Assembly (NCBI GenBank): GCA_031267915.1
Contig: JAIRYE010000006.1
Span: 8,333-72,332 of the forward strand
DNA: 64,000 bases
From: Puniceicoccales bacterium
GTDB taxonomy: Bacteria; Verrucomicrobiota; Verrucomicrobiia; Opitutales; JAIRKQ01
Reading direction: 5' to 3'
Shown here: positions 1 through 64,000 of the stretch, piece after piece
Numbering within the stretch: position 1 is the stretch's first letter
Layout of the letters: each line of letters starts with the position of its first letter
The notes under the pieces: generated by a model
Database searches by the model: none
The model's input: the letters and a program-made list of their open reading frames with translations, nothing else
Told to the model about the DNA's origin: nothing
Made by a program: the position numbers and the translations under genes

Positions 1-299
1 TCATTTGCCTTTGGAGTTCCTCCGGAGATAAAGTTTCTCATAAAAATTCCGTCCTCATCAATCTCCTCTACGGTCAGCAACTCGTTGTTTTGGGTTAAAT
101 TATAAATATTTTCGTAGGTTGACAGTTTGACAAATGATCTAATGTCAGCAGCCGTTTCTTTGGCATGTGTGTGGGCGGACAGTTTGCTTGCGAGGTCAGC
201 ATTCGCAAAAAATATTCCGAAGATAGAGGGAATCAGAATGGCGAATAGCGTTATCGCTAAAACAATTTCCAGCAGTGACATTCCTTCATTTTTTTTCAT
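1..299 (-). CDS. Prepilin-type N-terminal cleavage/methylation domain protein (minor pseudopilin), partial, runs off the window start
   Basis: Not in the ORF track. Manual translation from ATG at 299 gives MKKNEG|MSLLEIVLAITLFAILIP..., a class III signal peptide (G|xxxxE plus hydrophobic helix). The frame stays open to position 1 and follows two other pseudopilin genes. Confidence 0.8.
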   Translation of the reverse strand, partial: MKKNEGMSLLEIVLAITLFAILIPSIFGIFFANADLASKLSAHTHAKETAADIRSFVKLSTYENIYNLTQNNELLTVEEIDEDGIFMRNFISGGTPKAN

Positions 300-309
300 G
301 AGGTGAGTA

Positions 310-915
310 TTAAAAGTACTGGTCGAAGCAGTTGGAAACAACTGTGCGTCCGTCCTCGGATATGGAAAATATAGCTATGGCATTTTTTACCCCGTCGCCC
401 TTGACGTACTTTCTGGCCTGCTCAGGAAATTTTCCCTTTGAAATTATCGTATCATTGTCGAATGGGTCCTCCACAATAATGAAAATACGGGTGTTGTTGA
501 ACGCATCGGCAATGGAAGTGTGGTCTCGAGTGTTGTCAGCTTTTAGGAAAAATTCGCTGTTTCCGAAGGTGTGAAAATTTTTCCCTTTCGGGTTTAAAGC
601 CTGCTGCTCTTCGGCGGATAGAGATTCCCCGGATGCGGTTTTCCCGGAGAGTATTTTTATAAACGTTTCCGAATTTGTTCCCTCATTCAGAGCAACTGTT
701 TCCTCGTCGCGGAAAAAATAAGGTAAGTCGCCATATTCCCTGCAGTACATATTTATGGCAGATTCATATTCCACGAATTGCATTCTGGTTTTTGCCACCA
801 GCACTGCCTTTTTGTGAGCATTTACTCCGGAAATTAGCAGCGATGAAATTATCGCAATAATCACCATGACGGTGAGCATTTCCAATAGGGAAAATCCATT
901 ATTTTTTGTCTTCAT
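310..915 (-). CDS. Type II secretion/type IV pilin-like protein (prepilin cleavage motif)
   Basis: N-terminus NNG|FSLLEMLTVMVIIAIISSLL; ATGA overlap with the upstream pseudopilin gene. Confidence 0.85.
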   Translation of the reverse strand: MKTKNNGFSLLEMLTVMVIIAIISSLLISGVNAHKKAVLVAKTRMQFVEYESAINMYCREYGDLPYFFRDEETVALNEGTNSETFIKILSGKTASGESLSAEEQQALNPKGKNFHTFGNSEFFLKADNTRDHTSIADAFNNTRIFIIVEDPFDNDTIISKGKFPEQARKYVKGDGVKNAIAIFSISEDGRTVVSNCFDQYF

Positions 916-1361
916 CTGCTGTGTATGTCGTCAATTAATTTACTTTCATCAATTTTTCCATTCGGGCCCATGGAAAATAGTACATAGGAAACGGCATCCT
1001 TCGAGGAGCACACGTAAACATAGGGATTTCCCCAGGGATCAATGATTCTGCCGTCGGAAATGTTCCATTTGTGATTTTTTCCGAAAAAATCAGCTTTAGT
1101 CGATATTTTTTCGTATAAATCTTTGGCGTTCAAATCTATGGACTTTGCCCCGCACACTGGATAAAATTCGTTTTCCGATTTAAAAATTTCCACTGCGCAG
1201 TTTAGTAGTGCCAATTCTTCCTGTACCACGTTTAGCTTTATACTATCTTCTTTGTAGCTGTAAACAACTTTAAATAGTACCATGCAAATCATGACTATTA
1301 CCACACTGGCAAATATTTCCAAAAGCGTGAATCCACGGCTCAATCTGCGATTATAACCCAT
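912..1361 (-). CDS. GspG-like type II secretion pseudopilin
   Basis: RG|FTLLEI prepilin motif and the T2SS G-family C-terminal signature DPWGNPYVY...LFSMGPNG. Confidence 0.85.
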   Translation of the reverse strand: MGYNRRLSRGFTLLEIFASVVIVMICMVLFKVVYSYKEDSIKLNVVQEELALLNCAVEIFKSENEFYPVCGAKSIDLNAKDLYEKISTKADFFGKNHKWNISDGRIIDPWGNPYVYVCSSKDAVSYVLFSMGPNGKIDESKLIDDIHSR

Positions 1362-1371
1362 TCTGCAGTGG

Positions 1372-1399
1372 ATTTTATCTATGTTTCTCAGAATGTCAA
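1372..1399 (-). promoter_or_regulatory. sigma70-type promoter of the pseudopilin operon
   Basis: Minus strand TTGACA (1399-1394)-N16-TAAAAT (1377-1372), 10 nt before the ATG at 1361. Confidence 0.7.
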
Positions 1400-1469
1400 A
1401 TATCTTTGTGAAAGTAAAAATATGGTTGCTCAGTCAAAATTTTTGTGCAGCATGGCGCAGTCAGTTTGT

Positions 1470-2069
1470 ATGAAGACAATCGAAGAAGTGTGTTGCGATG
1501 TTGTTAGAGAGCCGAAATCTGTGAAAAATATTCTCATTGGACTTTTGCTTGGACTGATTCCAGTGGTGAATTTTTTATCCTTTGGGTATTTGGAAAAATT
1601 CGGCAAACAGAGAGATGGAAGTGAGGCAGCGATTTTTCCCGGTTGGTTTTCAACGGTGCCAGAGCGTGGAAAAAATCTGCAAAAAGAATTTCTGAATGGA
1701 GCGTGGGTGTTTCTTGAATTCGTTCTAACCATTGGAGTGGCGATGGCGATTTGTCATGCAATTTTTGGGTTGATTAGCAGGGAAGAATTTGGAGTTTGCG
1801 TTGGATTGTTTGTGAGCGCTCCTGCGTTTGCCTGTGCTCTAGTTGCCGATGTTTCCGCAAACAGAAAAAATATTCGGTGGATGCTGAGGAACATCGGCGC
1901 TGCTTACAAACTGGCAATTGTCAATTACAGAAAGCTGCTGATTCCATCGATTTTATTTCTCTGCCTGCAGATCACTGCCTTTTTTATCATTCCGTCATTT
2001 TTTATGGGAGCTCCACTGTTCCTGGGATTTGTGTTTTTGATTGCCTACGTGAAGCAAATACTTCACTAG
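1470..2069 (+). CDS. DUF4013-like multi-pass membrane protein
   Basis: KNILIGLLLGLIPVVNFLSFGYL resembles the DUF4013 N-terminal pattern; several TM segments. Start uncertain (1452/1470 preferred to 1368, which overlaps the opposite promoter). Confidence 0.6.
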   Translation: MKTIEEVCCDVVREPKSVKNILIGLLLGLIPVVNFLSFGYLEKFGKQRDGSEAAIFPGWFSTVPERGKNLQKEFLNGAWVFLEFVLTIGVAMAICHAIFGLISREEFGVCVGLFVSAPAFACALVADVSANRKNIRWMLRNIGAAYKLAIVNYRKLLIPSILFLCLQITAFFIIPSFFMGAPLFLGFVFLIAYVKQILH

Positions 2070-2129
2070 GTATTTTTGCTGGAGAAAATTTCATCCCCAT
2101 GCAGTGGGAAATTTTTCCAGAAGGACTTT

Positions 2130-3119
2130 TCACCCGGAACCGAAGGCGTTAAAATCCGGAGCCGTGAAAAATTTTTCGCAGGCGCCATGGAATTCACGCA
2201 GTGTTTCCGCCCTGCGAATTTTACATGAGAAATCTCCAACTTTATCCACGAAGTCGGCAATGGGGACGGCGTATTTTTTCATGGACGACAGCATGCGATG
2301 CTCCGAAGGACCTGTTCCGTCTGTGAAATTTTTCAACCTTTCGATGTAGTCGAGGTAGTCGCTTCCGGATGGAATAAAAGCTTGGGATGAATGTGATAGG
2401 CTACATATCTGGCGAAATATCCAGGGGTTCGATATGGCTGCACGTCCGATCATTACACCATCGGCACCCGTTTCTTCGATAATATGCAGTGCTTCCGACG
2501 CTGTTTTTATGTCTCCGTTGGCGATCACGGGACAGCGCAATTCTGCCTTCGCAAGTTTTATGCACCCAAGGTCGATTTGCTCTTCGTAAAGTCCCCTGAC
2601 CGTGCGTCTGTGTAGATATAATTTTGAGATGCTGTGACTGGACAGATGCTTTAGAATTTCATCAAATTCGGAGGCATGCCAGTAGCCAATTCTTGTTTTC
2701 ACAGAGATTGGCAAGTTTGTGCTGTTCAATAGCGCAGAAATTATTGAATCAACGGTGTTGAGATCCACCAGGAGAGAACCTCCGACACCTTTCTTCCTGA
2801 TTTTTGGAACAGGGCATCCGAGATTTAAATTTATTCCATGAATTGCGCAATTGCCCAACTGCTCAGCTATTCTTGCGAGATGTTGAGGATCTTTTCCAAG
2901 CAATTGAATGCTCAGCGGGCGAGTGCTGCGTCGATTTTCAATGAGGTCGGTGATTTTTTTGCAAATCGTTGCCGTGGGGTGTACTCGTAAAAATTCTGAA
3001 ATGTACTCATCCGGTTCCCCGAAGTCACACAGAATATTGAAAAAATGGCGCGTCGTCAGTCCACACATCGGAGCCAGTGCTGTGGGGAAATTTTTTCCAT
3101 TTTCGTCCTTGGAGTTCAC
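2130..3119 (-). CDS. dus: tRNA-dihydrouridine synthase (Dus family)
   Basis: Motifs LAPMxGxT, NLNLGCP, HxRT, ANGDI, DGVMIGRAAISNPW. Confidence 0.92.
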   Translation of the reverse strand: MNSKDENGKNFPTALAPMCGLTTRHFFNILCDFGEPDEYISEFLRVHPTATICKKITDLIENRRSTRPLSIQLLGKDPQHLARIAEQLGNCAIHGINLNLGCPVPKIRKKGVGGSLLVDLNTVDSIISALLNSTNLPISVKTRIGYWHASEFDEILKHLSSHSISKLYLHRRTVRGLYEEQIDLGCIKLAKAELRCPVIANGDIKTASEALHIIEETGADGVMIGRAAISNPWIFRQICSLSHSSQAFIPSGSDYLDYIERLKNFTDGTGPSEHRMLSSMKKYAVPIADFVDKVGDFSCKIRRAETLREFHGACEKFFTAPDFNAFGSG

Positions 3120-3154
3120 ACAATAGTCTTGAAGTTCCCGAGTAACTCAAAAGG

Positions 3155-3667
3155 ATGAATTCGAGCATGTCAATCGTTAGAATTTTTGCGTTGCTGTCGT
3201 ATTTGACGATTTTTGGAGCGAGTGTACTTGGAGCATCGGATTTGCGGCGGAAATCCGGAACGAAAATCGAGTGCGTTGCGATTAAATACATGGGTGAGTC
3301 AAACTTTAAAACAATCGGGGAGTATTTCGGAAGTAGGAGAGAGCACCAATACTTTCGCTGCGTCGCCAGGGACGCAGAAAACGGGCGCGCCGGCACCTAT
3401 TTTATAGTTGGATTGAGTGAGTCAGTTGAAAAATTGCCGCCGAAAACTAGCGCCAGAATACATCTGATAATGTCCATAAAAGAAGGTGTTCGCATTTTCG
3501 AATGTAAAATTCCCGGAGGCAAAAAATTTCCACTGGTATCTGAAATCTACTGCGGCATAGTATCTGAAAAAATCGATATTTCGCAGATCAAGGCGTGGAA
3601 TGTTGAGTTCATTGATGGGAAGGGGAATGTTTTGTTTTCAAGGTGCAGCTACATGTGGGCGCTGTAG
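3155..3667 (+). CDS. Hypothetical exported protein
   Basis: 170-aa ORF with AAGGA before the ATG and an N-terminal hydrophobic signal-like segment; fills the gap between dus and dprA. Confidence 0.7.
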   Translation: MNSSMSIVRIFALLSYLTIFGASVLGASDLRRKSGTKIECVAIKYMGESNFKTIGEYFGSRREHQYFRCVARDAENGRAGTYFIVGLSESVEKLPPKTSARIHLIMSIKEGVRIFECKIPGGKKFPLVSEIYCGIVSEKIDISQIKAWNVEFIDGKGNVLFSRCSYMWAL

Positions 3668-3677
3668 GTGAAATTTT

Positions 3678-4817
3678 CTAGCGCATTGCCTTAATCTCAA
3701 ACATCCCGTCATAGCGTTTAAGTGTGAGTCCGCGGATTTCAAGCATTTGCAGTGAGTGCAGGACCTTGTTCGCCGGTAGTTCTGAAAAGGTTATGATGGA
3801 GTCCATGGTCGCAGACTTTTCCCTGAGTAAAATTTCGTAAATTTTTCTCTCGACTGGGCACGAAAACTCAGAAGCCTGCTGAGGCCGCAGTTCATCTGTA
3901 ATTTCCAAGGGGAGTGCCGTTTGTTTCGGCGAGTTGTCCAGGTAGGGAAGCTCCTCGAAAATATCGTTCACGCAGGTCAATATTGATGCCCCTTCCTTTA
4001 TCAAAGCTAAGCACCCAGAGCTTGACGGCTGATCGATTCTTCCGGGAACTGCAAACACATGTCTGCCGTAGTCGGCTGCAAATTTCGCAGTGATCATGCT
4101 TCCACCGAATCTGTCGGATTCAACGATAATCACAGCGTGGCACAGTCCCGCGATCAGGCGGTTGCGTATGGGGAACGTTTGGCGGTCGGCGTGTCTTCCA
4201 AGCACAAACTCGGAGATGATCGCTCCATTTTCCGCTATTCTCCTATAGAGAGTGGCATTTTCTTTGGGATAAATTACATCAATTCCATTGCCGAGGACGG
4301 CGATTGTTTGCCCTTTGACGGCGAGGGCACCTTCGTGAGCGGATGTGTCAATGCCACGCGCCATTCCACTAACAATGCAAAAGCCACGCCTGGATAATTC
4401 CATCGCCAGCATTCTCGCTGTTTCGAGGCCATAGAGGGTGTTTGTGCGAGATCCGACAATGGCTATGTTTTTTACTGAATTATCAATTTCTCCGATCGTG
4501 TAAATTCCCGTGGGAGCGTCTGGAATTTCCCTGAGCAGCGTGGGGTAATTTCCGCTGCTGATGCTCAGAAATTTTCCACGCAGCGTAGCCAGCTTTCTTT
4601 CCTCTTCAGCCAGGTTAAAGTATTTGCTGTGATTTGCTATGCTGTCAATTATTTGGTCGTCCATTCTCGGAATGCGCTTCAATTGATCCGCGGTGCAGCA
4701 GAAAATTCGCCGCACATCTCCGCGGAAGTGCAGCAGCAGTTTCTGAACGGTACATGGGCCAATGTTTGGCAACGCGTTTAGTACCATGAAAGCTTGGTCT
4801 TCGGAAAAACTTGGCAT
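3678..4817 (-). CDS. dprA: DNA-processing protein DprA (Smf)
   Basis: IAIVGSR, IVSGMARGIDTSAH, FPIRNRLIAGL, GSMITA, VFAVPGRI motifs; C-terminal winged helix. Confidence 0.95.
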   Translation of the reverse strand: MPSFSEDQAFMVLNALPNIGPCTVQKLLLHFRGDVRRIFCCTADQLKRIPRMDDQIIDSIANHSKYFNLAEEERKLATLRGKFLSISSGNYPTLLREIPDAPTGIYTIGEIDNSVKNIAIVGSRTNTLYGLETARMLAMELSRRGFCIVSGMARGIDTSAHEGALAVKGQTIAVLGNGIDVIYPKENATLYRRIAENGAIISEFVLGRHADRQTFPIRNRLIAGLCHAVIIVESDRFGGSMITAKFAADYGRHVFAVPGRIDQPSSSGCLALIKEGASILTCVNDIFEELPYLDNSPKQTALPLEITDELRPQQASEFSCPVERKIYEILLREKSATMDSIITFSELPANKVLHSLQMLEIRGLTLKRYDGMFEIKAMR

Positions 4818-4973
4818 ATTTTATGCTATGCCGGAATTTATAAATTTTTGCAAGGAAATTATGTTGGTTTACGGCGAAAAGAGCAGGCGAAACTAGGCAC
4901 AGGTTTGATTTTTTGTTTGCAGTTTTCCAGGTTTTAAAAGGAATGGGAGCGGAAAAATTTAAAACGAATGAAT

Positions 4974-6722
4974 CTATTCGCGCTCCGTCATTCGCCAGCT
5001 AATCATGTGCAGGCACGTGGAATGAATCCTGTTCCAGGTTTCGCGGTTGACAGTTGCCATGATATCCAGCGGTGTGTTGATGGGAGGAATATTGCTGGCG
5101 CCGTTCCATCCAATAACCAGCATGCGCTTGGAGTATTTATCGGCGAGCCAAAATTTTACATGATTTTTCTGCACGCCGAATGATTCTGGGAGATTGCTGA
5201 TTTTGATATTTCTCAGGAGGAAAATTGGTTCTGGATTTTTTTGCCCAAATGGTTGCAGCATTTCCAGTTCTTCCATGAAGCCGTTGCTGATCGCCTCCAG
5301 TTCCAATTCATAGTCGTATTCTGATTTTATTTGCTGCAGTGCGTTTCCCAAATATTTTTCCACAGCTGCATTGAATTTTATCCTGAATTCGTCTATATTT
5401 TTCGGTGAAATTGATATTCCAACGGCATAGGGATGCCCTCCCCAGGCCTCCAGAAGAGGCGAACAATCCCCGAGAATATCAATCAAATTTATGCCATTTG
5501 CACTTCTTCCAGATCCCTTGGCCAGATCCCGTTCGTTTCCAAGAACAATGCACGGTTTGGAGTAATCCCTTGCAAATTTTCCGCTGATAATTCCGACGAC
5601 GCCTGCGTGCCAATTTTTGTTATACAAAACGATGGCGCTGTCATCTGCGTAGCACGTTTTTACTATTTTATCAGCCTGCTGAGTTATTTCTTTTTCGATT
5701 AGTTGCCGCTCTTTATTTGTTTCATCAAGCTCGTAGGCATAGGTCATCGCCTCATCAAAGTTGTCGCTCAGCATCATTTTTACTGGCAACACGGCGTCTC
5801 TCAGCCGACCACAGGCATTTAGCCGCGGACATAGTTTGAAGGAAATATCTGACTGGTGTATGTTTGTTTCGGCGTGAATGTCAGCGGATTTGCACAGCGC
5901 TTCAATGCCTGGCCTGCGAAATTTTCCGTTGAGAATTTTCAGTCCAAATTTACAGAACACTCTATTTTCTCCGACCAGGCGCATCATATCAGCAATTGTT
6001 CCCAGCGTTACAAGATCAAGATCATGCTTTAGCTGGTAATTTATTGCCCGCTGATCATTTTTTTTTCGCAAAGTCCTCAGAAGCGCGCAGCAGAGCTTGA
6101 AAACTAGTCCCACAGAGCACAGCGTTTTATACTTGTCGTCATCATTATTTTCGCTGATGTGAGGATTTATGATGCAGCATTTTGCCACGGGAAGTATCTG
6201 TGCCTGGTGATGATCCACGATGAGAACTTCGATGCCGTTTTTTTGTAAAAAATCTACCTCTTCAGCGGAATTTGTCCCGCAGTCAAGCGTCACCACCACA
6301 TCATATTTTTTTTTAGAGAGTATGCGTTCAATGATTTCAGAAGATAGACCATAGCCTTCGCAGGCACGCCTTGGGACAAAGAAATTAGGGCTTATTCCGA
6401 AAGTTTTTAGAACGTTGATGAGAAGAGTTATGCTCGTGATTCCGTCGACATCATAGTCTCCAACTATGGCTATGCGCAAATTATGTTCTATTACTCGGCT
6501 CAGTATATCTACGGCTCGGTCAATGTTTTTGATTCTGAACGGATCATCCAGGTACGTCAACTTTGGCCAGAGAAATTTTTCCGCTTCCTCCTTCGATCTA
6601 ATTTCCCGCTGGGCTAATATTACGCAGAGAGGGAATCCTATGTTTAGGGATTTATAGAGAGATTCGGCAATGGATTTTTTATAGGAGATTTGTATCCAAT
6701 TCTTTTCATTTATCGCCTGCAT
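4974..6722 (-). CDS. recJ: Single-stranded-DNA-specific exonuclease RecJ
   Basis: GDYDVDGITS, EGYGL, DCGT, DHH, GTIAD, PRLNACGRL, GSGRS, GGHPYAVG. Confidence 0.95.
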   Translation of the reverse strand: MQAINEKNWIQISYKKSIAESLYKSLNIGFPLCVILAQREIRSKEEAEKFLWPKLTYLDDPFRIKNIDRAVDILSRVIEHNLRIAIVGDYDVDGITSITLLINVLKTFGISPNFFVPRRACEGYGLSSEIIERILSKKKYDVVVTLDCGTNSAEEVDFLQKNGIEVLIVDHHQAQILPVAKCCIINPHISENNDDDKYKTLCSVGLVFKLCCALLRTLRKKNDQRAINYQLKHDLDLVTLGTIADMMRLVGENRVFCKFGLKILNGKFRRPGIEALCKSADIHAETNIHQSDISFKLCPRLNACGRLRDAVLPVKMMLSDNFDEAMTYAYELDETNKERQLIEKEITQQADKIVKTCYADDSAIVLYNKNWHAGVVGIISGKFARDYSKPCIVLGNERDLAKGSGRSANGINLIDILGDCSPLLEAWGGHPYAVGISISPKNIDEFRIKFNAAVEKYLGNALQQIKSEYDYELELEAISNGFMEELEMLQPFGQKNPEPIFLLRNIKISNLPESFGVQKNHVKFWLADKYSKRMLVIGWNGASNIPPINTPLDIMATVNRETWNRIHSTCLHMISWRMTERE

Positions 6723-6723
6723 T

Positions 6724-9204
6724 TTAAGCTGCCTTTTGCAATTGTTTCCCCCTGCCGATTTGATACTTGTAAAATATTGGACTGGCGATGAATATGGAAG
6801 AAAATGTCCCGACTATGATCCCTATGAGAAAAGTGAGAGCAAAGTCGACGATCACGCCGGATCCAAACAGATAGAGAGCCAGTGCTGCTAAAAATGTTGA
6901 TGTGCTCGTCAGTAGAGTGCGGGAAAGCGTCTTGGTTATGGATAAATTTACCACTTCCTTCAGCGCTTTAGTAGTATTCAGTTTTAATTCCTCCCGGATT
7001 CTATCAAACACGATGATTGTATCGTTGATGGAGTAGCCGACTACCATTAAAATTGATGCGATCATCGGTGCGGAAATTTGACGTCCGAGCGACAAATAAA
7101 TCAATACCGTTAGTATGACATCCAGCGCCGTGGATATGCCGGCGCCTATGCCATATGCAAATTCAAACCTAAATGCCACGTATGCGGCAATGCCAAGCAT
7201 GGATAGCAGTATGGAAATCAGAGCATTCAGTTTAATTTCTCCGCTGATGGAGGATCCGATTTCAGTTTTTTCGATGAGAGATAACTTGGCTTCTTTGAAA
7301 TTTTCACTCAGGCGATCAAAAATTTTCGTTCCATTGCCCTGGGATGTTTGCACGCGCAAAATTTCTGAATTATCCAGGAGAGATTTCTGATAGACCGATG
7401 TGACCTCTCCCAAATTATTTTCCGAGGCCAACCTGCTAATTTCATTTGGAGGAATTCGCTGTTCGAATTTTATGCTAATTTCATCTCCTCCGGTGAAATC
7501 AATGCCGTAAATTTTCGTTTCGCGGGAGATGATGAGTGCGCTGCAGAGTACTATTGCGGCGATGTAGACGCTGAAAATAATTTTCGGATGCTTCAGAAAA
7601 TCAAACGCAATTGGTTTTATTTTGAAATTTGGCATGAGTTTTTTCACGAGTTCGCCGTCGACCAAAAATCCCAGTAGCCCTCTGGCGAGCACGAGTGTGC
7701 AAAATATTGTCGTGAAAATTCCTATGGACAGTATCACTCCGAACCCTTTTATCGGACCGGTGCCAAACACAACGAGAATCACTGCTGCCAGCAGAGTTGT
7801 GAGATTTGCATCGAGAATCGACGAAAATGCCCGTTCGTGCCCCGCATGCAGTGCTGCTTTGAGTAATTTTCCGCCCAGAAGTTCCTCCCGCACTCTTTCG
7901 AATATTAGAATGTTCGCGTCCACAGCCATGCCAATTGTTAATACCAGTGCTGCAATTCCGGGGAGCGTTAGTGTAGCTCCGATTGTTGCCATTACGCCAA
8001 GCATAAGAATTACGTTGGAAAGAATTGCGACGAACGAAATGATCCCGGCCACGTGGTAGTAAACGAGCATGAAAGCCACCACGATGACGGCGCCGATTAG
8101 CGATGCGTTCAGCGAGCTTGCTCTGGCCTCCTCTGCAAGTGACGGCCCAATTTCACTTAATTCAACAAATTTCAGTGAAACTTCCAGGGGATTGTTTAGA
8201 ACATTTGCCAGTTCGATGGCATCCCGCTGCGAGAAATTTCCACTTATGCTCGCGTGCCCGTTGGGAATCACAGAGCGAATTACAGGTGCGGAGTATAATT
8301 TCTCGTCAAGCACTATTCCAAGCTGTCGATTTATATTTGCTGAAGTAATTTTTTCAAAACGCTTGGTCCCCTCATCGGTCATGCTCAGTGAAATTTCATA
8401 TTCGCCGTATTGGCCGATGGCTACGCTGGCATGCTTCAACATGCTTCCGGTCATCTCCGGTATTTTTTTGACAAATACGTATGTTTTTTGCTGCGAGGTG
8501 TTGTCTCTGTCTTTTTCGAGCTGTAAAGTTTCGTAGCCAATGGGTGCGCGGTCGAATTCCGACCTGGGAACGAGAGTCGAATGCACAAGCCTGAATTCCA
8601 ACTTCGCAGGCTTTTTGATGACATCGATGACTTCCGGATTGTCTTTGGTTGAAATTCCGGGGAGTTGAATTTCTATGGAATTGTTGCCACTAATTCTTAG
8701 CAGTGGTTCCGAAACGCCGAGGCCGTCGATGCGCTGGCGAACAATGTCGATCACCTTGTTCAGCTGCTCGGTTTTTTCCGCTGTCCCGCAGGCATTAAAC
8801 TTCGGATCATTCACTTGCAATACAATCGAAACTCCGCCCATCAAATCTAACCCAAGCTTGATTTTGCGCTTTGAATCAGACAGGATTGAATCGAGTAAAA
8901 TCTTATTTTTTTCGCGAAGATTTTTAATGTCGGAAATATTTTTGTTTCTGAAAAATTGTGACAGGTCCAAATTTTCCTCATCGGCGATGGAGCGAATGGC
9001 GCTGTACAAGCTTTTTGAAAGTCCGCCGCTTACCCTTTCGCTGGCTTGCTGCATGAGCCCTTCGAATTTTTGTTTTTCGTGAGTTGCGCAGCTTACAATG
9101 TACTTGCCGAAAGGCTTGTCTCGAAGCGGCAATGTGCTGTAGATCGCGATGCAGATGACCACCAGCGACAGCAGAATTCTATGGAGTGACGCATTTTTGT
9201 GCAT
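6724..9204 (-). CDS. secDF: Fused protein translocase subunit SecDF
   Basis: KLGLDLMGG, IGMAVDANILIFER (SecD) and GIDFTGG, GYSINDTIIVFDRIRE (SecF). Start placed at ATG 9204, just after the yajC stop. Confidence 0.95.
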   Translation of the reverse strand: MHKNASLHRILLSLVVICIAIYSTLPLRDKPFGKYIVSCATHEKQKFEGLMQQASERVSGGLSKSLYSAIRSIADEENLDLSQFFRNKNISDIKNLREKNKILLDSILSDSKRKIKLGLDLMGGVSIVLQVNDPKFNACGTAEKTEQLNKVIDIVRQRIDGLGVSEPLLRISGNNSIEIQLPGISTKDNPEVIDVIKKPAKLEFRLVHSTLVPRSEFDRAPIGYETLQLEKDRDNTSQQKTYVFVKKIPEMTGSMLKHASVAIGQYGEYEISLSMTDEGTKRFEKITSANINRQLGIVLDEKLYSAPVIRSVIPNGHASISGNFSQRDAIELANVLNNPLEVSLKFVELSEIGPSLAEEARASSLNASLIGAVIVVAFMLVYYHVAGIISFVAILSNVILMLGVMATIGATLTLPGIAALVLTIGMAVDANILIFERVREELLGGKLLKAALHAGHERAFSSILDANLTTLLAAVILVVFGTGPIKGFGVILSIGIFTTIFCTLVLARGLLGFLVDGELVKKLMPNFKIKPIAFDFLKHPKIIFSVYIAAIVLCSALIISRETKIYGIDFTGGDEISIKFEQRIPPNEISRLASENNLGEVTSVYQKSLLDNSEILRVQTSQGNGTKIFDRLSENFKEAKLSLIEKTEIGSSISGEIKLNALISILLSMLGIAAYVAFRFEFAYGIGAGISTALDVILTVLIYLSLGRQISAPMIASILMVVGYSINDTIIVFDRIREELKLNTTKALKEVVNLSITKTLSRTLLTSTSTFLAALALYLFGSGVIVDFALTFLIGIIVGTFSSIFIASPIFYKYQIGRGKQLQKAA

Positions 9205-9205
9205 G

Positions 9206-9538
9206 CTACTCGGATTTCTCAGATTTATCCAGCTTGGCCTGTATGTATGATCTGAAAATTTCGATTTTTGTATCATCTGCGATTTTCAGAATGAACTTTG
9301 AGGCTTTCACATTTGCGATTGTCCCGATAATCCCGGAAGTCGTTACTACCTTGTCTCCGGTTTGCAGCTCTTCGATCATTTTCAGTTGATTGCGCTGTTT
9401 TTTCCTCTGCGGTGCGATGAGCAGAAACCACATCCCTGTGAATAGCAGTACGTAGATTATTAGCATTTGCCATCCGGACCCTGCAGACTGTTGAGGCGCC
9501 CCTGGGATTGACTCAGCTATGAAAAATATTGCATCCAT
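9206..9538 (-). CDS. yajC: Preprotein translocase subunit YajC
   Basis: Single TM, then APQRKKQ...LQTGDKVVTTSGIIGTI; directly upstream of secDF. Confidence 0.93.
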   Translation of the reverse strand: MDAIFFIAESIPGAPQQSAGSGWQMLIIYVLLFTGMWFLLIAPQRKKQRNQLKMIEELQTGDKVVTTSGIIGTIANVKASKFILKIADDTKIEIFRSYIQAKLDKSEKSE

Positions 9539-9557
9539 TTTTACCTTTTTCAGCGAA

Positions 9558-9585
9558 AAACTAAAACGTAAAACACGTTTATCAA
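9558..9585 (-). promoter_or_regulatory. Putative sigma70-type promoter of yajC-secDF-recJ
   Basis: TTGATA (9585-9580)-N16-TAGTTT (9563-9558). Confidence 0.5.
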
Positions 9586-9618
9586 GAAATAAATCCTGAA
9601 AATTTTATGCCTGGGGCA

Positions 9619-10656
9619 TCAGATAAACGTTTTTATGTATGCCTTTTCCCGAAGCCTTTCTATAAATTTCTTTTTTGACTCCATTTGATATTTTTCCGTC
9701 AATATGTCTTCAATGTTATCCTTTGCCTCATCCAGAGTAAAAATTTTTGCAGGTTTTTCGTCCACCACGAACAGCAAATAAATTCTCCCATTTACTTCGA
9801 GTGGTTGTGTGAATTGTCCAACTTGCAAATCGCTCAAAGCGTCTGAAAAAACAGGAATCAAGTCTCCGACCGAAACCCATTCGAATTGCGAAGCTTTTGG
9901 AAAATCAGTGAAATTTTCAATGATGGTTTGTGCGCTATCCCCAGATTGAATGGCCTGTTTCAGAGAGGTCAGCTTTGATTGCAATTCTGAGTCATCGTAT
10001 TTTTGCTTCTCCAAAATAACGCCTTTGACGAAAATTTTTCGATCAATAGTGAAATCCTTGGAGTGCTCGTCGTAGTACTCTTTTATTTTCGCCGGACTTA
10101 TTTCCGACTTCAGCTTCGTAACTTCATCAAGCACAAAATTAATGATGATGTGTTCCCTGATTGATTTTTTAAACTCTCTAACCGAGCGACCATCTTCCCT
10201 CAGGAGCTTTGCGAGAGCTGTTCTGTCTCCATTGGTTTTGTTGTCAACAAAGGCTTCGTATTCCTTTTGTTCGTAGTTGTCAGGTAATTTTCCCCCCTTT
10301 GATTTAAAATCTGCAACGATCAAAATTCTTTCGATGAGTACGTTTAAAACCACCTTCTGGTACTCGTAAAATTTTTTCTGAAACTCTGTCTGTGATCCAG
10401 ATTCTGCCCGGATTCGCGGAATAAATGGTGCCATTTCTTTCGTCAGCTGGGTTACTGTTATTATTTCGTTGTTGACGATTGCTGCGACGTCATTGGAATA
10501 AACGGGAATTTGAAAATTTTCAGAATTGAGTTCGGTGCTTTCGGATGGGGGTGGGTTGTTTGTTTCTTCGGCATCCGACGGAACGGCGTAACACAGTGAC
10601 AAACAAAAAATAAAGATTAATATTTTTGAAAGTTTTTTCAAAGAAGACATGGGCAC
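9619..10656 (-). CDS. SurA/PpiC-type periplasmic peptidyl-prolyl isomerase/chaperone
   Basis: Signal peptide, VAAIVNNEIIT SurA N-domain motif, parvulin-like C-terminal part, ending LREKAYIK. Confidence 0.8.
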   Translation of the reverse strand: MPMSSLKKLSKILIFIFCLSLCYAVPSDAEETNNPPPSESTELNSENFQIPVYSNDVAAIVNNEIITVTQLTKEMAPFIPRIRAESGSQTEFQKKFYEYQKVVLNVLIERILIVADFKSKGGKLPDNYEQKEYEAFVDNKTNGDRTALAKLLREDGRSVREFKKSIREHIIINFVLDEVTKLKSEISPAKIKEYYDEHSKDFTIDRKIFVKGVILEKQKYDDSELQSKLTSLKQAIQSGDSAQTIIENFTDFPKASQFEWVSVGDLIPVFSDALSDLQVGQFTQPLEVNGRIYLLFVVDEKPAKIFTLDEAKDNIEDILTEKYQMESKKKFIERLREKAYIKTFI

Positions 10657-10739
10657 ACTATGAAAAGAGATAAAATTTTTTCCATTCTTTTTTTGTGTAC
10701 TTGGCGATATTTAGCGGTAGCGTGTTGAAAAATTGAAAA

Positions 10740-11543
10740 ATGCAGTCCCAATTGAAAATTTTATATCTCGGAGACGCCGTTGGGCGCCCAGCACGGGACT
10801 TCATAGTGTGCAGCATTGCAGGCATTAAACGGATGCATGACATTGATGTCGTCATAGTAAATGGAGAAAATGTTACATCCGGAGCTGGAATAACTCGTGA
10901 GCATGCCGAACTGCTCCACGGAGCGGGTGTGGATGCAATAACTCTTGGCGATCACGTCTGGGATAGGCATGGTTTCGAAAATGACATCGGTGGGCTGAGC
11001 TACGTTTGCAGGCCAGCAAATTTGCCCAGTGAATGTCCTGGCAATGTATTTGTTGTGTGTGAAAAAAAAGGTGTTCGGGTGGGAGTTTGCATCGTCCTGG
11101 GGCGAGTTTTTATGAAGGTAAATGCCGCTTGCCCATTTCAGACCGTGGACGAAATTTTGCGCAGTAGCGGTGCAAATGTTGACGTTTTTTTAGCTGAAAT
11201 ACACGCCGAGGCAACTTCAGAAAAAATTGCATTTGGCTGGAATTTTGACGGGAAGGTTGCGGCGGTAGTTGGCACGCATACCCATGTGCAAACCGCAGAT
11301 GAGCGTATTTTGCCAAAGGGGACCGCCTATATTTCCGACCTTGGGATGTGTGGTCCGCACGAATCCGTGATTGGCAGAGAAATTTTACCAATTATCCACA
11401 GGATGAAGCTTAGCATGCCCATTAAATCTGAGGTGGCGACGGGGGATGTGCGACTGAATGGTGCCCTGCTGACCATCGATGTGGAGTCTGGATTGGCCAA
11501 AAAAATTACTAGATTCTCAGAAAAATGTCGTAATTTTGAGTGA
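10740..11543 (+). CDS. YmdB-family metallophosphoesterase (TIGR00282)
   Basis: LGDAVGRP, NGEN, TLGDH, HAEATSEK, GTHTHVQTAD, DLGMCGP. Confidence 0.92.
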   Translation: MQSQLKILYLGDAVGRPARDFIVCSIAGIKRMHDIDVVIVNGENVTSGAGITREHAELLHGAGVDAITLGDHVWDRHGFENDIGGLSYVCRPANLPSECPGNVFVVCEKKGVRVGVCIVLGRVFMKVNAACPFQTVDEILRSSGANVDVFLAEIHAEATSEKIAFGWNFDGKVAAVVGTHTHVQTADERILPKGTAYISDLGMCGPHESVIGREILPIIHRMKLSMPIKSEVATGDVRLNGALLTIDVESGLAKKITRFSEKCRNFE

Positions 11544-11555
11544 AATAATCACCAA

Positions 11556-12137
11556 TTGATTGAAATGCGAATCTCAGGTGGCAGTGCGCGGGGAATACTA
11601 CTGGACATTCCCAGAGGTGTGGAATACTTGCGTCCGGCTACTGATTTTTTGCGGGAAGCGATTTTTTCTTCGCTGGGGCAAAGCGTGCAGAATGCCTTCG
11701 TTTTGGACCTGTTTGCAGGAGTTGGAAGCTACGGCCTGGAGGCACTCAGCCGGGGAGCAAACGCATGTGTTTTTGTGGAAAAAAATCGCCGAGCGTCGGA
11801 TGCGATTGAGAGCAATTTGCGTAAGGTAAAAAAATCTACGGGGAGAAATTTTATGGCAAAAGTTTTGTGCCAGGAGGTTTTTTCCTTCGCCGAAACACAT
11901 GCTACGTCATTTGACATCATTTTCATCGACCCTCCCTACAATTTGATTGAAGCGCTCGGGATGAAATGTTTGCAAATATTTTCAAAATTCCTAAAAGACG
12001 CCAACACTTCCAGGCTTGTCATTGAGATTCCGGGGTTATGCAGCATTGGTGAAGTTGCGGGCATGATTGAACTGAGACGACTTGGCAGAGTGGGTAATTC
12101 CCGGCAACCAAATGCGCTGATATATGGCAAAAAATAG
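11556..12137 (+). CDS. rsmD: 16S rRNA (guanine(966)-N2)-methyltransferase
   Basis: MRISGGSARG, LRPAT..REAIF, LDLFAGVGSYGLEALSRGA, DPPY. Confidence 0.9.
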   Translation: MIEMRISGGSARGILLDIPRGVEYLRPATDFLREAIFSSLGQSVQNAFVLDLFAGVGSYGLEALSRGANACVFVEKNRRASDAIESNLRKVKKSTGRNFMAKVLCQEVFSFAETHATSFDIIFIDPPYNLIEALGMKCLQIFSKFLKDANTSRLVIEIPGLCSIGEVAGMIELRRLGRVGNSRQPNALIYGKK

Positions 12138-13662
12138 CATGCTAAAGAGTGTTTCGATCGTCTCGGGCATAACCATTATCTCCAGAGTGCTGGGGTATTT
12201 GCGTGATGCGATTCTATTTAGTCTTTTTGGGATATCGAGTGTGGGAGCAGCATTTTTACTGGCATTTAGACTTCCGAATCTTTTCCGCAGGCTTTTGGGG
12301 GAGGGAGCTCTTTCCTCGGCGATGATTCCCATACTATCGTCCCAGTATGTCGCACATGGCAAGGCTTCAATGTTTGAGCTGTTTAGCCACGTAATTCGTC
12401 GACTGGTTATTGTTTTGTGCTGCGTTCTGCTGCTGGTCTATGGTGTTGTTTTTTTTGCAAAGGGAAAGGTTGCATCTGACAAATGGACAATGGCACTGTC
12501 CTTTACGTCAGTGTTGCTGCCATACATGGTCTTCGTGTGCTTGTCCGCCGTATGCGCTGCGGCATTGAATGTTCTGGGGATGTTTGCCGTGGGTTCGCTT
12601 AGTCAGATTTGGCTGAACATTTCAATGATCGTATCTCTGCTTGTGGGTGGATTTTACTTCCATTTTGGCGATGTGGCTCTCGCGAATTGTTTGATAGCTG
12701 GTGTGTTAATCGGGGGATTGCTGCAGCTTGTTATCCCACTGCTTGCGCTTGCTGCAATTGGCTGGCGCCCAACTTTTGGATCAAGTGCCAATCTGAAGCA
12801 AAATATGCATGACGTCTGGAGATTATTTTTCCCCGGAGCATTTGGCGCTGCCATGGAACAGATAAACATACTGATTTCCAGCGGGATTGCCTATAACTTT
12901 ATGGAATCAGCGGTTTCATCGTTGCACATGGCCAGCCGCCTCATAGAACTCCCCATGGGAATTTTTGGAACGGCAATTGCAACTGTTTTTGCGCCGAATA
13001 TGGCGAAAATTGTTGCCTCGGAAAACAGTGAGACGGCGGCTAAAATCTTCAATGCCTGCCTCATGGCGATGGTATGGATTTTACTTCCCTCTGCCGTGGG
13101 GTTATTTTTGCTGCGCCATGAAATTTTACACCTACTTTTTGCCCATGGAAAATTTTCCGAAGCAAATGTTGGTCGGGTCGCTCCGATCGTTGCCATATAC
13201 TGCGTCAGCATGGTTTTTTCGGGGGCGTCAGCACTATTTATTCGCGGATTTCATTCGCTCAGGGACACTAAAACTCCGGTTGTTGTAGGTTTTTCCGCTC
13301 TGCTCATCAATGCACTCCTTGCTGCGACGGTAATGAGGCTATTTGGAGTCGTTGGATTGGCGACCGTAACGGCGTGCAGCACAGTTTTGCAATCGCTATG
13401 TCTATTCTTTTTGTTTAAAAGGAGGGTAAAGCTGTCAATTTTGCCGGAGCGGAAAAATTATGCTACGATACTCTGCGGATGCATCGCCGTTGCAATCGTG
13501 GTGATGGCTGTGAAATTTTCCATTGAATCTTTCAGTCCGTTTGGTCAGCGAATGACGGAGATGATAGTGGTTGCCCTGTCAGCCGGCTTGTCGCTGCTGG
13601 TCTATTTTGTCCTCTGCAAAAAGCTCGTCGCAGCTGTGCTAGGAGAAAGAAAAAAAGTTTGA
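12124..13662 (+). CDS. murJ: Lipid II flippase MurJ (MviN)
   Basis: SRVLGYLRD, AFRLPNLFRRLLGEGA, RLIELPMGIFG; many TM helices. Confidence 0.93.
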   Translation: MAKNSMLKSVSIVSGITIISRVLGYLRDAILFSLFGISSVGAAFLLAFRLPNLFRRLLGEGALSSAMIPILSSQYVAHGKASMFELFSHVIRRLVIVLCCVLLLVYGVVFFAKGKVASDKWTMALSFTSVLLPYMVFVCLSAVCAAALNVLGMFAVGSLSQIWLNISMIVSLLVGGFYFHFGDVALANCLIAGVLIGGLLQLVIPLLALAAIGWRPTFGSSANLKQNMHDVWRLFFPGAFGAAMEQINILISSGIAYNFMESAVSSLHMASRLIELPMGIFGTAIATVFAPNMAKIVASENSETAAKIFNACLMAMVWILLPSAVGLFLLRHEILHLLFAHGKFSEANVGRVAPIVAIYCVSMVFSGASALFIRGFHSLRDTKTPVVVGFSALLINALLAATVMRLFGVVGLATVTACSTVLQSLCLFFLFKRRVKLSILPERKNYATILCGCIAVAIVVMAVKFSIESFSPFGQRMTEMIVVALSAGLSLLVYFVLCKKLVAAVLGERKKV

Positions 13663-13696
13663 AATTTGCCGAATGGGATGGCGTGTGTATTTTGCC

Positions 13697-15505
13697 CTAT
13701 TCCTGCAGCTCAAGCCACTTGTTTTCGAGCTCAACCAGTCTTTTGCAGCAATCGGCGTAGGAGTCACACGCTTCATGGTCATAGCTTTTGGATAGAATTT
13801 CTTCGAACTCTTTCTTTTTTGTTTCCAGGGCTGCAATTGTCTTTCCCAAAGCTAAAAGTTCTTTTTCTTTCTGCTTTTCGGCGAGCTTGGTTTTTGTTTC
13901 TTTTTCCCTGTTTGCAGCTTTTGCAGTTGCCCTGTTATTCCCGGTCAGTAGGAATTCGCGGTAATCTTCCAGGGAACCTCCGAACGGAGAGCACCTGCCA
14001 TCGGCAATTATAAAAAACTTACTGCAGATTTTGGATAGTATGTAAAAATCGTGAGTGATTAGTACCACCGCTCCGTGGTATTCGTTTATTGCGTTTATGA
14101 GAGCTTCCCGAGTTTCAATGTCCAAGTGATTTGTTGGCTCATCGAAAATCATTGCATGGGGATTGCTAAGCGAATTTATGGCAAACAAAACCCTGGATTT
14201 TTCTCCTCCGGATAAATTTTTTACTGCGGTTTCGCTGCGCTCCTGCGTTATTCCAAATCTTCCAAGATGCGCCCGTATCTGAGTTTCTGAGAACTCCCGG
14301 GTGGTATTTCGGAAAATTTCGATTGGTGTTTTTTCAAGATTTAACTCATCGGCCTGCTGCTGCGAGAAGTATGAAATTTTCACATTCCTTGCTCCGATAA
14401 TTTCTCCGGAGTGTGGTGTCAAACGGCCTGAAATAATTTTTGCCAGAGTGGATTTGCCATTGCCATTGGAGCCCAGCAGAGCAATTCTGTCTCCCAGAGT
14501 TATGCACAAATTAATGGAGTGCAGAACGATTTTGCCGCCATATCCGGCGGAAACATTTTCCAGTGTTATCAATTTGCGGTCAACCTGTGGTTTCGGCTGG
14601 GGAAAAGAAAACTTTACTCTGTGCTCCGAACTCGGCATTTCAGGAATTTCCATCTTTTCAATCATTTTCAACCTGCTCTGCGCCTGTTTGGCCTTGGTTG
14701 CCTTTACTCCAAAGCGATCAATGAAATTCTGCATGTGCTGGCGCTTTTTTTGCAAATTTTCGATGTTTTTGACTAGCGCAACTTTTTGATTGCTGCGTGC
14801 GTCAATGTAAGTGTCATAATTCCCCTTGAATAGGTGTAATTGCCTATCGTGTACGCTGATGATGTAGTTGCAAATTTTGTTGAGAAATTGCTTTTCATGG
14901 GAAATCATGAGAATTGTTTTGCTGAGATTTTTCAGATAATTTTCAAACCACATGGCGGTTTCGAAGTCCAGATGGTTAGTGGGCTCGTCCAGCAGCAGGC
15001 AGTCGGAGGGAGCAAACAGTGTTGCGGCGAGTGCGGCTCTCATTTGCCAGCCTCCGGAAAACTCACTCAATTTTTTTTGCAGATCGTTCTGTCTAAATCC
15101 GAGGCCAGAAAGTATGCTGGCTGCTCGTGCTTCGGCGGAGTATCCTCCGATGGCTTCGTATCTGTCGTAGGCATCTGCTAGTTCCTCCGCCGGAATGCAC
15201 TGATCGCTATTTAAAATTTTTCGCAGCTGAATTAGTTCCAGGTCTGTGTTTATCAGAGAATCGAGGAGAGAAATTTCGCCGTTCTCAATTTCCTGTTTTA
15301 TGCAGACGAGCCTCATTCCGTTTTTTACATAAATTTCGCCGCTGTCGATTTTTTCCTGGCCTAGTACCAGGCGGAATAATGTGGTCTTCCCGCACCCGTT
15401 GGGCCCAACGATGCCGACTTTCCCTTGGGAAGGCAGATGTAGCGTTGCATTTTCAAACAGTATTCTTCCTCCGACGCGGTGTGTCAAATTTTCAATATCG
15501 ATCAT
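13697..15505 (-). CDS. ABC-F family ATPase (YheS/Uup-like)
   Basis: Two ABC domains (GPNGCGKTT, FSGGW, LDEPTNHLD; GSNGNGKST, LSGGEK, DEPTNHLD), no TM segments, C-terminal coiled coil. Start placed at MIDIENL. Confidence 0.92.
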   Translation of the reverse strand: MIDIENLTHRVGGRILFENATLHLPSQGKVGIVGPNGCGKTTLFRLVLGQEKIDSGEIYVKNGMRLVCIKQEIENGEISLLDSLINTDLELIQLRKILNSDQCIPAEELADAYDRYEAIGGYSAEARAASILSGLGFRQNDLQKKLSEFSGGWQMRAALAATLFAPSDCLLLDEPTNHLDFETAMWFENYLKNLSKTILMISHEKQFLNKICNYIISVHDRQLHLFKGNYDTYIDARSNQKVALVKNIENLQKKRQHMQNFIDRFGVKATKAKQAQSRLKMIEKMEIPEMPSSEHRVKFSFPQPKPQVDRKLITLENVSAGYGGKIVLHSINLCITLGDRIALLGSNGNGKSTLAKIISGRLTPHSGEIIGARNVKISYFSQQQADELNLEKTPIEIFRNTTREFSETQIRAHLGRFGITQERSETAVKNLSGGEKSRVLFAINSLSNPHAMIFDEPTNHLDIETREALINAINEYHGAVVLITHDFYILSKICSKFFIIADGRCSPFGGSLEDYREFLLTGNNRATAKAANREKETKTKLAEKQKEKELLALGKTIAALETKKKEFEEILSKSYDHEACDSYADCCKRLVELENKWLELQE

Positions 15506-15631
15506 GCCACTACAAGCATTGACATAATGCAAATTCATTGATACTACAATTAAAAAGTGGTTTCTGCGAAATTTAGAAAAAATTGACTACTCTAATTTTG
15601 GCCGTGGGCCTGAATACTTTGAATAGAAAAT

Positions 15632-16435
15632 ATGGAAAGCGAAATAAAAAGTTCTCCCCTGAGACGGAATCGGGCGTTCACATTGCTGGAAATTATTTTG
15701 TCCCTGCTTGTGATCGTGACAGTGGTTTTTTTTGGGAAAAAATTTCTGGATATTTCAGCTGAGAATGTTCGCTCTCTGGAGGAAAGCAAAATCGTTGACG
15801 GGGAATTAAATTTGCTTCTGACGAGAATTAGAGAAGATTTGGAGTCCGCTGTTTTACTGGAAAAAAATCAGCCGATATTTGAAATTTGTGAGAAGGGTGA
15901 CGGCAAGAGTTTGGATATGTTTTTTTTCACCACAAACGACGAAAAACATGTCACCGTGGGCGTTAGGTACGACATTTCCGAATTGGAATTTGGGCACGTG
16001 GAAGTTCAGCGCACCGTTTTGAGCGATTCAGCTACGCTGCTGCTGCAGAACGCACTGAGCTCTGGCTCGTCATTTAGTCAATTTTTCGAAAACATGGACC
16101 CGAGCCATAGGCAAGTCTACAAATTTAATGTCAGGCTTTCCAGTTTTAAAATCCGTGCGGCAGTAGAAAATTCGGATGGGCGCGTAATTTTTATCCATCC
16201 AAATGAGAAGATGGCGTATTTCAGTGGAAAATTAGTTTGCGAAAATGTTGACAGAAAGTCAATCATTCCAGGGAATTTGTTGTTTTTTGATATTACGGTG
16301 AGAGCTCTTCTAAAGAACGATATTGCAAAATTTAATTCTTTGAAGGCATCAAAACCTGCGGATGCCAAGGAATTTCTATCAATGCAGTCGAGGAAGAGTT
16401 TTGGCAGGATTAAATTTAATGCGATGAGTTTCTAG
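15632..16435 (+). CDS. Prepilin-motif protein (GspJ/PilW-like minor pseudopilin)
   Basis: RRNRA|FTLLEIILSLLVIV class III signal and RIREDLESA helix. Confidence 0.75.
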   Translation: MESEIKSSPLRRNRAFTLLEIILSLLVIVTVVFFGKKFLDISAENVRSLEESKIVDGELNLLLTRIREDLESAVLLEKNQPIFEICEKGDGKSLDMFFFTTNDEKHVTVGVRYDISELEFGHVEVQRTVLSDSATLLLQNALSSGSSFSQFFENMDPSHRQVYKFNVRLSSFKIRAAVENSDGRVIFIHPNEKMAYFSGKLVCENVDRKSIIPGNLLFFDITVRALLKNDIAKFNSLKASKPADAKEFLSMQSRKSFGRIKFNAMSF

Positions 16436-16436
16436 G

Positions 16437-16931
16437 TCACAGAGAATATTTGGTATGGTGATTGCAAATGAAGGCAATTTTTCTGTGAGCCAGCGTCATC
16501 GGGTTTGCCGCCAGAACTAGAAAGATTTGCGACAGAAGTGCTGTCAGCAAAAATTGGTAGAGCGAAAATGATGCTTCGCGAAGAACGAAGAGAAAAAGTA
16601 TGTGTAAAATGCTTGCCGTGTGCTCAAATGCGTATCTGTGCCATGCCGCGAATGTGGTTCCTTTGCTCAGGATAGATCGCTGCAGGCAATAAAAAAATAT
16701 GCAGAACAGCGCTGTGAATCCAAATGGCAGAGACTTGAATGTGGCATCAAATACCAGTCCGACTGCGCAGTACAGTACAATTGCACCTGTGGGTCTCAGA
16801 TAAATCACTGGAAAGTGAATGAAAAGCCCGATTGGGACAAGCAAAATTCCAGGAAATATGGCCATGTTGCTAAAAATTTGGGAGAAAATTACCAGCAGGT
16901 AGTATAGAGCGACTAGAAGGAAAAGTAGCAT
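16437..16931 (-). CDS. mreD: Rod shape-determining protein MreD-like membrane protein
   Basis: 164-aa highly hydrophobic ORF with GLVFDA and PFG, coupled (TGATG) downstream of mreC. Confidence 0.65.
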   Translation of the reverse strand: MLLFLLVALYYLLVIFSQIFSNMAIFPGILLVPIGLFIHFPVIYLRPTGAIVLYCAVGLVFDATFKSLPFGFTALFCIFFYCLQRSILSKGTTFAAWHRYAFEHTASILHILFLFVLREASFSLYQFLLTALLSQIFLVLAANPMTLAHRKIAFICNHHTKYSL

Positions 16932-17782
16932 CAGCGAGCCTCTGTTTTTACTAAAACTGCGACTTCGTAGAGCCTTGACAGCAGCGTGTCATTGAGGACA
17001 ACAGCGGCCGAAAAGGAATTTCCAAAAATTTCTTCGGGAGGTTTTACGGTTCCGATCAGAATATTTCTGGGAAAAACTCCGGAAAGCTCTGATGTCACAA
17101 GGACTATTTCCCTGTCGTCCTCAACGATACTTGCTGGCACGTTCGCTGCACTCCCGATGGAATGCCCAAGCATGTTTTTTTCATCTCCAACAAAAATTAT
17201 GGGATTCCCCTCCGCGTCTTTTTCCGCGTGGACAATCATTCTGAATTGCGGAGAGGTTATCAGTTCGACGGTGGATGCCTTTGGACTCACTGCTTTTATC
17301 CGCCCAATTGCGTGGTTTTGGCAAATTACTCCCATCCCCTCAAAAATTCCATCATCGGAGCCAATGTCAACCAGTAGTTCGCTGCTCCAGCCTGCGATAT
17401 CTCTGCGAATTACTTTTGCCGGCTTTGCGGTGAAGTTTCCGATTTTGAAAGTTTTTCCCTCCGGAAAGTTTTGAGTTTCAGCTGCAGACAATTGCAGTTT
17501 CAGAAATAAATTTTCCCGCACCAGATCCTCACAGAGGGTGATAAGTTTTGACTTTGACATGGTTCGTGCGCTGAAAGATTTGATTGCCTTTGCCAACTTG
17601 ACACCAGAGTAGGCGGGAAATTGGACATATTCAAATGTTGCTCGGATGGCATTTTTGAGAGATAGGGGAATGAGCCAGAGAGCCAGTAGAACGCAAAGCA
17701 GTGGCACGTAGTCCACGATGGCGCTACGCCGATCATTCCGCACGGGGAAACAGTTCGATGAAAATTTTTTTTGAGCTCTCAC
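16931..17782 (-). CDS. mreC: Rod shape-determining protein MreC
   Basis: TM plus coiled coil (LVREN), AKVIRRD, DIGSDDGI.EGMGV, IGRI, VTSELSGVFP.NILIG. Confidence 0.88.
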   Translation of the reverse strand: MRAQKKFSSNCFPVRNDRRSAIVDYVPLLCVLLALWLIPLSLKNAIRATFEYVQFPAYSGVKLAKAIKSFSARTMSKSKLITLCEDLVRENLFLKLQLSAAETQNFPEGKTFKIGNFTAKPAKVIRRDIAGWSSELLVDIGSDDGIFEGMGVICQNHAIGRIKAVSPKASTVELITSPQFRMIVHAEKDAEGNPIIFVGDEKNMLGHSIGSAANVPASIVEDDREIVLVTSELSGVFPRNILIGTVKPPEEIFGNSFSAAVVLNDTLLSRLYEVAVLVKTEAR

Positions 17783-19188
17783 GACTGGTCATTGTTTTGT
17801 ATTATTTTTTGCAAATGGGAAATTCCAGACGGAAGATCAGAAAATTCGCAATTCAGCTGGGCCGCGAAGCACGTGTCGAGTATTTCAGAAAATCTTTTTG
17901 ATGGAGACAATCCTAACTCCAGCAGATGCCGCCCCTGAATGAGCGGAATTGGTTTGTTGGAAAATACTCCGAGTCTTTGCGCCGTATTCCTGGAATGTTT
18001 TTCGATTTCTTCGTCATATCTGTCTTTCCATCCCATACGTCCGGCGAAATCAATGTGGCAAAGTCGCAGCAGTCTGTCGATCCTTTCCACATCATTTGCC
18101 AAGTGCAGTATTCCGGAATCGGAGCGATCACGCTCATATAAAAATCTCGGAGACATGTGCCAGCGGACAAGGGGCAAAACTGCTTCAATTAGAGAGTTTG
18201 GTGCGCCGATGGAGTTTAGAAAATTCTTTGCCGGTTTTATGCCAATTTTGTCATGCCCGTAGTGGTGAATGCCGCGCTCATCCTTGGTGGTGACATATGG
18301 CTTACCGAAATCGTGGCACAGAGTTGCAAATCCAATGATCAGATCTTCCCGCTGGCTGTTGACTTTCGTTTCCGCAAAAACGTCGAGGGATAGGCAGGTG
18401 TGGTCGAAGACTGAACCTTCCGGATGTGTCTTCCTGTCCTGCATGCACGTGACGAGAGATTCGATTTCCGGGAAAAATTTTACCCATTCGCAGTCCCTTA
18501 AAAACTGAAGTCCCAGCGATGGCATTGTGGATCGCAGCATTAGCTTTTTCCACTCGGAAAATATGCGCTCCCTGGATATGTCATAAATTGACAGGCTCCT
18601 GCACAGTTTGATGGTTTCCCTGGCGGCCTTCAGCTTAAATCGTCCAGCAAATTGCATGCCTCGCAGAACACGCAGCTGATCTTCGGCAAATTTTTCACTG
18701 CTGTGGCGAAGTATCCCGGATTTTAGATCCCCAATGCCGCCAAACTCATCGATGATTTTCTCATTTGCAATGTCAAAATATATGGAATTTATGGTGAAAT
18801 CCCTGCGACTGGCTGCTGTTCTAATGTCGCAATTTTCGGCACTACTAACTTTAAAATTTGTGTGTCTGGTTCCGGTTTTTACTTCCACGCGGGGAATTGA
18901 TATGTCAATGGGGAACTCGCAAATTTTTAGCACGCAAAAAGATTTCCCTGTATTCTCAACGGTAAACCTGCGTGTCAGGAGTTTTTCAATTGATTCCAGG
19001 GATGAGCCGAAGACCTCTATGTCGAAGTCAATGAGCGGAATTTCCAAAATTGCATCCCGTACGCAGCCACCAACAAAATACGGTTTCATTCCGGCATTCA
19101 GCAGTTCGGAGCAGATCCATTGGATGGCTTCAAAAGTATCATTCCGTGCTAACTTTCTAAATGCCTGAAATGTTAAATTTGTATTCAA
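17779..19188 (-). CDS. cca: CCA tRNA nucleotidyltransferase with HD domain
   Basis: YFVGGCVRD..DFDIEV, RRDFTINS, EDQLRVLR, SRERI; HD domain HPEG..HT...HDFGKP. Confidence 0.88.
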   Translation of the reverse strand: MNTNLTFQAFRKLARNDTFEAIQWICSELLNAGMKPYFVGGCVRDAILEIPLIDFDIEVFGSSLESIEKLLTRRFTVENTGKSFCVLKICEFPIDISIPRVEVKTGTRHTNFKVSSAENCDIRTAASRRDFTINSIYFDIANEKIIDEFGGIGDLKSGILRHSSEKFAEDQLRVLRGMQFAGRFKLKAARETIKLCRSLSIYDISRERIFSEWKKLMLRSTMPSLGLQFLRDCEWVKFFPEIESLVTCMQDRKTHPEGSVFDHTCLSLDVFAETKVNSQREDLIIGFATLCHDFGKPYVTTKDERGIHHYGHDKIGIKPAKNFLNSIGAPNSLIEAVLPLVRWHMSPRFLYERDRSDSGILHLANDVERIDRLLRLCHIDFAGRMGWKDRYDEEIEKHSRNTAQRLGVFSNKPIPLIQGRHLLELGLSPSKRFSEILDTCFAAQLNCEFSDLPSGISHLQKIIQNNDQS

Positions 19189-19249
19189 TACCTTAGGGAC
19201 GGTGTGGAAATTTCAAGTTGAAGATAAATTTTCAGAATGATACTCTAGG

Positions 19250-20548
19250 CTAGCTGTTGACGTTAATTCCTTTTTTCATCGTCAGAGACAGCAGCAGTCC
19301 AATTAGTGTCAACGCAGGCATTGTCAGGAGTGCATTTCTGAATGCTTCGGAAGAAATCACGTGGTCAGCTCCCGTCGAATGCACCTCCATGAGCCAGCCT
19401 ACGATTGGTTGAAATAATCCACCAGCTAGCATGACGATCATGTTTACTACGGCGATGGCACTGCCCTTTGCCTCCCCTATGTTCAATTCCAGACTGGCAA
19501 CGAAGCAGATGACCTCCGGACTGGAGCATACTCCGGCCAGGAACAGCAAAAGCCCTACGCTGAATGTGGATTTTATCGGGCACAGCAGCAATATTGAAAA
19601 TAGAATAGTGCTCAGAAATGTTCCGCAGATCAAAAGTTTTCTTCTGCACTTAATGACATCGGATATCAGTCCCGCCAGTGGACCTCCGACCAGCCAGCCA
19701 ACATAGAGCATGCTGGAAATTTTTGTGGCCTCGGATTTTGCCAATCCCATCGAAATTTCAATGTATCGAACTCCCCAAAGATCTCCGAAAATTACAAGTG
19801 GAGTATACAGGCTAGCTCCCACAAGTCCAATTATCCACGTTTGCTTGTTTTTACAGACTGCAATCAGCCCCGATAGAAAATTTTTTAGTGGGGAGGTGTC
19901 GGAAATTGCGGATCTTTTTTCCACTTCCCAGCGCGGTGTTTCTGGAATGTAAATGGCGATTGCCGCAGCCATAATCACGCCCGCAATTGCCATTACCACG
20001 AAGGACATTTTCCAGCCGATGCGATCGATTAGAAACGCAAGTGGTGTCTGCCCAATTAGAGCCCCGCAGATCCCGAGAGAGGTTGTTAACCCCGATAGGA
20101 ACGCAAGCCTTTCGTCGTGAAACCAAACGGCAGCCAGATACATGACTCCAATGAACGCACAGCTCGATCCTATGCCAGTCAAAATTCTTCCAGCTGTTAT
20201 GTATACCAGTGACGTTGATGGAATTATGGGAGCTAGGCATCCGATTGCAACGAGCACGGAGGCGGGAAATAGCACACTTTTCCCTCCAAATTTGTCGAAC
20301 AATATCCCCGCAAAAAGCTGCAGAGGAGCGTAGACGATGTAGTATGATCCGACTACGGTGCCTATTGTTACAGCGGATGCGGAAAATTGGGTGGCCAACT
20401 CCTGTTCCATTACGCTCGGTGCAACGCGGACCAGATATTCGTACAGGTAAAATGCCACAGCTGCTGTCCACGCTAGCCATGCCAGTTTGCCGCTCTTTTT
20501 TTCGAATTTCAGTTTCATTCGACCCGAATGTGCAAATTTCGCCCCCAA
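19250..20548 (-). CDS. MFS transporter (Pht-like)
   Basis: About 12 TM helices; N-terminal W..A..FYLYEYLVRVAPSVM; motif A-like GILFDKFGGK. Start may be ATG 20518. Confidence 0.85.
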   Translation of the reverse strand: MGAKFAHSGRMKLKFEKKSGKLAWLAWTAAVAFYLYEYLVRVAPSVMEQELATQFSASAVTIGTVVGSYYIVYAPLQLFAGILFDKFGGKSVLFPASVLVAIGCLAPIIPSTSLVYITAGRILTGIGSSCAFIGVMYLAAVWFHDERLAFLSGLTTSLGICGALIGQTPLAFLIDRIGWKMSFVVMAIAGVIMAAAIAIYIPETPRWEVEKRSAISDTSPLKNFLSGLIAVCKNKQTWIIGLVGASLYTPLVIFGDLWGVRYIEISMGLAKSEATKISSMLYVGWLVGGPLAGLISDVIKCRRKLLICGTFLSTILFSILLLCPIKSTFSVGLLLFLAGVCSSPEVICFVASLELNIGEAKGSAIAVVNMIVMLAGGLFQPIVGWLMEVHSTGADHVISSEAFRNALLTMPALTLIGLLLSLTMKKGINVNS

Positions 20549-20563
20549 AAGGCAATAGAAAAG

Positions 20564-21391
20564 TTAGAGTAAATTATTCAAAAAAGTAAAAATTGACTTT
20601 TCCAGGGAGTCTCTGGTGTTTGCTTGTGAAATTTTTACACCAAGGGATCTAATGTCTTCAAAAATTAATTTTTGATAGGAAGCATACTTGTCCATAATTT
20701 TCGACATCAGTGCCATGTCATCCGTATTTATCCAGAGAGTTTCTCCGGTTTCCAAATCTTCCAGCAGCACTTTCCCAGCCCTAGCGTGCGGCATTTCTCC
20801 ATCATCAATCACCGCCAGCAAAATTACGTCGTGTTTTTCCCTGAGGGTGTGCAGCTGTGCCAGTGTCGCTTTCCTATTGGTTGCAAGGCAAAATACGTCG
20901 CAGATCAGAATGATGACTGATCTATTTCTGAGAATTCTGCTTAAAATTTTCAGTGTGCTTGCTAGGTTTGTTTGCGATTTTTTTCCAGTGGAAACCGATT
21001 TTTCGATTGCGTATTTGAAAATCTTTACATTCCGCCGTGGTTTTAGAAATTTTTCCACTCCGCCGGAAAAAAGAACAAGGCCGGCCCTGTCTCCGTGCAT
21101 TTCTGCCAGCCGGGATAAGCTGCCTAGAATGTTGCTTGCCAGTGAAAATTTTGATTGTCTTTGCGTTCCGAATTTCATGGATGCACTAATATCCAGAGCG
21201 AAAATTATGTCGTATCCGCTATCGGATTTGACGCTGTCCACAAAAGGTATCCCTGTCTTTGCCGTAATGTTCCAATTGATAAATCGCACATCGTCTCCCG
21301 GGATATACTCCCTCGCATCGCCCAGGACAATGCCGTTTGGTCGAAACAATTTTCGATAGCTTCTCGGAAGAATATTAGTTTGCGAGGCCAT
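20564..21391 (-). CDS. DUF58 domain protein (MoxR-associated, vWA-like)
   Basis: REYIPGDDVRFINWNITAK, DISASMKFG, DRAGLVLF, DLETGE. N-terminus is shorter than usual. Confidence 0.85.
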   Translation of the reverse strand: MASQTNILPRSYRKLFRPNGIVLGDAREYIPGDDVRFINWNITAKTGIPFVDSVKSDSGYDIIFALDISASMKFGTQRQSKFSLASNILGSLSRLAEMHGDRAGLVLFSGGVEKFLKPRRNVKIFKYAIEKSVSTGKKSQTNLASTLKILSRILRNRSVIILICDVFCLATNRKATLAQLHTLREKHDVILLAVIDDGEMPHARAGKVLLEDLETGETLWINTDDMALMSKIMDKYASYQKLIFEDIRSLGVKISQANTRDSLEKSIFTFLNNLL

Positions 21392-21392
21392 G

Positions 21393-22562
21393 CTATTTTA
21401 TTGCCGATAGGATCCATTGAGCTGCGGATGTATCTGACCCGACTGATAAAATTTCTCTCAATTCCGCGGCTGCATTTTGGAAAGAATGTTGCAGTCTTTC
21501 ATTCTGCAGGCACTGCAAAATATGTTTTGCCACAGATTTTGGTCTGAGTCGTGACTGCAGAAATTCATGCCATATGCACCTGTTGAGCAGAATATTTGCG
21601 ATTCCAAGAAATTTAACCTTCACTAAAATTTTTCCGATTGTGTAGGTGAGTGGGTGTGTTTTGTACACTATTGCGCCGGGGATTCCAGCCAGGCAGCACT
21701 TCAGTGACATCGTTCCGGAGCTCATAATTGCAGCGGCGGCTTCAATGCTTTCGCCATCAGCTATAAATGTTACCCTGTCCAGCAATTTTGAAAATTTTTT
21801 ATTTAGAATTTTTCGCAGAGTCGCCAGGACTGTTTCGTCGGGATACACCACCACTGCCATGCGCTCACCATCTTGCTTTAATACCTCCCGGAAGACTTTC
21901 AGCAGTGCTGGGAAAATTCTTATTACCGCAGATTTTCTACTGCCCGGAAGCAGCAGGATCGGTCCCCTGGAATTGTGGGAAATATTCAGATCATAGCTTT
22001 CGGATGCAAACGGATGGCCCACGAAATTCACATCCAGAGATGTGTCTTCGAAGCACTTCTTTTCAAATGGTAAAATGATTGCCATCGAGTCAACGAATTT
22101 CGCAATTTGATGGCGTCTCTTCGGTTTCCACGCCCAGATTTGAGGAGATATGTAGTAGAAAACTTTTATGTCACCGCCGGCTTTTTGTGAAAGTTTGTGC
22201 CCAAATAACATTTTAGCCAGCCGGAGATTGAATCCCGGAAAATCAACGAAGCATACTGCCCGCGGATGAACAGCTTTTATCCACAGAAACACCTGCCTGA
22301 GCAGCCTTAGGAAAAAGAACAAATTCACCAGGGCTTCGTAGACTCCGATGATGGAGAATTTTGTCATGTCCAAAATTAAGCTTGCTCCTGCCCTTTCCAG
22401 AGCACGCCCTCCGAAGGCAGCAACAGTAATTCCGGGGCGTATTTTTTTTATTTCCTTCAGCATTGCGGCGGCGTGCTGATCTCCCGAATGCTCTCCCGCC
22501 ACGATAACTAGATCCACTTGTTTCCCTGAGTGGGGGTCCAGGTCAATTTTTGGTTTCTTCAC
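21393..22562 (-). CDS. lpxB: Lipid-A-disaccharide synthase
   Basis: IVAGEHSGD, VDFPGFNLRLAK, YISPQIWAW, ILPFEK, FVGHP, LLPGSR, SGT. Confidence 0.95.
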   Translation of the reverse strand: MKKPKIDLDPHSGKQVDLVIVAGEHSGDQHAAAMLKEIKKIRPGITVAAFGGRALERAGASLILDMTKFSIIGVYEALVNLFFFLRLLRQVFLWIKAVHPRAVCFVDFPGFNLRLAKMLFGHKLSQKAGGDIKVFYYISPQIWAWKPKRRHQIAKFVDSMAIILPFEKKCFEDTSLDVNFVGHPFASESYDLNISHNSRGPILLLPGSRKSAVIRIFPALLKVFREVLKQDGERMAVVVYPDETVLATLRKILNKKFSKLLDRVTFIADGESIEAAAAIMSSGTMSLKCCLAGIPGAIVYKTHPLTYTIGKILVKVKFLGIANILLNRCIWHEFLQSRLRPKSVAKHILQCLQNERLQHSFQNAAAELREILSVGSDTSAAQWILSAIK

Positions 22563-22625
22563 GTATTACAAAAAGTGAAAACATGCAAAAAATTTTGTCA
22601 AATAATATAAAAGACGATTGTCCGG

Positions 22626-24095
22626 CTATGAATGCAGCAATTCCCGCAGCGTACTGTCGACAATCAGTGGGTTTGCTTTGCCGCGAGTCTCTTTCATTAC
22701 GAATCCCTTGATTGCATTAATTGCGGCATCTTTTCCTGATCGGAACTCACCGGCCGCTTTTTCATTTCTAGTGATGGCTAACTGGCAAATTGCAAGCAAT
22801 TCATCGGCATTGGCGTTTTGCTTTAGCCCCTTGATTTCTATGATTTCCTCTGCTGATTTTCCGCTTTGGAACATTTCAATGAAAACATTTTGTGCAATTT
22901 GTTTGGAAATTGCCCCGTCATCTATGAACTTTACAAGCTCTGCCAAATTTTTCGGAGAAATTTTGAAATTTTCCAGGGAGCTATCATTTTTCCCATCGGA
23001 ATTGCTGTTTTGGATTGACATTTCCCTCAGCATGTCGTTGGCGATTATGTTTGCAATGATTTGCGGATTGTTGTGCGTTGCCACTGCGCTTTCAAAAAAA
23101 TCTCCCAGGGTATGCTTGGGGCAAATTACGGAAGTTACCGTGTAGGGCAGATTGTATTGGCTGAAAAATCTTTCCTGTTTTGCGAATGGCAGCTCAGGGA
23201 CTTCGCTTCGAATTTTTTCCCGTGTTTCCGGGGAAATTTTCACGGGCATTAGGTCGGGATCCGGAAAATAGCGATAGTCGAAGGCGGTTTCTTTTGATCG
23301 CAAAATTGTTGTTGAGCACAAATTCGCATCCCAGCGGCGAGTTTCCTGGGAAATTTTCTCTCCACTTTTCAGTGCTTCGATTTGTCGTTTAATTTCGAAC
23401 GCTATGCCATTTTTTACACCGGAAATGGAATTCAAGTTTTTGATTTCCACTTTTGTTCCAAGTTTTTTTTCTCCGATGGGCCGAACACTAACATTTGCAT
23501 CGCACCGCATTTCTCCTTTTTCCATGTCGCAGTTTGATATTCCGGCATATGCCATGTGCATGCGCAGGGAATTCAGGTAGGCGAAAGCTTCCTCTGCGGA
23601 ACGCATGTCCGGCTGGGAAACGATTTCCATCAGGGCTACTCCCGCCCGGTTGAAATCAACGCCGGAATCCTCTTCGAAATGTGTCAGCTTTCCAACGTCT
23701 TCCTCCAGGTGTATGCGATCCAGGGCGATTTTTTTGTGCTCTCCCATTACGTTGCGGGATGGACCTGGCAGTTCTATTTCCACATATCCATTGCGGCAAA
23801 CTGGATTACTATTCTGAGAAATTTGGTAGTTTTTGGGGCAGTCTGGGTAGAAGTAATTTTTCCTGTCCCATTTTGCTATCTCTGCGATGTCGCATCCAAA
23901 AATTATTCCGGCCTTTACGGTGGCCAAGACTGCTTTTTCATTTATAACTGGCAGTGTTCCCGGGAGCCCCAGTACGACGGGATCCGTTAGACTGTTCGGC
24001 GGAGCTCCAAATTTATAGGGACATTTGGAAAATAATTTTGACTTTATCCCTATCTGCACGTGAACTTCCAACCCTATGACAGCCTCGTATTCCAT
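22626..24095 (-). CDS. gatB: Asp/Glu-tRNA(Asn/Gln) amidotransferase subunit B
   Basis: VIGLEVHVQ, RKNYFYPD, HLEEDVGK, DFNRAG..LMEIV, RCDANVS, DYRYFPDPDL. Confidence 0.97.
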   Translation of the reverse strand: MEYEAVIGLEVHVQIGIKSKLFSKCPYKFGAPPNSLTDPVVLGLPGTLPVINEKAVLATVKAGIIFGCDIAEIAKWDRKNYFYPDCPKNYQISQNSNPVCRNGYVEIELPGPSRNVMGEHKKIALDRIHLEEDVGKLTHFEEDSGVDFNRAGVALMEIVSQPDMRSAEEAFAYLNSLRMHMAYAGISNCDMEKGEMRCDANVSVRPIGEKKLGTKVEIKNLNSISGVKNGIAFEIKRQIEALKSGEKISQETRRWDANLCSTTILRSKETAFDYRYFPDPDLMPVKISPETREKIRSEVPELPFAKQERFFSQYNLPYTVTSVICPKHTLGDFFESAVATHNNPQIIANIIANDMLREMSIQNSNSDGKNDSSLENFKISPKNLAELVKFIDDGAISKQIAQNVFIEMFQSGKSAEEIIEIKGLKQNANADELLAICQLAITRNEKAAGEFRSGKDAAINAIKGFVMKETRGKANPLIVDSTLRELLHS

Positions 24096-24232
24096 GGAAG
24101 ATAACTAGATAAAAATATTTTAGAGGCAATAAAAATACTTATTCCCCTGAGGGGGATCTATTTTCCGCAAATGAAAAATTTTTGTTGAGTTTTTAGCTGC
24201 TAAAGGTTTCCTAGCAGAAGATCAGGAATCTT

Positions 24233-24403
24233 ATGCCAAGGGAATATATAATTTTAGAGTGTACGGAAGCGAAGAAAGAGGGGAAACCTGTTTCGCGCTA
24301 CATGTCAACGCGCAACAAAAAAATTCAAACGGAGCGTGTCGAAAAGATGAAGTTCAATAAGTTTTTGAAGCGCCACACGCTGCACCGTGAAATCAAGGGA
24401 TGA
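24233..24403 (+). CDS. rpmG: 50S ribosomal protein L33
   Basis: Not in the ORF track (56 aa). Manual translation [56 protein letters not shown]; AGGA upstream. Confidence 0.95.
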
Positions 24404-24468
24404 TTTTCAATTTTCCACGGAGGTAGATGCTTTTATCTGCGTAAAATTGGAGATGCGTTTGATTTGAT

Positions 24469-25386
24469 ATGGGCACAGCTTTAGTATTTCCTGGGCAAGG
24501 GGCACAGTATGTGGGAATGGGATTGTCCCTCTATGAAAATAGTCCCGCTGCGAAGAAAATTTTTTCCAGGGCGGAGGAAATCCTTGGCGGCGCATTTTTA
24601 CAAGCGTGTTTCCGCGGGCCAGAGGAAGTTTTGACGCAAACTAGCGTCTGTCAGCCAGCTTTATTTACGCACGGTTGTGCGGCGGTTGAAATTCTCCGGG
24701 AAAAAATTCCGGAGAAGAAGTATTCCATCGCCTATGGCCTAAGTCTCGGCGAGCTAACTGCGCTGTGCATTGCAGAGGTTTTTGATTTCACAACTGGTGT
24801 TAAACTTGTTGCCGAACGTGGACGGCTGATGCGGAAGGCGTGCGAAGAGACCGATGGGGCTATGCTGTGCCTGATTGGAGGGAATCCGGATGACGCCACT
24901 GAGCTGTGTTCCGCTGCAGATGTTGAGATGGCAAATATGAATTGTCCTGGGCAGATCGTCGTTTCCGGAGAAATGCGAAACATAAAAAAAGCCATGGAAA
25001 TGGCGCAAAAGATGGCATTCAAACGTGTGCTTCCGCTCAATGTGGCTGGGGCGTATCACAGCAGGTTGATGGAAAGTGCCGCCCAGGGATTTGAAAAATT
25101 TTTGCACGGTGTGGAGTTGCAGCCTCCGAAAATTAAAATTTTATCAAATGTCACAGGAGCACTCGTGGAATCCCCGGGGGAGATAAAAAAATTACTGGCA
25201 AGGCAGATAATTTCACCGGTTTTGTTTGAAAAATGCTGCCATTCGGCGCTGCAGCTGGAAATATCTGAATTTTTTGAATGTGGCCCGGGAAGAACTCTCA
25301 GCGGAATGATGCGCAAAATCAGCGGAAATGTCACGCTGAGGAATTTTGACGGAGCCGCAGACTTCAATGATTTATTGCAAGTTTGA
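24469..25386 (+). CDS. fabD: Malonyl-CoA:ACP transacylase
   Basis: FPGQGAQ, QPAL, GLSLGE, NCPGQIVVSG, AYHS, ECGPG. Confidence 0.95.
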   Translation: MGTALVFPGQGAQYVGMGLSLYENSPAAKKIFSRAEEILGGAFLQACFRGPEEVLTQTSVCQPALFTHGCAAVEILREKIPEKKYSIAYGLSLGELTALCIAEVFDFTTGVKLVAERGRLMRKACEETDGAMLCLIGGNPDDATELCSAADVEMANMNCPGQIVVSGEMRNIKKAMEMAQKMAFKRVLPLNVAGAYHSRLMESAAQGFEKFLHGVELQPPKIKILSNVTGALVESPGEIKKLLARQIISPVLFEKCCHSALQLEISEFFECGPGRTLSGMMRKISGNVTLRNFDGAADFNDLLQV

Positions 25387-25401
25387 AGTTTAAATCTAAA
25401 G

Positions 25402-25887
25402 GTGAAAAGCATGTCCGACGAATTATTTCTGACGCAGCAGGTGGCTGAAATTTTAAAACCAGAGCAGAAGGTTCGTCCGAATTGGGATGATTACTTCATG
25501 GCAACGGCGCTTCTGATAGCTACCAGGTCAAACTGCGGACGTCTGCACGTCGGATGTGTTCTAGTTTCCCAGGGCGAGCATAAAAATCGCATAATTTCCG
25601 CAGGCTACAATGGCTTTATTGCCGGAGCACCCCACAATTCGCGGATAAGGGATGGGCACGAGCAGGCCACGATTCATGCCGAGCAAAATGCAATTACCGA
25701 TGCCGCCAGGCGGGGGGTGAGCATTTTCGGAGCAATTGCCTACGTATCACATTTTCCATGCCTGCAGTGTGCGAAAATTCTTGCCTCTTCCGGGATCGGA
25801 GAAATCAAATACCATTTCGACTACAGCAATGACCCAATGGTTTCTCTGCTCCTCGAAGAGTGGAATGTAAGAATAACAAAGCTCTAG
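25402..25887 (+). CDS. dCMP deaminase family protein (ComEB-like)
   Basis: RPNWDDYFM, GYNG, HAEQNAI, PCLQC zinc-binding motifs. Confidence 0.92.
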   Translation: MKSMSDELFLTQQVAEILKPEQKVRPNWDDYFMATALLIATRSNCGRLHVGCVLVSQGEHKNRIISAGYNGFIAGAPHNSRIRDGHEQATIHAEQNAITDAARRGVSIFGAIAYVSHFPCLQCAKILASSGIGEIKYHFDYSNDPMVSLLLEEWNVRITKL

Positions 25888-26120
25888 GCTCCGGCGTCGA
25901 GTGTTTAGCGAAAGCGTTGTGGAGCTCATCCGCCGGAGGGATGCCTCTCGCAACTCTTTTCGCAGGAGCGTCTTGGAGAACTCATTGGAGGTTTTCCCCG
26001 TAGCGACACCCATGTGTCTAGTCAGCATTTGGAGTATTTCTTCTGGGCCGTTTTTTACAATCACGCAATGCGGCGAATACATGCGTACCGCTGAGGTCAC
26101 GGAGACGAAAATTTTCCTAT

Positions 26121-27110
26121 CTAGGGCGTGCGAATTGTGTTGAATATTTTTGCAGCTAGGATTTCACTGGTCACATTTTCTGATTCTGCGATGTATGTCG
26201 TGACTATTCTGTGGCGTAGGACGTCGAGCCCAATAGTTTTTACATCCTGCGGAGTGACATATCCTCGTCCCTGCAAAAATGCCCAGGATTTGGCTGCTAG
26301 AGCCAGTGCAATTGTTGCCCGCGGAGATGCTCCGCATTCTATGAAATGGTCGATGTCGATATTATACTTGCTAGGGTTGCGTGTTGCCAAAACTATGTCG
26401 ACGATGTACTCCTGCACTTTTTCATCCATAAAAATTTCGCCAATTAACCGGCGAGATTGCAGAATTTGGTCGGGGGAAACCACGGCATTCACCAAAATTT
26501 CCCTATTCGGTTTGGCTCCCTCATCCAGGATTTTTATTTCTTCGGCCCTGCTGGGATACTCGATCTTTAGTTTTAAGAAAAATCTGTCCACTTGCGATTC
26601 CGGTAGGGGGTATGTACCCTCGTGTTCCATTGAATTTTCCGTAGCAAAAACGGTGAATAGCTCAGGCAATTTGTTCGTTTCTCCGCCGATGGTAACCTGC
26701 AGTTCCTGCATGCCTTCAAGTAGGGCGCTCTGAACTTTGGCTGGCGCGCGATTAATTTCATCGGCAAGGACTATGTTTGCAAAAATCGGACCTTTTTTCG
26801 TGTGAAATTCTCCGGTTTTTTGGTCGTAGATTTGTGTGCCAATGATGTCCGCTGGTAGCATATCAGGCGTGAATTGAATTCGTCGAAATGATGCCTGGAT
26901 TGCCAGTGCCAGGCTTTTAACCGCCAATGTTTTTCCGAGTCCCGGAATACCTTCCAGCAGAATATGTCCTCCGGCTAGCAGCCCGACAATCATTCGATCG
27001 ATCATGTAGCGCTGCCCAACAATTGACTTTCCGATTTCGCTCCGGAGGATTGGAATCCACCCCGATGATTCGCGAATGGCCGTATTTATGTCTCTGCTGG
27101 TACAAGCCAT
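26121..27110 (-). CDS. MoxR family AAA ATPase
   Basis: LEGIPGLGKT, RIQFTPDMLPAD, DEINRAPAKVQSALLE, EGTYPLPE, GASPRA. Confidence 0.95.
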   Translation of the reverse strand: MACTSRDINTAIRESSGWIPILRSEIGKSIVGQRYMIDRMIVGLLAGGHILLEGIPGLGKTLAVKSLALAIQASFRRIQFTPDMLPADIIGTQIYDQKTGEFHTKKGPIFANIVLADEINRAPAKVQSALLEGMQELQVTIGGETNKLPELFTVFATENSMEHEGTYPLPESQVDRFFLKLKIEYPSRAEEIKILDEGAKPNREILVNAVVSPDQILQSRRLIGEIFMDEKVQEYIVDIVLATRNPSKYNIDIDHFIECGASPRATIALALAAKSWAFLQGRGYVTPQDVKTIGLDVLRHRIVTTYIAESENVTSEILAAKIFNTIRTP

Positions 27111-27123
27111 AGCCTGGATGCCG

Positions 27124-27151
27124 ATTATCAGCCTTGCCCGCCAGTTTGCAA
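27124..27151 (-). promoter_or_regulatory. Putative sigma70-type promoter of the MoxR gene
   Basis: TTGCAA (27151-27146)-N16-GATAAT (27129-27124). Confidence 0.5.
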
Positions 27152-27388
27152 TTATAAATTGTGAAAAATTATCTTGATTTCCAGGGTGCGCGGAGGTTCT
27201 GTAAATTTTAGGTGGCGGTTGCGGTGAAAACCACCGGAGGTAATTCCTTTGGCTCTTCTAATTTTTTTGGCGTTTGCACAGTCTTTCCCGTATGGAGTAA
27301 TTTAGGATTGTGGGAAGCACGAATTTGTGTAAATATTGTTTGACATGTGGATTTGCAACGTTTTGTTGGAGCGCTAGTAGGGAATTTC

Positions 27389-27514
27389 ATGAAAAAGACG
27401 ACGTCATTGAGGTCAATAAAATTGAGGCACCCCGATTGCCAGGTTGTTCGCCGCAAGGGGCGTGTTTATGTAATTTGCAAGACGAATCCCAGATATAAGG
27501 CTCGCCAGGGGTAG
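27389..27514 (+). CDS. rpmJ: 50S ribosomal protein L36 (type B, YkgO-like)
   Basis: Not in the ORF track (41 aa): [41 protein letters not shown]. Confidence 0.95.
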
Positions 27515-27532
27515 ATAGGAACAGGAGAAAAA

Positions 27533-27778
27533 GTGAAAAACGATATTCATCCAGAAAAACACCCGGTTTGTTTTGTTGACGTTTCGACGGGGAAAAAATT
27601 TATCACCATCTCATCTCTGCATTCCAAGCAGAAGGATGTGATCGACGGAGTTGAACACTACCTCGTCTACTGCGACGTTACATCGGATTCACATCCAGCA
27701 TACACGGACGAAAGGCGCTTGGTTGATACGGCAGGTCGGGTGGACAAATTTAACCAGAAATTTTCTCGACGCAGATAA
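27533..27778 (+). CDS. rpmE: 50S ribosomal protein L31 (type B)
   Basis: MKNDIHP...DVTSDSHPAYT...VDTAGRVDKF; AGGAG RBS. Confidence 0.95.
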   Translation: MKNDIHPEKHPVCFVDVSTGKKFITISSLHSKQKDVIDGVEHYLVYCDVTSDSHPAYTDERRLVDTAGRVDKFNQKFSRRR

Positions 27779-27793
27779 ATTTAAAATATTTGG

Positions 27794-27869
27794 GCCGATT
27801 TAGCTCAGTTGGTAGAGCACCCGCCTTGTAAGCGGACGGTCATCAGTTCGAGTCTGATAATCGGCTCCA
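27794..27869 (+). tRNA. tRNA-Thr(TGT)
   Basis: Cloverleaf: acceptor GCCGATT/AATCGGC, D arm GCTC/GAGC, anticodon loop CT-TGT-AA, T loop TTCGAGT, encoded CCA. Confidence 0.95.
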
Positions 27870-27905
27870 CTGCGGATTAGAGGGTTTTATTTTTTGCGGA
27901 GTTTT

Positions 27906-27981
27906 GCCGAGGTAGCTCAGCTGGTAGAGCAACGCTTTCGTAATGCGTGGGTCGTGAGTTCAAATCTCATCCTCGGCTCCA
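27906..27981 (+). tRNA. tRNA-Thr(CGT)
   Basis: Acceptor GCCGAGG/CCTCGGC, anticodon loop TT-CGT-AA, T loop TTCAAAT, encoded CCA. Confidence 0.95.
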
Positions 27982-28108
27982 TCGCATGATTTTCCGACGG
28001 CATCATTTATTCCGTGATTTCTCACACGCAGGTCGCGGGGAAAGAAGTGTTTTCCGAGTGTCATTGGGCTTAAGCACTGTTCGCACAGCACGACTGGGAT
28101 AAAAAGTT

Positions 28109-29320
28109 TCATTTTCGTTCGCAGGCGGGAAAAATAGCACTGTGGATTTCATTCAGTAGAGTTTTGTATTTTTCTCCGGAGACCTGCACCAGGAATGATA
28201 GCCCGTGTTTGCCGTATTCCGAGCGCAAAATGACTTCATTTGCCATGATTCCGAAAGTGCGCAGAGCTTTTTCGCTTGCCTGAATATTCGTTCCGATGAT
28301 GTCTATGCGCGATAAATTTTCGATCACAGTGAATGCCACAAGATATTTCCGGAAATTGCTGCGGAACTCACTTTTAATGTTTTGAAAATCGAACATATTC
28401 AGGGATATTTCATCGAAAAACAGAGCGCTTTCGATGCGTCTATGCTTTATAAATCCAACACTTACATTATTTTTTTCGAAAAATTCTAGAATGCCCAGAG
28501 CTATGTTTTCGGTGGATTCGCACGAGATCAGACAGAGGTCAGTTTTGTTCGTAACGCCTATGACAGTTGATTCGTAGTCGTTTGATTCGCTGGAAACGCT
28601 TGTTTTTTTGGAGGAATCTCCGGAGAAAGTATTGGAAATTGTAAACGGGATGTTTTTCTTTTGCGCGAGAGCTATGGAGCGATCCTGCATGATTTTGTTG
28701 TCAAAAAACGACAGCCTAAGCAGGGATTCAAAGTCGATATTTTCGATTAGCTGTGCGTTTTCGATTATTTTGGGATCTCCCGTATGGACGCCTGTCACGT
28801 CGGTGTAAATTTCACATCTGTCCGCTCCGAGTCTATGTGCAAGTGCAAGTGCAGTTAGATCGGATCCACCGCGTCCAATGGTCGTCAGGTCTCCATCTTC
28901 GCTTATTCCCTGAAATCCTGCCACAATCACGACATTTTTGGCTGCGAGAAGTTCCTCGATGCGCTGGCCATCTATGCTTTTTATCCTGGCATTTCCATGC
29001 GACGAACAAGTCAAAATGCCAACCTGAAAGGCTAGTAGGGAAACAGCTTTGATCCCCATTTCATTCAGTGCAATAGACAAAAGAGCGACGCTTTCCTGCT
29101 CCCCGGTGCATAGCAGAGCGTCAAATTCTCTGGCATTTGGATTAATTGCCAGTGCTTTGGCATATGAAATTAATCTGTCGGTGACTCCGGCGCGGGCGGA
29201 TACGACGGCAACAATTTCATTTCCCCGACTGGCTGATTCCCTTATTTTATTCGCAACAACACGGATGCAATCGATGTCGCCCACCGACGTTCCTCCGTAT
29301 TTTTGAATGACTCTTGCCAT
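28109..29320 (-). CDS. lysC: Aspartate kinase
   Basis: True start MARVIQKYGGTSVG at 29320 (TAATG overlap with the plsY stop); VVSA, AGFQG, TTIGRGGSDLTA, IYTDVTGV.TGDP; divergent ACT region. Confidence 0.92.
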   Translation of the reverse strand: MARVIQKYGGTSVGDIDCIRVVANKIRESASRGNEIVAVVSARAGVTDRLISYAKALAINPNAREFDALLCTGEQESVALLSIALNEMGIKAVSLLAFQVGILTCSSHGNARIKSIDGQRIEELLAAKNVVIVAGFQGISEDGDLTTIGRGGSDLTALALAHRLGADRCEIYTDVTGVHTGDPKIIENAQLIENIDFESLLRLSFFDNKIMQDRSIALAQKKNIPFTISNTFSGDSSKKTSVSSESNDYESTVIGVTNKTDLCLISCESTENIALGILEFFEKNNVSVGFIKHRRIESALFFDEISLNMFDFQNIKSEFRSNFRKYLVAFTVIENLSRIDIIGTNIQASEKALRTFGIMANEVILRSEYGKHGLSFLVQVSGEKYKTLLNEIHSAIFPACERK

Positions 29321-29931
29321 TAGCTTTTTTTGGTGAATTTGTACTCCGTTCCACAAATCATCTTTGCAATATTTTCCCTGTGCCGCCAGAAAATCAGCAG
29401 GTTGAGGATTAGTGCGAACGTGGTATTTTCCTTGGGGTATAAAAACAGATAGGATGTCAGGATAATGCTGCTGCTGAAGCAGAGGGATGCCATTGAGACT
29501 ATTTTTGTTGCGTGAAAAATTACTAGCCAAATGAACACTCCCATTAGCAGTGCTTTTGGCATGATTATGAGGAGTCCTCCCATGGCAGAAGCAATGCCTT
29601 TGCCTCCGCGCAGCCTGTGGAAAATAGAAAAACTGTGCCCCAGTATAACTCCCAGCAACCCAAGCATTGCTAGTTTTGTATTTGACGGATTTTCGGGGGA
29701 TACAAATTTCACAATGATCCAGGTTGGAATGACTCCCTTGAAAAAATCCAAAACAAATACCAAGTATCCCGCATGTTTTCCTAGCGCCCTGTTTACGTTT
29801 GTTGCTCCGGATGTGCAGCTCCCCATCGAAAAAATATCCACTTTTTTTAGTTTTGCTATGATTGCGCCAAACGACAGCGATCCTATAAGATAGGACAGCA
29901 AAACAGCGACGACGTAGCAGTATAAACTCAT
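29320..29931 (-). CDS. plsY: Glycerol-3-phosphate acyltransferase PlsY
   Basis: SYLIGS, GATNVNR, DFFKG, GHSFSIF..RGGKGIA, RHRENI. Start placed at ATG 29931. Confidence 0.93.
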   Translation of the reverse strand: MSLYCYVVAVLLSYLIGSLSFGAIIAKLKKVDIFSMGSCTSGATNVNRALGKHAGYLVFVLDFFKGVIPTWIIVKFVSPENPSNTKLAMLGLLGVILGHSFSIFHRLRGGKGIASAMGGLLIIMPKALLMGVFIWLVIFHATKIVSMASLCFSSSIILTSYLFLYPKENTTFALILNLLIFWRHRENIAKMICGTEYKFTKKS

Positions 29932-30094
29932 AAATTGTAAAGAGATATGGCATATGGTGAAATTTAGCAATATAAATTAATGCGAAGTTTACATATTCTT
30001 GGAAAATCCTCCCGGAATCATTCCTGTCAAGTGTGGCAGAGTGAATGCTGATCTTGCCGCGGGAGAGAAATATTGTATTTGCAATTGGTGAGTT

Positions 30095-31819
30095 TTGGTA
30101 CACAACTTTGGGCAGTTGAAAGCGAGGCGGGAACATATTCGGTATTGTGTGATGATCTGCGCCGTTTTGGCTCTATTTTTTGTAATCACATGGAGAGTGC
30201 TGGATCTGTCACACATTAGCCGCAGCAGATACTTCAAGTCGATGGAACAGACCAGGCGGTCGACCACAACGATCAGCGCAAAAAGGGGAACAATATTCGA
30301 TAGAAATTTTGAAGTATTGGCATTCGATGAAACAAAAATCACACTGGGAGTAGATCCCTATGCTGCGGATTTGGAAAAGGATTTGCCAACAATTTGTACG
30401 CTGTCTGAAATTCTTGAGATAAACGCGAGGGACATGCTGGACAAATTTTCCAGAAGGAAGGAAATTGTTGGCAGCAGAGTGAAAAAGCTGCGATGGATAC
30501 CCATTTGTGAAATAGCCGGAGATTCACTCTATGCGGAAATAAAAACGATGAAAATTCGAGGGGTGTATGGCATAAAAGCATGCCGCCGCTCCTATCCCTT
30601 TGGCAGAGAAATGGCTCACATAACCGGATTCGTTAGCAGGGATAGCGTGCCGATTTGTGGCGTGGAAAAGTACATGAATTTTTATCTAAATGGGCAGGAT
30701 GGCTATGTGGAATCGGAAAAGGACGGTGGCTCACGGGAATTGGCACAGTACAGAAAAAAGGAATTCAAGCACAAAAATGGCAGTGATGTCGTTCTATCCA
30801 TTGATAAAAATATTCAGAAAATTGTCTATGAAGAGATTGAGAAACTTGCTGGGGAGTTTACCCCGGCAGCTGCTTCCGCCATTGTGAGCGAAGTCACCAG
30901 CGGAGAGATTCTTGCGCTGGTAAATTATCCAAGCTACGATCCTAACAGCTACTGGGAATTTTCCATCGAGTCAATGAAAAACCTAGCCGTTTGCAGCATT
31001 TACGAACCGGCTTCAGTATTTAAAATAGTTGCAATGTCGTTTGGGCTGGAGTATGGCCTTGTCAGCGAAGATACGATTTTTGATTGCATGCAGAGTACTA
31101 TTATCAGCAGAGGTAGAAAAGTTTCTTTGCCCAATGACCATACCCCATTTGCCAAGTTGAATTTTGTTGAGGCCGTCAGAAAATCCAGCAACAGGGCATC
31201 GGCACAGGTCGCGATGATGATAGGAGAGGAGAATTTTTACAATTGCGTCAGGGCATATGGATTTGGTGAAAAAGCTGGCTACGGCTTTGACGATGAATCG
31301 AGGGGGATATTGTTTCCGGTGTCCAAGTGGGATGTTTTGACGGTTACCCGCCTGGCCATGGGGCATGCCATTGGCGTTGTTCCGCTGCAAATGCACTACG
31401 CGATGTCTGCAATTGCCAACGATGGAATACTGCTGAAACCAAGCTTGTTTAGGAGTGTGATTGATGGCGGTGAAAAAATTTTATCGGCGGAGCCAATTGT
31501 CAGGCGGCGTGTGATATCCCAGCAAACGGCTGTGCGCATGAGAAAAGTTTTGCACAATCCGGAAAAAGGAACTCTCAGGAATGGCATTAAATTTGCCGGG
31601 AAAACCGGAACCGGGCAAAAAATCATCGATGGAAAATATTCCCACAGCCACCACACGTCCTCATACAGCGGATTTTTCCCGCTGGACACTCCAAAAATTG
31701 TCATCACGGTGATCGTCGATGATGCGAAAGTAGGCAGTGGAATCGCGTGGGGATCCAGAGTTTCACTGCCAGCGTTCAGAAGCATAGCGGAAAGAATTGC
31801 ACAATATCTTGACTTGTAG
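30095..31819 (+). CDS. ftsI: Class B penicillin-binding protein (FtsI/PBP3-like)
   Basis: N-terminal TM, AKRGTIFDRN, RSYP.G, YEPASVFK (SxxK), KSSN (SxN), GKTGT (KTG). Confidence 0.88.
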   Translation: MVHNFGQLKARREHIRYCVMICAVLALFFVITWRVLDLSHISRSRYFKSMEQTRRSTTTISAKRGTIFDRNFEVLAFDETKITLGVDPYAADLEKDLPTICTLSEILEINARDMLDKFSRRKEIVGSRVKKLRWIPICEIAGDSLYAEIKTMKIRGVYGIKACRRSYPFGREMAHITGFVSRDSVPICGVEKYMNFYLNGQDGYVESEKDGGSRELAQYRKKEFKHKNGSDVVLSIDKNIQKIVYEEIEKLAGEFTPAAASAIVSEVTSGEILALVNYPSYDPNSYWEFSIESMKNLAVCSIYEPASVFKIVAMSFGLEYGLVSEDTIFDCMQSTIISRGRKVSLPNDHTPFAKLNFVEAVRKSSNRASAQVAMMIGEENFYNCVRAYGFGEKAGYGFDDESRGILFPVSKWDVLTVTRLAMGHAIGVVPLQMHYAMSAIANDGILLKPSLFRSVIDGGEKILSAEPIVRRRVISQQTAVRMRKVLHNPEKGTLRNGIKFAGKTGTGQKIIDGKYSHSHHTSSYSGFFPLDTPKIVITVIVDDAKVGSGIAWGSRVSLPAFRSIAERIAQYLDL

Positions 31820-31844
31820 CGTATTTTGGTGAGCATAGCACGCG

Positions 31845-32648
31845 ATGTCGAATGTGCACGGTTCTGCAATTATCGGGGAAAATGTTTCCCTTGGCAGGGG
31901 CGTTGCAATTGGTCCATATGCAATAGTGGAGGATGGTGTTACAGTTGGTGATGGAACGAAGATTTCTTCACACGCCATACTGAGGGCCGGAACAATCATT
32001 GGCAGCGATTGCCTTGTGGATAGTTTTGCAGTTATCGGAGGACTTCCACAGGATGAAAATTTTAATTGGCAGACGACCAGCGGTGTACTCATTGGGGATA
32101 ACACACTCATTCGCGAGTACGTCACTGTCAATCGTGCGACGGCGGAATCTGCTGTTACAAAAGTTGGAAACAATTGCATGCTCCAGTCGGGAGCGCACGT
32201 TGCCCATGACTGTGTTGTCGGAGATGAAACTGTTTTGGCGAGTGGCTGCATGCTGGGAGGGCACGCGAAAGTTGGCCCGAAATGTTTCATTGGCGGAGGG
32301 GCGGCGGTGCACCAGTGGGTTGTGATCGGTAGCCATGTTATTTTGGGAGGACTTTCGGCCACATCGCTCAATATTCCACCCTATGCCATGGCTTTCGGAA
32401 TTTCAACTGTAATTGGGCTGAATCTCGTTGGGCTGCGCCGTGCGAAAATTTCCAGAGAAAACATTGTGGCGCTGAAAAATTGTTTTTCCGAATTTTACAA
32501 AAGAACTGGGAATTTTAGGGAGCGTGCTCTGGGCATGGTAAAAGATGACTTTGCGACCACGGAGGAAACAAGGAATTTTCTGGATTTTTTTTCAATCGAG
32601 TCGAGGCAGGGATTCGCACCGAAGCGCCATAGAATTGGCACAGAATAG
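31845..32648 (+). CDS. lpxA: UDP-N-acetylglucosamine O-acyltransferase
   Basis: Hexapeptide repeats, GGLPQD, IREYVTVNRAT, HVAHDC, VHQW, GLNLVGLRR. Confidence 0.95.
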   Translation: MSNVHGSAIIGENVSLGRGVAIGPYAIVEDGVTVGDGTKISSHAILRAGTIIGSDCLVDSFAVIGGLPQDENFNWQTTSGVLIGDNTLIREYVTVNRATAESAVTKVGNNCMLQSGAHVAHDCVVGDETVLASGCMLGGHAKVGPKCFIGGGAAVHQWVVIGSHVILGGLSATSLNIPPYAMAFGISTVIGLNLVGLRRAKISRENIVALKNCFSEFYKRTGNFRERALGMVKDDFATTEETRNFLDFFSIESRQGFAPKRHRIGTE

Positions 32649-32656
32649 AGTGAGTT

Positions 32657-34003
32657 ATGCCATTGCATGAGCAGGATGAGTTTGAATTCAGCGAAGCCCC
32701 AGAGAAAAACGCTTCGCCGGCATCGCACTACGTTCCGCTGGCCATAAAAATGCGGCCGAAAGCGTTGTCCGATATAGTTGGCCAGGAGCATATTTTGGGG
32801 CCCAAATGCCTGCTTCCAAAGCTGATAAAGTCAGGAGTCTTTTCCAGCATGATTTTCTACGGTGTTCCGGGTTGTGGGAAAACAACGCTTGCTGAGGTTA
32901 TTGCCTGTGAAACGAAGTCCAAATTTATAAAAATAAATGCTGTGCTGTCGAATGTTTCCGAATTGCGAGAAATTTTAATATTTGCTCGGAAGCATGTGGA
33001 ACAGAACGTTTTGCTGTTCATCGATGAAATTCACAGATTTAACAAGGCACAGCAGGATTTACTGCTTCCGGATGTCGAAAGTGCCAACATTCGCCTGATT
33101 GGTGCCACCACGCACAACCCGGGATTCTACGTAATTTCTCCACTGCTCAGCAGAAGCCACCTGTTCAAATTGAATCCGGTGAGCAGCGGCGCAATTGCCG
33201 AAATTTTGACATGCGCTCTGCGTGACAGCGAGCGCGGACTGGGGGCAATGAAATGCCGCGCCGGGGAAGAAGTTGTCGCAAGCATTGCGACAATGGCGAA
33301 TGGTGATTTGCGCTGGGCACTAAATGCGCTTGAAACCATCGCTGTAAGCTTGCCGGTGGGATCGCAAATAGTGGCAGAGGATGTGGAAAATTTTTCCATG
33401 GAGAGGGCGCTCAGGTATGATGCCGATGAGGATGAGCACTACGATACGATTTCTGCCTACATAAAGAGCATGCGAGGATGTGATCCGGACGCTGCAATTT
33501 TTTGGCTGGTAAAAATGCTAGACGGCGGGGAGGATCCCCGGTTTATTGCCCGCAGAATGGTAATTTTTGCCTCAGAAGATGTTGCCTTGGCTGACTCGAG
33601 AGCACTTTCACTGGCGGTTGCATGCTTTGAAGCCTGTGAAAAAATTGGCATGCCAGAGTGCGCAATAAATCTTGCGCATGTCACCGTGTTCCTGGCAACG
33701 GCACCAAAAAGTAATTCCACCTATCTGGCACTCTGCAACTGCCGCTCCCATGTGGCGAAGAATGGATCGCAGAATGTTCCACTGTGGCTGCGTGATAGCC
33801 ATGGCAGCGCAAACAAGCGGGAGGGAAACCAGAAGGATTACCTGTACGGCCACAACTTCGCAGATAATATTTCCGGGCAGTACCATATGGAACATCCGGA
33901 AAAATTTTGGCACGGGAAGGATTCCGGGGCCGAGAAGCAGATCATAGAGCGTGCAAAGCTGGTGGAAAAATTGCGAAAGAAATTGAATAAATCCACGGAA
34001 TAA
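32657..34003 (+). CDS. rarA: Replication-associated recombination protein A (MgsA/RarA)
   Basis: PLA.KMRP, GVPGCGKTT, DEIHRFNKAQQD, ISAYIKSMRGCDPDAA, PKSNS. Confidence 0.95.
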   Translation: MPLHEQDEFEFSEAPEKNASPASHYVPLAIKMRPKALSDIVGQEHILGPKCLLPKLIKSGVFSSMIFYGVPGCGKTTLAEVIACETKSKFIKINAVLSNVSELREILIFARKHVEQNVLLFIDEIHRFNKAQQDLLLPDVESANIRLIGATTHNPGFYVISPLLSRSHLFKLNPVSSGAIAEILTCALRDSERGLGAMKCRAGEEVVASIATMANGDLRWALNALETIAVSLPVGSQIVAEDVENFSMERALRYDADEDEHYDTISAYIKSMRGCDPDAAIFWLVKMLDGGEDPRFIARRMVIFASEDVALADSRALSLAVACFEACEKIGMPECAINLAHVTVFLATAPKSNSTYLALCNCRSHVAKNGSQNVPLWLRDSHGSANKREGNQKDYLYGHNFADNISGQYHMEHPEKFWHGKDSGAEKQIIERAKLVEKLRKKLNKSTE

Positions 34004-34016
34004 TCATTATGGACAC

Positions 34017-35594
34017 ATGCCCGAAAGTGTTGTCCCAACTGTTTTAGTCATTCGCGATGGCTGGGGGTGTAACCACAGCAGAGAAGAGGATTTCTGCAAT
34101 GCCATTCTGCGTGCACGCATTCCGCTATCCACTGAACTGGCCACCAATTGGCCACGCACGGAGATCGAAGCTTCCGGGTTGGCCGTGGGGCTCCCGGATG
34201 GAGTAATGGGCAACAGCGAAGTTGGTCACCAGAATATTGGAGCCGGACGTGTGGTTGACCAGGAAATTGTTAGGATTGACAAAGCAATGGCCAGCGGCGA
34301 ATTTGAAAAAAATTCGGTGTTCCGGGAAGTGATCCAGAACGCCCGGCAACACAATTCAAAGTTGCATCTGATAGGTCTGTGCTCGAATGGCGGCATACAT
34401 TCCGTGATGAGACATCTGTTTTCGATTTTGCAATTTGCGAAAAATTCGAACCTGGAAAACGTTTTTATTCATTTTATCAGCGATGGGCGCGACACGCCAA
34501 GAGATAGCGGCCTGAAGTATTGCGAAGAAATTGAAAAAAAATGCAGCGAAATTGGCGTTGGAAAAATCGCCACCGTGATTGGTAGATTCTGGGCGATGGA
34601 TCGCGACAGCCGGTGGAACCGCGTCCAGGAGGCCTACAACTGCATGATTGGGAAAAGCAACTTCCGAAAGTTTCAATCGCCGAAGGAAGCTATCGAGTAC
34701 TACTACAGCAATCCGAAGTCGGCCACACAGACGGGCGATGAGTTCATTTTCCCCTCGCAAATTGTTGATGGGAGTGGACATTTCAGCGGTCAAATCGGAG
34801 AGGGCGACAGCGTTCTATTTTTTAATTTTCGCGGAGATCGTCCCAGGGAGATAACGAGGGCGTTCCTGGATGTCGGATTTTCAGAATTTCCACGGGAAAA
34901 ATTACTAAAATTACACTATGCGACGCTGACGGAATACGAGGTTGGCCTCTGCGAAAATGTTCTTTTCAGGCGGCTGGAGAGGATGAAAAATATTCTCGGA
35001 GAATACATTAGCGACCTCGGATTAAGACAATTTAGATGCGCTGAAACGGAAAAATATGCCCATGTGACGTTTTTTTTCAATGACTACAGGGAAATTCCGT
35101 TCCCCGGTGAAGATCGCAAGCTGATAGCGAGCCCCAAGGATGTTGAAACCTATGATCAGCGGCCGGAAATGAGTGCATTTGCCGTGAAAGACGAGGTGAA
35201 AAATGCCATTCGCGGTGGAGGGTATTCCCTCATTGTTGTGAATTTTGCCAATCCGGATATGATCGGGCACACGGGCAACATGGATGCGGGAATAAAAGCT
35301 GCCGAAGTCATCGATGTGTGCCTTGGCGATTTGCTTGCTGCTGTGAATGAAGTCGGAGGCAACGCGCTAGTCACAGCAGACCATGGCAATTTGGAAAAAA
35401 TGGTGGACGTGGCAACGGGAAAGCCATTCACTCAGCACACCACAAATCCGGTGGAAGTTGTGGCTTATGGAAAGGGACTGAAAGCTGAAAAATTGCGCCG
35501 GTCTGGAGCGTTGTGCGACATTGCACCGACGCTGCTGCAAATGATGAATCTGCCCCAGCCAAAGGAAATGACTGGGTGTTCACTGATAGCATGA
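34017..35594 (+). CDS. gpmI: 2,3-bisphosphoglycerate-independent phosphoglycerate mutase
   Basis: RDGWG, MGNSEVGH, DGRD, AMDRD, FNFRGDR, AETEKYAHVTFFFN, NPDMIGHTG, ADHGN. Confidence 0.97.
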   Translation: MPESVVPTVLVIRDGWGCNHSREEDFCNAILRARIPLSTELATNWPRTEIEASGLAVGLPDGVMGNSEVGHQNIGAGRVVDQEIVRIDKAMASGEFEKNSVFREVIQNARQHNSKLHLIGLCSNGGIHSVMRHLFSILQFAKNSNLENVFIHFISDGRDTPRDSGLKYCEEIEKKCSEIGVGKIATVIGRFWAMDRDSRWNRVQEAYNCMIGKSNFRKFQSPKEAIEYYYSNPKSATQTGDEFIFPSQIVDGSGHFSGQIGEGDSVLFFNFRGDRPREITRAFLDVGFSEFPREKLLKLHYATLTEYEVGLCENVLFRRLERMKNILGEYISDLGLRQFRCAETEKYAHVTFFFNDYREIPFPGEDRKLIASPKDVETYDQRPEMSAFAVKDEVKNAIRGGGYSLIVVNFANPDMIGHTGNMDAGIKAAEVIDVCLGDLLAAVNEVGGNALVTADHGNLEKMVDVATGKPFTQHTTNPVEVVAYGKGLKAEKLRRSGALCDIAPTLLQMMNLPQPKEMTGCSLIA

Positions 35595-35602
35595 AAAAAT
35601 CT

Positions 35603-36508
35603 TTATTTTTTACAGATAAATGCTTCGGAGAACAGTGTTTCGCGGATCTGTGCCCCTATGTCCGCTAGATTTCCGGGCGAGTGGGGAACAAAAACCACGT
35701 TTGATTTCGATTTGCTACCTATTTCCTTCAGCGTGTCAATGTACTGGATGAGCATGACCATTTCCATGACAGTTGACGACTGAGCATCGGGGATTTGCTT
35801 CACAAATTCTTCAACGGAGTGCCCGAGCCCTTCGATGATGGCAGCGCGCTGACCGGCTATTCCTCGGCCATGTAAAATGTTTGATTCCGCTTCCGCTTCC
35901 GCCTGTTTTACGCGAATGATTTTTTCACTTTCCGCGCGCTCAGCTGCAGCCAGGCGCAGCCGCTGGGCGGTGTTAATTTCGTTCATCGCGGACTTAACAT
36001 TGGCATCAGGATTAATATCAGTTATTAGCGCTTCAACGATTTCATAGCCAAAATTTTCCATCGTCTCCTTCAGATTCGATTTTATAGCGTTTGCGATGTC
36101 GTCCTTCTTCGAAAAAACATCGTCGAGAATTAGCAGCGGAACTTGCGCACGCACCAGATCGAAAACAAAAGATTTTATCTGTGACTGGTGGTCCTGCAGT
36201 GTGTAATATGCCTGAAAAACCTTTTCCTTTAGCACGCGATACTGGACAGCAACCGCCACAGTTACGAACACATTATCCTGAGTTTTTGTTTCCACCTCCA
36301 CGGATAGCTGATGAATTCTAAACGACAATCTGCTAGCGATTGAATCAATTCCGGGAATTCTCCACGATAACCCCGGTTCCGCTATGCGATGAAACTTTCC
36401 CAGTCTTTCGATAACTGCGCATGTCTGCTGCTTCACCACAAAAAAACCACTGGTGACGACCACAACGATAGCCATAGCAACTAGTCCGCAAAATACCTCT
36501 ATATCCAT
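35603..36508 (-). CDS. SPFH/Band 7 domain protein
   Basis: N-terminal TM, IERLGKF, VETKTQDNVFV, AMNEINTAQR, GRGIAGQR. Start placed at ATG 36508. Confidence 0.9.
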   Translation of the reverse strand: MDIEVFCGLVAMAIVVVVTSGFFVVKQQTCAVIERLGKFHRIAEPGLSWRIPGIDSIASRLSFRIHQLSVEVETKTQDNVFVTVAVAVQYRVLKEKVFQAYYTLQDHQSQIKSFVFDLVRAQVPLLILDDVFSKKDDIANAIKSNLKETMENFGYEIVEALITDINPDANVKSAMNEINTAQRLRLAAAERAESEKIIRVKQAEAEAESNILHGRGIAGQRAAIIEGLGHSVEEFVKQIPDAQSSTVMEMVMLIQYIDTLKEIGSKSKSNVVFVPHSPGNLADIGAQIRETLFSEAFICKK

Positions 36509-36515
36509 GGAGATC

Positions 36516-36543
36516 AAGCTGCCCAAAAGTTAACACCTGTCAA
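36516..36543 (-). promoter_or_regulatory. Putative promoter for a leaderless SPFH transcript
   Basis: TTGACA (36543-36538)-N16-CAGCTT (36521-36516), 7 nt before ATG 36508; no SD sequence. Confidence 0.5.
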
Positions 36544-36556
36544 CAAAAAGCTATTT

Positions 36557-37102
36557 TTAATTTTTACCAACCAATACAAGAGAGGGCAGGGAAATATTTT
36601 GAAAATATTTTTGCAAATTTTGAATGAGCATGGCGGTTGCAAGTGCATCGAATAGCGCACAGTGAAATTTTCTTTGCCACGGAAGGCAATATTTCTCCGA
36701 GAATTTTACTAATTCGGAATGCAATTCGAAGGCAAAAATTAGATCCTCCAGTTCGTAGGATTTCAAATTTTTGAATAGCTCTCTGTGGATAACTTTTGTG
36801 TCCACCCAGGGTCCCCAGGAAAGAGTTGTTGTTTCATCTGTGAATACCGGAACTTGTCCCGGAGATGCCCAGTAGTGGCGCAAGAGCCCATCTTCAATCT
36901 GTGCAGAGTGAGCTGCAAATAACCCAGTTCTGCGTAGATTGAGAAAATATTCCAGGTGGTCATTGAAAGTGTTTTGGCAGATCTCAGTGTGGGTGGAAAT
37001 TATTTCAAAATTTTGCAGCGTTACCACTCCGAATTCGGAAATCCCTAGGTTTTTGTTCCCCTCGAAATCGATGACATGGCAGATGCTCATTTTACACCTC
37101 AC
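36557..37102 (-). CDS. DEDDh 3'-5' exonuclease family protein
   Basis: ExoI VIDFEG, AAH, WVDT, ExoIII HCALFDA. Confidence 0.8.
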   Translation of the reverse strand: MRCKMSICHVIDFEGNKNLGISEFGVVTLQNFEIISTHTEICQNTFNDHLEYFLNLRRTGLFAAHSAQIEDGLLRHYWASPGQVPVFTDETTTLSWGPWVDTKVIHRELFKNLKSYELEDLIFAFELHSELVKFSEKYCLPWQRKFHCALFDALATAMLIQNLQKYFQNISLPSLVLVGKN

Positions 37103-38184
37103 ATGGCCGTTCGGAATAATCTTGCCACTGGCAATAGCATCAGTACACCTGGTCCCCAGGCAGCAATTGCTGGAGAAAGGGCTCCGCCGCTTCCCAGTGT
37201 GGCGAAAATTGTTTCGACGGAAAAGAATAGCACTAAAAGCCCCAGCGCCTTAACCAGAGTTCCAAATTGCTCAATTCTGGTCCCAATTGTGGCGAATGAG
37301 ATTGCAAAAAATAAAATAATCAGGCAGTTGGCGGCATTGGCAAATGTTTTGTGAATTTTTACTCTAAATCCATTGACCACACCTCCTTTGCCACCGTATT
37401 TTAAGAGATTTACGGTCTCAGGGAATGACAAATTATTTCTTTTTTTCACGGAAGCTATCATTGTTCTTGGATCTTCCGTCAGCAATGGGAAATCTTTTTC
37501 GGCAAATGATTCAGATTTTATCGCCACTCCGGTTAATGGATCCAGGGTTGTCACGTTGCAATTTGTAAAGTGCCAACATTTTTCAGTGGGGGAAAAATTA
37601 GCGAGCGTTGCGAAGATTCGTAGCTTTTCCCTATTCTCTTCGTCGCAGCAAATGACAGTTATTTCTTTCCCAATGCAGGACAACTTGTCAAGTCTCTGGA
37701 AAAACCATATTCTGTTGTCCAAATGATTATAGAAGCCAATTTTACTCTCCTCGGTGTTATACCCTGCTCGGGCGTCAATTTGAATTCTAAATGCCGTCGT
37801 GTAGTCGATTGCCATTGGGACGAGCAGCGCTTCAGCAATTAAATTCAGCACAGCCAGAATTATTCCCCCGGCGATGATGGGTTTCGCTATTGTCAAAATA
37901 TTCATGCCGGAGCATTTCATAGCTGTGATTTCATTTCTCTTGTGCAGTTGTCCAAGGACAAATAGTGTGGCCACAAACATGGCAATTGGGGTGACCAGTG
38001 CGTGGAACGAAGTTGCCAAAACCGCGTAGTATTTCACTACTTCCACCAGAGAGGCCTTCGCTTTCAGGCAGTAGGCAAAATTTTTATACACATCCTCCAG
38101 TAGCAGCAAACATGTTATCACCAGGTGTGAGCACAGCAGTGCGGAGAACCATTCGCGCAGCACGTATCGATTCAATAGCCTCAT
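37099..38184 (-). CDS. LptF/LptG family LPS export permease
   Basis: MRLLNRYVLRE, L...NEITAMKCSG, C-terminal LSPAIAAW.P; 3+3 TM layout. Confidence 0.9.
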   Translation of the reverse strand: MRLLNRYVLREWFSALLCSHLVITCLLLLEDVYKNFAYCLKAKASLVEVVKYYAVLATSFHALVTPIAMFVATLFVLGQLHKRNEITAMKCSGMNILTIAKPIIAGGIILAVLNLIAEALLVPMAIDYTTAFRIQIDARAGYNTEESKIGFYNHLDNRIWFFQRLDKLSCIGKEITVICCDEENREKLRIFATLANFSPTEKCWHFTNCNVTTLDPLTGVAIKSESFAEKDFPLLTEDPRTMIASVKKRNNLSFPETVNLLKYGGKGGVVNGFRVKIHKTFANAANCLIILFFAISFATIGTRIEQFGTLVKALGLLVLFFSVETIFATLGSGGALSPAIAAWGPGVLMLLPVARLFRTAM

Positions 38185-38189
38185 TTGGC

Positions 38190-38789
38190 CTAGTATATGC
38201 CATTTTTTTTCATGGCAAGATATTCATTTTGCAATATGCTGTAGGATATCACGTCTTCAAACTTTCCAAGGCGTTTCAGCGATTCCCTAATAACCCCTTC
38301 GAAAACGAATCCACATTTTGCAATTACTTTCTTTGACGCAATGCCGCCTGCGCGGTGGGTAATGTACAGTCTGTGCATTTTCAAATCTTCAAAAACGTGT
38401 ATTACTGTGCGTTTAGCAGCCTCGGTGCAATACCCATTGTTCCAGTGGTCGGCATTTATCCAGTAGTGCATCTCGCAGCCTTCCTGCTCTCTGCTTATGC
38501 TCAGGCCCATTGTCCCTATGAAAGTTTCGGTTTTTGGGTCGCATATTGCCCAGTAGCAGCAGGAATCATTTGCCATTCCATAGTTCACATTGCGTGTCCA
38601 ATTTTCAGCCATTTCCATGGTGTATGGATGCGGCGTGTAAGATAAATTGTTGCAGACACGCTCGTCATTCACGCTGCTTTGAATGTGCGCCACATCTCCC
38701 ACGCATATGGGCCGCAGCAGCAAACGGGAAGAATGCAAGAAGGGAGCCTTTTTGAGGCCAGATAGCCACGAATCAACCAATGCTCCCAT
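38190..38789 (-). CDS. GNAT family N-acetyltransferase (RimJ/RimL-like)
   Basis: RLLLRP, PHPYT...A..W, YWI...HWNNGYCTEA, AS.KV..KCGFVFEG. Confidence 0.88.
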   Translation of the reverse strand: MGALVDSWLSGLKKAPFLHSSRLLLRPICVGDVAHIQSSVNDERVCNNLSYTPHPYTMEMAENWTRNVNYGMANDSCCYWAICDPKTETFIGTMGLSISREQEGCEMHYWINADHWNNGYCTEAAKRTVIHVFEDLKMHRLYITHRAGGIASKKVIAKCGFVFEGVIRESLKRLGKFEDVISYSILQNEYLAMKKNGIY

Positions 38790-38804
38790 GAGTTTCTTTC
38801 CCCG

Positions 38805-39293
38805 TCAGGCACTTAGCACTCCAAAATCAGGCGTTGAAACTCCTGTATCCTCAGTTATCCTAATTCCTCCGCCCTGCTGCAATTTTGGATATTCCGATGC
38901 CCAGTACTCAACCGCATTGACAAAATCTTCCATGCGTTCGTATAGTCGCTCTTCGTCAAACATTGCAATGGGAACAATTTCTTTTATTATTATGGTGTCC
39001 GCGTCGTCCCCATCGGCTGCCTGTAGAAGCAGTCTAGATCCTGCCGTACCGGCCCAAAAAAAATTATCTTCCAATAATTTTTTATAGGCTTCCAGCGAAT
39101 TTTTTTCGAGATCTCCAATGGTGGACGTTAGGATAAACTCATCCTTTACTTCGTCAAATATGCACGTCACGTGAAATTTTTGATCAAAGAGTAAATAAGT
39201 TTCATTTTTTTCATTAAGTTTCAATGACTCTAACTTTAACCTCGACGCGAGATTACTTAATGCATCATCAACTTTTGTTCTGCTACCGCTCAT
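38805..39293 (-). CDS. CesT/Tir-family (class I) type III secretion chaperone
   Basis: 162 aa, acidic; pattern L.L..LKLNE....L.FD, LLEDNFFWAGTAG.RL.L, and C-terminal amphipathic helix LYERMEDFVNAVEYW typical of CesT-like chaperones. Confidence 0.8.
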   Translation of the reverse strand: MSGSRTKVDDALSNLASRLKLESLKLNEKNETYLLFDQKFHVTCIFDEVKDEFILTSTIGDLEKNSLEAYKKLLEDNFFWAGTAGSRLLLQAADGDDADTIIIKEIVPIAMFDEERLYERMEDFVNAVEYWASEYPKLQQGGGIRITEDTGVSTPDFGVLSA

Positions 39294-39315
39294 ATTAATC
39301 CTTAGAATGTTGGGT

Positions 39316-39343
39316 ATGCTAAAAAATTTTTGTAAAAAAGCAA
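39316..39343 (-). promoter_or_regulatory. Putative promoter of the CesT-like chaperone gene
   Basis: TTGCTT (39343-39338)-N16-TAGCAT (39321-39316), upstream A tract, AAGGA SD 5 nt before the ATG. Confidence 0.55.
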
Positions 39344-39358
39344 GCTTTCTATTTTTTT

Positions 39359-39697
39359 TTAGAGTAATCCGAGTTGCATTTTCCCTTCAGCCGTCATCAT
39401 GTCAATGTTCCAGGGAGGATCAAAAACAAACCTTACTTCAGCTTTGGAACATTTTCCAGTATTTGTGATCGCAAATTTTATTTCATCGGCTATTTCATCC
39501 GCGAGGGGGCAGGCTGGAGATGTTAGTGTCATTTCAATGCCTACTTCAAATTTTCCGTTGGCGTAATTTTGCAGATCCACTGCATAAATCATGCCCAAAT
39601 CGACGACATTGACGCCGATTTCAGGATCTTGGACGCTTTTCAGAACATCCCAGAAATATTCTGTCATGCAGGAAATATTGTCACTGGAATTTGTCAT
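39359..39697 (-). CDS. DUF59/SufT-like Fe-S cluster assembly protein
   Basis: VQDPEIGVNVVDLGMIY, MTLTSPACP, FDPPW. Confidence 0.92.
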   Translation of the reverse strand: MTNSSDNISCMTEYFWDVLKSVQDPEIGVNVVDLGMIYAVDLQNYANGKFEVGIEMTLTSPACPLADEIADEIKFAITNTGKCSKAEVRFVFDPPWNIDMMTAEGKMQLGLL

Positions 39698-49962: not shown

Positions 49963-50634
49963 ATGCAAAATTTTATAACCATTGCGGTGGATGGTGCGGC
50001 GGCCTCGGGAAAGACGTCAACATCTTTGCTGATAGCGAATAGGTACAATTTCCTGCTGGTGTCAACGGGGACGCACTACCGGGCATTTGCGCTGAAATTG
50101 AAGCAGGCCAGCGTGAGCAGCGGCGATACCGGGGGTATAGGTAATTTTCTGCGGAGCGTTGTCCTTGGAACGGAGGTCGATGGGAATGTTTCGGGGATTA
50201 CCATAGGCGGTGAAGATTTTGCCGGAGAAGATTTGCGCACCCGGGAGATAAATGAAGCAGTCGCTCAATATTCAGCCGTTGATAGCATCCGTAAATCTTT
50301 ATTTGTTTACCAAAGGTCGCAGATAGAAGTTGCACGGGAGCACGGATTTGGAGGTGTGATCATGGAAGGGCGTGACATAACCAGCGTGGTTCTACCGGAT
50401 GCGGATCTGAAGTTTTTTTTGGAAGCAAGCGCCGGCGAGCGTTCCCTCCGGAGAAAGAATGACAGGGAAAGCGATTTCATAGGCAAGCGGGACAAAATCG
50501 ATGGCGGGAGAATCGTTTGTGGCGCAGATGTTTTTAGGATTAATACGGGAACAAACGGGCTGAATGCTGTTGCCGCAATAATTTCTGAGAAAATCGACAA
50601 AATTCTACGGAAAGAAAATTCCTTCCGCCTATAG
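49963..50634 (+). CDS. cmk: Cytidylate kinase
   Basis: IAVDGAAASGKT, TG.HYRA, MEGRDITSVVLPDADLKFFL. Start placed at MQNF. Confidence 0.9.
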   Translation: MQNFITIAVDGAAASGKTSTSLLIANRYNFLLVSTGTHYRAFALKLKQASVSSGDTGGIGNFLRSVVLGTEVDGNVSGITIGGEDFAGEDLRTREINEAVAQYSAVDSIRKSLFVYQRSQIEVAREHGFGGVIMEGRDITSVVLPDADLKFFLEASAGERSLRRKNDRESDFIGKRDKIDGGRIVCGADVFRINTGTNGLNAVAAIISEKIDKILRKENSFRL

Positions 50635-51033
50635 GGTTAGGATAAAAATTCCCGAAATTATTACATTCCAAAGGGCAATATAAACCGCTGCACTGGCCGT
50701 GTCTTTTGCTTTTTTCGCCAGGGGAAATTTTTTGTTTTGAGCCGCAAAATTTACAATCGATTCGATTGCCGTGTTTAGACATTCTGCTATCAGCAGCAGG
50801 AAAAAATCGATAACCAGCAGTAAAAATTTCCAAGTCCAACCGAGGAACCAGAAACATATTGGCAGAACCACTATCCCGCAAACCAGCTCTACCCGGAACG
50901 GTCGCTCGTGCCTCATAAATCGCATGCCACTTATGGAATAGCTCAGAGGATTGACGACGTATCTCCAGAAAAAAATAACAAAAAGTCTAAAAAATTTTCT
51001 GCAAAATTTCCTTTGCACGCCTATAACTTTCAT
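50629..51033 (-). CDS. dgkA: Diacylglycerol kinase (DgkA family)
   Basis: HERPFRVE, ECLNTAIESIV, AKKAKDTASAAV; 3 TM. Start uncertain. Confidence 0.88.
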   Translation of the reverse strand: MKVIGVQRKFCRKFFRLFVIFFWRYVVNPLSYSISGMRFMRHERPFRVELVCGIVVLPICFWFLGWTWKFLLLVIDFFLLLIAECLNTAIESIVNFAAQNKKFPLAKKAKDTASAAVYIALWNVIISGIFILTL

Positions 51034-51068
51034 TAGTCCTTCCCCGAAGGTTAGAGTAGCAAATACCC

Positions 51069-53024
51069 ATGGAGCGAGAAAGACAAAGGAAGCAAAAAAG
51101 ACAAGAGCAAAATTATTGGAAGACACTTTTCCTCAAATTTGGACTGCTGCTTGCTATTTTTTCCGTCGCTCGTCTTTTGTTTTTCTTTTGCAACTGCAAA
51201 TTTTTCCAGGACGAAAGTCTCCGTAATATTATGCTGGCTTTCGCCGTTGGCCTAAGATTTGATCTGGCGATTATTGCAATTCTCAATGCCCCGATTTGGA
51301 TTTTTTGGACTTTGCCGCTCAGGTTTCGCTCCTGGAAAATTCCAAATATTCTGGCGGAAACCTGGTTCGTTGCATTTAATTTTTTGGCACTGATTGCGAA
51401 CGTCATAGATGCGAAATATTTTTCCTTCACATTCAGGCGTATGGGAGGTGAAATATTTAGCCAAGGGGTGATGCTGACGGAGGATTTTTACATATATTTA
51501 AACGTGCTGGCGCGCTACTGGTATGTCGCAGTGGTTGGGATGCTGCTGACGTGCGCGCTTTGCATGTGTCCGCGCAGACTTAGTTTTATTGGGAAATCCG
51601 ACAGAATCGAAGTGCGCGATTTTGGATATTTTTTTGCGGCGGTGGTACTTTTGATAATTTGTGTTCGCGGAGGATTTCAAAGGAAGCCTCTGAAGCCGGT
51701 GGATTCAAACATTTATGCGCCAACCCTGCAGATGGCTAGCCTGGTAAACAACACGGCATTTAATATTTTTCACACAAGGAAAAATGCAAGCCTGCCGCAG
51801 ATGAAGTATTTTGGTGTTGGAGACACTCGACTGGCAAAATTTTCGCCCAGACATGGAAGTGGAAATTTCTGTGATTCCTGCGAAGATTTTAGAGGGAAGA
51901 ATGTGTTCATAATAATTTTAGAAAGCTTTTCGGCGGAACACGTAGGTGCGCTTGACAGGCAATTCAAGGATAACAGGGACATTCCTTTTACCCCGTTTTT
52001 AGATTCGCTGCTGAAAAAAAGCTACGCTTTCGACGGTTTTGCGAATGGGGTAGTGTCCATAGACGCTTTGACTTCAATTACACTGGGGATCCCATGTCTC
52101 TTCGGATCGCCCTACATAACAAGTGCCTATGCGGAGAACGCAATGGTTCCTCTTCCGGCAATTTTGAGAAAGGATGGATACAAAACAATGTTTTTCTACG
52201 GCGGAAAAAGCAACTCATGCCACTTCAATAGCCTGAGAGTCAAGGCGCAAATTGAAGAATACTACTGCGAATATGACTACGATGGTCCGGAATCTGACAC
52301 GAAGGGGTGGGGTGTCTACGATGAGAAATTTTTTCAGTTTGTTGCGAGAAAGGTCAACGCATCGGAAAAGCCGTTCCTGGCGATCCTGTTCACGCTGTCG
52401 TCCCATCATCCGTATTTGTATCCGCAGGAGTTGCACGGCAAATTTCCAAAGGGCAGCGGGTCTGAGCCTCTGGAAGAACTTATTGCCTACACGGATTATT
52501 CGCTGCGAAAATTTTTTGAAACTGCGGAAAAGATGGACTGGTACAAAAATACCATATTCGTTCTTGTTGCGGATCACATAGCCGGCCCCCAGCAAAGGTA
52601 TTACAAAAACACTCTGGGCGGATATTCCATTCCGCTGATGTTTTTCGACCCCAATGGGAAACTGGTCGGGAAATCGGAAGAAGTTGCTCAGCAGATAGAT
52701 ATTATGCCTTCTCTTTTGGATCTAGTTGGGAGCAAACACAATTATTTTTCCTTCGGTTCAAGCCTATTTAATGGAGATGCCCCACGGTTTTCCATCAGCT
52801 ACAATAATGGAATTTATCAGATTATAACGAAGAAATTTGTTTGCAGATTTAATGGTGAACGTGTATCGGAATTGTACGAAAGGGAAGATTTTTTCCTGGA
52901 GAAAAATCTGGTGTCAGATCCGGTCTACGCTAGCCAAGTTGAAGATCTGGGAAATTTCATGAAAGCATTTTTGCAGCAATACAGTGAAAGCATCAGAAGC
53001 AATGACATGCTTACTGCGGATTAG
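51069..53024 (+). CDS. LTA synthase/OpgB-like sulfatase-fold membrane protein
   Basis: Five N-terminal TM (GLRFDL, RGGFQ..P), NVFIIILESFS, TPFLDSL, TLSSHHPY, VADH, QQIDIMPS. Confidence 0.88.
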   Translation: MERERQRKQKRQEQNYWKTLFLKFGLLLAIFSVARLLFFFCNCKFFQDESLRNIMLAFAVGLRFDLAIIAILNAPIWIFWTLPLRFRSWKIPNILAETWFVAFNFLALIANVIDAKYFSFTFRRMGGEIFSQGVMLTEDFYIYLNVLARYWYVAVVGMLLTCALCMCPRRLSFIGKSDRIEVRDFGYFFAAVVLLIICVRGGFQRKPLKPVDSNIYAPTLQMASLVNNTAFNIFHTRKNASLPQMKYFGVGDTRLAKFSPRHGSGNFCDSCEDFRGKNVFIIILESFSAEHVGALDRQFKDNRDIPFTPFLDSLLKKSYAFDGFANGVVSIDALTSITLGIPCLFGSPYITSAYAENAMVPLPAILRKDGYKTMFFYGGKSNSCHFNSLRVKAQIEEYYCEYDYDGPESDTKGWGVYDEKFFQFVARKVNASEKPFLAILFTLSSHHPYLYPQELHGKFPKGSGSEPLEELIAYTDYSLRKFFETAEKMDWYKNTIFVLVADHIAGPQQRYYKNTLGGYSIPLMFFDPNGKLVGKSEEVAQQIDIMPSLLDLVGSKHNYFSFGSSLFNGDAPRFSISYNNGIYQIITKKFVCRFNGERVSELYEREDFFLEKNLVSDPVYASQVEDLGNFMKAFLQQYSESIRSNDMLTAD

Positions 53025-53440
53025 AGCAAAGACACATGAAATGCGAAGATGCTGCGGCTGAGGGGAAAATTTTACTCTTTGCCGGCGAACATTTTCACCT
53101 AATTAAATCGGGAGTGTTGCGGAGAAAACTGTGTGGTGTTTTAAAATTTTTCATTTTCATTTCACGATTGCTTCCGCTGTGCTTAGCAACAAGCCATTGG
53201 ATATTTCCGCAAATGCAGTGATGGATGCAATTTTGAATGTTTGCTTTCCGATGATGGGCTAGCAATTTTTACCGCGATTGACGGAATTATAATTTTTATT
53301 TGGCGACTTTCTTTGCGATTACGGTTTCAGGTGCGCCGATAATCTTTTGTTTGAAACTGGCTTCCGCAACGCCTCCGTACGCAACAGGGCGTGCTAGACG
53401 GTTGCGTGGTGGAAATTTTTTAATGCGTGAAGTGCTTGTT

Positions 53441-53977
53441 TTACTGTTCGCCTGCTTTTATGCTCTGCCGAACAAAGATAGACTTGTCGATTTTTTCAAA
53501 AAAGCGAATGTAAAACTTGGAGTCCATTAGGGCATAGCTACTTTCATTGGCACCACCGAATTCATTGAAAGTCTTTTTGTTGGTGACAAAGCTTACGCGT
53601 ATTGACACTCTGTTATTCCCGAGTTCCTCCACGTGGGCGGTTCCGGTATCCCAGGTTGATTCGGAATTGGGTGCGCTTAAAAGCAACGAATCTTGAAATC
53701 TGAGCCGATGAGATTCGTTTGATGTGATGCTGCTTTTCGCTATGACCAGCCCCATCGCCGAATCCGATGTTTGAATGATGAATCCCAGGTCCTGAAAGAC
53801 ATCTATGACAGCCGCAAAAGCAATTTTATAGGAGCAATAGAATTCGCGGGTTTGCATTGTTTGAATGTCAATGCTGGTGCGTGGTGTTCCCCCCTCCGAA
53901 GAGTCATCCAGCAGAAGGCATCCTCCGCAAATGCATGCGGACATGAATAGTGATGAAACAAAAAATATTCTCAGCAT
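53441..53977 (-). CDS. Putative lipoprotein
   Basis: Lipobox-like ICGGC; MQTREF, VFQDLGFII, FY..FF.KIDKSIF. Confidence 0.75.
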   Translation of the reverse strand: MLRIFFVSSLFMSACICGGCLLLDDSSEGGTPRTSIDIQTMQTREFYCSYKIAFAAVIDVFQDLGFIIQTSDSAMGLVIAKSSITSNESHRLRFQDSLLLSAPNSESTWDTGTAHVEELGNNRVSIRVSFVTNKKTFNEFGGANESSYALMDSKFYIRFFEKIDKSIFVRQSIKAGEQ

Positions 53978-53989
53978 ATAAAACAGTGG

Positions 53990-54400
53990 TTAAAACGACG
54001 TTGTTCTATAGGAAAAATCAGACACCCTTGCGTCCAAGTCAAAGTGGATGACTATTGTCAGTGTGCGCTCCTCCGACGATCCTGTCCTCCTCGCCGAATG
54101 CGTACCAAAAATTATAAGATTAAGTCCCCCATCGGATGCCCGTGTTTCGTATTCCGAGTGAATTTTGTCGTATACCCAAGTTTCGCAGCCTTCAGCATTT
54201 TTGGTGACCATATTTGGAGAGCCAAGGGCTTCAATGACCTCATAGGAATACATTCCCTTTTTTACGAATCGTTGAACGGTTCCGATTGTCACTTGATCGG
54301 GGGGAGAGGCATAGGTATAGTTGTGGGGTTGCTCTGTTTCGCAGCCCGATATAAAAAATACAAGACTTGCAAATAGAAAAATTCTTATAAACGGCTTCAC
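53990..54400 (-). CDS. Putative lipoprotein, BamE/SmpA-like fold
   Basis: Lipobox ISGC; KKGM...EVIEALGSPN...ETWVY; TLTIVIHFD. Confidence 0.75.
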   Translation of the reverse strand: MKPFIRIFLFASLVFFISGCETEQPHNYTYASPPDQVTIGTVQRFVKKGMYSYEVIEALGSPNMVTKNAEGCETWVYDKIHSEYETRASDGGLNLIIFGTHSARRTGSSEERTLTIVIHFDLDARVSDFSYRTTSF

Positions 54401-54597
54401 ACCAATATCACTAGCGATTTATTAATTTTGTCAAGAAATCGTTCTGGGAAAAATTGTGAGTTTTGCTGAACTTGGGTTGCGGAGTGAATTTTTGGATTTC
54501 AGGGGCAGTGTTTTACAATTTTGCTATAAACTGGAAAAGCTTAAAAAATTATTGCTTATTTTGATTTTTAAAACAAGTTCTCGAAAATCAAGGTTCT

Positions 54598-55767
54598 ATG
54601 GAAGAGTTAAGCGGTAATGTTTTGATTTTACAGATGGGAAAAGCATCGGCTATCACAAATGCAATATTGGGTGCGCTGGTCAAAAAAGCATTGAACTATG
54701 ACTGCATAGGAGAAATTTACGGTTGCGTTGGCGGAATTCAGGGTTTGCTGAGTGGGCAATTTATTGATTTGGCAGAACAGCACCAAAAAAATATATCCAA
54801 CCTCACTGGAACTCCGGGAGCAGCGCTGAAGACAGTAGTTTACGATGAAATTGAATTCGGAAAGCTTGTGGAAATTTTACAAAAGTACAACGTCCGCTTC
54901 CTGTTCATCATAGGAGATAGTTCCGTTGCCGGTAAGTGTGCCGAATTGAGTAACTTCATAAAGAGATCCAATTACGAAATGCGCCTGATGCTGATTCCGA
55001 CTTCCTCGGACAACGCCACGCAGTTGACGGATCATTGCCTGGGATATGGTTCAATGGCAAAGCATTTGGCAGTGACAGCAAAGAGCGTTATTACCAATGT
55101 GCAATCGAAACAGCCGAATGGAGCCATAACTATACTTGAACTGAAAGGGTGCAGCAGTGAGTGGCTAATTGCTTCCCTATCTCTCATGCGGTCGCGAAAG
55201 GACAGCGGCGCTGCTCCGCATTTAATAATTCTTTCAAAATTCGATGAGGGCACTTTCGTGAAGAATATACACAAGTCGATAAAAAGCATCGGGCACTGCG
55301 TAATCGCCATAGGGGATAAGCTGACTGACGCAAGGGGAGAAAATTTGGCCGTCCAGCACAGAGCAGCGGAACACATAGAATTTATTGCCAGGGCAAATTT
55401 CGGGGTTCAAGTGGATTTGATAGCTCTGAGTGACTGGGAGCTCACATCGTGCATGACGCTATCCGAAACTGACGTCACTGAGTCGGAATTGTGTGCGCAA
55501 AAAGCACTGGAGCTTGCCGTTGCCAGTGGAATCAGTGGAAAAATGATCACGCTTCTGCGCGCCGATGAAAACAAGTACTCTTCGGAGGTGAATTGCGTGG
55601 ATTTTGAAAACATTTCAGCCAATGTTAAAGAATTTCCTGAGTCCTGGTATGACTACGAAAGCATGTCACTTGACGCCGCATTTTTCAGATACGCAGCGCC
55701 GCTGATTCTGGGGGAAGTAAAGTATGTCTATGACAGTGGATTGCCAGTTTTTGCGCAATTGGTGTAG
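54598..55767 (+). CDS. Phosphofructokinase-family protein with degenerate catalytic motifs
   Basis: Overall PfkA/PPi-PFK layout (GNVLI.Q, EIYG..GGI.G, TPGAAL, TDHC.GYGS.AK, F..YA.PLI.GE), but the GGP, GGND, KTIDND and MGR motifs are altered. Confidence 0.8.
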   Translation: MEELSGNVLILQMGKASAITNAILGALVKKALNYDCIGEIYGCVGGIQGLLSGQFIDLAEQHQKNISNLTGTPGAALKTVVYDEIEFGKLVEILQKYNVRFLFIIGDSSVAGKCAELSNFIKRSNYEMRLMLIPTSSDNATQLTDHCLGYGSMAKHLAVTAKSVITNVQSKQPNGAITILELKGCSSEWLIASLSLMRSRKDSGAAPHLIILSKFDEGTFVKNIHKSIKSIGHCVIAIGDKLTDARGENLAVQHRAAEHIEFIARANFGVQVDLIALSDWELTSCMTLSETDVTESELCAQKALELAVASGISGKMITLLRADENKYSSEVNCVDFENISANVKEFPESWYDYESMSLDAAFFRYAAPLILGEVKYVYDSGLPVFAQLV

Positions 55768-55769
55768 TG

Positions 55770-56750
55770 CTATTTGCATTTGAGAGTTTCAACGTAGGCG
55801 GCGAAGGCTATCATTGCTGCGTTGTCACCGCTGTGCTGAGGAAGAGGGCAGATGAATTTTTTGCTGAATCTTTCCGCCAGTGCGAATATCCTGCTGCGCA
55901 AGGTTTCGTTATTTGAAACGCCACCGCTAATTCCAAGACTTTTGCAGCGGGGATAGGCGGCGAGTGCATGTTCGACTTTCCTGCTGAGCATGTCGATGAT
56001 TGCTTCCTGGTAGGAGGCGCAAATATCACTGCTGTGGTGCTGAATGCTTCCGTTGAATTTTTCCAGGAAATATCGCAGGCTAGTCTTTAGCCCGGAAAAA
56101 CTAAATTTCATGTCCAATTTGCTGGGAAATGCTCTGGGGAAGTGATATTTTTTCGGATCGCCAAGTTTGGCAAACTTTTCAATCAGGGCGCCGCCGGGGT
56201 AGGGTAGGCCGAGTAATTTTGCGCCCTTATCGAATGCCTCTCCGGCTGCATCGTCCTGGGTTTCTGCGATGATTGTAAATTCAAGGCTTTCCGCTATTTC
56301 GCATAGAATTGTGTTTCCGCCGGATACCAGTAGCCCTAGAGATGGTAAAAATTCCTTCAAATTGGAATGGAAATGCTCCGGATCGCTGCCGTGAACTTGA
56401 ATAAATGGAGAAAGCAAGTGGCCGTGAAGATGATCGATTTCGACAACCGGTATGTTTAGAATTAGAGACAGTGCTCTGGCTGCGGCGAGACCTATGTTCA
56501 GACATCCCGGAAGTCCTGGCTTTGCCGTCGCTGCTATTGACTTTGCCTCAGCTGTGCCGAAGCATTTCAAATGCTCGAGTAGCGGAATGAAATTCTTTAC
56601 GTGTTCGCGGGATGCCAGATCGGGAACAACACCGCCGTATTCGCTGTGCAGTTTAATCTGCGACGCGATTTCCTCAAACACAATTCCCGATGACTCTTCG
56701 AATAAGGCGACTGCGGATTCATCGCACGAGCTTTCTATCCCAATTATCAT
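55770..56750 (-). CDS. tsaD: tRNA N6-adenosine threonylcarbamoyltransferase
   Basis: GIESSCDE, YGGVVPDLASREH, HLHGH, VSGG, DDAAGEAFDK, FSFSGLKT, DNAAMIA. Confidence 0.96.
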   Translation of the reverse strand: MIIGIESSCDESAVALFEESSGIVFEEIASQIKLHSEYGGVVPDLASREHVKNFIPLLEHLKCFGTAEAKSIAATAKPGLPGCLNIGLAAARALSLILNIPVVEIDHLHGHLLSPFIQVHGSDPEHFHSNLKEFLPSLGLLVSGGNTILCEIAESLEFTIIAETQDDAAGEAFDKGAKLLGLPYPGGALIEKFAKLGDPKKYHFPRAFPSKLDMKFSFSGLKTSLRYFLEKFNGSIQHHSSDICASYQEAIIDMLSRKVEHALAAYPRCKSLGISGGVSNNETLRSRIFALAERFSKKFICPLPQHSGDNAAMIAFAAYVETLKCK

Positions 56751-56893
56751 GAAATTTGTTAAGATCTCCCAAAAAAAATCTTGTCAGTATCGATTTTATG
56801 TGCAGCGTCCAGACTAATTGTTAATTTTACCTAAAAATCCAGGGATGCTTGGTGGCGAATGGTTCGCGGCCTTGCGGAATGGAGAAAGAGAAT

Positions 56894-57724
56894 ATGAGAA
56901 CCTCACCCCAGGAATTGTTCGAAGCCGGAGTACACATCGGGCACCAGAGAAAACGGTGGAATCCGAAGACATTGCCCTATATTTTTGATCACCGCAATGG
57001 AATAACGATCATTGATCTCGTGAAGACGTGTGAGCAGGTTGAAAAGGCGTGCGATACTGTCAAAAATGTCGTCTCCGGAGGGGGAAACATCTGGTTCATA
57101 GGCACAAAGAAACAGGCGAATGACGTTGTTAAAGAGGGTGCAATGTCTGTTGAGATGCCATTTTGCGTGAATCGCTGGGTTGGTGGCACGCTGACGAATT
57201 TTCAGACCATTGAACGCAGCTTGAACAAGTACAGAAAATTTCTAAAAATGGATGAGGCCGGTGAGATAGCAAAGATGTTCAAAAAGGAAGGTGCAGCGAT
57301 TCGCCGTGAAATGGCACGCATGCACAGTACTTTTGAGGGATTGATGCAGATCGAGGGATTGCCGGAAGCTTTGTTTGTCGTCGACGTGATGCACGAATAC
57401 ATTTCCGTTTTAGAGGCGAAGAAAATCGGCATTCCCGTGATTGCCATCGTTGACACCAATTCGGATCCGACCCTGGTGGACTATCCAATTATGTGCAATG
57501 ATGATTCGGGGAGGGCAATAAGAATGATCGTTGGATTGCTGCTTGAGGGAATTCAGGAGGGCATAGCAATTAGAGGCGAGCGCAAATCGTCAAAGAAAAA
57601 GCTGCTATCCGCAGGTGATTTGGTGCAAATTGTGCCGGAGGTTTCGATATCCCAGGAAATTGTTGATGAAATGTCGGCTGCGGCCGCTGCTCAGCGAGTT
57701 GAAACTGAAGTGGTAGAAAATTAG
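56894..57724 (+). CDS. rpsB: 30S ribosomal protein S2
   Basis: LFEAGVHIGH...WNPK, GTKKQA, RWVGGTLTN, DTNSDP, NDD. Start placed at ATG 56894 after GGAG. Confidence 0.97.
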   Translation: MRTSPQELFEAGVHIGHQRKRWNPKTLPYIFDHRNGITIIDLVKTCEQVEKACDTVKNVVSGGGNIWFIGTKKQANDVVKEGAMSVEMPFCVNRWVGGTLTNFQTIERSLNKYRKFLKMDEAGEIAKMFKKEGAAIRREMARMHSTFEGLMQIEGLPEALFVVDVMHEYISVLEAKKIGIPVIAIVDTNSDPTLVDYPIMCNDDSGRAIRMIVGLLLEGIQEGIAIRGERKSSKKKLLSAGDLVQIVPEVSISQEIVDEMSAAAAAQRVETEVVEN

Positions 57725-57736
57725 TGGGGAGGTGTT

Positions 57737-58321
57737 ATGGAAATTAGTGCAAAGATTGTAAATGAGCTGCGGCAGCGTTCGGGTGCCGGAATGATGGAAT
57801 GCAAAAAAGCTCTGGTCGAAGCCAGCGGCGACATGGAGCAGGCGATTTTAATTTTGAAGAGGAAGGGTATTTCCAATGCCGCTAAAAAAGCGGGACGTGA
57901 GGCCAGCGAAGGAGTAATTCAATCCTACATCCACAATGGTGGACGCGTGGGAGTTTTGCTGGAATTAAACTGCGAGACCGATTTTGTTGCCAAGAATGAA
58001 ATTTTTCAGCAGCTGGCGAAGGATATTTGCATGCACATTGCCGCAATGTCTCCAGCCTACGTTTCCGCCGATGAAATACCGGATGAGCTCGAGGAAAAAG
58101 AGCGGAGTATCGCCATTGAACAGTGTGCGGGGAAGCCGGAAAACGCGATTGAAAAAATCGTTGCCGGGAAAGTCGCAAAGTGGCACAGTGAAGTTTGTCT
58201 GCTGGACCAGCCTTTTATCAAAGATCAGCAGAATTCAGTTGGAACCTACATTTCACAGGCGATCGCACAGATCGGTGAAAACATCAAAGTCAGGCGCTTT
58301 ACGCGCTACCAGATCGGATAG
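57737..58321 (+). CDS. tsf: Elongation factor Ts (short form)
   Basis: [29 protein letters not shown]; GGAGG RBS. Confidence 0.97.
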
Positions 58322-58392
58322 CTCGGAAAACGTTCCGGAAGTTCCCCGGGGGGACATTTTGCGCAAAAATTTTCAGCCCAGGAGGGCGTAGA

Positions 58393-58504
58393 TTTGCGAT
58401 CAAAAAATTAGTTTTTAAAGCTGTCAGGTGGCATTCTGGAGTTTCACAGGAAGATATCCTCGATTATTTGTGGCAAAATAGCTGGAGCGCCAGTCTGCAA
58501 TTAA
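58393..58504 (+). pseudogene. pyrH: Probable 5' remnant of uridylate kinase
   Basis: Removing one T from the T5 run (58412-58416) gives FAIKKLVLKLSGGIL, matching the PyrH N-terminal (K/R)xxLKLSG motif at the position after tsf where pyrH normally lies. No start codon; stop at 58502-58504. Confidence 0.45.
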
Positions 58505-58511
58505 AATCTCA

Positions 58512-58539
58512 TTGATTTTGTAAAAATTTATGCCATATT
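58512..58539 (+). promoter_or_regulatory. Promoter of the orphan gene at 58558 (motif shared with 60781-60808)
   Basis: TTGATT-N16-CATATT with extended TG; GGAG SD follows. Confidence 0.6.
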
Positions 58540-58557
58540 TCCTGCTTGGAGATTAGT

Positions 58558-59616
58558 ATGAATATAAGAGGCGAATCGAATGAAGGTAGCACTTCAAATA
58601 ACTTTTTAAAAGAAACGGGAAAACGGATAGTGGATTACGGAAAGAAGGTAATCGCAAATGCGATAAATTTGTTTAGGTCTTCCCCCGAAGATACCTCTCT
58701 GGAAAATAGAGAGGCGGCCACCTTAGCAGACGCGGATAAAAGCAAAGAGGTTGAAGATGAAAGAGAAGATGAAGAGGCTAAAGATGAAGGAGAGGATGAA
58801 GAGACTGAAGATGAAAGAGAAGATGAAGAGGTTGATTCGGAGGAAAAACTCAAGTTTTCCAGCGATGAAAATTCCCCGAATGCCAGCGATAATGAGAACA
58901 CAGATGAAAAAGTAAAGAAATTGCTCGAAGGTCTCAGCGAAACAGAAATAAAAGAGCTAATGAAAAGATTTCTGGAAAACCAAGACCGGGAAGTCGCAGA
59001 ACAAGAGACGAGACAACAGGAGACGCAACAACAAGAGATGCAACAACAGGAGATGCGATCGGAAGCGATAAAGAGTTGCTTAAAAAAAGTAGGATTAGGA
59101 ATACTACTGCCCTATGCCCATAATATTTTGGAAAAAGGAGTAAGGAATTACATAAAAGAAAAAGGTTTCGTGGATTTATGTTTTAGCATCAATATGGAAG
59201 TGTTGCATTTCGCTCAAATATTGGCTAGTGTCGGGGTAGCAACTTGCATAACTGTGCCAGTAGTATCAGTGACTGGGTCGACAGCACTTATTATTGGTGG
59301 ACTTCTTTATAGCTCCAAATTTTTATTAGCCTTAATGGGGAAATATGAAATTAAGGGCCTTGGCACAGAGGCTAGCGACGTGATTTTGTCAACCACATTC
59401 ATAAACATGTTCAAAGACGGAAGTCAAAAACTCATAAAACTGAACGGTAAGATAATTCTAGGATTGGATATTGGTAAGGATGTGTATAATTTCTGTAAGG
59501 TTTTAAAGTTTATGCATAGCATCGGAGCAGGCGCGCCTAATCCTATTCCGACGAATAATAGTAATGCCCAGGAGGCCAATAATAATAGCAGTGATGCGAT
59601 AGGTGATAATCTCTAA
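58558..59616 (+). CDS. Orphan acidic repeat-containing membrane protein (candidate secreted effector)
   Basis: 352 aa from the ATG after GGAG; A-rich DNA; acidic and Gln repeats; 47-aa hydrophobic stretch at 59200-59340; no Sec signal. Confidence 0.8.
   Translation: MNIRGESNEGSTSNNFLKETGKRIVDYGKKVIANAINLFRSSPEDTSLENREAATLADADKSKEVEDEREDEEAKDEGEDEETEDEREDEEVDSEEKLKFSSDENSPNASDNENTDEKVKKLLEGLSETEIKELMKRFLENQDREVAEQETRQQETQQQEMQQQEMRSEAIKSCLKKVGLGILLPYAHNILEKGVRNYIKEKGFVDLCFSINMEVLHFAQILASVGVATCITVPVVSVTGSTALIIGGLLYSSKFLLALMGKYEIKGLGTEASDVILSTTFINMFKDGSQKLIKLNGKIILGLDIGKDVYNFCKVLKFMHSIGAGAPNPIPTNNSNAQEANNNSSDAIGDNL
58747..58835 (+). repeat. 27-nt coding tandem repeat x3.3 (E-x-x-D-E-x-E-D-E)
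   Basis: Units gaggttgaagatgaaagagaagatgaa / gaggctaaagatgaaggagaggatgaa / gagactgaagatgaaagagaagatgaa / gaggttga. Confidence 0.9.
59002..59058 (+). repeat. 15-nt coding tandem repeat x3.8 (QETRQ/QETQQ/QEMQQ/QEMR)
   Basis: caagagacgagacaa caggagacgcaacaa caagagatgcaacaa caggagatgcga. Confidence 0.9.
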
Positions 59617-59697
59617 TTCGCTATGAATAATGTTGAAGGTTTAATTTAGTGAAAATTTTCTTGCCAACGCAGCATTTGTTGTCACCTTGATCTGCAA

Positions 59698-60015
59698 GTG
59701 GGTTCGTTTTTTACATCTCTGTTAACCTTCATTCTGGTCTGTACGAGCATTTTTGTGGCTCTGGTTATTTTGATGCAAAGGCCTTCGGCTAATGCTGGCA
59801 TGGGGGCTGCTCTGGGAGGTGGTGCTGCAGAATCGGCCTTTGGAAGCGATACGGCAAAGGTGTTGACCAGATGGACGATTAGCGGAATTGCCACATTTTT
59901 TATCGTGGCATTTGCGCTGTCGCTGTTGCGCATTCACGAAAATTCACATGGGCAGGGGCAGCCAAGCATAAATCTTGAAGAAATCGTCGATGACGGGGAT
60001 GTTTCAGAAGAGTGA
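59698..60015 (+). CDS. secG: Preprotein translocase subunit SecG
   Basis: LVILMQRP..AGMGAALGGGAAESAFG....VLTRWT; two TM. Confidence 0.93.
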   Translation: MGSFFTSLLTFILVCTSIFVALVILMQRPSANAGMGAALGGGAAESAFGSDTAKVLTRWTISGIATFFIVAFALSLLRIHENSHGQGQPSINLEEIVDDGDVSEE

Positions 60016-60742
60016 CAGTTCTGCAGTTTGCGTGCTCCATCTAATTATTCTTTGTGCGGTGCTAGGTGGGGGTGAATTGTGTGGCAGTGAATTACAGAGA
60101 CTTCACCATCTGTCTGAAAAAAAAGCGAGGGAATTTTTGAGAAGCGCGCAGTTGGAGTCTACGCATTTCAATGCCAGGGGGGAGGTCAGTTTCGAACTGC
60201 ATAGCTGTAGGGATGTGCGCAATGAAAAAACTGGAAAAATCATCTGCACAATGGATGGAGATGAAAAATTTTTTACTGTGAATTTTGACACTGGCGGATG
60301 CGTTTTAGGCGAAAGGACGCTTCGAAACATCGGACGTGATGATTTTGCAATGGACAGGCCATTTTTTGACAATTTAATTTTTTCCCCCCGGGATCTGTTC
60401 TTCATTTTTCTAGGAAAGGATCCATATTGCTACGCAGGTCCAGCAAGAATTTCCGGCCGTTCGGTACAACAGTTTGTCCGTTTCTTTGATATTTCAATGG
60501 ATGGTGTGCCGATTTCTGCCATAAAAATTTCCATCGATGGGAAATTTTTAACGGTTTTGCGAGTGGATTTCTTTGACAGTACACAGAAGTTGGTCAGGCG
60601 AATTGCGATTGACTCATTCGAAAATTTCGACGGCCTTTGGATGCCAAAGGTAATAGAATTTTCAGACCTGAGAAAGCATTGCCGAGCAAAGCTCAAAATC
60701 ACAGGTGCAAAATTTGTTTTCGCCGAAGAAGCTGTTCGTTAA
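59975..60742 (+). CDS. Outer membrane lipoprotein-sorting (LolA-like) protein
   Basis: Beta-rich; FS..DL, C-terminal DFFD...KLVRRI...FDGLWMPK.IEF.D pattern. Start uncertain. Confidence 0.6.
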   Translation: MKKSSMTGMFQKSDSSAVCVLHLIILCAVLGGGELCGSELQRLHHLSEKKAREFLRSAQLESTHFNARGEVSFELHSCRDVRNEKTGKIICTMDGDEKFFTVNFDTGGCVLGERTLRNIGRDDFAMDRPFFDNLIFSPRDLFFIFLGKDPYCYAGPARISGRSVQQFVRFFDISMDGVPISAIKISIDGKFLTVLRVDFFDSTQKLVRRIAIDSFENFDGLWMPKVIEFSDLRKHCRAKLKITGAKFVFAEEAVR

Positions 60743-60780
60743 TCATTTTTTTGCGATTTTAAGTTTTAATTAAAAATTTG

Positions 60781-60808
60781 TTGACTTTGTAGAAATCCAT
60801 GCTACGCT
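60781..60808 (+). promoter_or_regulatory. Promoter of the orphan pair 60830-62987
   Basis: TTGACT-N16-TACGCT with extended TG; GGAGAAGG SD before ATG 60830. Confidence 0.65.
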
Positions 60809-60829
60809 TTCCACAGCGTGGGAGAAGGT

Positions 60830-61984
60830 ATGAGTTTTTGGAACCAAGCAGTGGAATTCTTATTCGGAAAGGGTCCGAGTGCGACAAAATCGGATGATAA
60901 ACAGAAATACATCGTCAAAAATGATACGGGGAGATTTAATGCTAGTCGGCATACTGAAACAACATCCCTTAATACCAGAAGTTTGAACAGCACACCCCGA
61001 AGATCCCTCACTCCTGACAGAGTAGGGAACGGCTCGAGCTCCACAAGCAGTAATGATCGCTATCTTTCAAACTCCTCCACCTCTAATAAAAGGAAAATTG
61101 ACTTAACACAACAGGCCTTCATTGACTTAACACAACAGGACTTAGATGATACTAAGGAATTTAATAGTGATCAATTTGTTGAAGAAGCATCCCAAAGTGC
61201 CAAAAATTTGAATAACTCGAAGAGAGACACATCCAGATCCCTTACTCCTGAAAGAAAAAGGAATGTCTCGAGCTCCACAAGCAATTATTCTCGCAACCCT
61301 CACACTAATGGAAATAGTGAACCGTGCTTCGTCATACACGGTAACAGCAACGTTATTCATATGAACTCCTATGCGAACAGCCAATCTGACGCGCCCGATG
61401 CGAACAGATCATCTGCGCAATACATTGGCTCCAACGGAAATGTGTCTGAGTCCTCTGGAAAGGAAAAGAAAAAAGGTATTGTGTCATCGATTCTGAAAAC
61501 GACACTTAACGGGACAATCGTGGTACTTAAAGGAACGCTAAATCTTGTTGGTGTAGCAGGTAGGTTTATCATGCAACACTATATTATTTCAGGGCTTGTA
61601 GCAGTCGGTGCGGTTAGTTATTTACGTGGAGGGAAAAGCGATACTGGTGGTACTTTAGGTCAGACCGTAAAGGATATTGAAAAGGATATTGAAGCCGTGT
61701 CGAAAGAGGTAACAGATAATAATACCGCCCAAGTAGTCAATTTTATTTTCAACAAATCCGGACACGCTACGGAATCCATTAAACGAATCAATGAAGCAAT
61801 ATTTAAAGCGGCCACAGACGGAAACTTGAGCGATCTGGAATATTATGCCAAATATCATCCTGGACCTGTGGGCTGGTTTACGCTAAACAACGAAAAAAAT
61901 TGCTCAAAACTCGTCTTCTCCGAGCAGTTATCTAAGGTTTATGATTCGTGTAAATTTCTTTTGGAAAATTCAAAAAAAGGGTAA
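60830..61984 (+). CDS. Orphan Ser/Asn-rich protein with eukaryote-like linear motifs (candidate effector)
   Basis: 384 aa; disordered N-terminal half with internal duplication, tandem IDLT, hydrophobic segment near 61475-61633; no Sec signal. Confidence 0.8.
   Translation: MSFWNQAVEFLFGKGPSATKSDDKQKYIVKNDTGRFNASRHTETTSLNTRSLNSTPRRSLTPDRVGNGSSSTSSNDRYLSNSSTSNKRKIDLTQQAFIDLTQQDLDDTKEFNSDQFVEEASQSAKNLNNSKRDTSRSLTPERKRNVSSSTSNYSRNPHTNGNSEPCFVIHGNSNVIHMNSYANSQSDAPDANRSSAQYIGSNGNVSESSGKEKKKGIVSSILKTTLNGTIVVLKGTLNLVGVAGRFIMQHYIISGLVAVGAVSYLRGGKSDTGGTLGQTVKDIEKDIEAVSKEVTDNNTAQVVNFIFNKSGHATESIKRINEAIFKAATDGNLSDLEYYAKYHPGPVGWFTLNNEKNCSKLVFSEQLSKVYDSCKFLLENSKKG
61001..61294 (+). repeat. 60-nt direct repeat pair (61001-61060 and 61235-61294)
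   Basis: 49/60 identical by manual alignment; both encode RSLTP(D/E)R..N.SSSTS. Confidence 0.9.
61097..61139 (+). repeat. Perfect 19-nt repeat with 24-nt period (IDLTQQ x2)
   Basis: attgacttaacacaacagg at 61097 and 61121. Confidence 0.95.
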
Positions 61985-61988
61985 AATT

Positions 61989-62987
61989 ATGTCAAAAGCC
62001 GGGGGTCTAACCGATAGTTCGTCAAAACAAGTCAATAATTTGCCAAAAAAATATAATATTACCTCTGAAGAGATGGGTAAGTTCTTGAAATCTGTTAAGG
62101 GAGATCTCAATAGAAAACCTTTTATTAGACAGATAGATACAATGTTAGCCGAAGGTAAGAAAAACCTGGACCGAAGGGTTAATTCCAAAGAATCCAGAGA
62201 TGGCAACAAGCCAAAAGATACATCCAATTCAGATGGATGGTTTAGTTTTCCAAAAATACTGATAGTCTGTGGCAGTATTTTTGGAATTTACGAAGCATTG
62301 GGATATTGCAAAAATTTCGTGACGAAAATAATGAGCTTTAATCTTTATACTGAGTACTATAAGAATCTAAATAAGGGTCTCAACGCGTACGAAAAGACCT
62401 TAGCTGAGACGAAGGACGGGTGTACGAAAAACGGAATAAATGATATAACCCTAAAAATTCGGGACGAATTTTATCCTGGCGAAAATCTCAAAGAAATAAG
62501 AGACCTTGCAGAGAAAACCAAATCTATTATGCGATGTGTTGATACTAATTGCAAAATAGAAGCAGCGATTGGTGTGCTAAATGGAGGGTATAATCTCCAG
62601 ATTAATACCACAGCAATTTCGGAAGCTAATAAAATCTATTGTAAGGAAGCAATTAACTCATTAGCTTCGGGTAATCTGAAGCTGGATATCAACAAGGACC
62701 TAGATAAAAAATATTTACGAATAACCGATCTGCTTGATGTAAAAAAGAATATCGAAACTAGTTTGAATGAATTTGTATCAGAGCATAAAATTGACGAAAA
62801 AGATCAAACATTTGTAGAAAAGCTCACAGAAGACACGATTGACGCCGCCAATGTTGTTGCCGATGGTGTTCATAAAGTCGGCGATGCTGTTAAAGCAGTG
62901 GGCCAAACGGCAACATTTTTTGGAACTGCTGCAGCATATCTGAACAACGGCCTTAAATTTCTGTTCGGCGAAGGAGTCAAAAAATAA
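61989..62987 (+). CDS. Orphan single-TM helical protein
   Basis: 332 aa; ATG 4 nt after the previous stop; AT-rich; hydrophobic FPKILIVCGSIFGIYEALGYC and Ala/Gly-rich C-terminus. Confidence 0.8.
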   Translation: MSKAGGLTDSSSKQVNNLPKKYNITSEEMGKFLKSVKGDLNRKPFIRQIDTMLAEGKKNLDRRVNSKESRDGNKPKDTSNSDGWFSFPKILIVCGSIFGIYEALGYCKNFVTKIMSFNLYTEYYKNLNKGLNAYEKTLAETKDGCTKNGINDITLKIRDEFYPGENLKEIRDLAEKTKSIMRCVDTNCKIEAAIGVLNGGYNLQINTTAISEANKIYCKEAINSLASGNLKLDINKDLDKKYLRITDLLDVKKNIETSLNEFVSEHKIDEKDQTFVEKLTEDTIDAANVVADGVHKVGDAVKAVGQTATFFGTAAAYLNNGLKFLFGEGVKK

Positions 62988-63006
62988 ACTTTTTTCCAGA
63001 AAAAAT

Positions 63007-63034
63007 TTGACAAAAGGCTAAATAGTCATAGCAG
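63007..63034 (+). promoter_or_regulatory. Putative trxA promoter
   Basis: TTGACA-N16-TAGCAG, then AAGGA SD. Confidence 0.5.
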
Positions 63035-63056
63035 GGGATTCTGAAGGATAACTTGC

Positions 63057-63365
63057 GTGAAGGCGCTCGATGCAGCAAATTTTGATGAAACACTGGAAAA
63101 GGGCGGCACCGTGGCCGTCGATTTCTGGGCTCCCTGGTGCGGGCCATGCCGTGCGCTGGCTCCTGTGATGGAACAGGTTGCGCAGGAGGTTGGCGATTCA
63201 GTCCTGGTAGCCAAGGTGAACATCGACGAAGCCCCCGAGCTCGGGGAAAGGTTCGGACTGCAGTCGATCCCGGCGATTATTTACTTTAAAAATGGGACGG
63301 AAGTCGGACGCAGCGTAGGGATGACGACGAAAACTGACGTCATTGCTGCGCTGAAGTCCCTGTGA
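63057..63365 (+). CDS. trxA: Thioredoxin
   Basis: VDFWAPWCGPC, KVNIDE, SIP. Confidence 0.96.
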   Translation: MKALDAANFDETLEKGGTVAVDFWAPWCGPCRALAPVMEQVAQEVGDSVLVAKVNIDEAPELGERFGLQSIPAIIYFKNGTEVGRSVGMTTKTDVIAALKSL

Positions 63366-63373
63366 TTCGAGGC

Positions 63374-64000
63374 TCAATCCCGTTTGCACCTGGCTATGCA
63401 GGCGTCAACCAGAATCGATATGGTGTCGACGATGGGTTTTCCTCTGTGACTTTTGTCCCTTATCGCCAGTGGAATTTCCGTGCATCCGAGAACGATGGCG
63501 TCCGAATTTTGCGCAATCAAATCATCGGCTGCCTCCGTGAAAAATGCCTTCGCCTGTTCCGGGAAGCTGTGTGGTAGCCCGCTTTTCACTGCTGCGATTC
63601 CGCCATCGACGGACCTCTGCAAGTGTTCACTGGGAAATAGAAACTCACAGTCGATCCCGAGCTTTGCGGCATGGTTCTGATAAATTTTGGAAAATTTCGT
63701 TCCGGAACTGCCGAGGACACCGATTTTTTTTGCTCGTGGATATGCTTCCGCCAGGAACAGCAGTGTCTCTCGTACTATGTTCACGAAGGGAAGCCCAACG
63801 GCGTGCTCTATTTCATCGATGGAACAGTGGGCAGTGTTGCAGGGTATGCAGCAAATCGTCGCACCGCACGCTTTTAGTTTCTTTCCAACTTCAATGAAAT
63901 ACGGAGCGAATGAAACATTGCTTCTTCCCGCCGCAAAAGCAATTCTATTCGGGGCAAGCGTCGCCTGGAAAAGTATTGTTTCCGGTTGCTGACTGTCATC
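63374..64000 (-). CDS. Aspartate/glutamate racemase family protein, partial (start beyond the window)
   Basis: Frame open from 64000; manual translation shows IPCNTAH, and the C-terminal part has LGCTEIPL (both catalytic Cys). Confidence 0.9.
   Translation of the reverse strand, partial: DDSQQPETILFQATLAPNRIAFAAGRSNVSFAPYFIEVGKKLKACGATICCIPCNTAHCSIDEIEHAVGLPFVNIVRETLLFLAEAYPRAKKIGVLGSSGTKFSKIYQNHAAKLGIDCEFLFPSEHLQRSVDGGIAAVKSGLPHSFPEQAKAFFTEAADDLIAQNSDAIVLGCTEIPLAIRDKSHRGKPIVDTISILVDACIARCKRD

Follow-up and report, generated by a model that had tools for sequence, protein, structure and literature searches.

In Chlamydiae the genes of the type III secretion system (T3SS) are scattered around the chromosome. 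Class I type III secretion (T3S) chaperones include multi-cargo 'orphan' chaperones, e.g. Spa15/InvB and the chlamydial Slc1/Mcsc, and chlamydial Inc proteins are recognized by two features, a bilobed hydrophobic domain some 40-60 residues long and the absence of a Sec signal; hydrophobic regions remote from the N-terminus are atypical for most of them. T3SS-specific promoter boxes are also known (hrp, tts and PIP). Verrucomicrobia with reduced genomes that are related to protist endosymbionts have hardly been characterized. For an intranuclear verrucomicrobial symbiont, passages of PMC8204192 mention an unpublished MAG and put it at about 1 Mbp, and our full-text literature search returned no paper linking reduced-genome Verrucomicrobia lineages to type III secretion. 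Here we analyzed a window of 64,000 nucleotides from a Puniceicoccales bacterium, along with the genome that contains it. A first-pass annotation of this window had proposed a dispersed effector module, consisting of a CesT-type chaperone gene and three possibly co-regulated orphan ORFs (ORFans 1-3).

The assembly (0.79 Mb, 86% complete) is of the Puniceicoccales type and corresponds to a reduced genome of about 0.8-0.9 Mb; its relatives are Puniceicoccales/Opitutales MAGs, in line with the Opitutales-type origin suggested earlier. The proposed module presupposed a T3SS in this genome, and a Ysc-like, non-flagellar injectisome is indeed encoded, its genes spread over four or more loci between housekeeping genes as the comparison with Chlamydiae had anticipated. 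We found SctV, U, S, T, J, C, K, L, O, P, W, X and Y in addition to SctN, which scored 664 bits against the TIGR02546 cut-off of 604.75. One cluster is composed of SctJ-K-L-N-O-P and another of SctS-T-U. SctC bears a T3S N0 domain, and SctV, present once (769 bits), is preceded by a SctW/TyeA-like gene, a SycN-like gene, YscX and SctY (78.3 bits, cut-off 70). The orders sctW-sycN-sctX-sctY-sctV and sctJ-K-L-N-O-P and the CesT-like gene that precedes sctC resemble those of Ysc-family injectisomes, and SctV is nearest to LcrD-type chains: its best solved match is of this type (827 bits), and its cytoplasmic domain alone matched entries 7qij (405 bits) and 6wa6 (315 bits). The division of the machine over loci among housekeeping genes is reminiscent of Chlamydiae, but the bearer here is a reduced verrucomicrobial genome. 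Since our searches of the 86%-complete assembly recovered neither SctR nor SctQ, and the needle match (19.4 bits) lay under its cut-off, we infer an intact machine from the relatives, where SctR was present in five out of five. A family of 0.7-1.0 Mb genomes with a scattered Ysc-like injectisome would be a second PVC lineage of T3S-mediated host manipulation, beside Chlamydiae.

The chaperone matched Pfam CesT (PF05932) with 47.5 bits (E 2.3e-12, cut-off 22). Its AF2 model (pLDDT 81.5) has the topology alpha-beta3-alpha-beta2-alpha, and Foldseek ranked ExsC, VecA, SchA, SicP and SycN/YscB best. In all, 47 PDB chains resembled the model at E <= 0.001, led by ExsC, VecA, SchA and SicP, with target-normalized TM values of 0.74-0.84 to ExsC, VecA and SicP. 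A YbjN-type fold, which the first-pass annotation had raised as an objection, was not supported, as YbjN ranked 30th with secretion chaperones on top. The Pfam match, the fold, the small acidic size (about 15-18 kDa) and a non-flagellar T3SS encoded in the same genome agree with what is seen in the solved class I chaperones (ExsC, VecA, SchA, SicP, SycN/YscB and CesT). Judged by sequence and model, the identification as a class I T3S chaperone is correct, as had been claimed, and the protein is predicted to form homodimers and to bind secreted substrates by their N-terminal region. The genome encodes three 'free' CesT-family proteins, this one included, and in addition two that lie beside sctW and sctC. 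It differs from the usual class I chaperones in carrying a 25-residue C-terminal tail, the end of which is conserved, and in that no obvious effector or apparatus gene adjoins it. Its surroundings are housekeeping genes, as reported before (LptF/G, GNAT, SufT-like FeS_assembly_P, HisRS, ProRS and SerRS). Another difference is that it is far more conserved: orthologs were found in 21 of the 22 other family genomes (E <= 1e-58, 59-83% identity over three genera), and the order hisS-sufT-cesT-GNAT-lptFG was the same in all 21 family MAG loci. An alignment of 26 sequences contained 54 invariant columns, and identity to the same-genus genome G006 was 75% for the chaperone, compared with 66% for hisS, 76% for proS, 78% for tsf and 52% for lptFG. 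By these sequence comparisons, its conservation across the family equals that of tRNA synthetases and EF-Ts.

Table 1. Features of the chaperone array and of the ORFan region (window coordinates)
Feature	Position	Strand	Remarks
LptF/LptG permease	37099..38184	-	Last gene of conserved array
GNAT acetyltransferase (Acetyltransf_3), 199 aa	38190..38789	-	Pfam 102.8 bits
Predicted class I T3S chaperone (CesT family)	38805..39293	-	162 aa, 18.3 kDa, pI 4.41
SufT-like Fe-S assembly protein	39359..39697	-	Upstream of chaperone, 65-nt gap
hisS	39694..41016	-	First gene of conserved array hisS-sufT-cesT-GNAT-lptFG
rpsB-tsf	56849..58321	+	Conserved flank
ORFan 1 upstream element	58499..58533	+	A/T tract, TTGATT -35 box, TGc-CATATT extended -10
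ORFan 1, 352 aa, pI 4.6	58558..59616	+	Acidic E/D and QQE(T/M) repeats
secG and LolA-like gene	59698..60742	+	Conserved genes between orphan slots
ORFan 2 upstream element	60768..60802	+	TTGACT -35 box, TGc-TACGCT extended -10
ORFan 2, 384 aa, pI 9.2	60830..61984	+	Ser/Asn-rich
ORFan 3, 332 aa, pI 8.8	61989..62987	+	
trxA	63057..63365	+	Conserved flank

The three ORFans lie in full open frames at 58546-59616, 60818-61984 and 61941-62987 (plus strand). Their ATG starts at 58558, 60830 and 61989 are preceded by GGAGA/AGGG-type ribosome sites, and the public gene call for ORFan 1 (P0043) has the same start and length. As ORFan 3 starts 4 nt past the ORFan 2 stop, both probably belong to one operon. 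The neighbors rpsB, tsf, secG and trxA were identified correctly in the first-pass annotation, and a LolA-like gene can be added to them. GC contents of ORFans 1, 2 and 3 are 0.396, 0.413 and 0.361 (0.452 +/- 0.037 for 618 ORFs of at least 120 aa), and tandem repeats were found in ORFan 1 (27 nt x3.4 and 15 nt x3.6) and in ORFan 2 (24 nt x2). The hydrophobic region of ORFan 1 is bilobed and spans residues about 213-262 (window 59194-59343); ORFan 2 has two moderately (weakly) hydrophobic segments at residues about 229-265 (61514-61624), and ORFan 3 a single hydrophobic segment at residues about 83-108 (62235-62312). Since the proteins show no hydrophobic stretch ahead of residue 83, 204 or 229, they lack a Sec-type signal, and the earlier description of AT-rich, repeat-bearing ORFs lacking such signals holds. 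A lone confined hydrophobic region was present in 13 of the 618 ORFs, including ORFans 1 and 2, by a criterion set after inspecting these two. N-terminal polar content was only mildly high (84th, 74th and 94th percentile). For window 58300-63100 no sequencing run, RNA or DNA, was listed.

The orphan status of the three ORFs was upheld by every search, though for ORFan 2 the blank in the large protein libraries is a weak one. No credible match to ORFans 1-3 was found in 40 relatives, 13 of them of the same genus, phmmer gave nothing significant against ORFs at the relatives' loci, and there were no paralogues within the genome. In a library of 1.84 billion representative proteins ORFan 3 had no match at E <= 0.001, and the C-terminal half of ORFan 1 matched itself alone among 5.8 billion proteins. 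The search with ORFan 2 returned nothing from 8000 low-complexity candidates, not even the query, and this blank is therefore weak. None of the ORFans reached the cut-off of any family in Pfam or NCBIfam. Taken alone, P0044 and P0045 had no sequence match in the PDB. In the same-genus genome G006 the tsf-secG-lolA-trxA array is present without the ORFans; its intergenic gaps, of 419 and 169 nt, contain no ORFan remnant or similarity.

The best reading of the whole, which we consider evenly balanced, is that of a conserved general-purpose chaperone and a set of species-specific genes that perhaps encode membrane-targeted effectors. It is plausible that the ORFans are effectors. They occupy two slots between the genes of the conserved array rpsB-tsf-secG-lolA-trxA, and each codes for an N-terminal part that is long, hydrophilic and of low complexity, together with a hydrophobic hairpin or segment in the interior, without a signal peptide. 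By analogy with chlamydial Inc proteins, we tentatively favor the possibility that these putative proteins are exported by the T3SS and then inserted into a host membrane. ORFan 1 is like them in its bilobed hydrophobic domain of about 47 residues, ORFan 2 is borderline with its two-segment region, and the lineage-specific sequences and absence of a signal peptide are further points of likeness. Unlike in Inc proteins, the hydrophobic region of ORFans 1 and 2 is at residues 213-265 and not near the N-terminus; ORFan 3 has one segment. More doubtful is a broader version, in which the ORFans would be T3SS-delivered host-membrane effectors of a verrucomicrobial endosymbiont, functionally convergent with Inc. 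Each species of the reduced-genome family would then assemble an effector set of its own, creating or capturing genes where housekeeping arrays have intergenic slots or synteny breakpoints, and the effectors, expressed from generic strong promoters, would pass to a few highly conserved multi-cargo chaperones such as the one described here.

The internal hydrophobic segments and the lack of a recognizable secretion signal would also be expected if the ORFans were ordinary lineage-specific bacterial membrane proteins, inserted by SRP/YidC and unconnected to the T3SS. Their housekeeping-type promoter and the absence of any chaperone gene next to them fit this explanation as well. However, inner-membrane proteins do not usually have low-complexity N-terminal halves that are acidic or rich in Ser/Asn, and a strongly reduced genome seldom retains three one-species genes of 330-380 aa without selection, so that we regard this explanation as unlikely, albeit one to be taken seriously.

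We find it improbable that the ORFans are young, non-functional or decaying frames that arose from expanded intergenic DNA. In its favor, homologues were found nowhere (with the weak library blank for ORFan 2), GC is low, and the predicted structures were unfoldable: ESM Atlas models of ORFans 1 and 3 were very poor (the two pLDDT values were 0.37 and 0.43), with no look-alikes scoring at least 0.9. The codon score of ORFan 2 is weak too: relative to the genome's genes, the in-frame codon-usage scores of ORFans 1, 2 and 3 stand at the 35th, 4.5th and 46th percentile, and the frame preference is clear. But frames of 332-384 codons are very unlikely to arise by chance in DNA of 36-41% GC, the spacing of the ribosome sites and of the promoter elements is correct, and codon usage is native in ORFans 1 and 3, whose frame margins reach the 99.5th and 97.7th percentile. 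We take all three ORFans to be genuine protein genes, specific to one species.

As to the clients of the chaperone, its family-wide conservation and the locked array suggest that it most likely serves a conserved client or several, as a multi-cargo chaperone. It resembles the multi-cargo chaperones in being conserved, in the remoteness of its gene from effector genes and in the scattering of T3SS genes in the genome, yet by fold it is nearer to single-client chaperones than to Spa15 (rank 42) or InvB (rank 29). The GNAT gene, which begins 15 nt past the chaperone stop, offers another candidate partner, be it a secreted acetyltransferase or a regulated enzyme, in a layout comparable to that of sicP-sptP. 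The two genes adjoin in every one of the 21 family loci. In G025, which belongs to another family, they have stayed adjacent (gap of 2-3 nt) although the remaining array genes are gone and the chaperone is just 36% identical. Nevertheless, we think it improbable that GNAT is the true partner. The 199 aa of GNAT form a compact domain whose N-terminus is highly conserved and in which a chaperone-binding region would not fit, the closest solved relatives are uncharacterized GNATs and SpeG, and in G031, G035 and G040 the two genes are apart. It did not attain any NCBIfam equivalog. Within the order, a phyletic link to the T3SS looked good for GNAT, which was found in five of the seven SctN-bearing families and in none of the 12 without SctN (19 families), but this link failed in a phylum-wide sample, with GNAT-like matches in 1 of 18 other T3SS-positive and 10 of 282 T3SS-negative genomes.

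That the chaperone is a dedicated escort of the three ORFans is unlikely, and we see very little chance that it escorts them specifically with the four genes forming one regulon through a shared box, even though all four are encoded within one 24-kb stretch. The chaperone is separated from the ORFans by 19.3 kb and about 15 housekeeping genes, and it is the older, being present in 21 of 22 family genomes, whereas the ORFans are absent from all 40 relatives; the adjacency and co-inheritance of a class IA chaperone-effector pair are thus lacking. The elements upstream of ORFans 1 and 2 have 27 of 35 bases in common, and their local alignment score of 30 compares with 15.5 +/- 3.0 for 51,681 pairs from 322 upstream regions, of which 77 score as high. 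This similarity, noted before as a shared promoter/leader, is real, if modest, and it reflects a generic promoter type: a -35 box with a TGn extended -10 precedes 15 of 365 genes, including pgk and secG. It was not enriched before low-GC genes (3/40 vs 12/325), and a consensus promoter scan showed no excess of sites (10 vs 10.0 +/- 3.2), so that the suggested co-regulation is not supported. The pattern TTG.YTTT.TA.AAA, found before three of the four genes, has five hits genome-wide on both strands, compared with 1.3 +/- 1.3 (maximum 6) in 30 third-order Markov simulations; the count is circular, as three hits are the founding sites, and neither of the other two precedes a T3SS gene. A T3SS-specific promoter box, i.e., a motif common to many T3SS/effector genes and rare elsewhere, was thus not found, and the upstream sequences point to an ordinary strong sigma-70-type promoter from which expression of the ORFans is predicted. 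By itself, the proposed chaperone-ORFan module adds little.

The ORFans resemble translocators (SctE/SctB) of the YopB/YopD type in size, central hydrophobic hairpins and absence of a signal peptide, but translocators would be expected in relatives with the same machine and beside a TPR class II chaperone gene, and because the ORFans are not conserved (none in 13 same-genus genomes) and have no such gene beside them we reject this scarcely credible assignment.

Sequence comparisons point to stronger, fast-evolving effector candidates elsewhere in the genome, first of all an expanded PI-kinase-like family with an invariant DRHxxN loop, whose members are 26-48% identical and which occurs in 14 of 22 relatives with up to seven matched pieces per genome. 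The bacterial family pairs conserved chaperones with fast-evolving or species-unique candidate effectors, and it offers a tractable comparison of how effector repertoires arise under genome reduction. A HELSH protein gave a sub-threshold match to Peptidase_M91.

The first-pass annotation had proposed a dispersed type III secretion system (T3SS) effector module made up of a CesT-type chaperone and three possibly co-regulated orphan genes; its observations were confirmed, and its interpretation was supported in part. The 162-aa protein is a CesT-type chaperone by its Pfam match (47.5 bits; cut-off 22), its fold, its size and its charge (18.3 kDa, pI 4.41). An AF2 model built on a 26-sequence alignment (pLDDT 81.5) has class I topology, and a Foldseek search with this model returned 47 PDB chains at E ≤ 0.001, the top ones being ExsC, VecA, SchA, SicP, SycN/YscB and CesT. 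A YbjN-type fold, named in the annotation as the competing assignment, does not hold, because class I chaperones top this list while YbjN comes at rank 30, and because the protein is small and acidic. Past the chaperone fold there is a C-terminal extension, running from a conserved PKLQQGGG through a variable linker, rich in Ser and modelled with low confidence, to a conserved hydrophobic-x-Ala end, with the final Ala invariant in the 26 sequences. A possible role for this tail is that of a docking or degradation tag.

The chaperone gene is the third in a minus-strand array of hisS, a SufT-like Fe-S assembly gene, the chaperone, a GNAT acetyltransferase gene and an LptF/G permease gene, spaced in turn by a 4-nt overlap and by 65, 15 and 5 nt. 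Ortholog-level matches (59-83% identity) were found in 21 of the 22 other genomes of the family, and the remaining one (76% complete) gave a paralogue-level match only. The order sufT-cesT-GNAT-lptFG is unchanged in all 21 MAG loci, which take in nine family loci of an earlier comparison, and hisS stands ahead of it in 20, the exception ending at a contig edge. The related loci come from Puniceicoccales, Opitutales or Opitutia MAGs. The chaperone alignment has 54 invariant columns, and in comparison with G006, a genome of the same genus, the chaperone is conserved to the same degree as proS and tsf and more than hisS and lptFG.

The T3SS that such a chaperone would serve was found in the genome under study (G000; 787,468 bp, 23 contigs, 86% complete, about 45% GC), where SctN scored 664 bits against a non-flagellar equivalog cut-off of 604.75 and the Sct genes found are spread over four scattered loci (see table), surrounded by housekeeping genes that include those for ATP synthase, tRNA synthetase and lipid A. 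The window corresponds to C22:8333-72332 of this assembly. One match each was obtained for FHIPEP, Bac_export_2 and YscJ_FliF, and a second, flagellar export apparatus is therefore absent. The solved chains nearest to SctV are LcrD-type (827 bits), and its cytoplasmic domain matches entry 7qij, which we take to be Yersinia YscV, at 405 bits versus 315 bits for 6wa6, presumably chlamydial CdsV; these similarities point to a putative Ysc-family machine. SctR and SctQ had no match in the 86%-complete assembly, and the needle match was below its cut-off. As SctR was found in all five relatives searched, the missing parts would most simply be explained as assembly gaps. Both the chaperone and the dispersed injectisome are real features, and related public records already annotate them as such; chaperone homologues appear there as 'type III secretion system chaperone [Puniceicoccales bacterium]'.

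SctN exceeded the cut-off in 26 of the 41 genomes of the relatives set, G000 included, among them 19 of the family's 22 other genomes; the G021 copy is interrupted by a contig end, and no SctN match was found in G001 and G004. It was present in 19 of 301 genomes of a phylum-wide sample. All 22 other genomes of the family measure 0.7-1.0 Mb, and one report describes a cluster of verrucomicrobial endosymbionts that live in the nucleus or cytoplasm of protists and have genomes of ~1 Mbp or less (PMC8204192).

Coordinates of the genes, sites and loci discussed (G000 unless another genome is named)
Feature	Location	Size or content
CesT-family chaperone	window 38805-39293 (-)	162 aa
Chaperone C-terminal extension	window 38808-38888 (-)	residues about 136-162
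GNAT acetyltransferase	window 38190-38789 (-)	199 aa
Consensus-scan site ahead of chaperone	window 39405-39378	TTGACA-16-GAAAAT
ORFans 1, 2 and 3 (start positions)	window 58558, 60830, 61989 (+)	332-384 codons
Similar segments ahead of ORFans 1 and 2	window 58499-58533, 60768-60802	27/35 bases identical
Two small family-less ORFs	window 53441-53977 (-), 53990-54400 (-)	
T3SS locus	C9 67.9-72.8 kb	sctW(TyeA)-sycN-like-sctX-sctY-sctV
T3SS locus	C9 123.6-125.9 kb	sctC, weak CesT-like ORF ahead of it
T3SS locus	C9 141.9-144.0 kb	sctS-T-U
T3SS locus	C15 13.6-18.5 kb	sctJ-K-L-N-O-P
P0045	C5:4091-5506 (-)	471 aa
P0044	C19:11232-12380 (-), L078	382 aa
Strongest CesT paralogue and flanking ORFs	C23:15-6422, L031	
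Run of ORFs after tsf, G014	L024:1630-10996	94-405 aa
Breakpoint protein, G007, G013, G003	L023:1858-3570, L025:1818-3707, L028:1801-3552	570-629 aa

Three ORFs without family assignment (ORFans 1, 2 and 3) are interspersed with rpsB-tsf, secG, a LolA-like gene and trxA; they were rightly described as real, AT-rich, repeat-containing and devoid of a Sec-type signal. The start codons chosen for them are those with ribosome-binding sites, a public gene call concurring on the first, and because the open frames are long and have proper ribosome sites they look like genuine species-specific genes. Codon usage is native in ORFans 1 and 3 and weaker in ORFan 2. In each, the N-terminal part is long, hydrophilic and repeat-rich, with moderate polar enrichment in the first 25 residues; no signal peptide was found in any of the three, and the hydrophobic segments are internal (a bilobed region of 47-50 residues in ORFan 1, two weaker segments in ORFan 2 and one in ORFan 3). 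No ORFan paralogues were found in G000. ORFan 3 had no match among 1.84 billion representative proteins, the C-terminal half of ORFan 1 matched only itself in 5.8 billion proteins, and for ORFan 2 no match was reported by a search swamped by low-complexity candidates.

The genome G006 has tsaD-rpsB-tsf-secG-lolA-trxA-racemase in the G000 order, with gaps of 419 and 169 nt at the ORFan sites and no residual similarity detected there. Six other genomes of the genus have different conserved genes after tsf, and G014 has a run of eight ORFs there without G000 homologues. By these gaps, this run and the differing tsf neighbours, unique genes can be seen to collect in slots and at breakpoints of arrays that are otherwise conserved. 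The G014 run occupies the same position as ORFan 1, and those of its ORFs that were measured have 31-39% GC; the build-up of unique genes at this breakpoint thus extends to other species. At another synteny breakpoint, three species of the genus share a protein absent from G000, with a Ser-rich N-terminus and one hydrophobic segment near the C-terminus. The two small family-less ORFs of the window each have a hydrophobic N-terminal leader resembling that of a lipoprotein, followed in the second by a Cys.

The joining of chaperone and ORFans into one module was not supported. The chaperone occurs in 21 of 22 family genomes, whereas the ORFans have no credible match in 40 relatives, the sole match (14 bits, E 0.006) falling in an acidic repeat; the genomic evidence says that the chaperone would not belong with them. 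Nor was the suggested co-regulation from a shared promoter. The segments ahead of ORFans 1 and 2 score, as a pair, 4.8 SD over the mean of all 51,681 upstream-region pairs, a value equalled by 77 pairs, and have in common an A/T tract, with TTGAYT as the -35 box and TGc-(T/C)AnnnT as the extended -10. That -35 plus extended -10 architecture precedes 15 of 365 genes, pgk and secG among them, with no enrichment at low-GC genes (3/40; others 12/325), and a whole-genome scan for the degenerate motif originally proposed gave just two further matches, neither at a T3SS gene. A standard consensus promoter scan found promoter-like sites in the region no more often than expected, left the two ORFan sites unlisted and reported a different site ahead of the chaperone. 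We read the likeness as that of ordinary strong sigma-70-type promoters, with no regulon box.

By their sequence features the ORFans are compatible with putative Inc-like, T3S-exported membrane effectors, and equally compatible with what would be lineage-specific bacterial membrane proteins. We regard them as plausible effector candidates, although the chance of such a role seems to us somewhat less than even. A minor rival explanation concerns the chaperone, whose partner might be the adjacent GNAT. Every one of the 21 family loci pairs the two genes, and they are still adjacent in G025, which belongs to another family; there the chaperone is 36% identical, 2 bases lie between the genes and no other gene of the array remains. 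Within the order, GNAT tracks SctN (five of seven families with SctN, none of 12 without), but phylum-wide this link fails, with GNAT in 1 of 18 other T3SS-positive and 10 of 282 T3SS-negative genomes, and the GNAT itself is compact, a domain whose N-terminus is conserved. G025 has two GNAT copies, one with an N-terminal hydrophobic extension.

Effector candidates outside the window came from a Pfam screen of previously unscanned ORFs of 200 aa or more, restricted to the 20 with the lowest GC; 12 had no match, three belonged to ordinary families and five had sub-threshold matches. The low-GC protein P0045 has a sub-threshold PI3_PI4_kinase match (23.4 bits) with a DRHNGN loop. Homologues of 26-48% identity were found in 14 of 22 relatives, a single genome giving as many as seven matched pieces. 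D334, R335, H336, N339 and D351 are invariant in the alignment (n=14), the profile gives a weak match to the catalytic loops of mTOR and PI4KA (E 0.006), and the AF2 model (pLDDT 76.8) has a kinase fold, with its best TM score against PI4K type II alpha (query/target 0.36/0.47). This expanded, fast-diverging family (loci L089-L108) is a strong candidate for a family of eukaryote-like effectors. P0044, also of low GC, carries a HELSH zinc-protease motif within a sub-threshold match to Peptidase_M91 'Effector protein', and no homologue was found in five relatives. These effector-like low-GC genes raise the effector prior. On contig C23, five ORFs of very low GC (32-39%) flank the strongest CesT paralogue (76 bits, SicP-like); the four of them that were scanned (130-366 aa) matched no family. 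This locus resembles a chaperone-plus-effector island more closely than the chaperone locus of the window does.

Follow-up and report, generated by a model that had tools for sequence, protein, structure and literature searches.

The window, i.e., the whole stretch of 64,000 nucleotides analysed here, corresponds to G000:C22:8333-72332, where G000 designates this genome. It contains an orphan ORF of 384 aa, P0001 (60830..61984), which is a candidate type III secretion substrate; P0001, its features and the neighbouring genes described below all lie on the forward strand. A purine-rich Shine-Dalgarno-like run (60820..60829) places GGAG 5 nt before its ATG. Database gene calls conflict, one starting at Met178 (207 aa) and another giving 388 aa, and the start at 60830 is favoured over Met178 because the GGAG run precedes it. 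The first 177 codons contain no stop, against 5-26 in each of the other five frames (chance 1.7e-5), and the N-terminal half is coding in a real frame. Ser (39) and Asn (25) are abundant in residues 1-218, and the Ser, Asn and Thr fraction of the first 100 aa is 0.37, against a core-protein median of 0.16; disorder of this region was judged from composition only. A Kyte-Doolittle scan found no Sec-type hydrophobic N-terminal signal segment, the N-terminal 18-mers reaching at most 0.14. GC3 is 0.40 in P0001 and 0.47-0.64 in its neighbours, with the LolA-like gene at 0.43. A promoter-like TTGACT-16-TACGCT was spotted upstream by eye; it was not among the sites returned by a promoter consensus scan, which gave no excess over shuffles. 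The words listed in a preliminary description of this DNA all occur in the translation at their given positions, and its Ser/Asn-rich region followed by a hydrophobic segment agrees with the composition, with moderate hydrophobicity.

P0001 is followed, 4 nt after its stop codon, by a second orphan of 332 aa (61989..62987), which has a short hydrophobic segment, a weak match to the N-terminal word described below and no homologue that we could find; the two genes are probably co-transcribed. A third orphan of 351-356 aa (58546..59616) lies between tsf and secG and carries acidic and Gln tandem repeats, the word S-L-E-N-R-E-A at about residue 50 and a hydrophobic segment. The flanks are conserved, with secG and a LolA-like gene (59698..60742) on the left and the thioredoxin gene trxA (63057..63365) on the right. 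G006, the closest congener examined, keeps the order rpsB-tsf-secG-LolA-like-trxA-racemase and has none of the three orphans, and in G014 and G016, too, the LolA-like gene is directly followed by trxA. An unrelated signal-peptide protein fills the slot before trxA in most of the remaining congeners. Because the flanks are conserved and the content of the slot differs among congeners, P0001 and the downstream orphan are read as species-specific occupants of a variable slot. The unrelated protein (L005:5157-5597 and nine other congener loci) is about 145 aa long and helical, with a signal-peptide-like N-terminus, and is absent from G000 (best E 0.45) and G006. In congeners, small ORFs of 67-93 aa just upstream of secG (L007:2967-3170, L009:2993-3274, L018:1476-1709) share S-L-F-A-G-R-T-F; these ORFs, which occupy the position of the 356-aa orphan, possibly encode a small secreted protein. 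Rfam gave no family near P0001; apart from two adjacent tRNA genes at 27794-27978, the window has no Rfam match.

Searches for relatives of P0001 gave no homologue at a useful E value among 60 related genomes, including 0/22 genomes of the family, and P0001 was absent from 13/13 congeners searched. Weak matches occurred in 2 of the 60 genomes, both outside the family (E 0.013-0.07), and in 1.6 Mb of relatives' DNA only two weak G045 loci stood out. P0001 retrieved only its own fragment both from a set of 5.8 billion proteins searched at near and shorter lengths and from 1.84 billion representatives (50% clustering, all lengths), and none of 587 pattern matches in JGI metagenomes was confirmed. 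It had no match in Pfam, NCBIfam, PDB or Atlas, and the best paralogue in G000 reached an E of only 1.2. The earlier claim that P0001 is an orphan is thus borne out by genome, protein, metagenome, family and structure searches, by which P0001 is a species-specific orphan. Two leads were rejected: a G006 orphan sharing LN-x-RSLNS is not a homologue (E 0.11), and ankyrin/OspC leads from Atlas at 0.75-0.76 fell below its chance line, with no Ank family matching P0001 at E up to 10.

The G000 assembly comprises 787 kb in 23 contigs and is 86% complete; genomes of the family measure 0.7-1.0 Mb, and the nearest rpsB loci are 72-80% identical to that of G000. No 16S rRNA was found in the assembly, and 16S is present in 3/22 family genomes. 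LL51 and UBA9783 are described, in the passages of PMC11257099 that concern them, as small-genome Opitutales families of putative endosymbionts of termite gut flagellates with nucleotide transporters, and the endonuclear Ca. Nucleococcus is counted there among the putatively endosymbiotic Opitutales. In excerpts of PMC8204192, about 1 Mb and about 700 genes are quoted for Nucleococcus, and the Nucleococcus cluster has both nuclear and cytoplasmic members. The bacterium of G000 belongs to the same order as these (PMC11257099, PMC8204192), has a genome of about 0.8-0.9 Mb and, like LL51/UBA9783, encodes a nucleotide transporter, of the TLC type. Given this small Opitutales-type genome and the transporter, the bacterium probably lives inside a single-celled host, a protist. 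Among other genes, G000 encodes a protein (L116, G000:C14:4778-5296) with a CDI toxin restriction-endonuclease-like domain (PF21111), a family of bacterial competition toxins. G006 encodes several proteins without a match in G000, namely Mu-like portal and terminase proteins of a prophage remnant (L069:9105-11908), two adjacent macrodomain proteins (L049:13256-14995) and a Bax-inhibitor-like protein (L079:18714-19481).

In G000, SctV, SctJ, SctC, SctY and SctU exceed their NCBIfam cut-offs, FlhA and FlhB are below theirs, and flagellin was not found; by these profile matches, the genome encodes a non-flagellar type III secretion system (T3SS). Its genes are scattered in at least five clusters among housekeeping genes, i.e., an SctV group (G000:C9:67935-72800), an SctJ-ATPase group (G000:C15:13567-18504), SctC with a chaperone (G000:C9:123592-125972), SctU (G000:C9:142970-143992) and a translocator-like group (G000:C9:47866-52007), in which an LcrH-like chaperone (below cut-off) adjoins hydrophobic translocator-like genes. 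SctR and SctQ had no match in the 86%-complete assembly. Since these two genes in G006 sit where 18/21 ORFs, argS included, have no G000 match either, their absence points to an assembly gap. SctV is over its cut-off in 21/22 family genomes. Outside the family, 11/38 genomes from the rest of the Opitutales also have SctV over the cut-off, and many of these genomes are small (e.g., G025, G040, G058 and G060). Five CesT-family matches were found in G000, three of them over cut-off; a CesT-family class I chaperone gene over the Pfam cut-off lies in the window itself (38805-39293, reverse strand), and a further putative class I chaperone gene is at G000:C15:88308-88811. The strongest match, the CesT-like chaperone L021 (G000:C23:3705-4151), resembles ExsC, SrcA (STM2138) and CesT in a PDB search. 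It has matches in 13/13 congeners, and the 7 congener sequences that were aligned show 84-94% identity, compared with a median identity of 67% for proteins shared between G000 and G006; L021 is a candidate multi-cargo class I chaperone. Literature searches brought up no description of a T3SS or of T3SS substrates for small-genome Opitutales, and one may be in print.

P0001 belongs to a class of orphans that share an N-terminal word. Of 745 ORFs called in G000, 87 were at least 150 aa long and lacked a match in G006; 15 of these had a Pfam family, leaving 72, some of which are likely spurious frames, that span about 70 kb or 8.9% of the assembly. Among the 72, a broad N-terminal word occurs in 26 (about 12 expected), a hydrophobic segment in 19 and a long exact internal repeat in 10. 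A de novo word search in residues 10-120 of 71 of these orphans, with P0001 left out, returned L..R as the top pair (37/71 against 22 expected) and K.L..R as the top triplet (11 against 2.0 expected), and L..R.V occurred in 7 against 1.3 expected. G006 was used as a held-out genome: 148 of its 149 orphans were scanned, 60 with a family were dropped and 88 were kept, one gene being present twice. There, K.L..R was found in 10/88 (2.5 expected) and L..R.V in 8/88 (2.5 expected), or 7/87 with the duplicate gene removed. Neither the 407 core proteins nor residues 130-240 showed such an excess. After Pfam filtering, two variants of the pattern were weak in G006 (P 0.155 and 0.065); before it, the G006 orphans did not differ significantly from the core (p 0.14-0.65). 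In three small partial sets, the broad word occurred in 4/9, 6/10 and 6/8 orphans against about 2 expected; shared proteins of the third set were likewise high (37/85 against 18), a count that includes repeated orthologues.

The best match of P0001 to this word is L47-x-x-R-x-L (60968..60985). It scores 12.2 bits, which was equalled by 1/402 core proteins and 0/300 shuffles, with a matrix that was trained without P0001 and held two very similar sites among its training sequences, and with a seed, [LI]..R.[VILA], picked after seeing P0001. The K at -2 and the V at +5 that characterise the de novo patterns are both missing from the P0001 word. In another orphan family of congeners (L029:10431, L030:9716, L031:15282, L032:9607), whose members exceed 500 aa and are variable in the rest of the N-terminus, 4/4 orthologues keep LSSR at about residue 46. 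Beta-motifs, as described after Lilic 2006 in the relevant part of PMC7406222, start at residues 21-90 with L or F first and I, L or V later, and screening for them by itself yields many false positives. The P0001 word likewise has L first and a residue of the I/L/V type later, within 21-90, whereas the lineage word differs in having a central Arg as its strongest position. The class IB chaperone consensus given in the part of PMC3576375 that deals with it does not occur in P0001. From its position and its likeness to a beta-motif, we infer that the L-x-x-R word may be a chaperone-binding site.

Because the word is enriched in the orphans of both G000 and G006, P0001 is best read as a T3SS substrate with a weak anchor, a reading that rests on the genome context and on this statistical N-terminal word. 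We hold it, with moderate confidence, to be a species-specific substrate of the non-flagellar T3SS whose disordered arm gains motif-like words through local duplication. The host-directed effector of the preliminary description, possibly membrane-anchored, accordingly survives as the best reading, given the T3SS, the nucleotide importer and the class-wide word, and its SUMO, cell-cycle and nuclear parts mostly fail, as detailed below. We regard it as unlikely, though worth weighing, that P0001 is instead not secreted, i.e., that it is a lineage-specific protein of the bacterial membrane or cytoplasm, or that the gene is young and under weak constraint, with words that reflect chance and duplication. 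Its absence from the 13 congeners, a GC3 lower than that of its neighbours, the slot before trxA, which is empty in G006, G014 and G016 and occupied by an unrelated protein in most congeners, and the database call from Met178 would all suit such a gene, but the intact 384-codon frame with its ribosome-binding run, the polar, Ser/Asn/Thr-rich N-terminus free of a hydrophobic signal segment and the high score of the N-terminal word speak against it.

For P0001 as a secreted substrate, a further element is an amphipathic and then hydrophobic stretch at residues 217-265 (61478..61624), about 49 residues long, with two weak Kyte-Doolittle maxima over 19 residues (1.57 at 230-248 and 1.45 at 247-265), which makes a weak candidate for a membrane anchor. 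Single-sequence AlphaFold2 modelling gave a mean pLDDT of 37 and is unreliable; it placed one long helix at 210-266, and the C-terminal part (61637..61981), which has no family match, is predicted to be helical in the same low-confidence model. Inc-type proteins have a bilobed hydrophobic domain of about 40-60 residues. The stretch of P0001 might serve as an anchor in the manner of chlamydial Inc proteins, but it is weaker than their bilobed domain. The basic cluster KEKKK (61460..61474) lies just before the stretch and is more simply explained as a membrane-flanking basic patch. Neither KEKKK nor the clusters KRK (61088..61096) and RKR (61253-61261) matches the classical nuclear localization consensus K-[KR]-x-[KR], and no other match occurs in P0001; the "NLS-like clusters" noted previously are therefore not upheld.

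Three CDK-consensus words were claimed for P0001, and three are present, namely STPRR and LTPDR (60989-61003 and 61007-61021, together 60989..61021) and LTPER (61241-61255), which abuts RKR. Two of them are copies of one repeat: a 60-nt direct repeat with 82% identity and 234-nt spacing carries LTPDR in copy A (61001..61060) and LTPER with RKR in copy B (61235..61294). Of the differences between the copies, 9 are non-synonymous and 2 synonymous; pN (0.198) exceeds pS (0.138), with no signal of purifying selection, over too few sites for a firm test. By shuffling, three T-P-x-R words in residues 1-218 have P=0.001-0.002, and no other orphan has as many as three (0.1 expected); two or more such words were counted in 3/72 orphans, where 1.25 would be expected, and neither CDK words nor K[KR]x[KR] words are enriched in the orphans of G000 or G006. 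Exact repeats of at least 19 nt occur in 10/72 orphans against 0/402 core genes, and P0001 carries further repeats that hold no such motifs. Duplication therefore does not single out the SUMO-interaction and CDK motifs, contrary to the suggestion that the duplicated segments mark them as special.

The two IDLT copies (61097-61108 and 61121-61132, the subsequent QQDLDD ending at 61150) lie within a tandem duplication (61097..61144) that encodes IDLTQQAF and IDLTQQDL. What was first described as a recent exact 19-nt duplication is indeed exact over 19 nt, but the real unit is a 24-nt tandem, 22/23 nt identical in the repeat finder, with two substitutions, both non-synonymous. The copies of IDLT, like those of T-P-x-R, are not independent events. 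A SUMO-interaction motif (SIM) core, as outlined in parts of PMC12751080 and PMC8616421, consists of four residues, three of them hydrophobic and mostly V, I or L, plus an acidic flank. Copy 1 reads K-I-D-L, with two hydrophobic residues, and copy 2 reads F-I-D-L, with three of four; only copy 2 fits the core, so that tandem SIMs are not found. In the register of the repeat, the final codon of copy 1 supplies the F that precedes copy 2, which suggests that a single SIM-like core arose at the repeat junction and that the duplication created this core and did not double an existing one. The site, F97-I-D-L-T with its acidic tail (61118..61189), has a net charge of -7 over residues 97-120. As in the PIAS/RNF4-type SIMs described in excerpts of PMC8616421 and PMC12751080, it has a hydrophobic residue followed by I-D-L-T and then acidic residues in a low-complexity region, and it differs from them in having F, not V, I or L, at the first position. 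Unlike them, it belongs to a bacterial protein and is a single core, not an array, born at a duplication junction.

P0001 could then be a T3SS effector with one working SIM, through which it would bind host SUMO and hold SUMOylated host proteins at a membrane, an explanation we judge improbable. F-I-D-L-T matches the pattern [VILFY][VI]DLT and fits psi-psi-x-psi if F is allowed first, but it fails both [PILVM][ILVM]DLT and the parallel SIM pattern of ELM, and F-x-x-L at residue 97 also fits the LIR/AIM pattern. With a strict filter (psi-[VI]-D-L-T plus an acidic tail in disorder), P0001 has the one site seen among 72 G000 orphans, where 0.01 is expected (P about 0.007), and none was seen among 88 G006 orphans, where 0.01 is also expected. 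This filter was, however, shaped on the P0001 site and ignores the many other eukaryotic motifs that might have been noticed instead, and a broader rule (psi-psi-x-psi plus acid) expects 0.55-4.9 sites. [VI]DLT occurs 12 times in 11/745 G000 ORFs, including V-I-D-L-T in a core enzyme, with no significant excess in the orphans of G000 or G006; SIMs show no enrichment in the lineage. Several core proteins of G000 carry [VI]DLT, among them ones recognised as GAPDH and EF-Tu. Another orphan (G000:C21:3587-4741) has F-V-D-L-T and fails the acidic-tail and disorder filter. On the host side, the inclusion of the endonuclear Ca. Nucleococcus in the Opitutales (passages of PMC11257099) would suit a SUMO-binding effector, but the review searched gave no statement on SUMO in parabasalids, the likely host group.

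The preliminary description's nucleomodulin, in which tandem poly-SUMO-binding SIMs, three CDK sites and nuclear localization signals form one selected module, gains something from the number of T-P-x-R words and from TPER abutting RKR, but is highly improbable and weak as a finding, since copy 1 lacks a SIM core, no nuclear localization consensus is present, two of the CDK words stem from one duplication with pN above pS, two or more such words are already expected in 1.25 of the 72 orphans (3 seen), and a membrane anchor would fit poorly with import into the nucleoplasm.

Under the favoured reading of P0001 as a T3SS substrate, a class I chaperone, for which L021 is the best candidate, would bind residues of about 40-55 and pass the protein to the injectisome. 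Once in the host, P0001 might associate with a membrane through residues 217-265, and the Ser/Asn-rich disordered arm and the helical C-terminal part would bind host proteins. The arm would evolve by local duplication of short segments. The second IDLT and the third T-P-x-R, like the basic clusters, would mostly be by-products of this process, not a selected SUMO/CDK/NLS module, and P0001 would be one of a few dozen fast-evolving orphan T3SS substrates.

Among the closest parallels are the chlamydial substrates of the multi-cargo class I chaperone Slc1 (Tarp, CT694 and CT695), which, in the portions of PMC3576375 that describe them, also come with a reduced, intracellular-type genome, scattered T3SS clusters and several class I chaperones, and which are orphan proteins with polar N-termini free of a class IB consensus, as is P0001. 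G000, however, belongs to a different phylum, there is no sequence homology, and P0001 is a predicted substrate; in addition, no shared linear word among the Slc1 substrates is reported in PMC3576375, whereas the G000 lineage orphans share one. The Ehrlichia TRP effectors (PMC10028187) resemble P0001 as disordered, repeat-bearing proteins of an intracellular bacterium that carry host-like motifs, but they are type I secretion substrates of an animal pathogen with tested motifs and have no homology to P0001, the secretion of which is predicted.

P0001 bears on how verrucomicrobial symbionts of protists, some of which live inside nuclei, control their hosts. The family-wide T3SS, the conserved chaperone and the shared N-terminal word together provide a testable list of candidate substrates. 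In a bolder scenario, to which we attach little weight, a T3SS-bearing Opitutales symbiont, possibly intranuclear, would inject a membrane-associated P0001 with a SIM newly made by the junction of the recent 24-nt duplication, as part of a set of orphans that have the L-x-x-R-x-hydrophobic word in common as an export signal. If this SIM works, it would be a host-binding motif that arose from one micro-duplication, caught in a single step.
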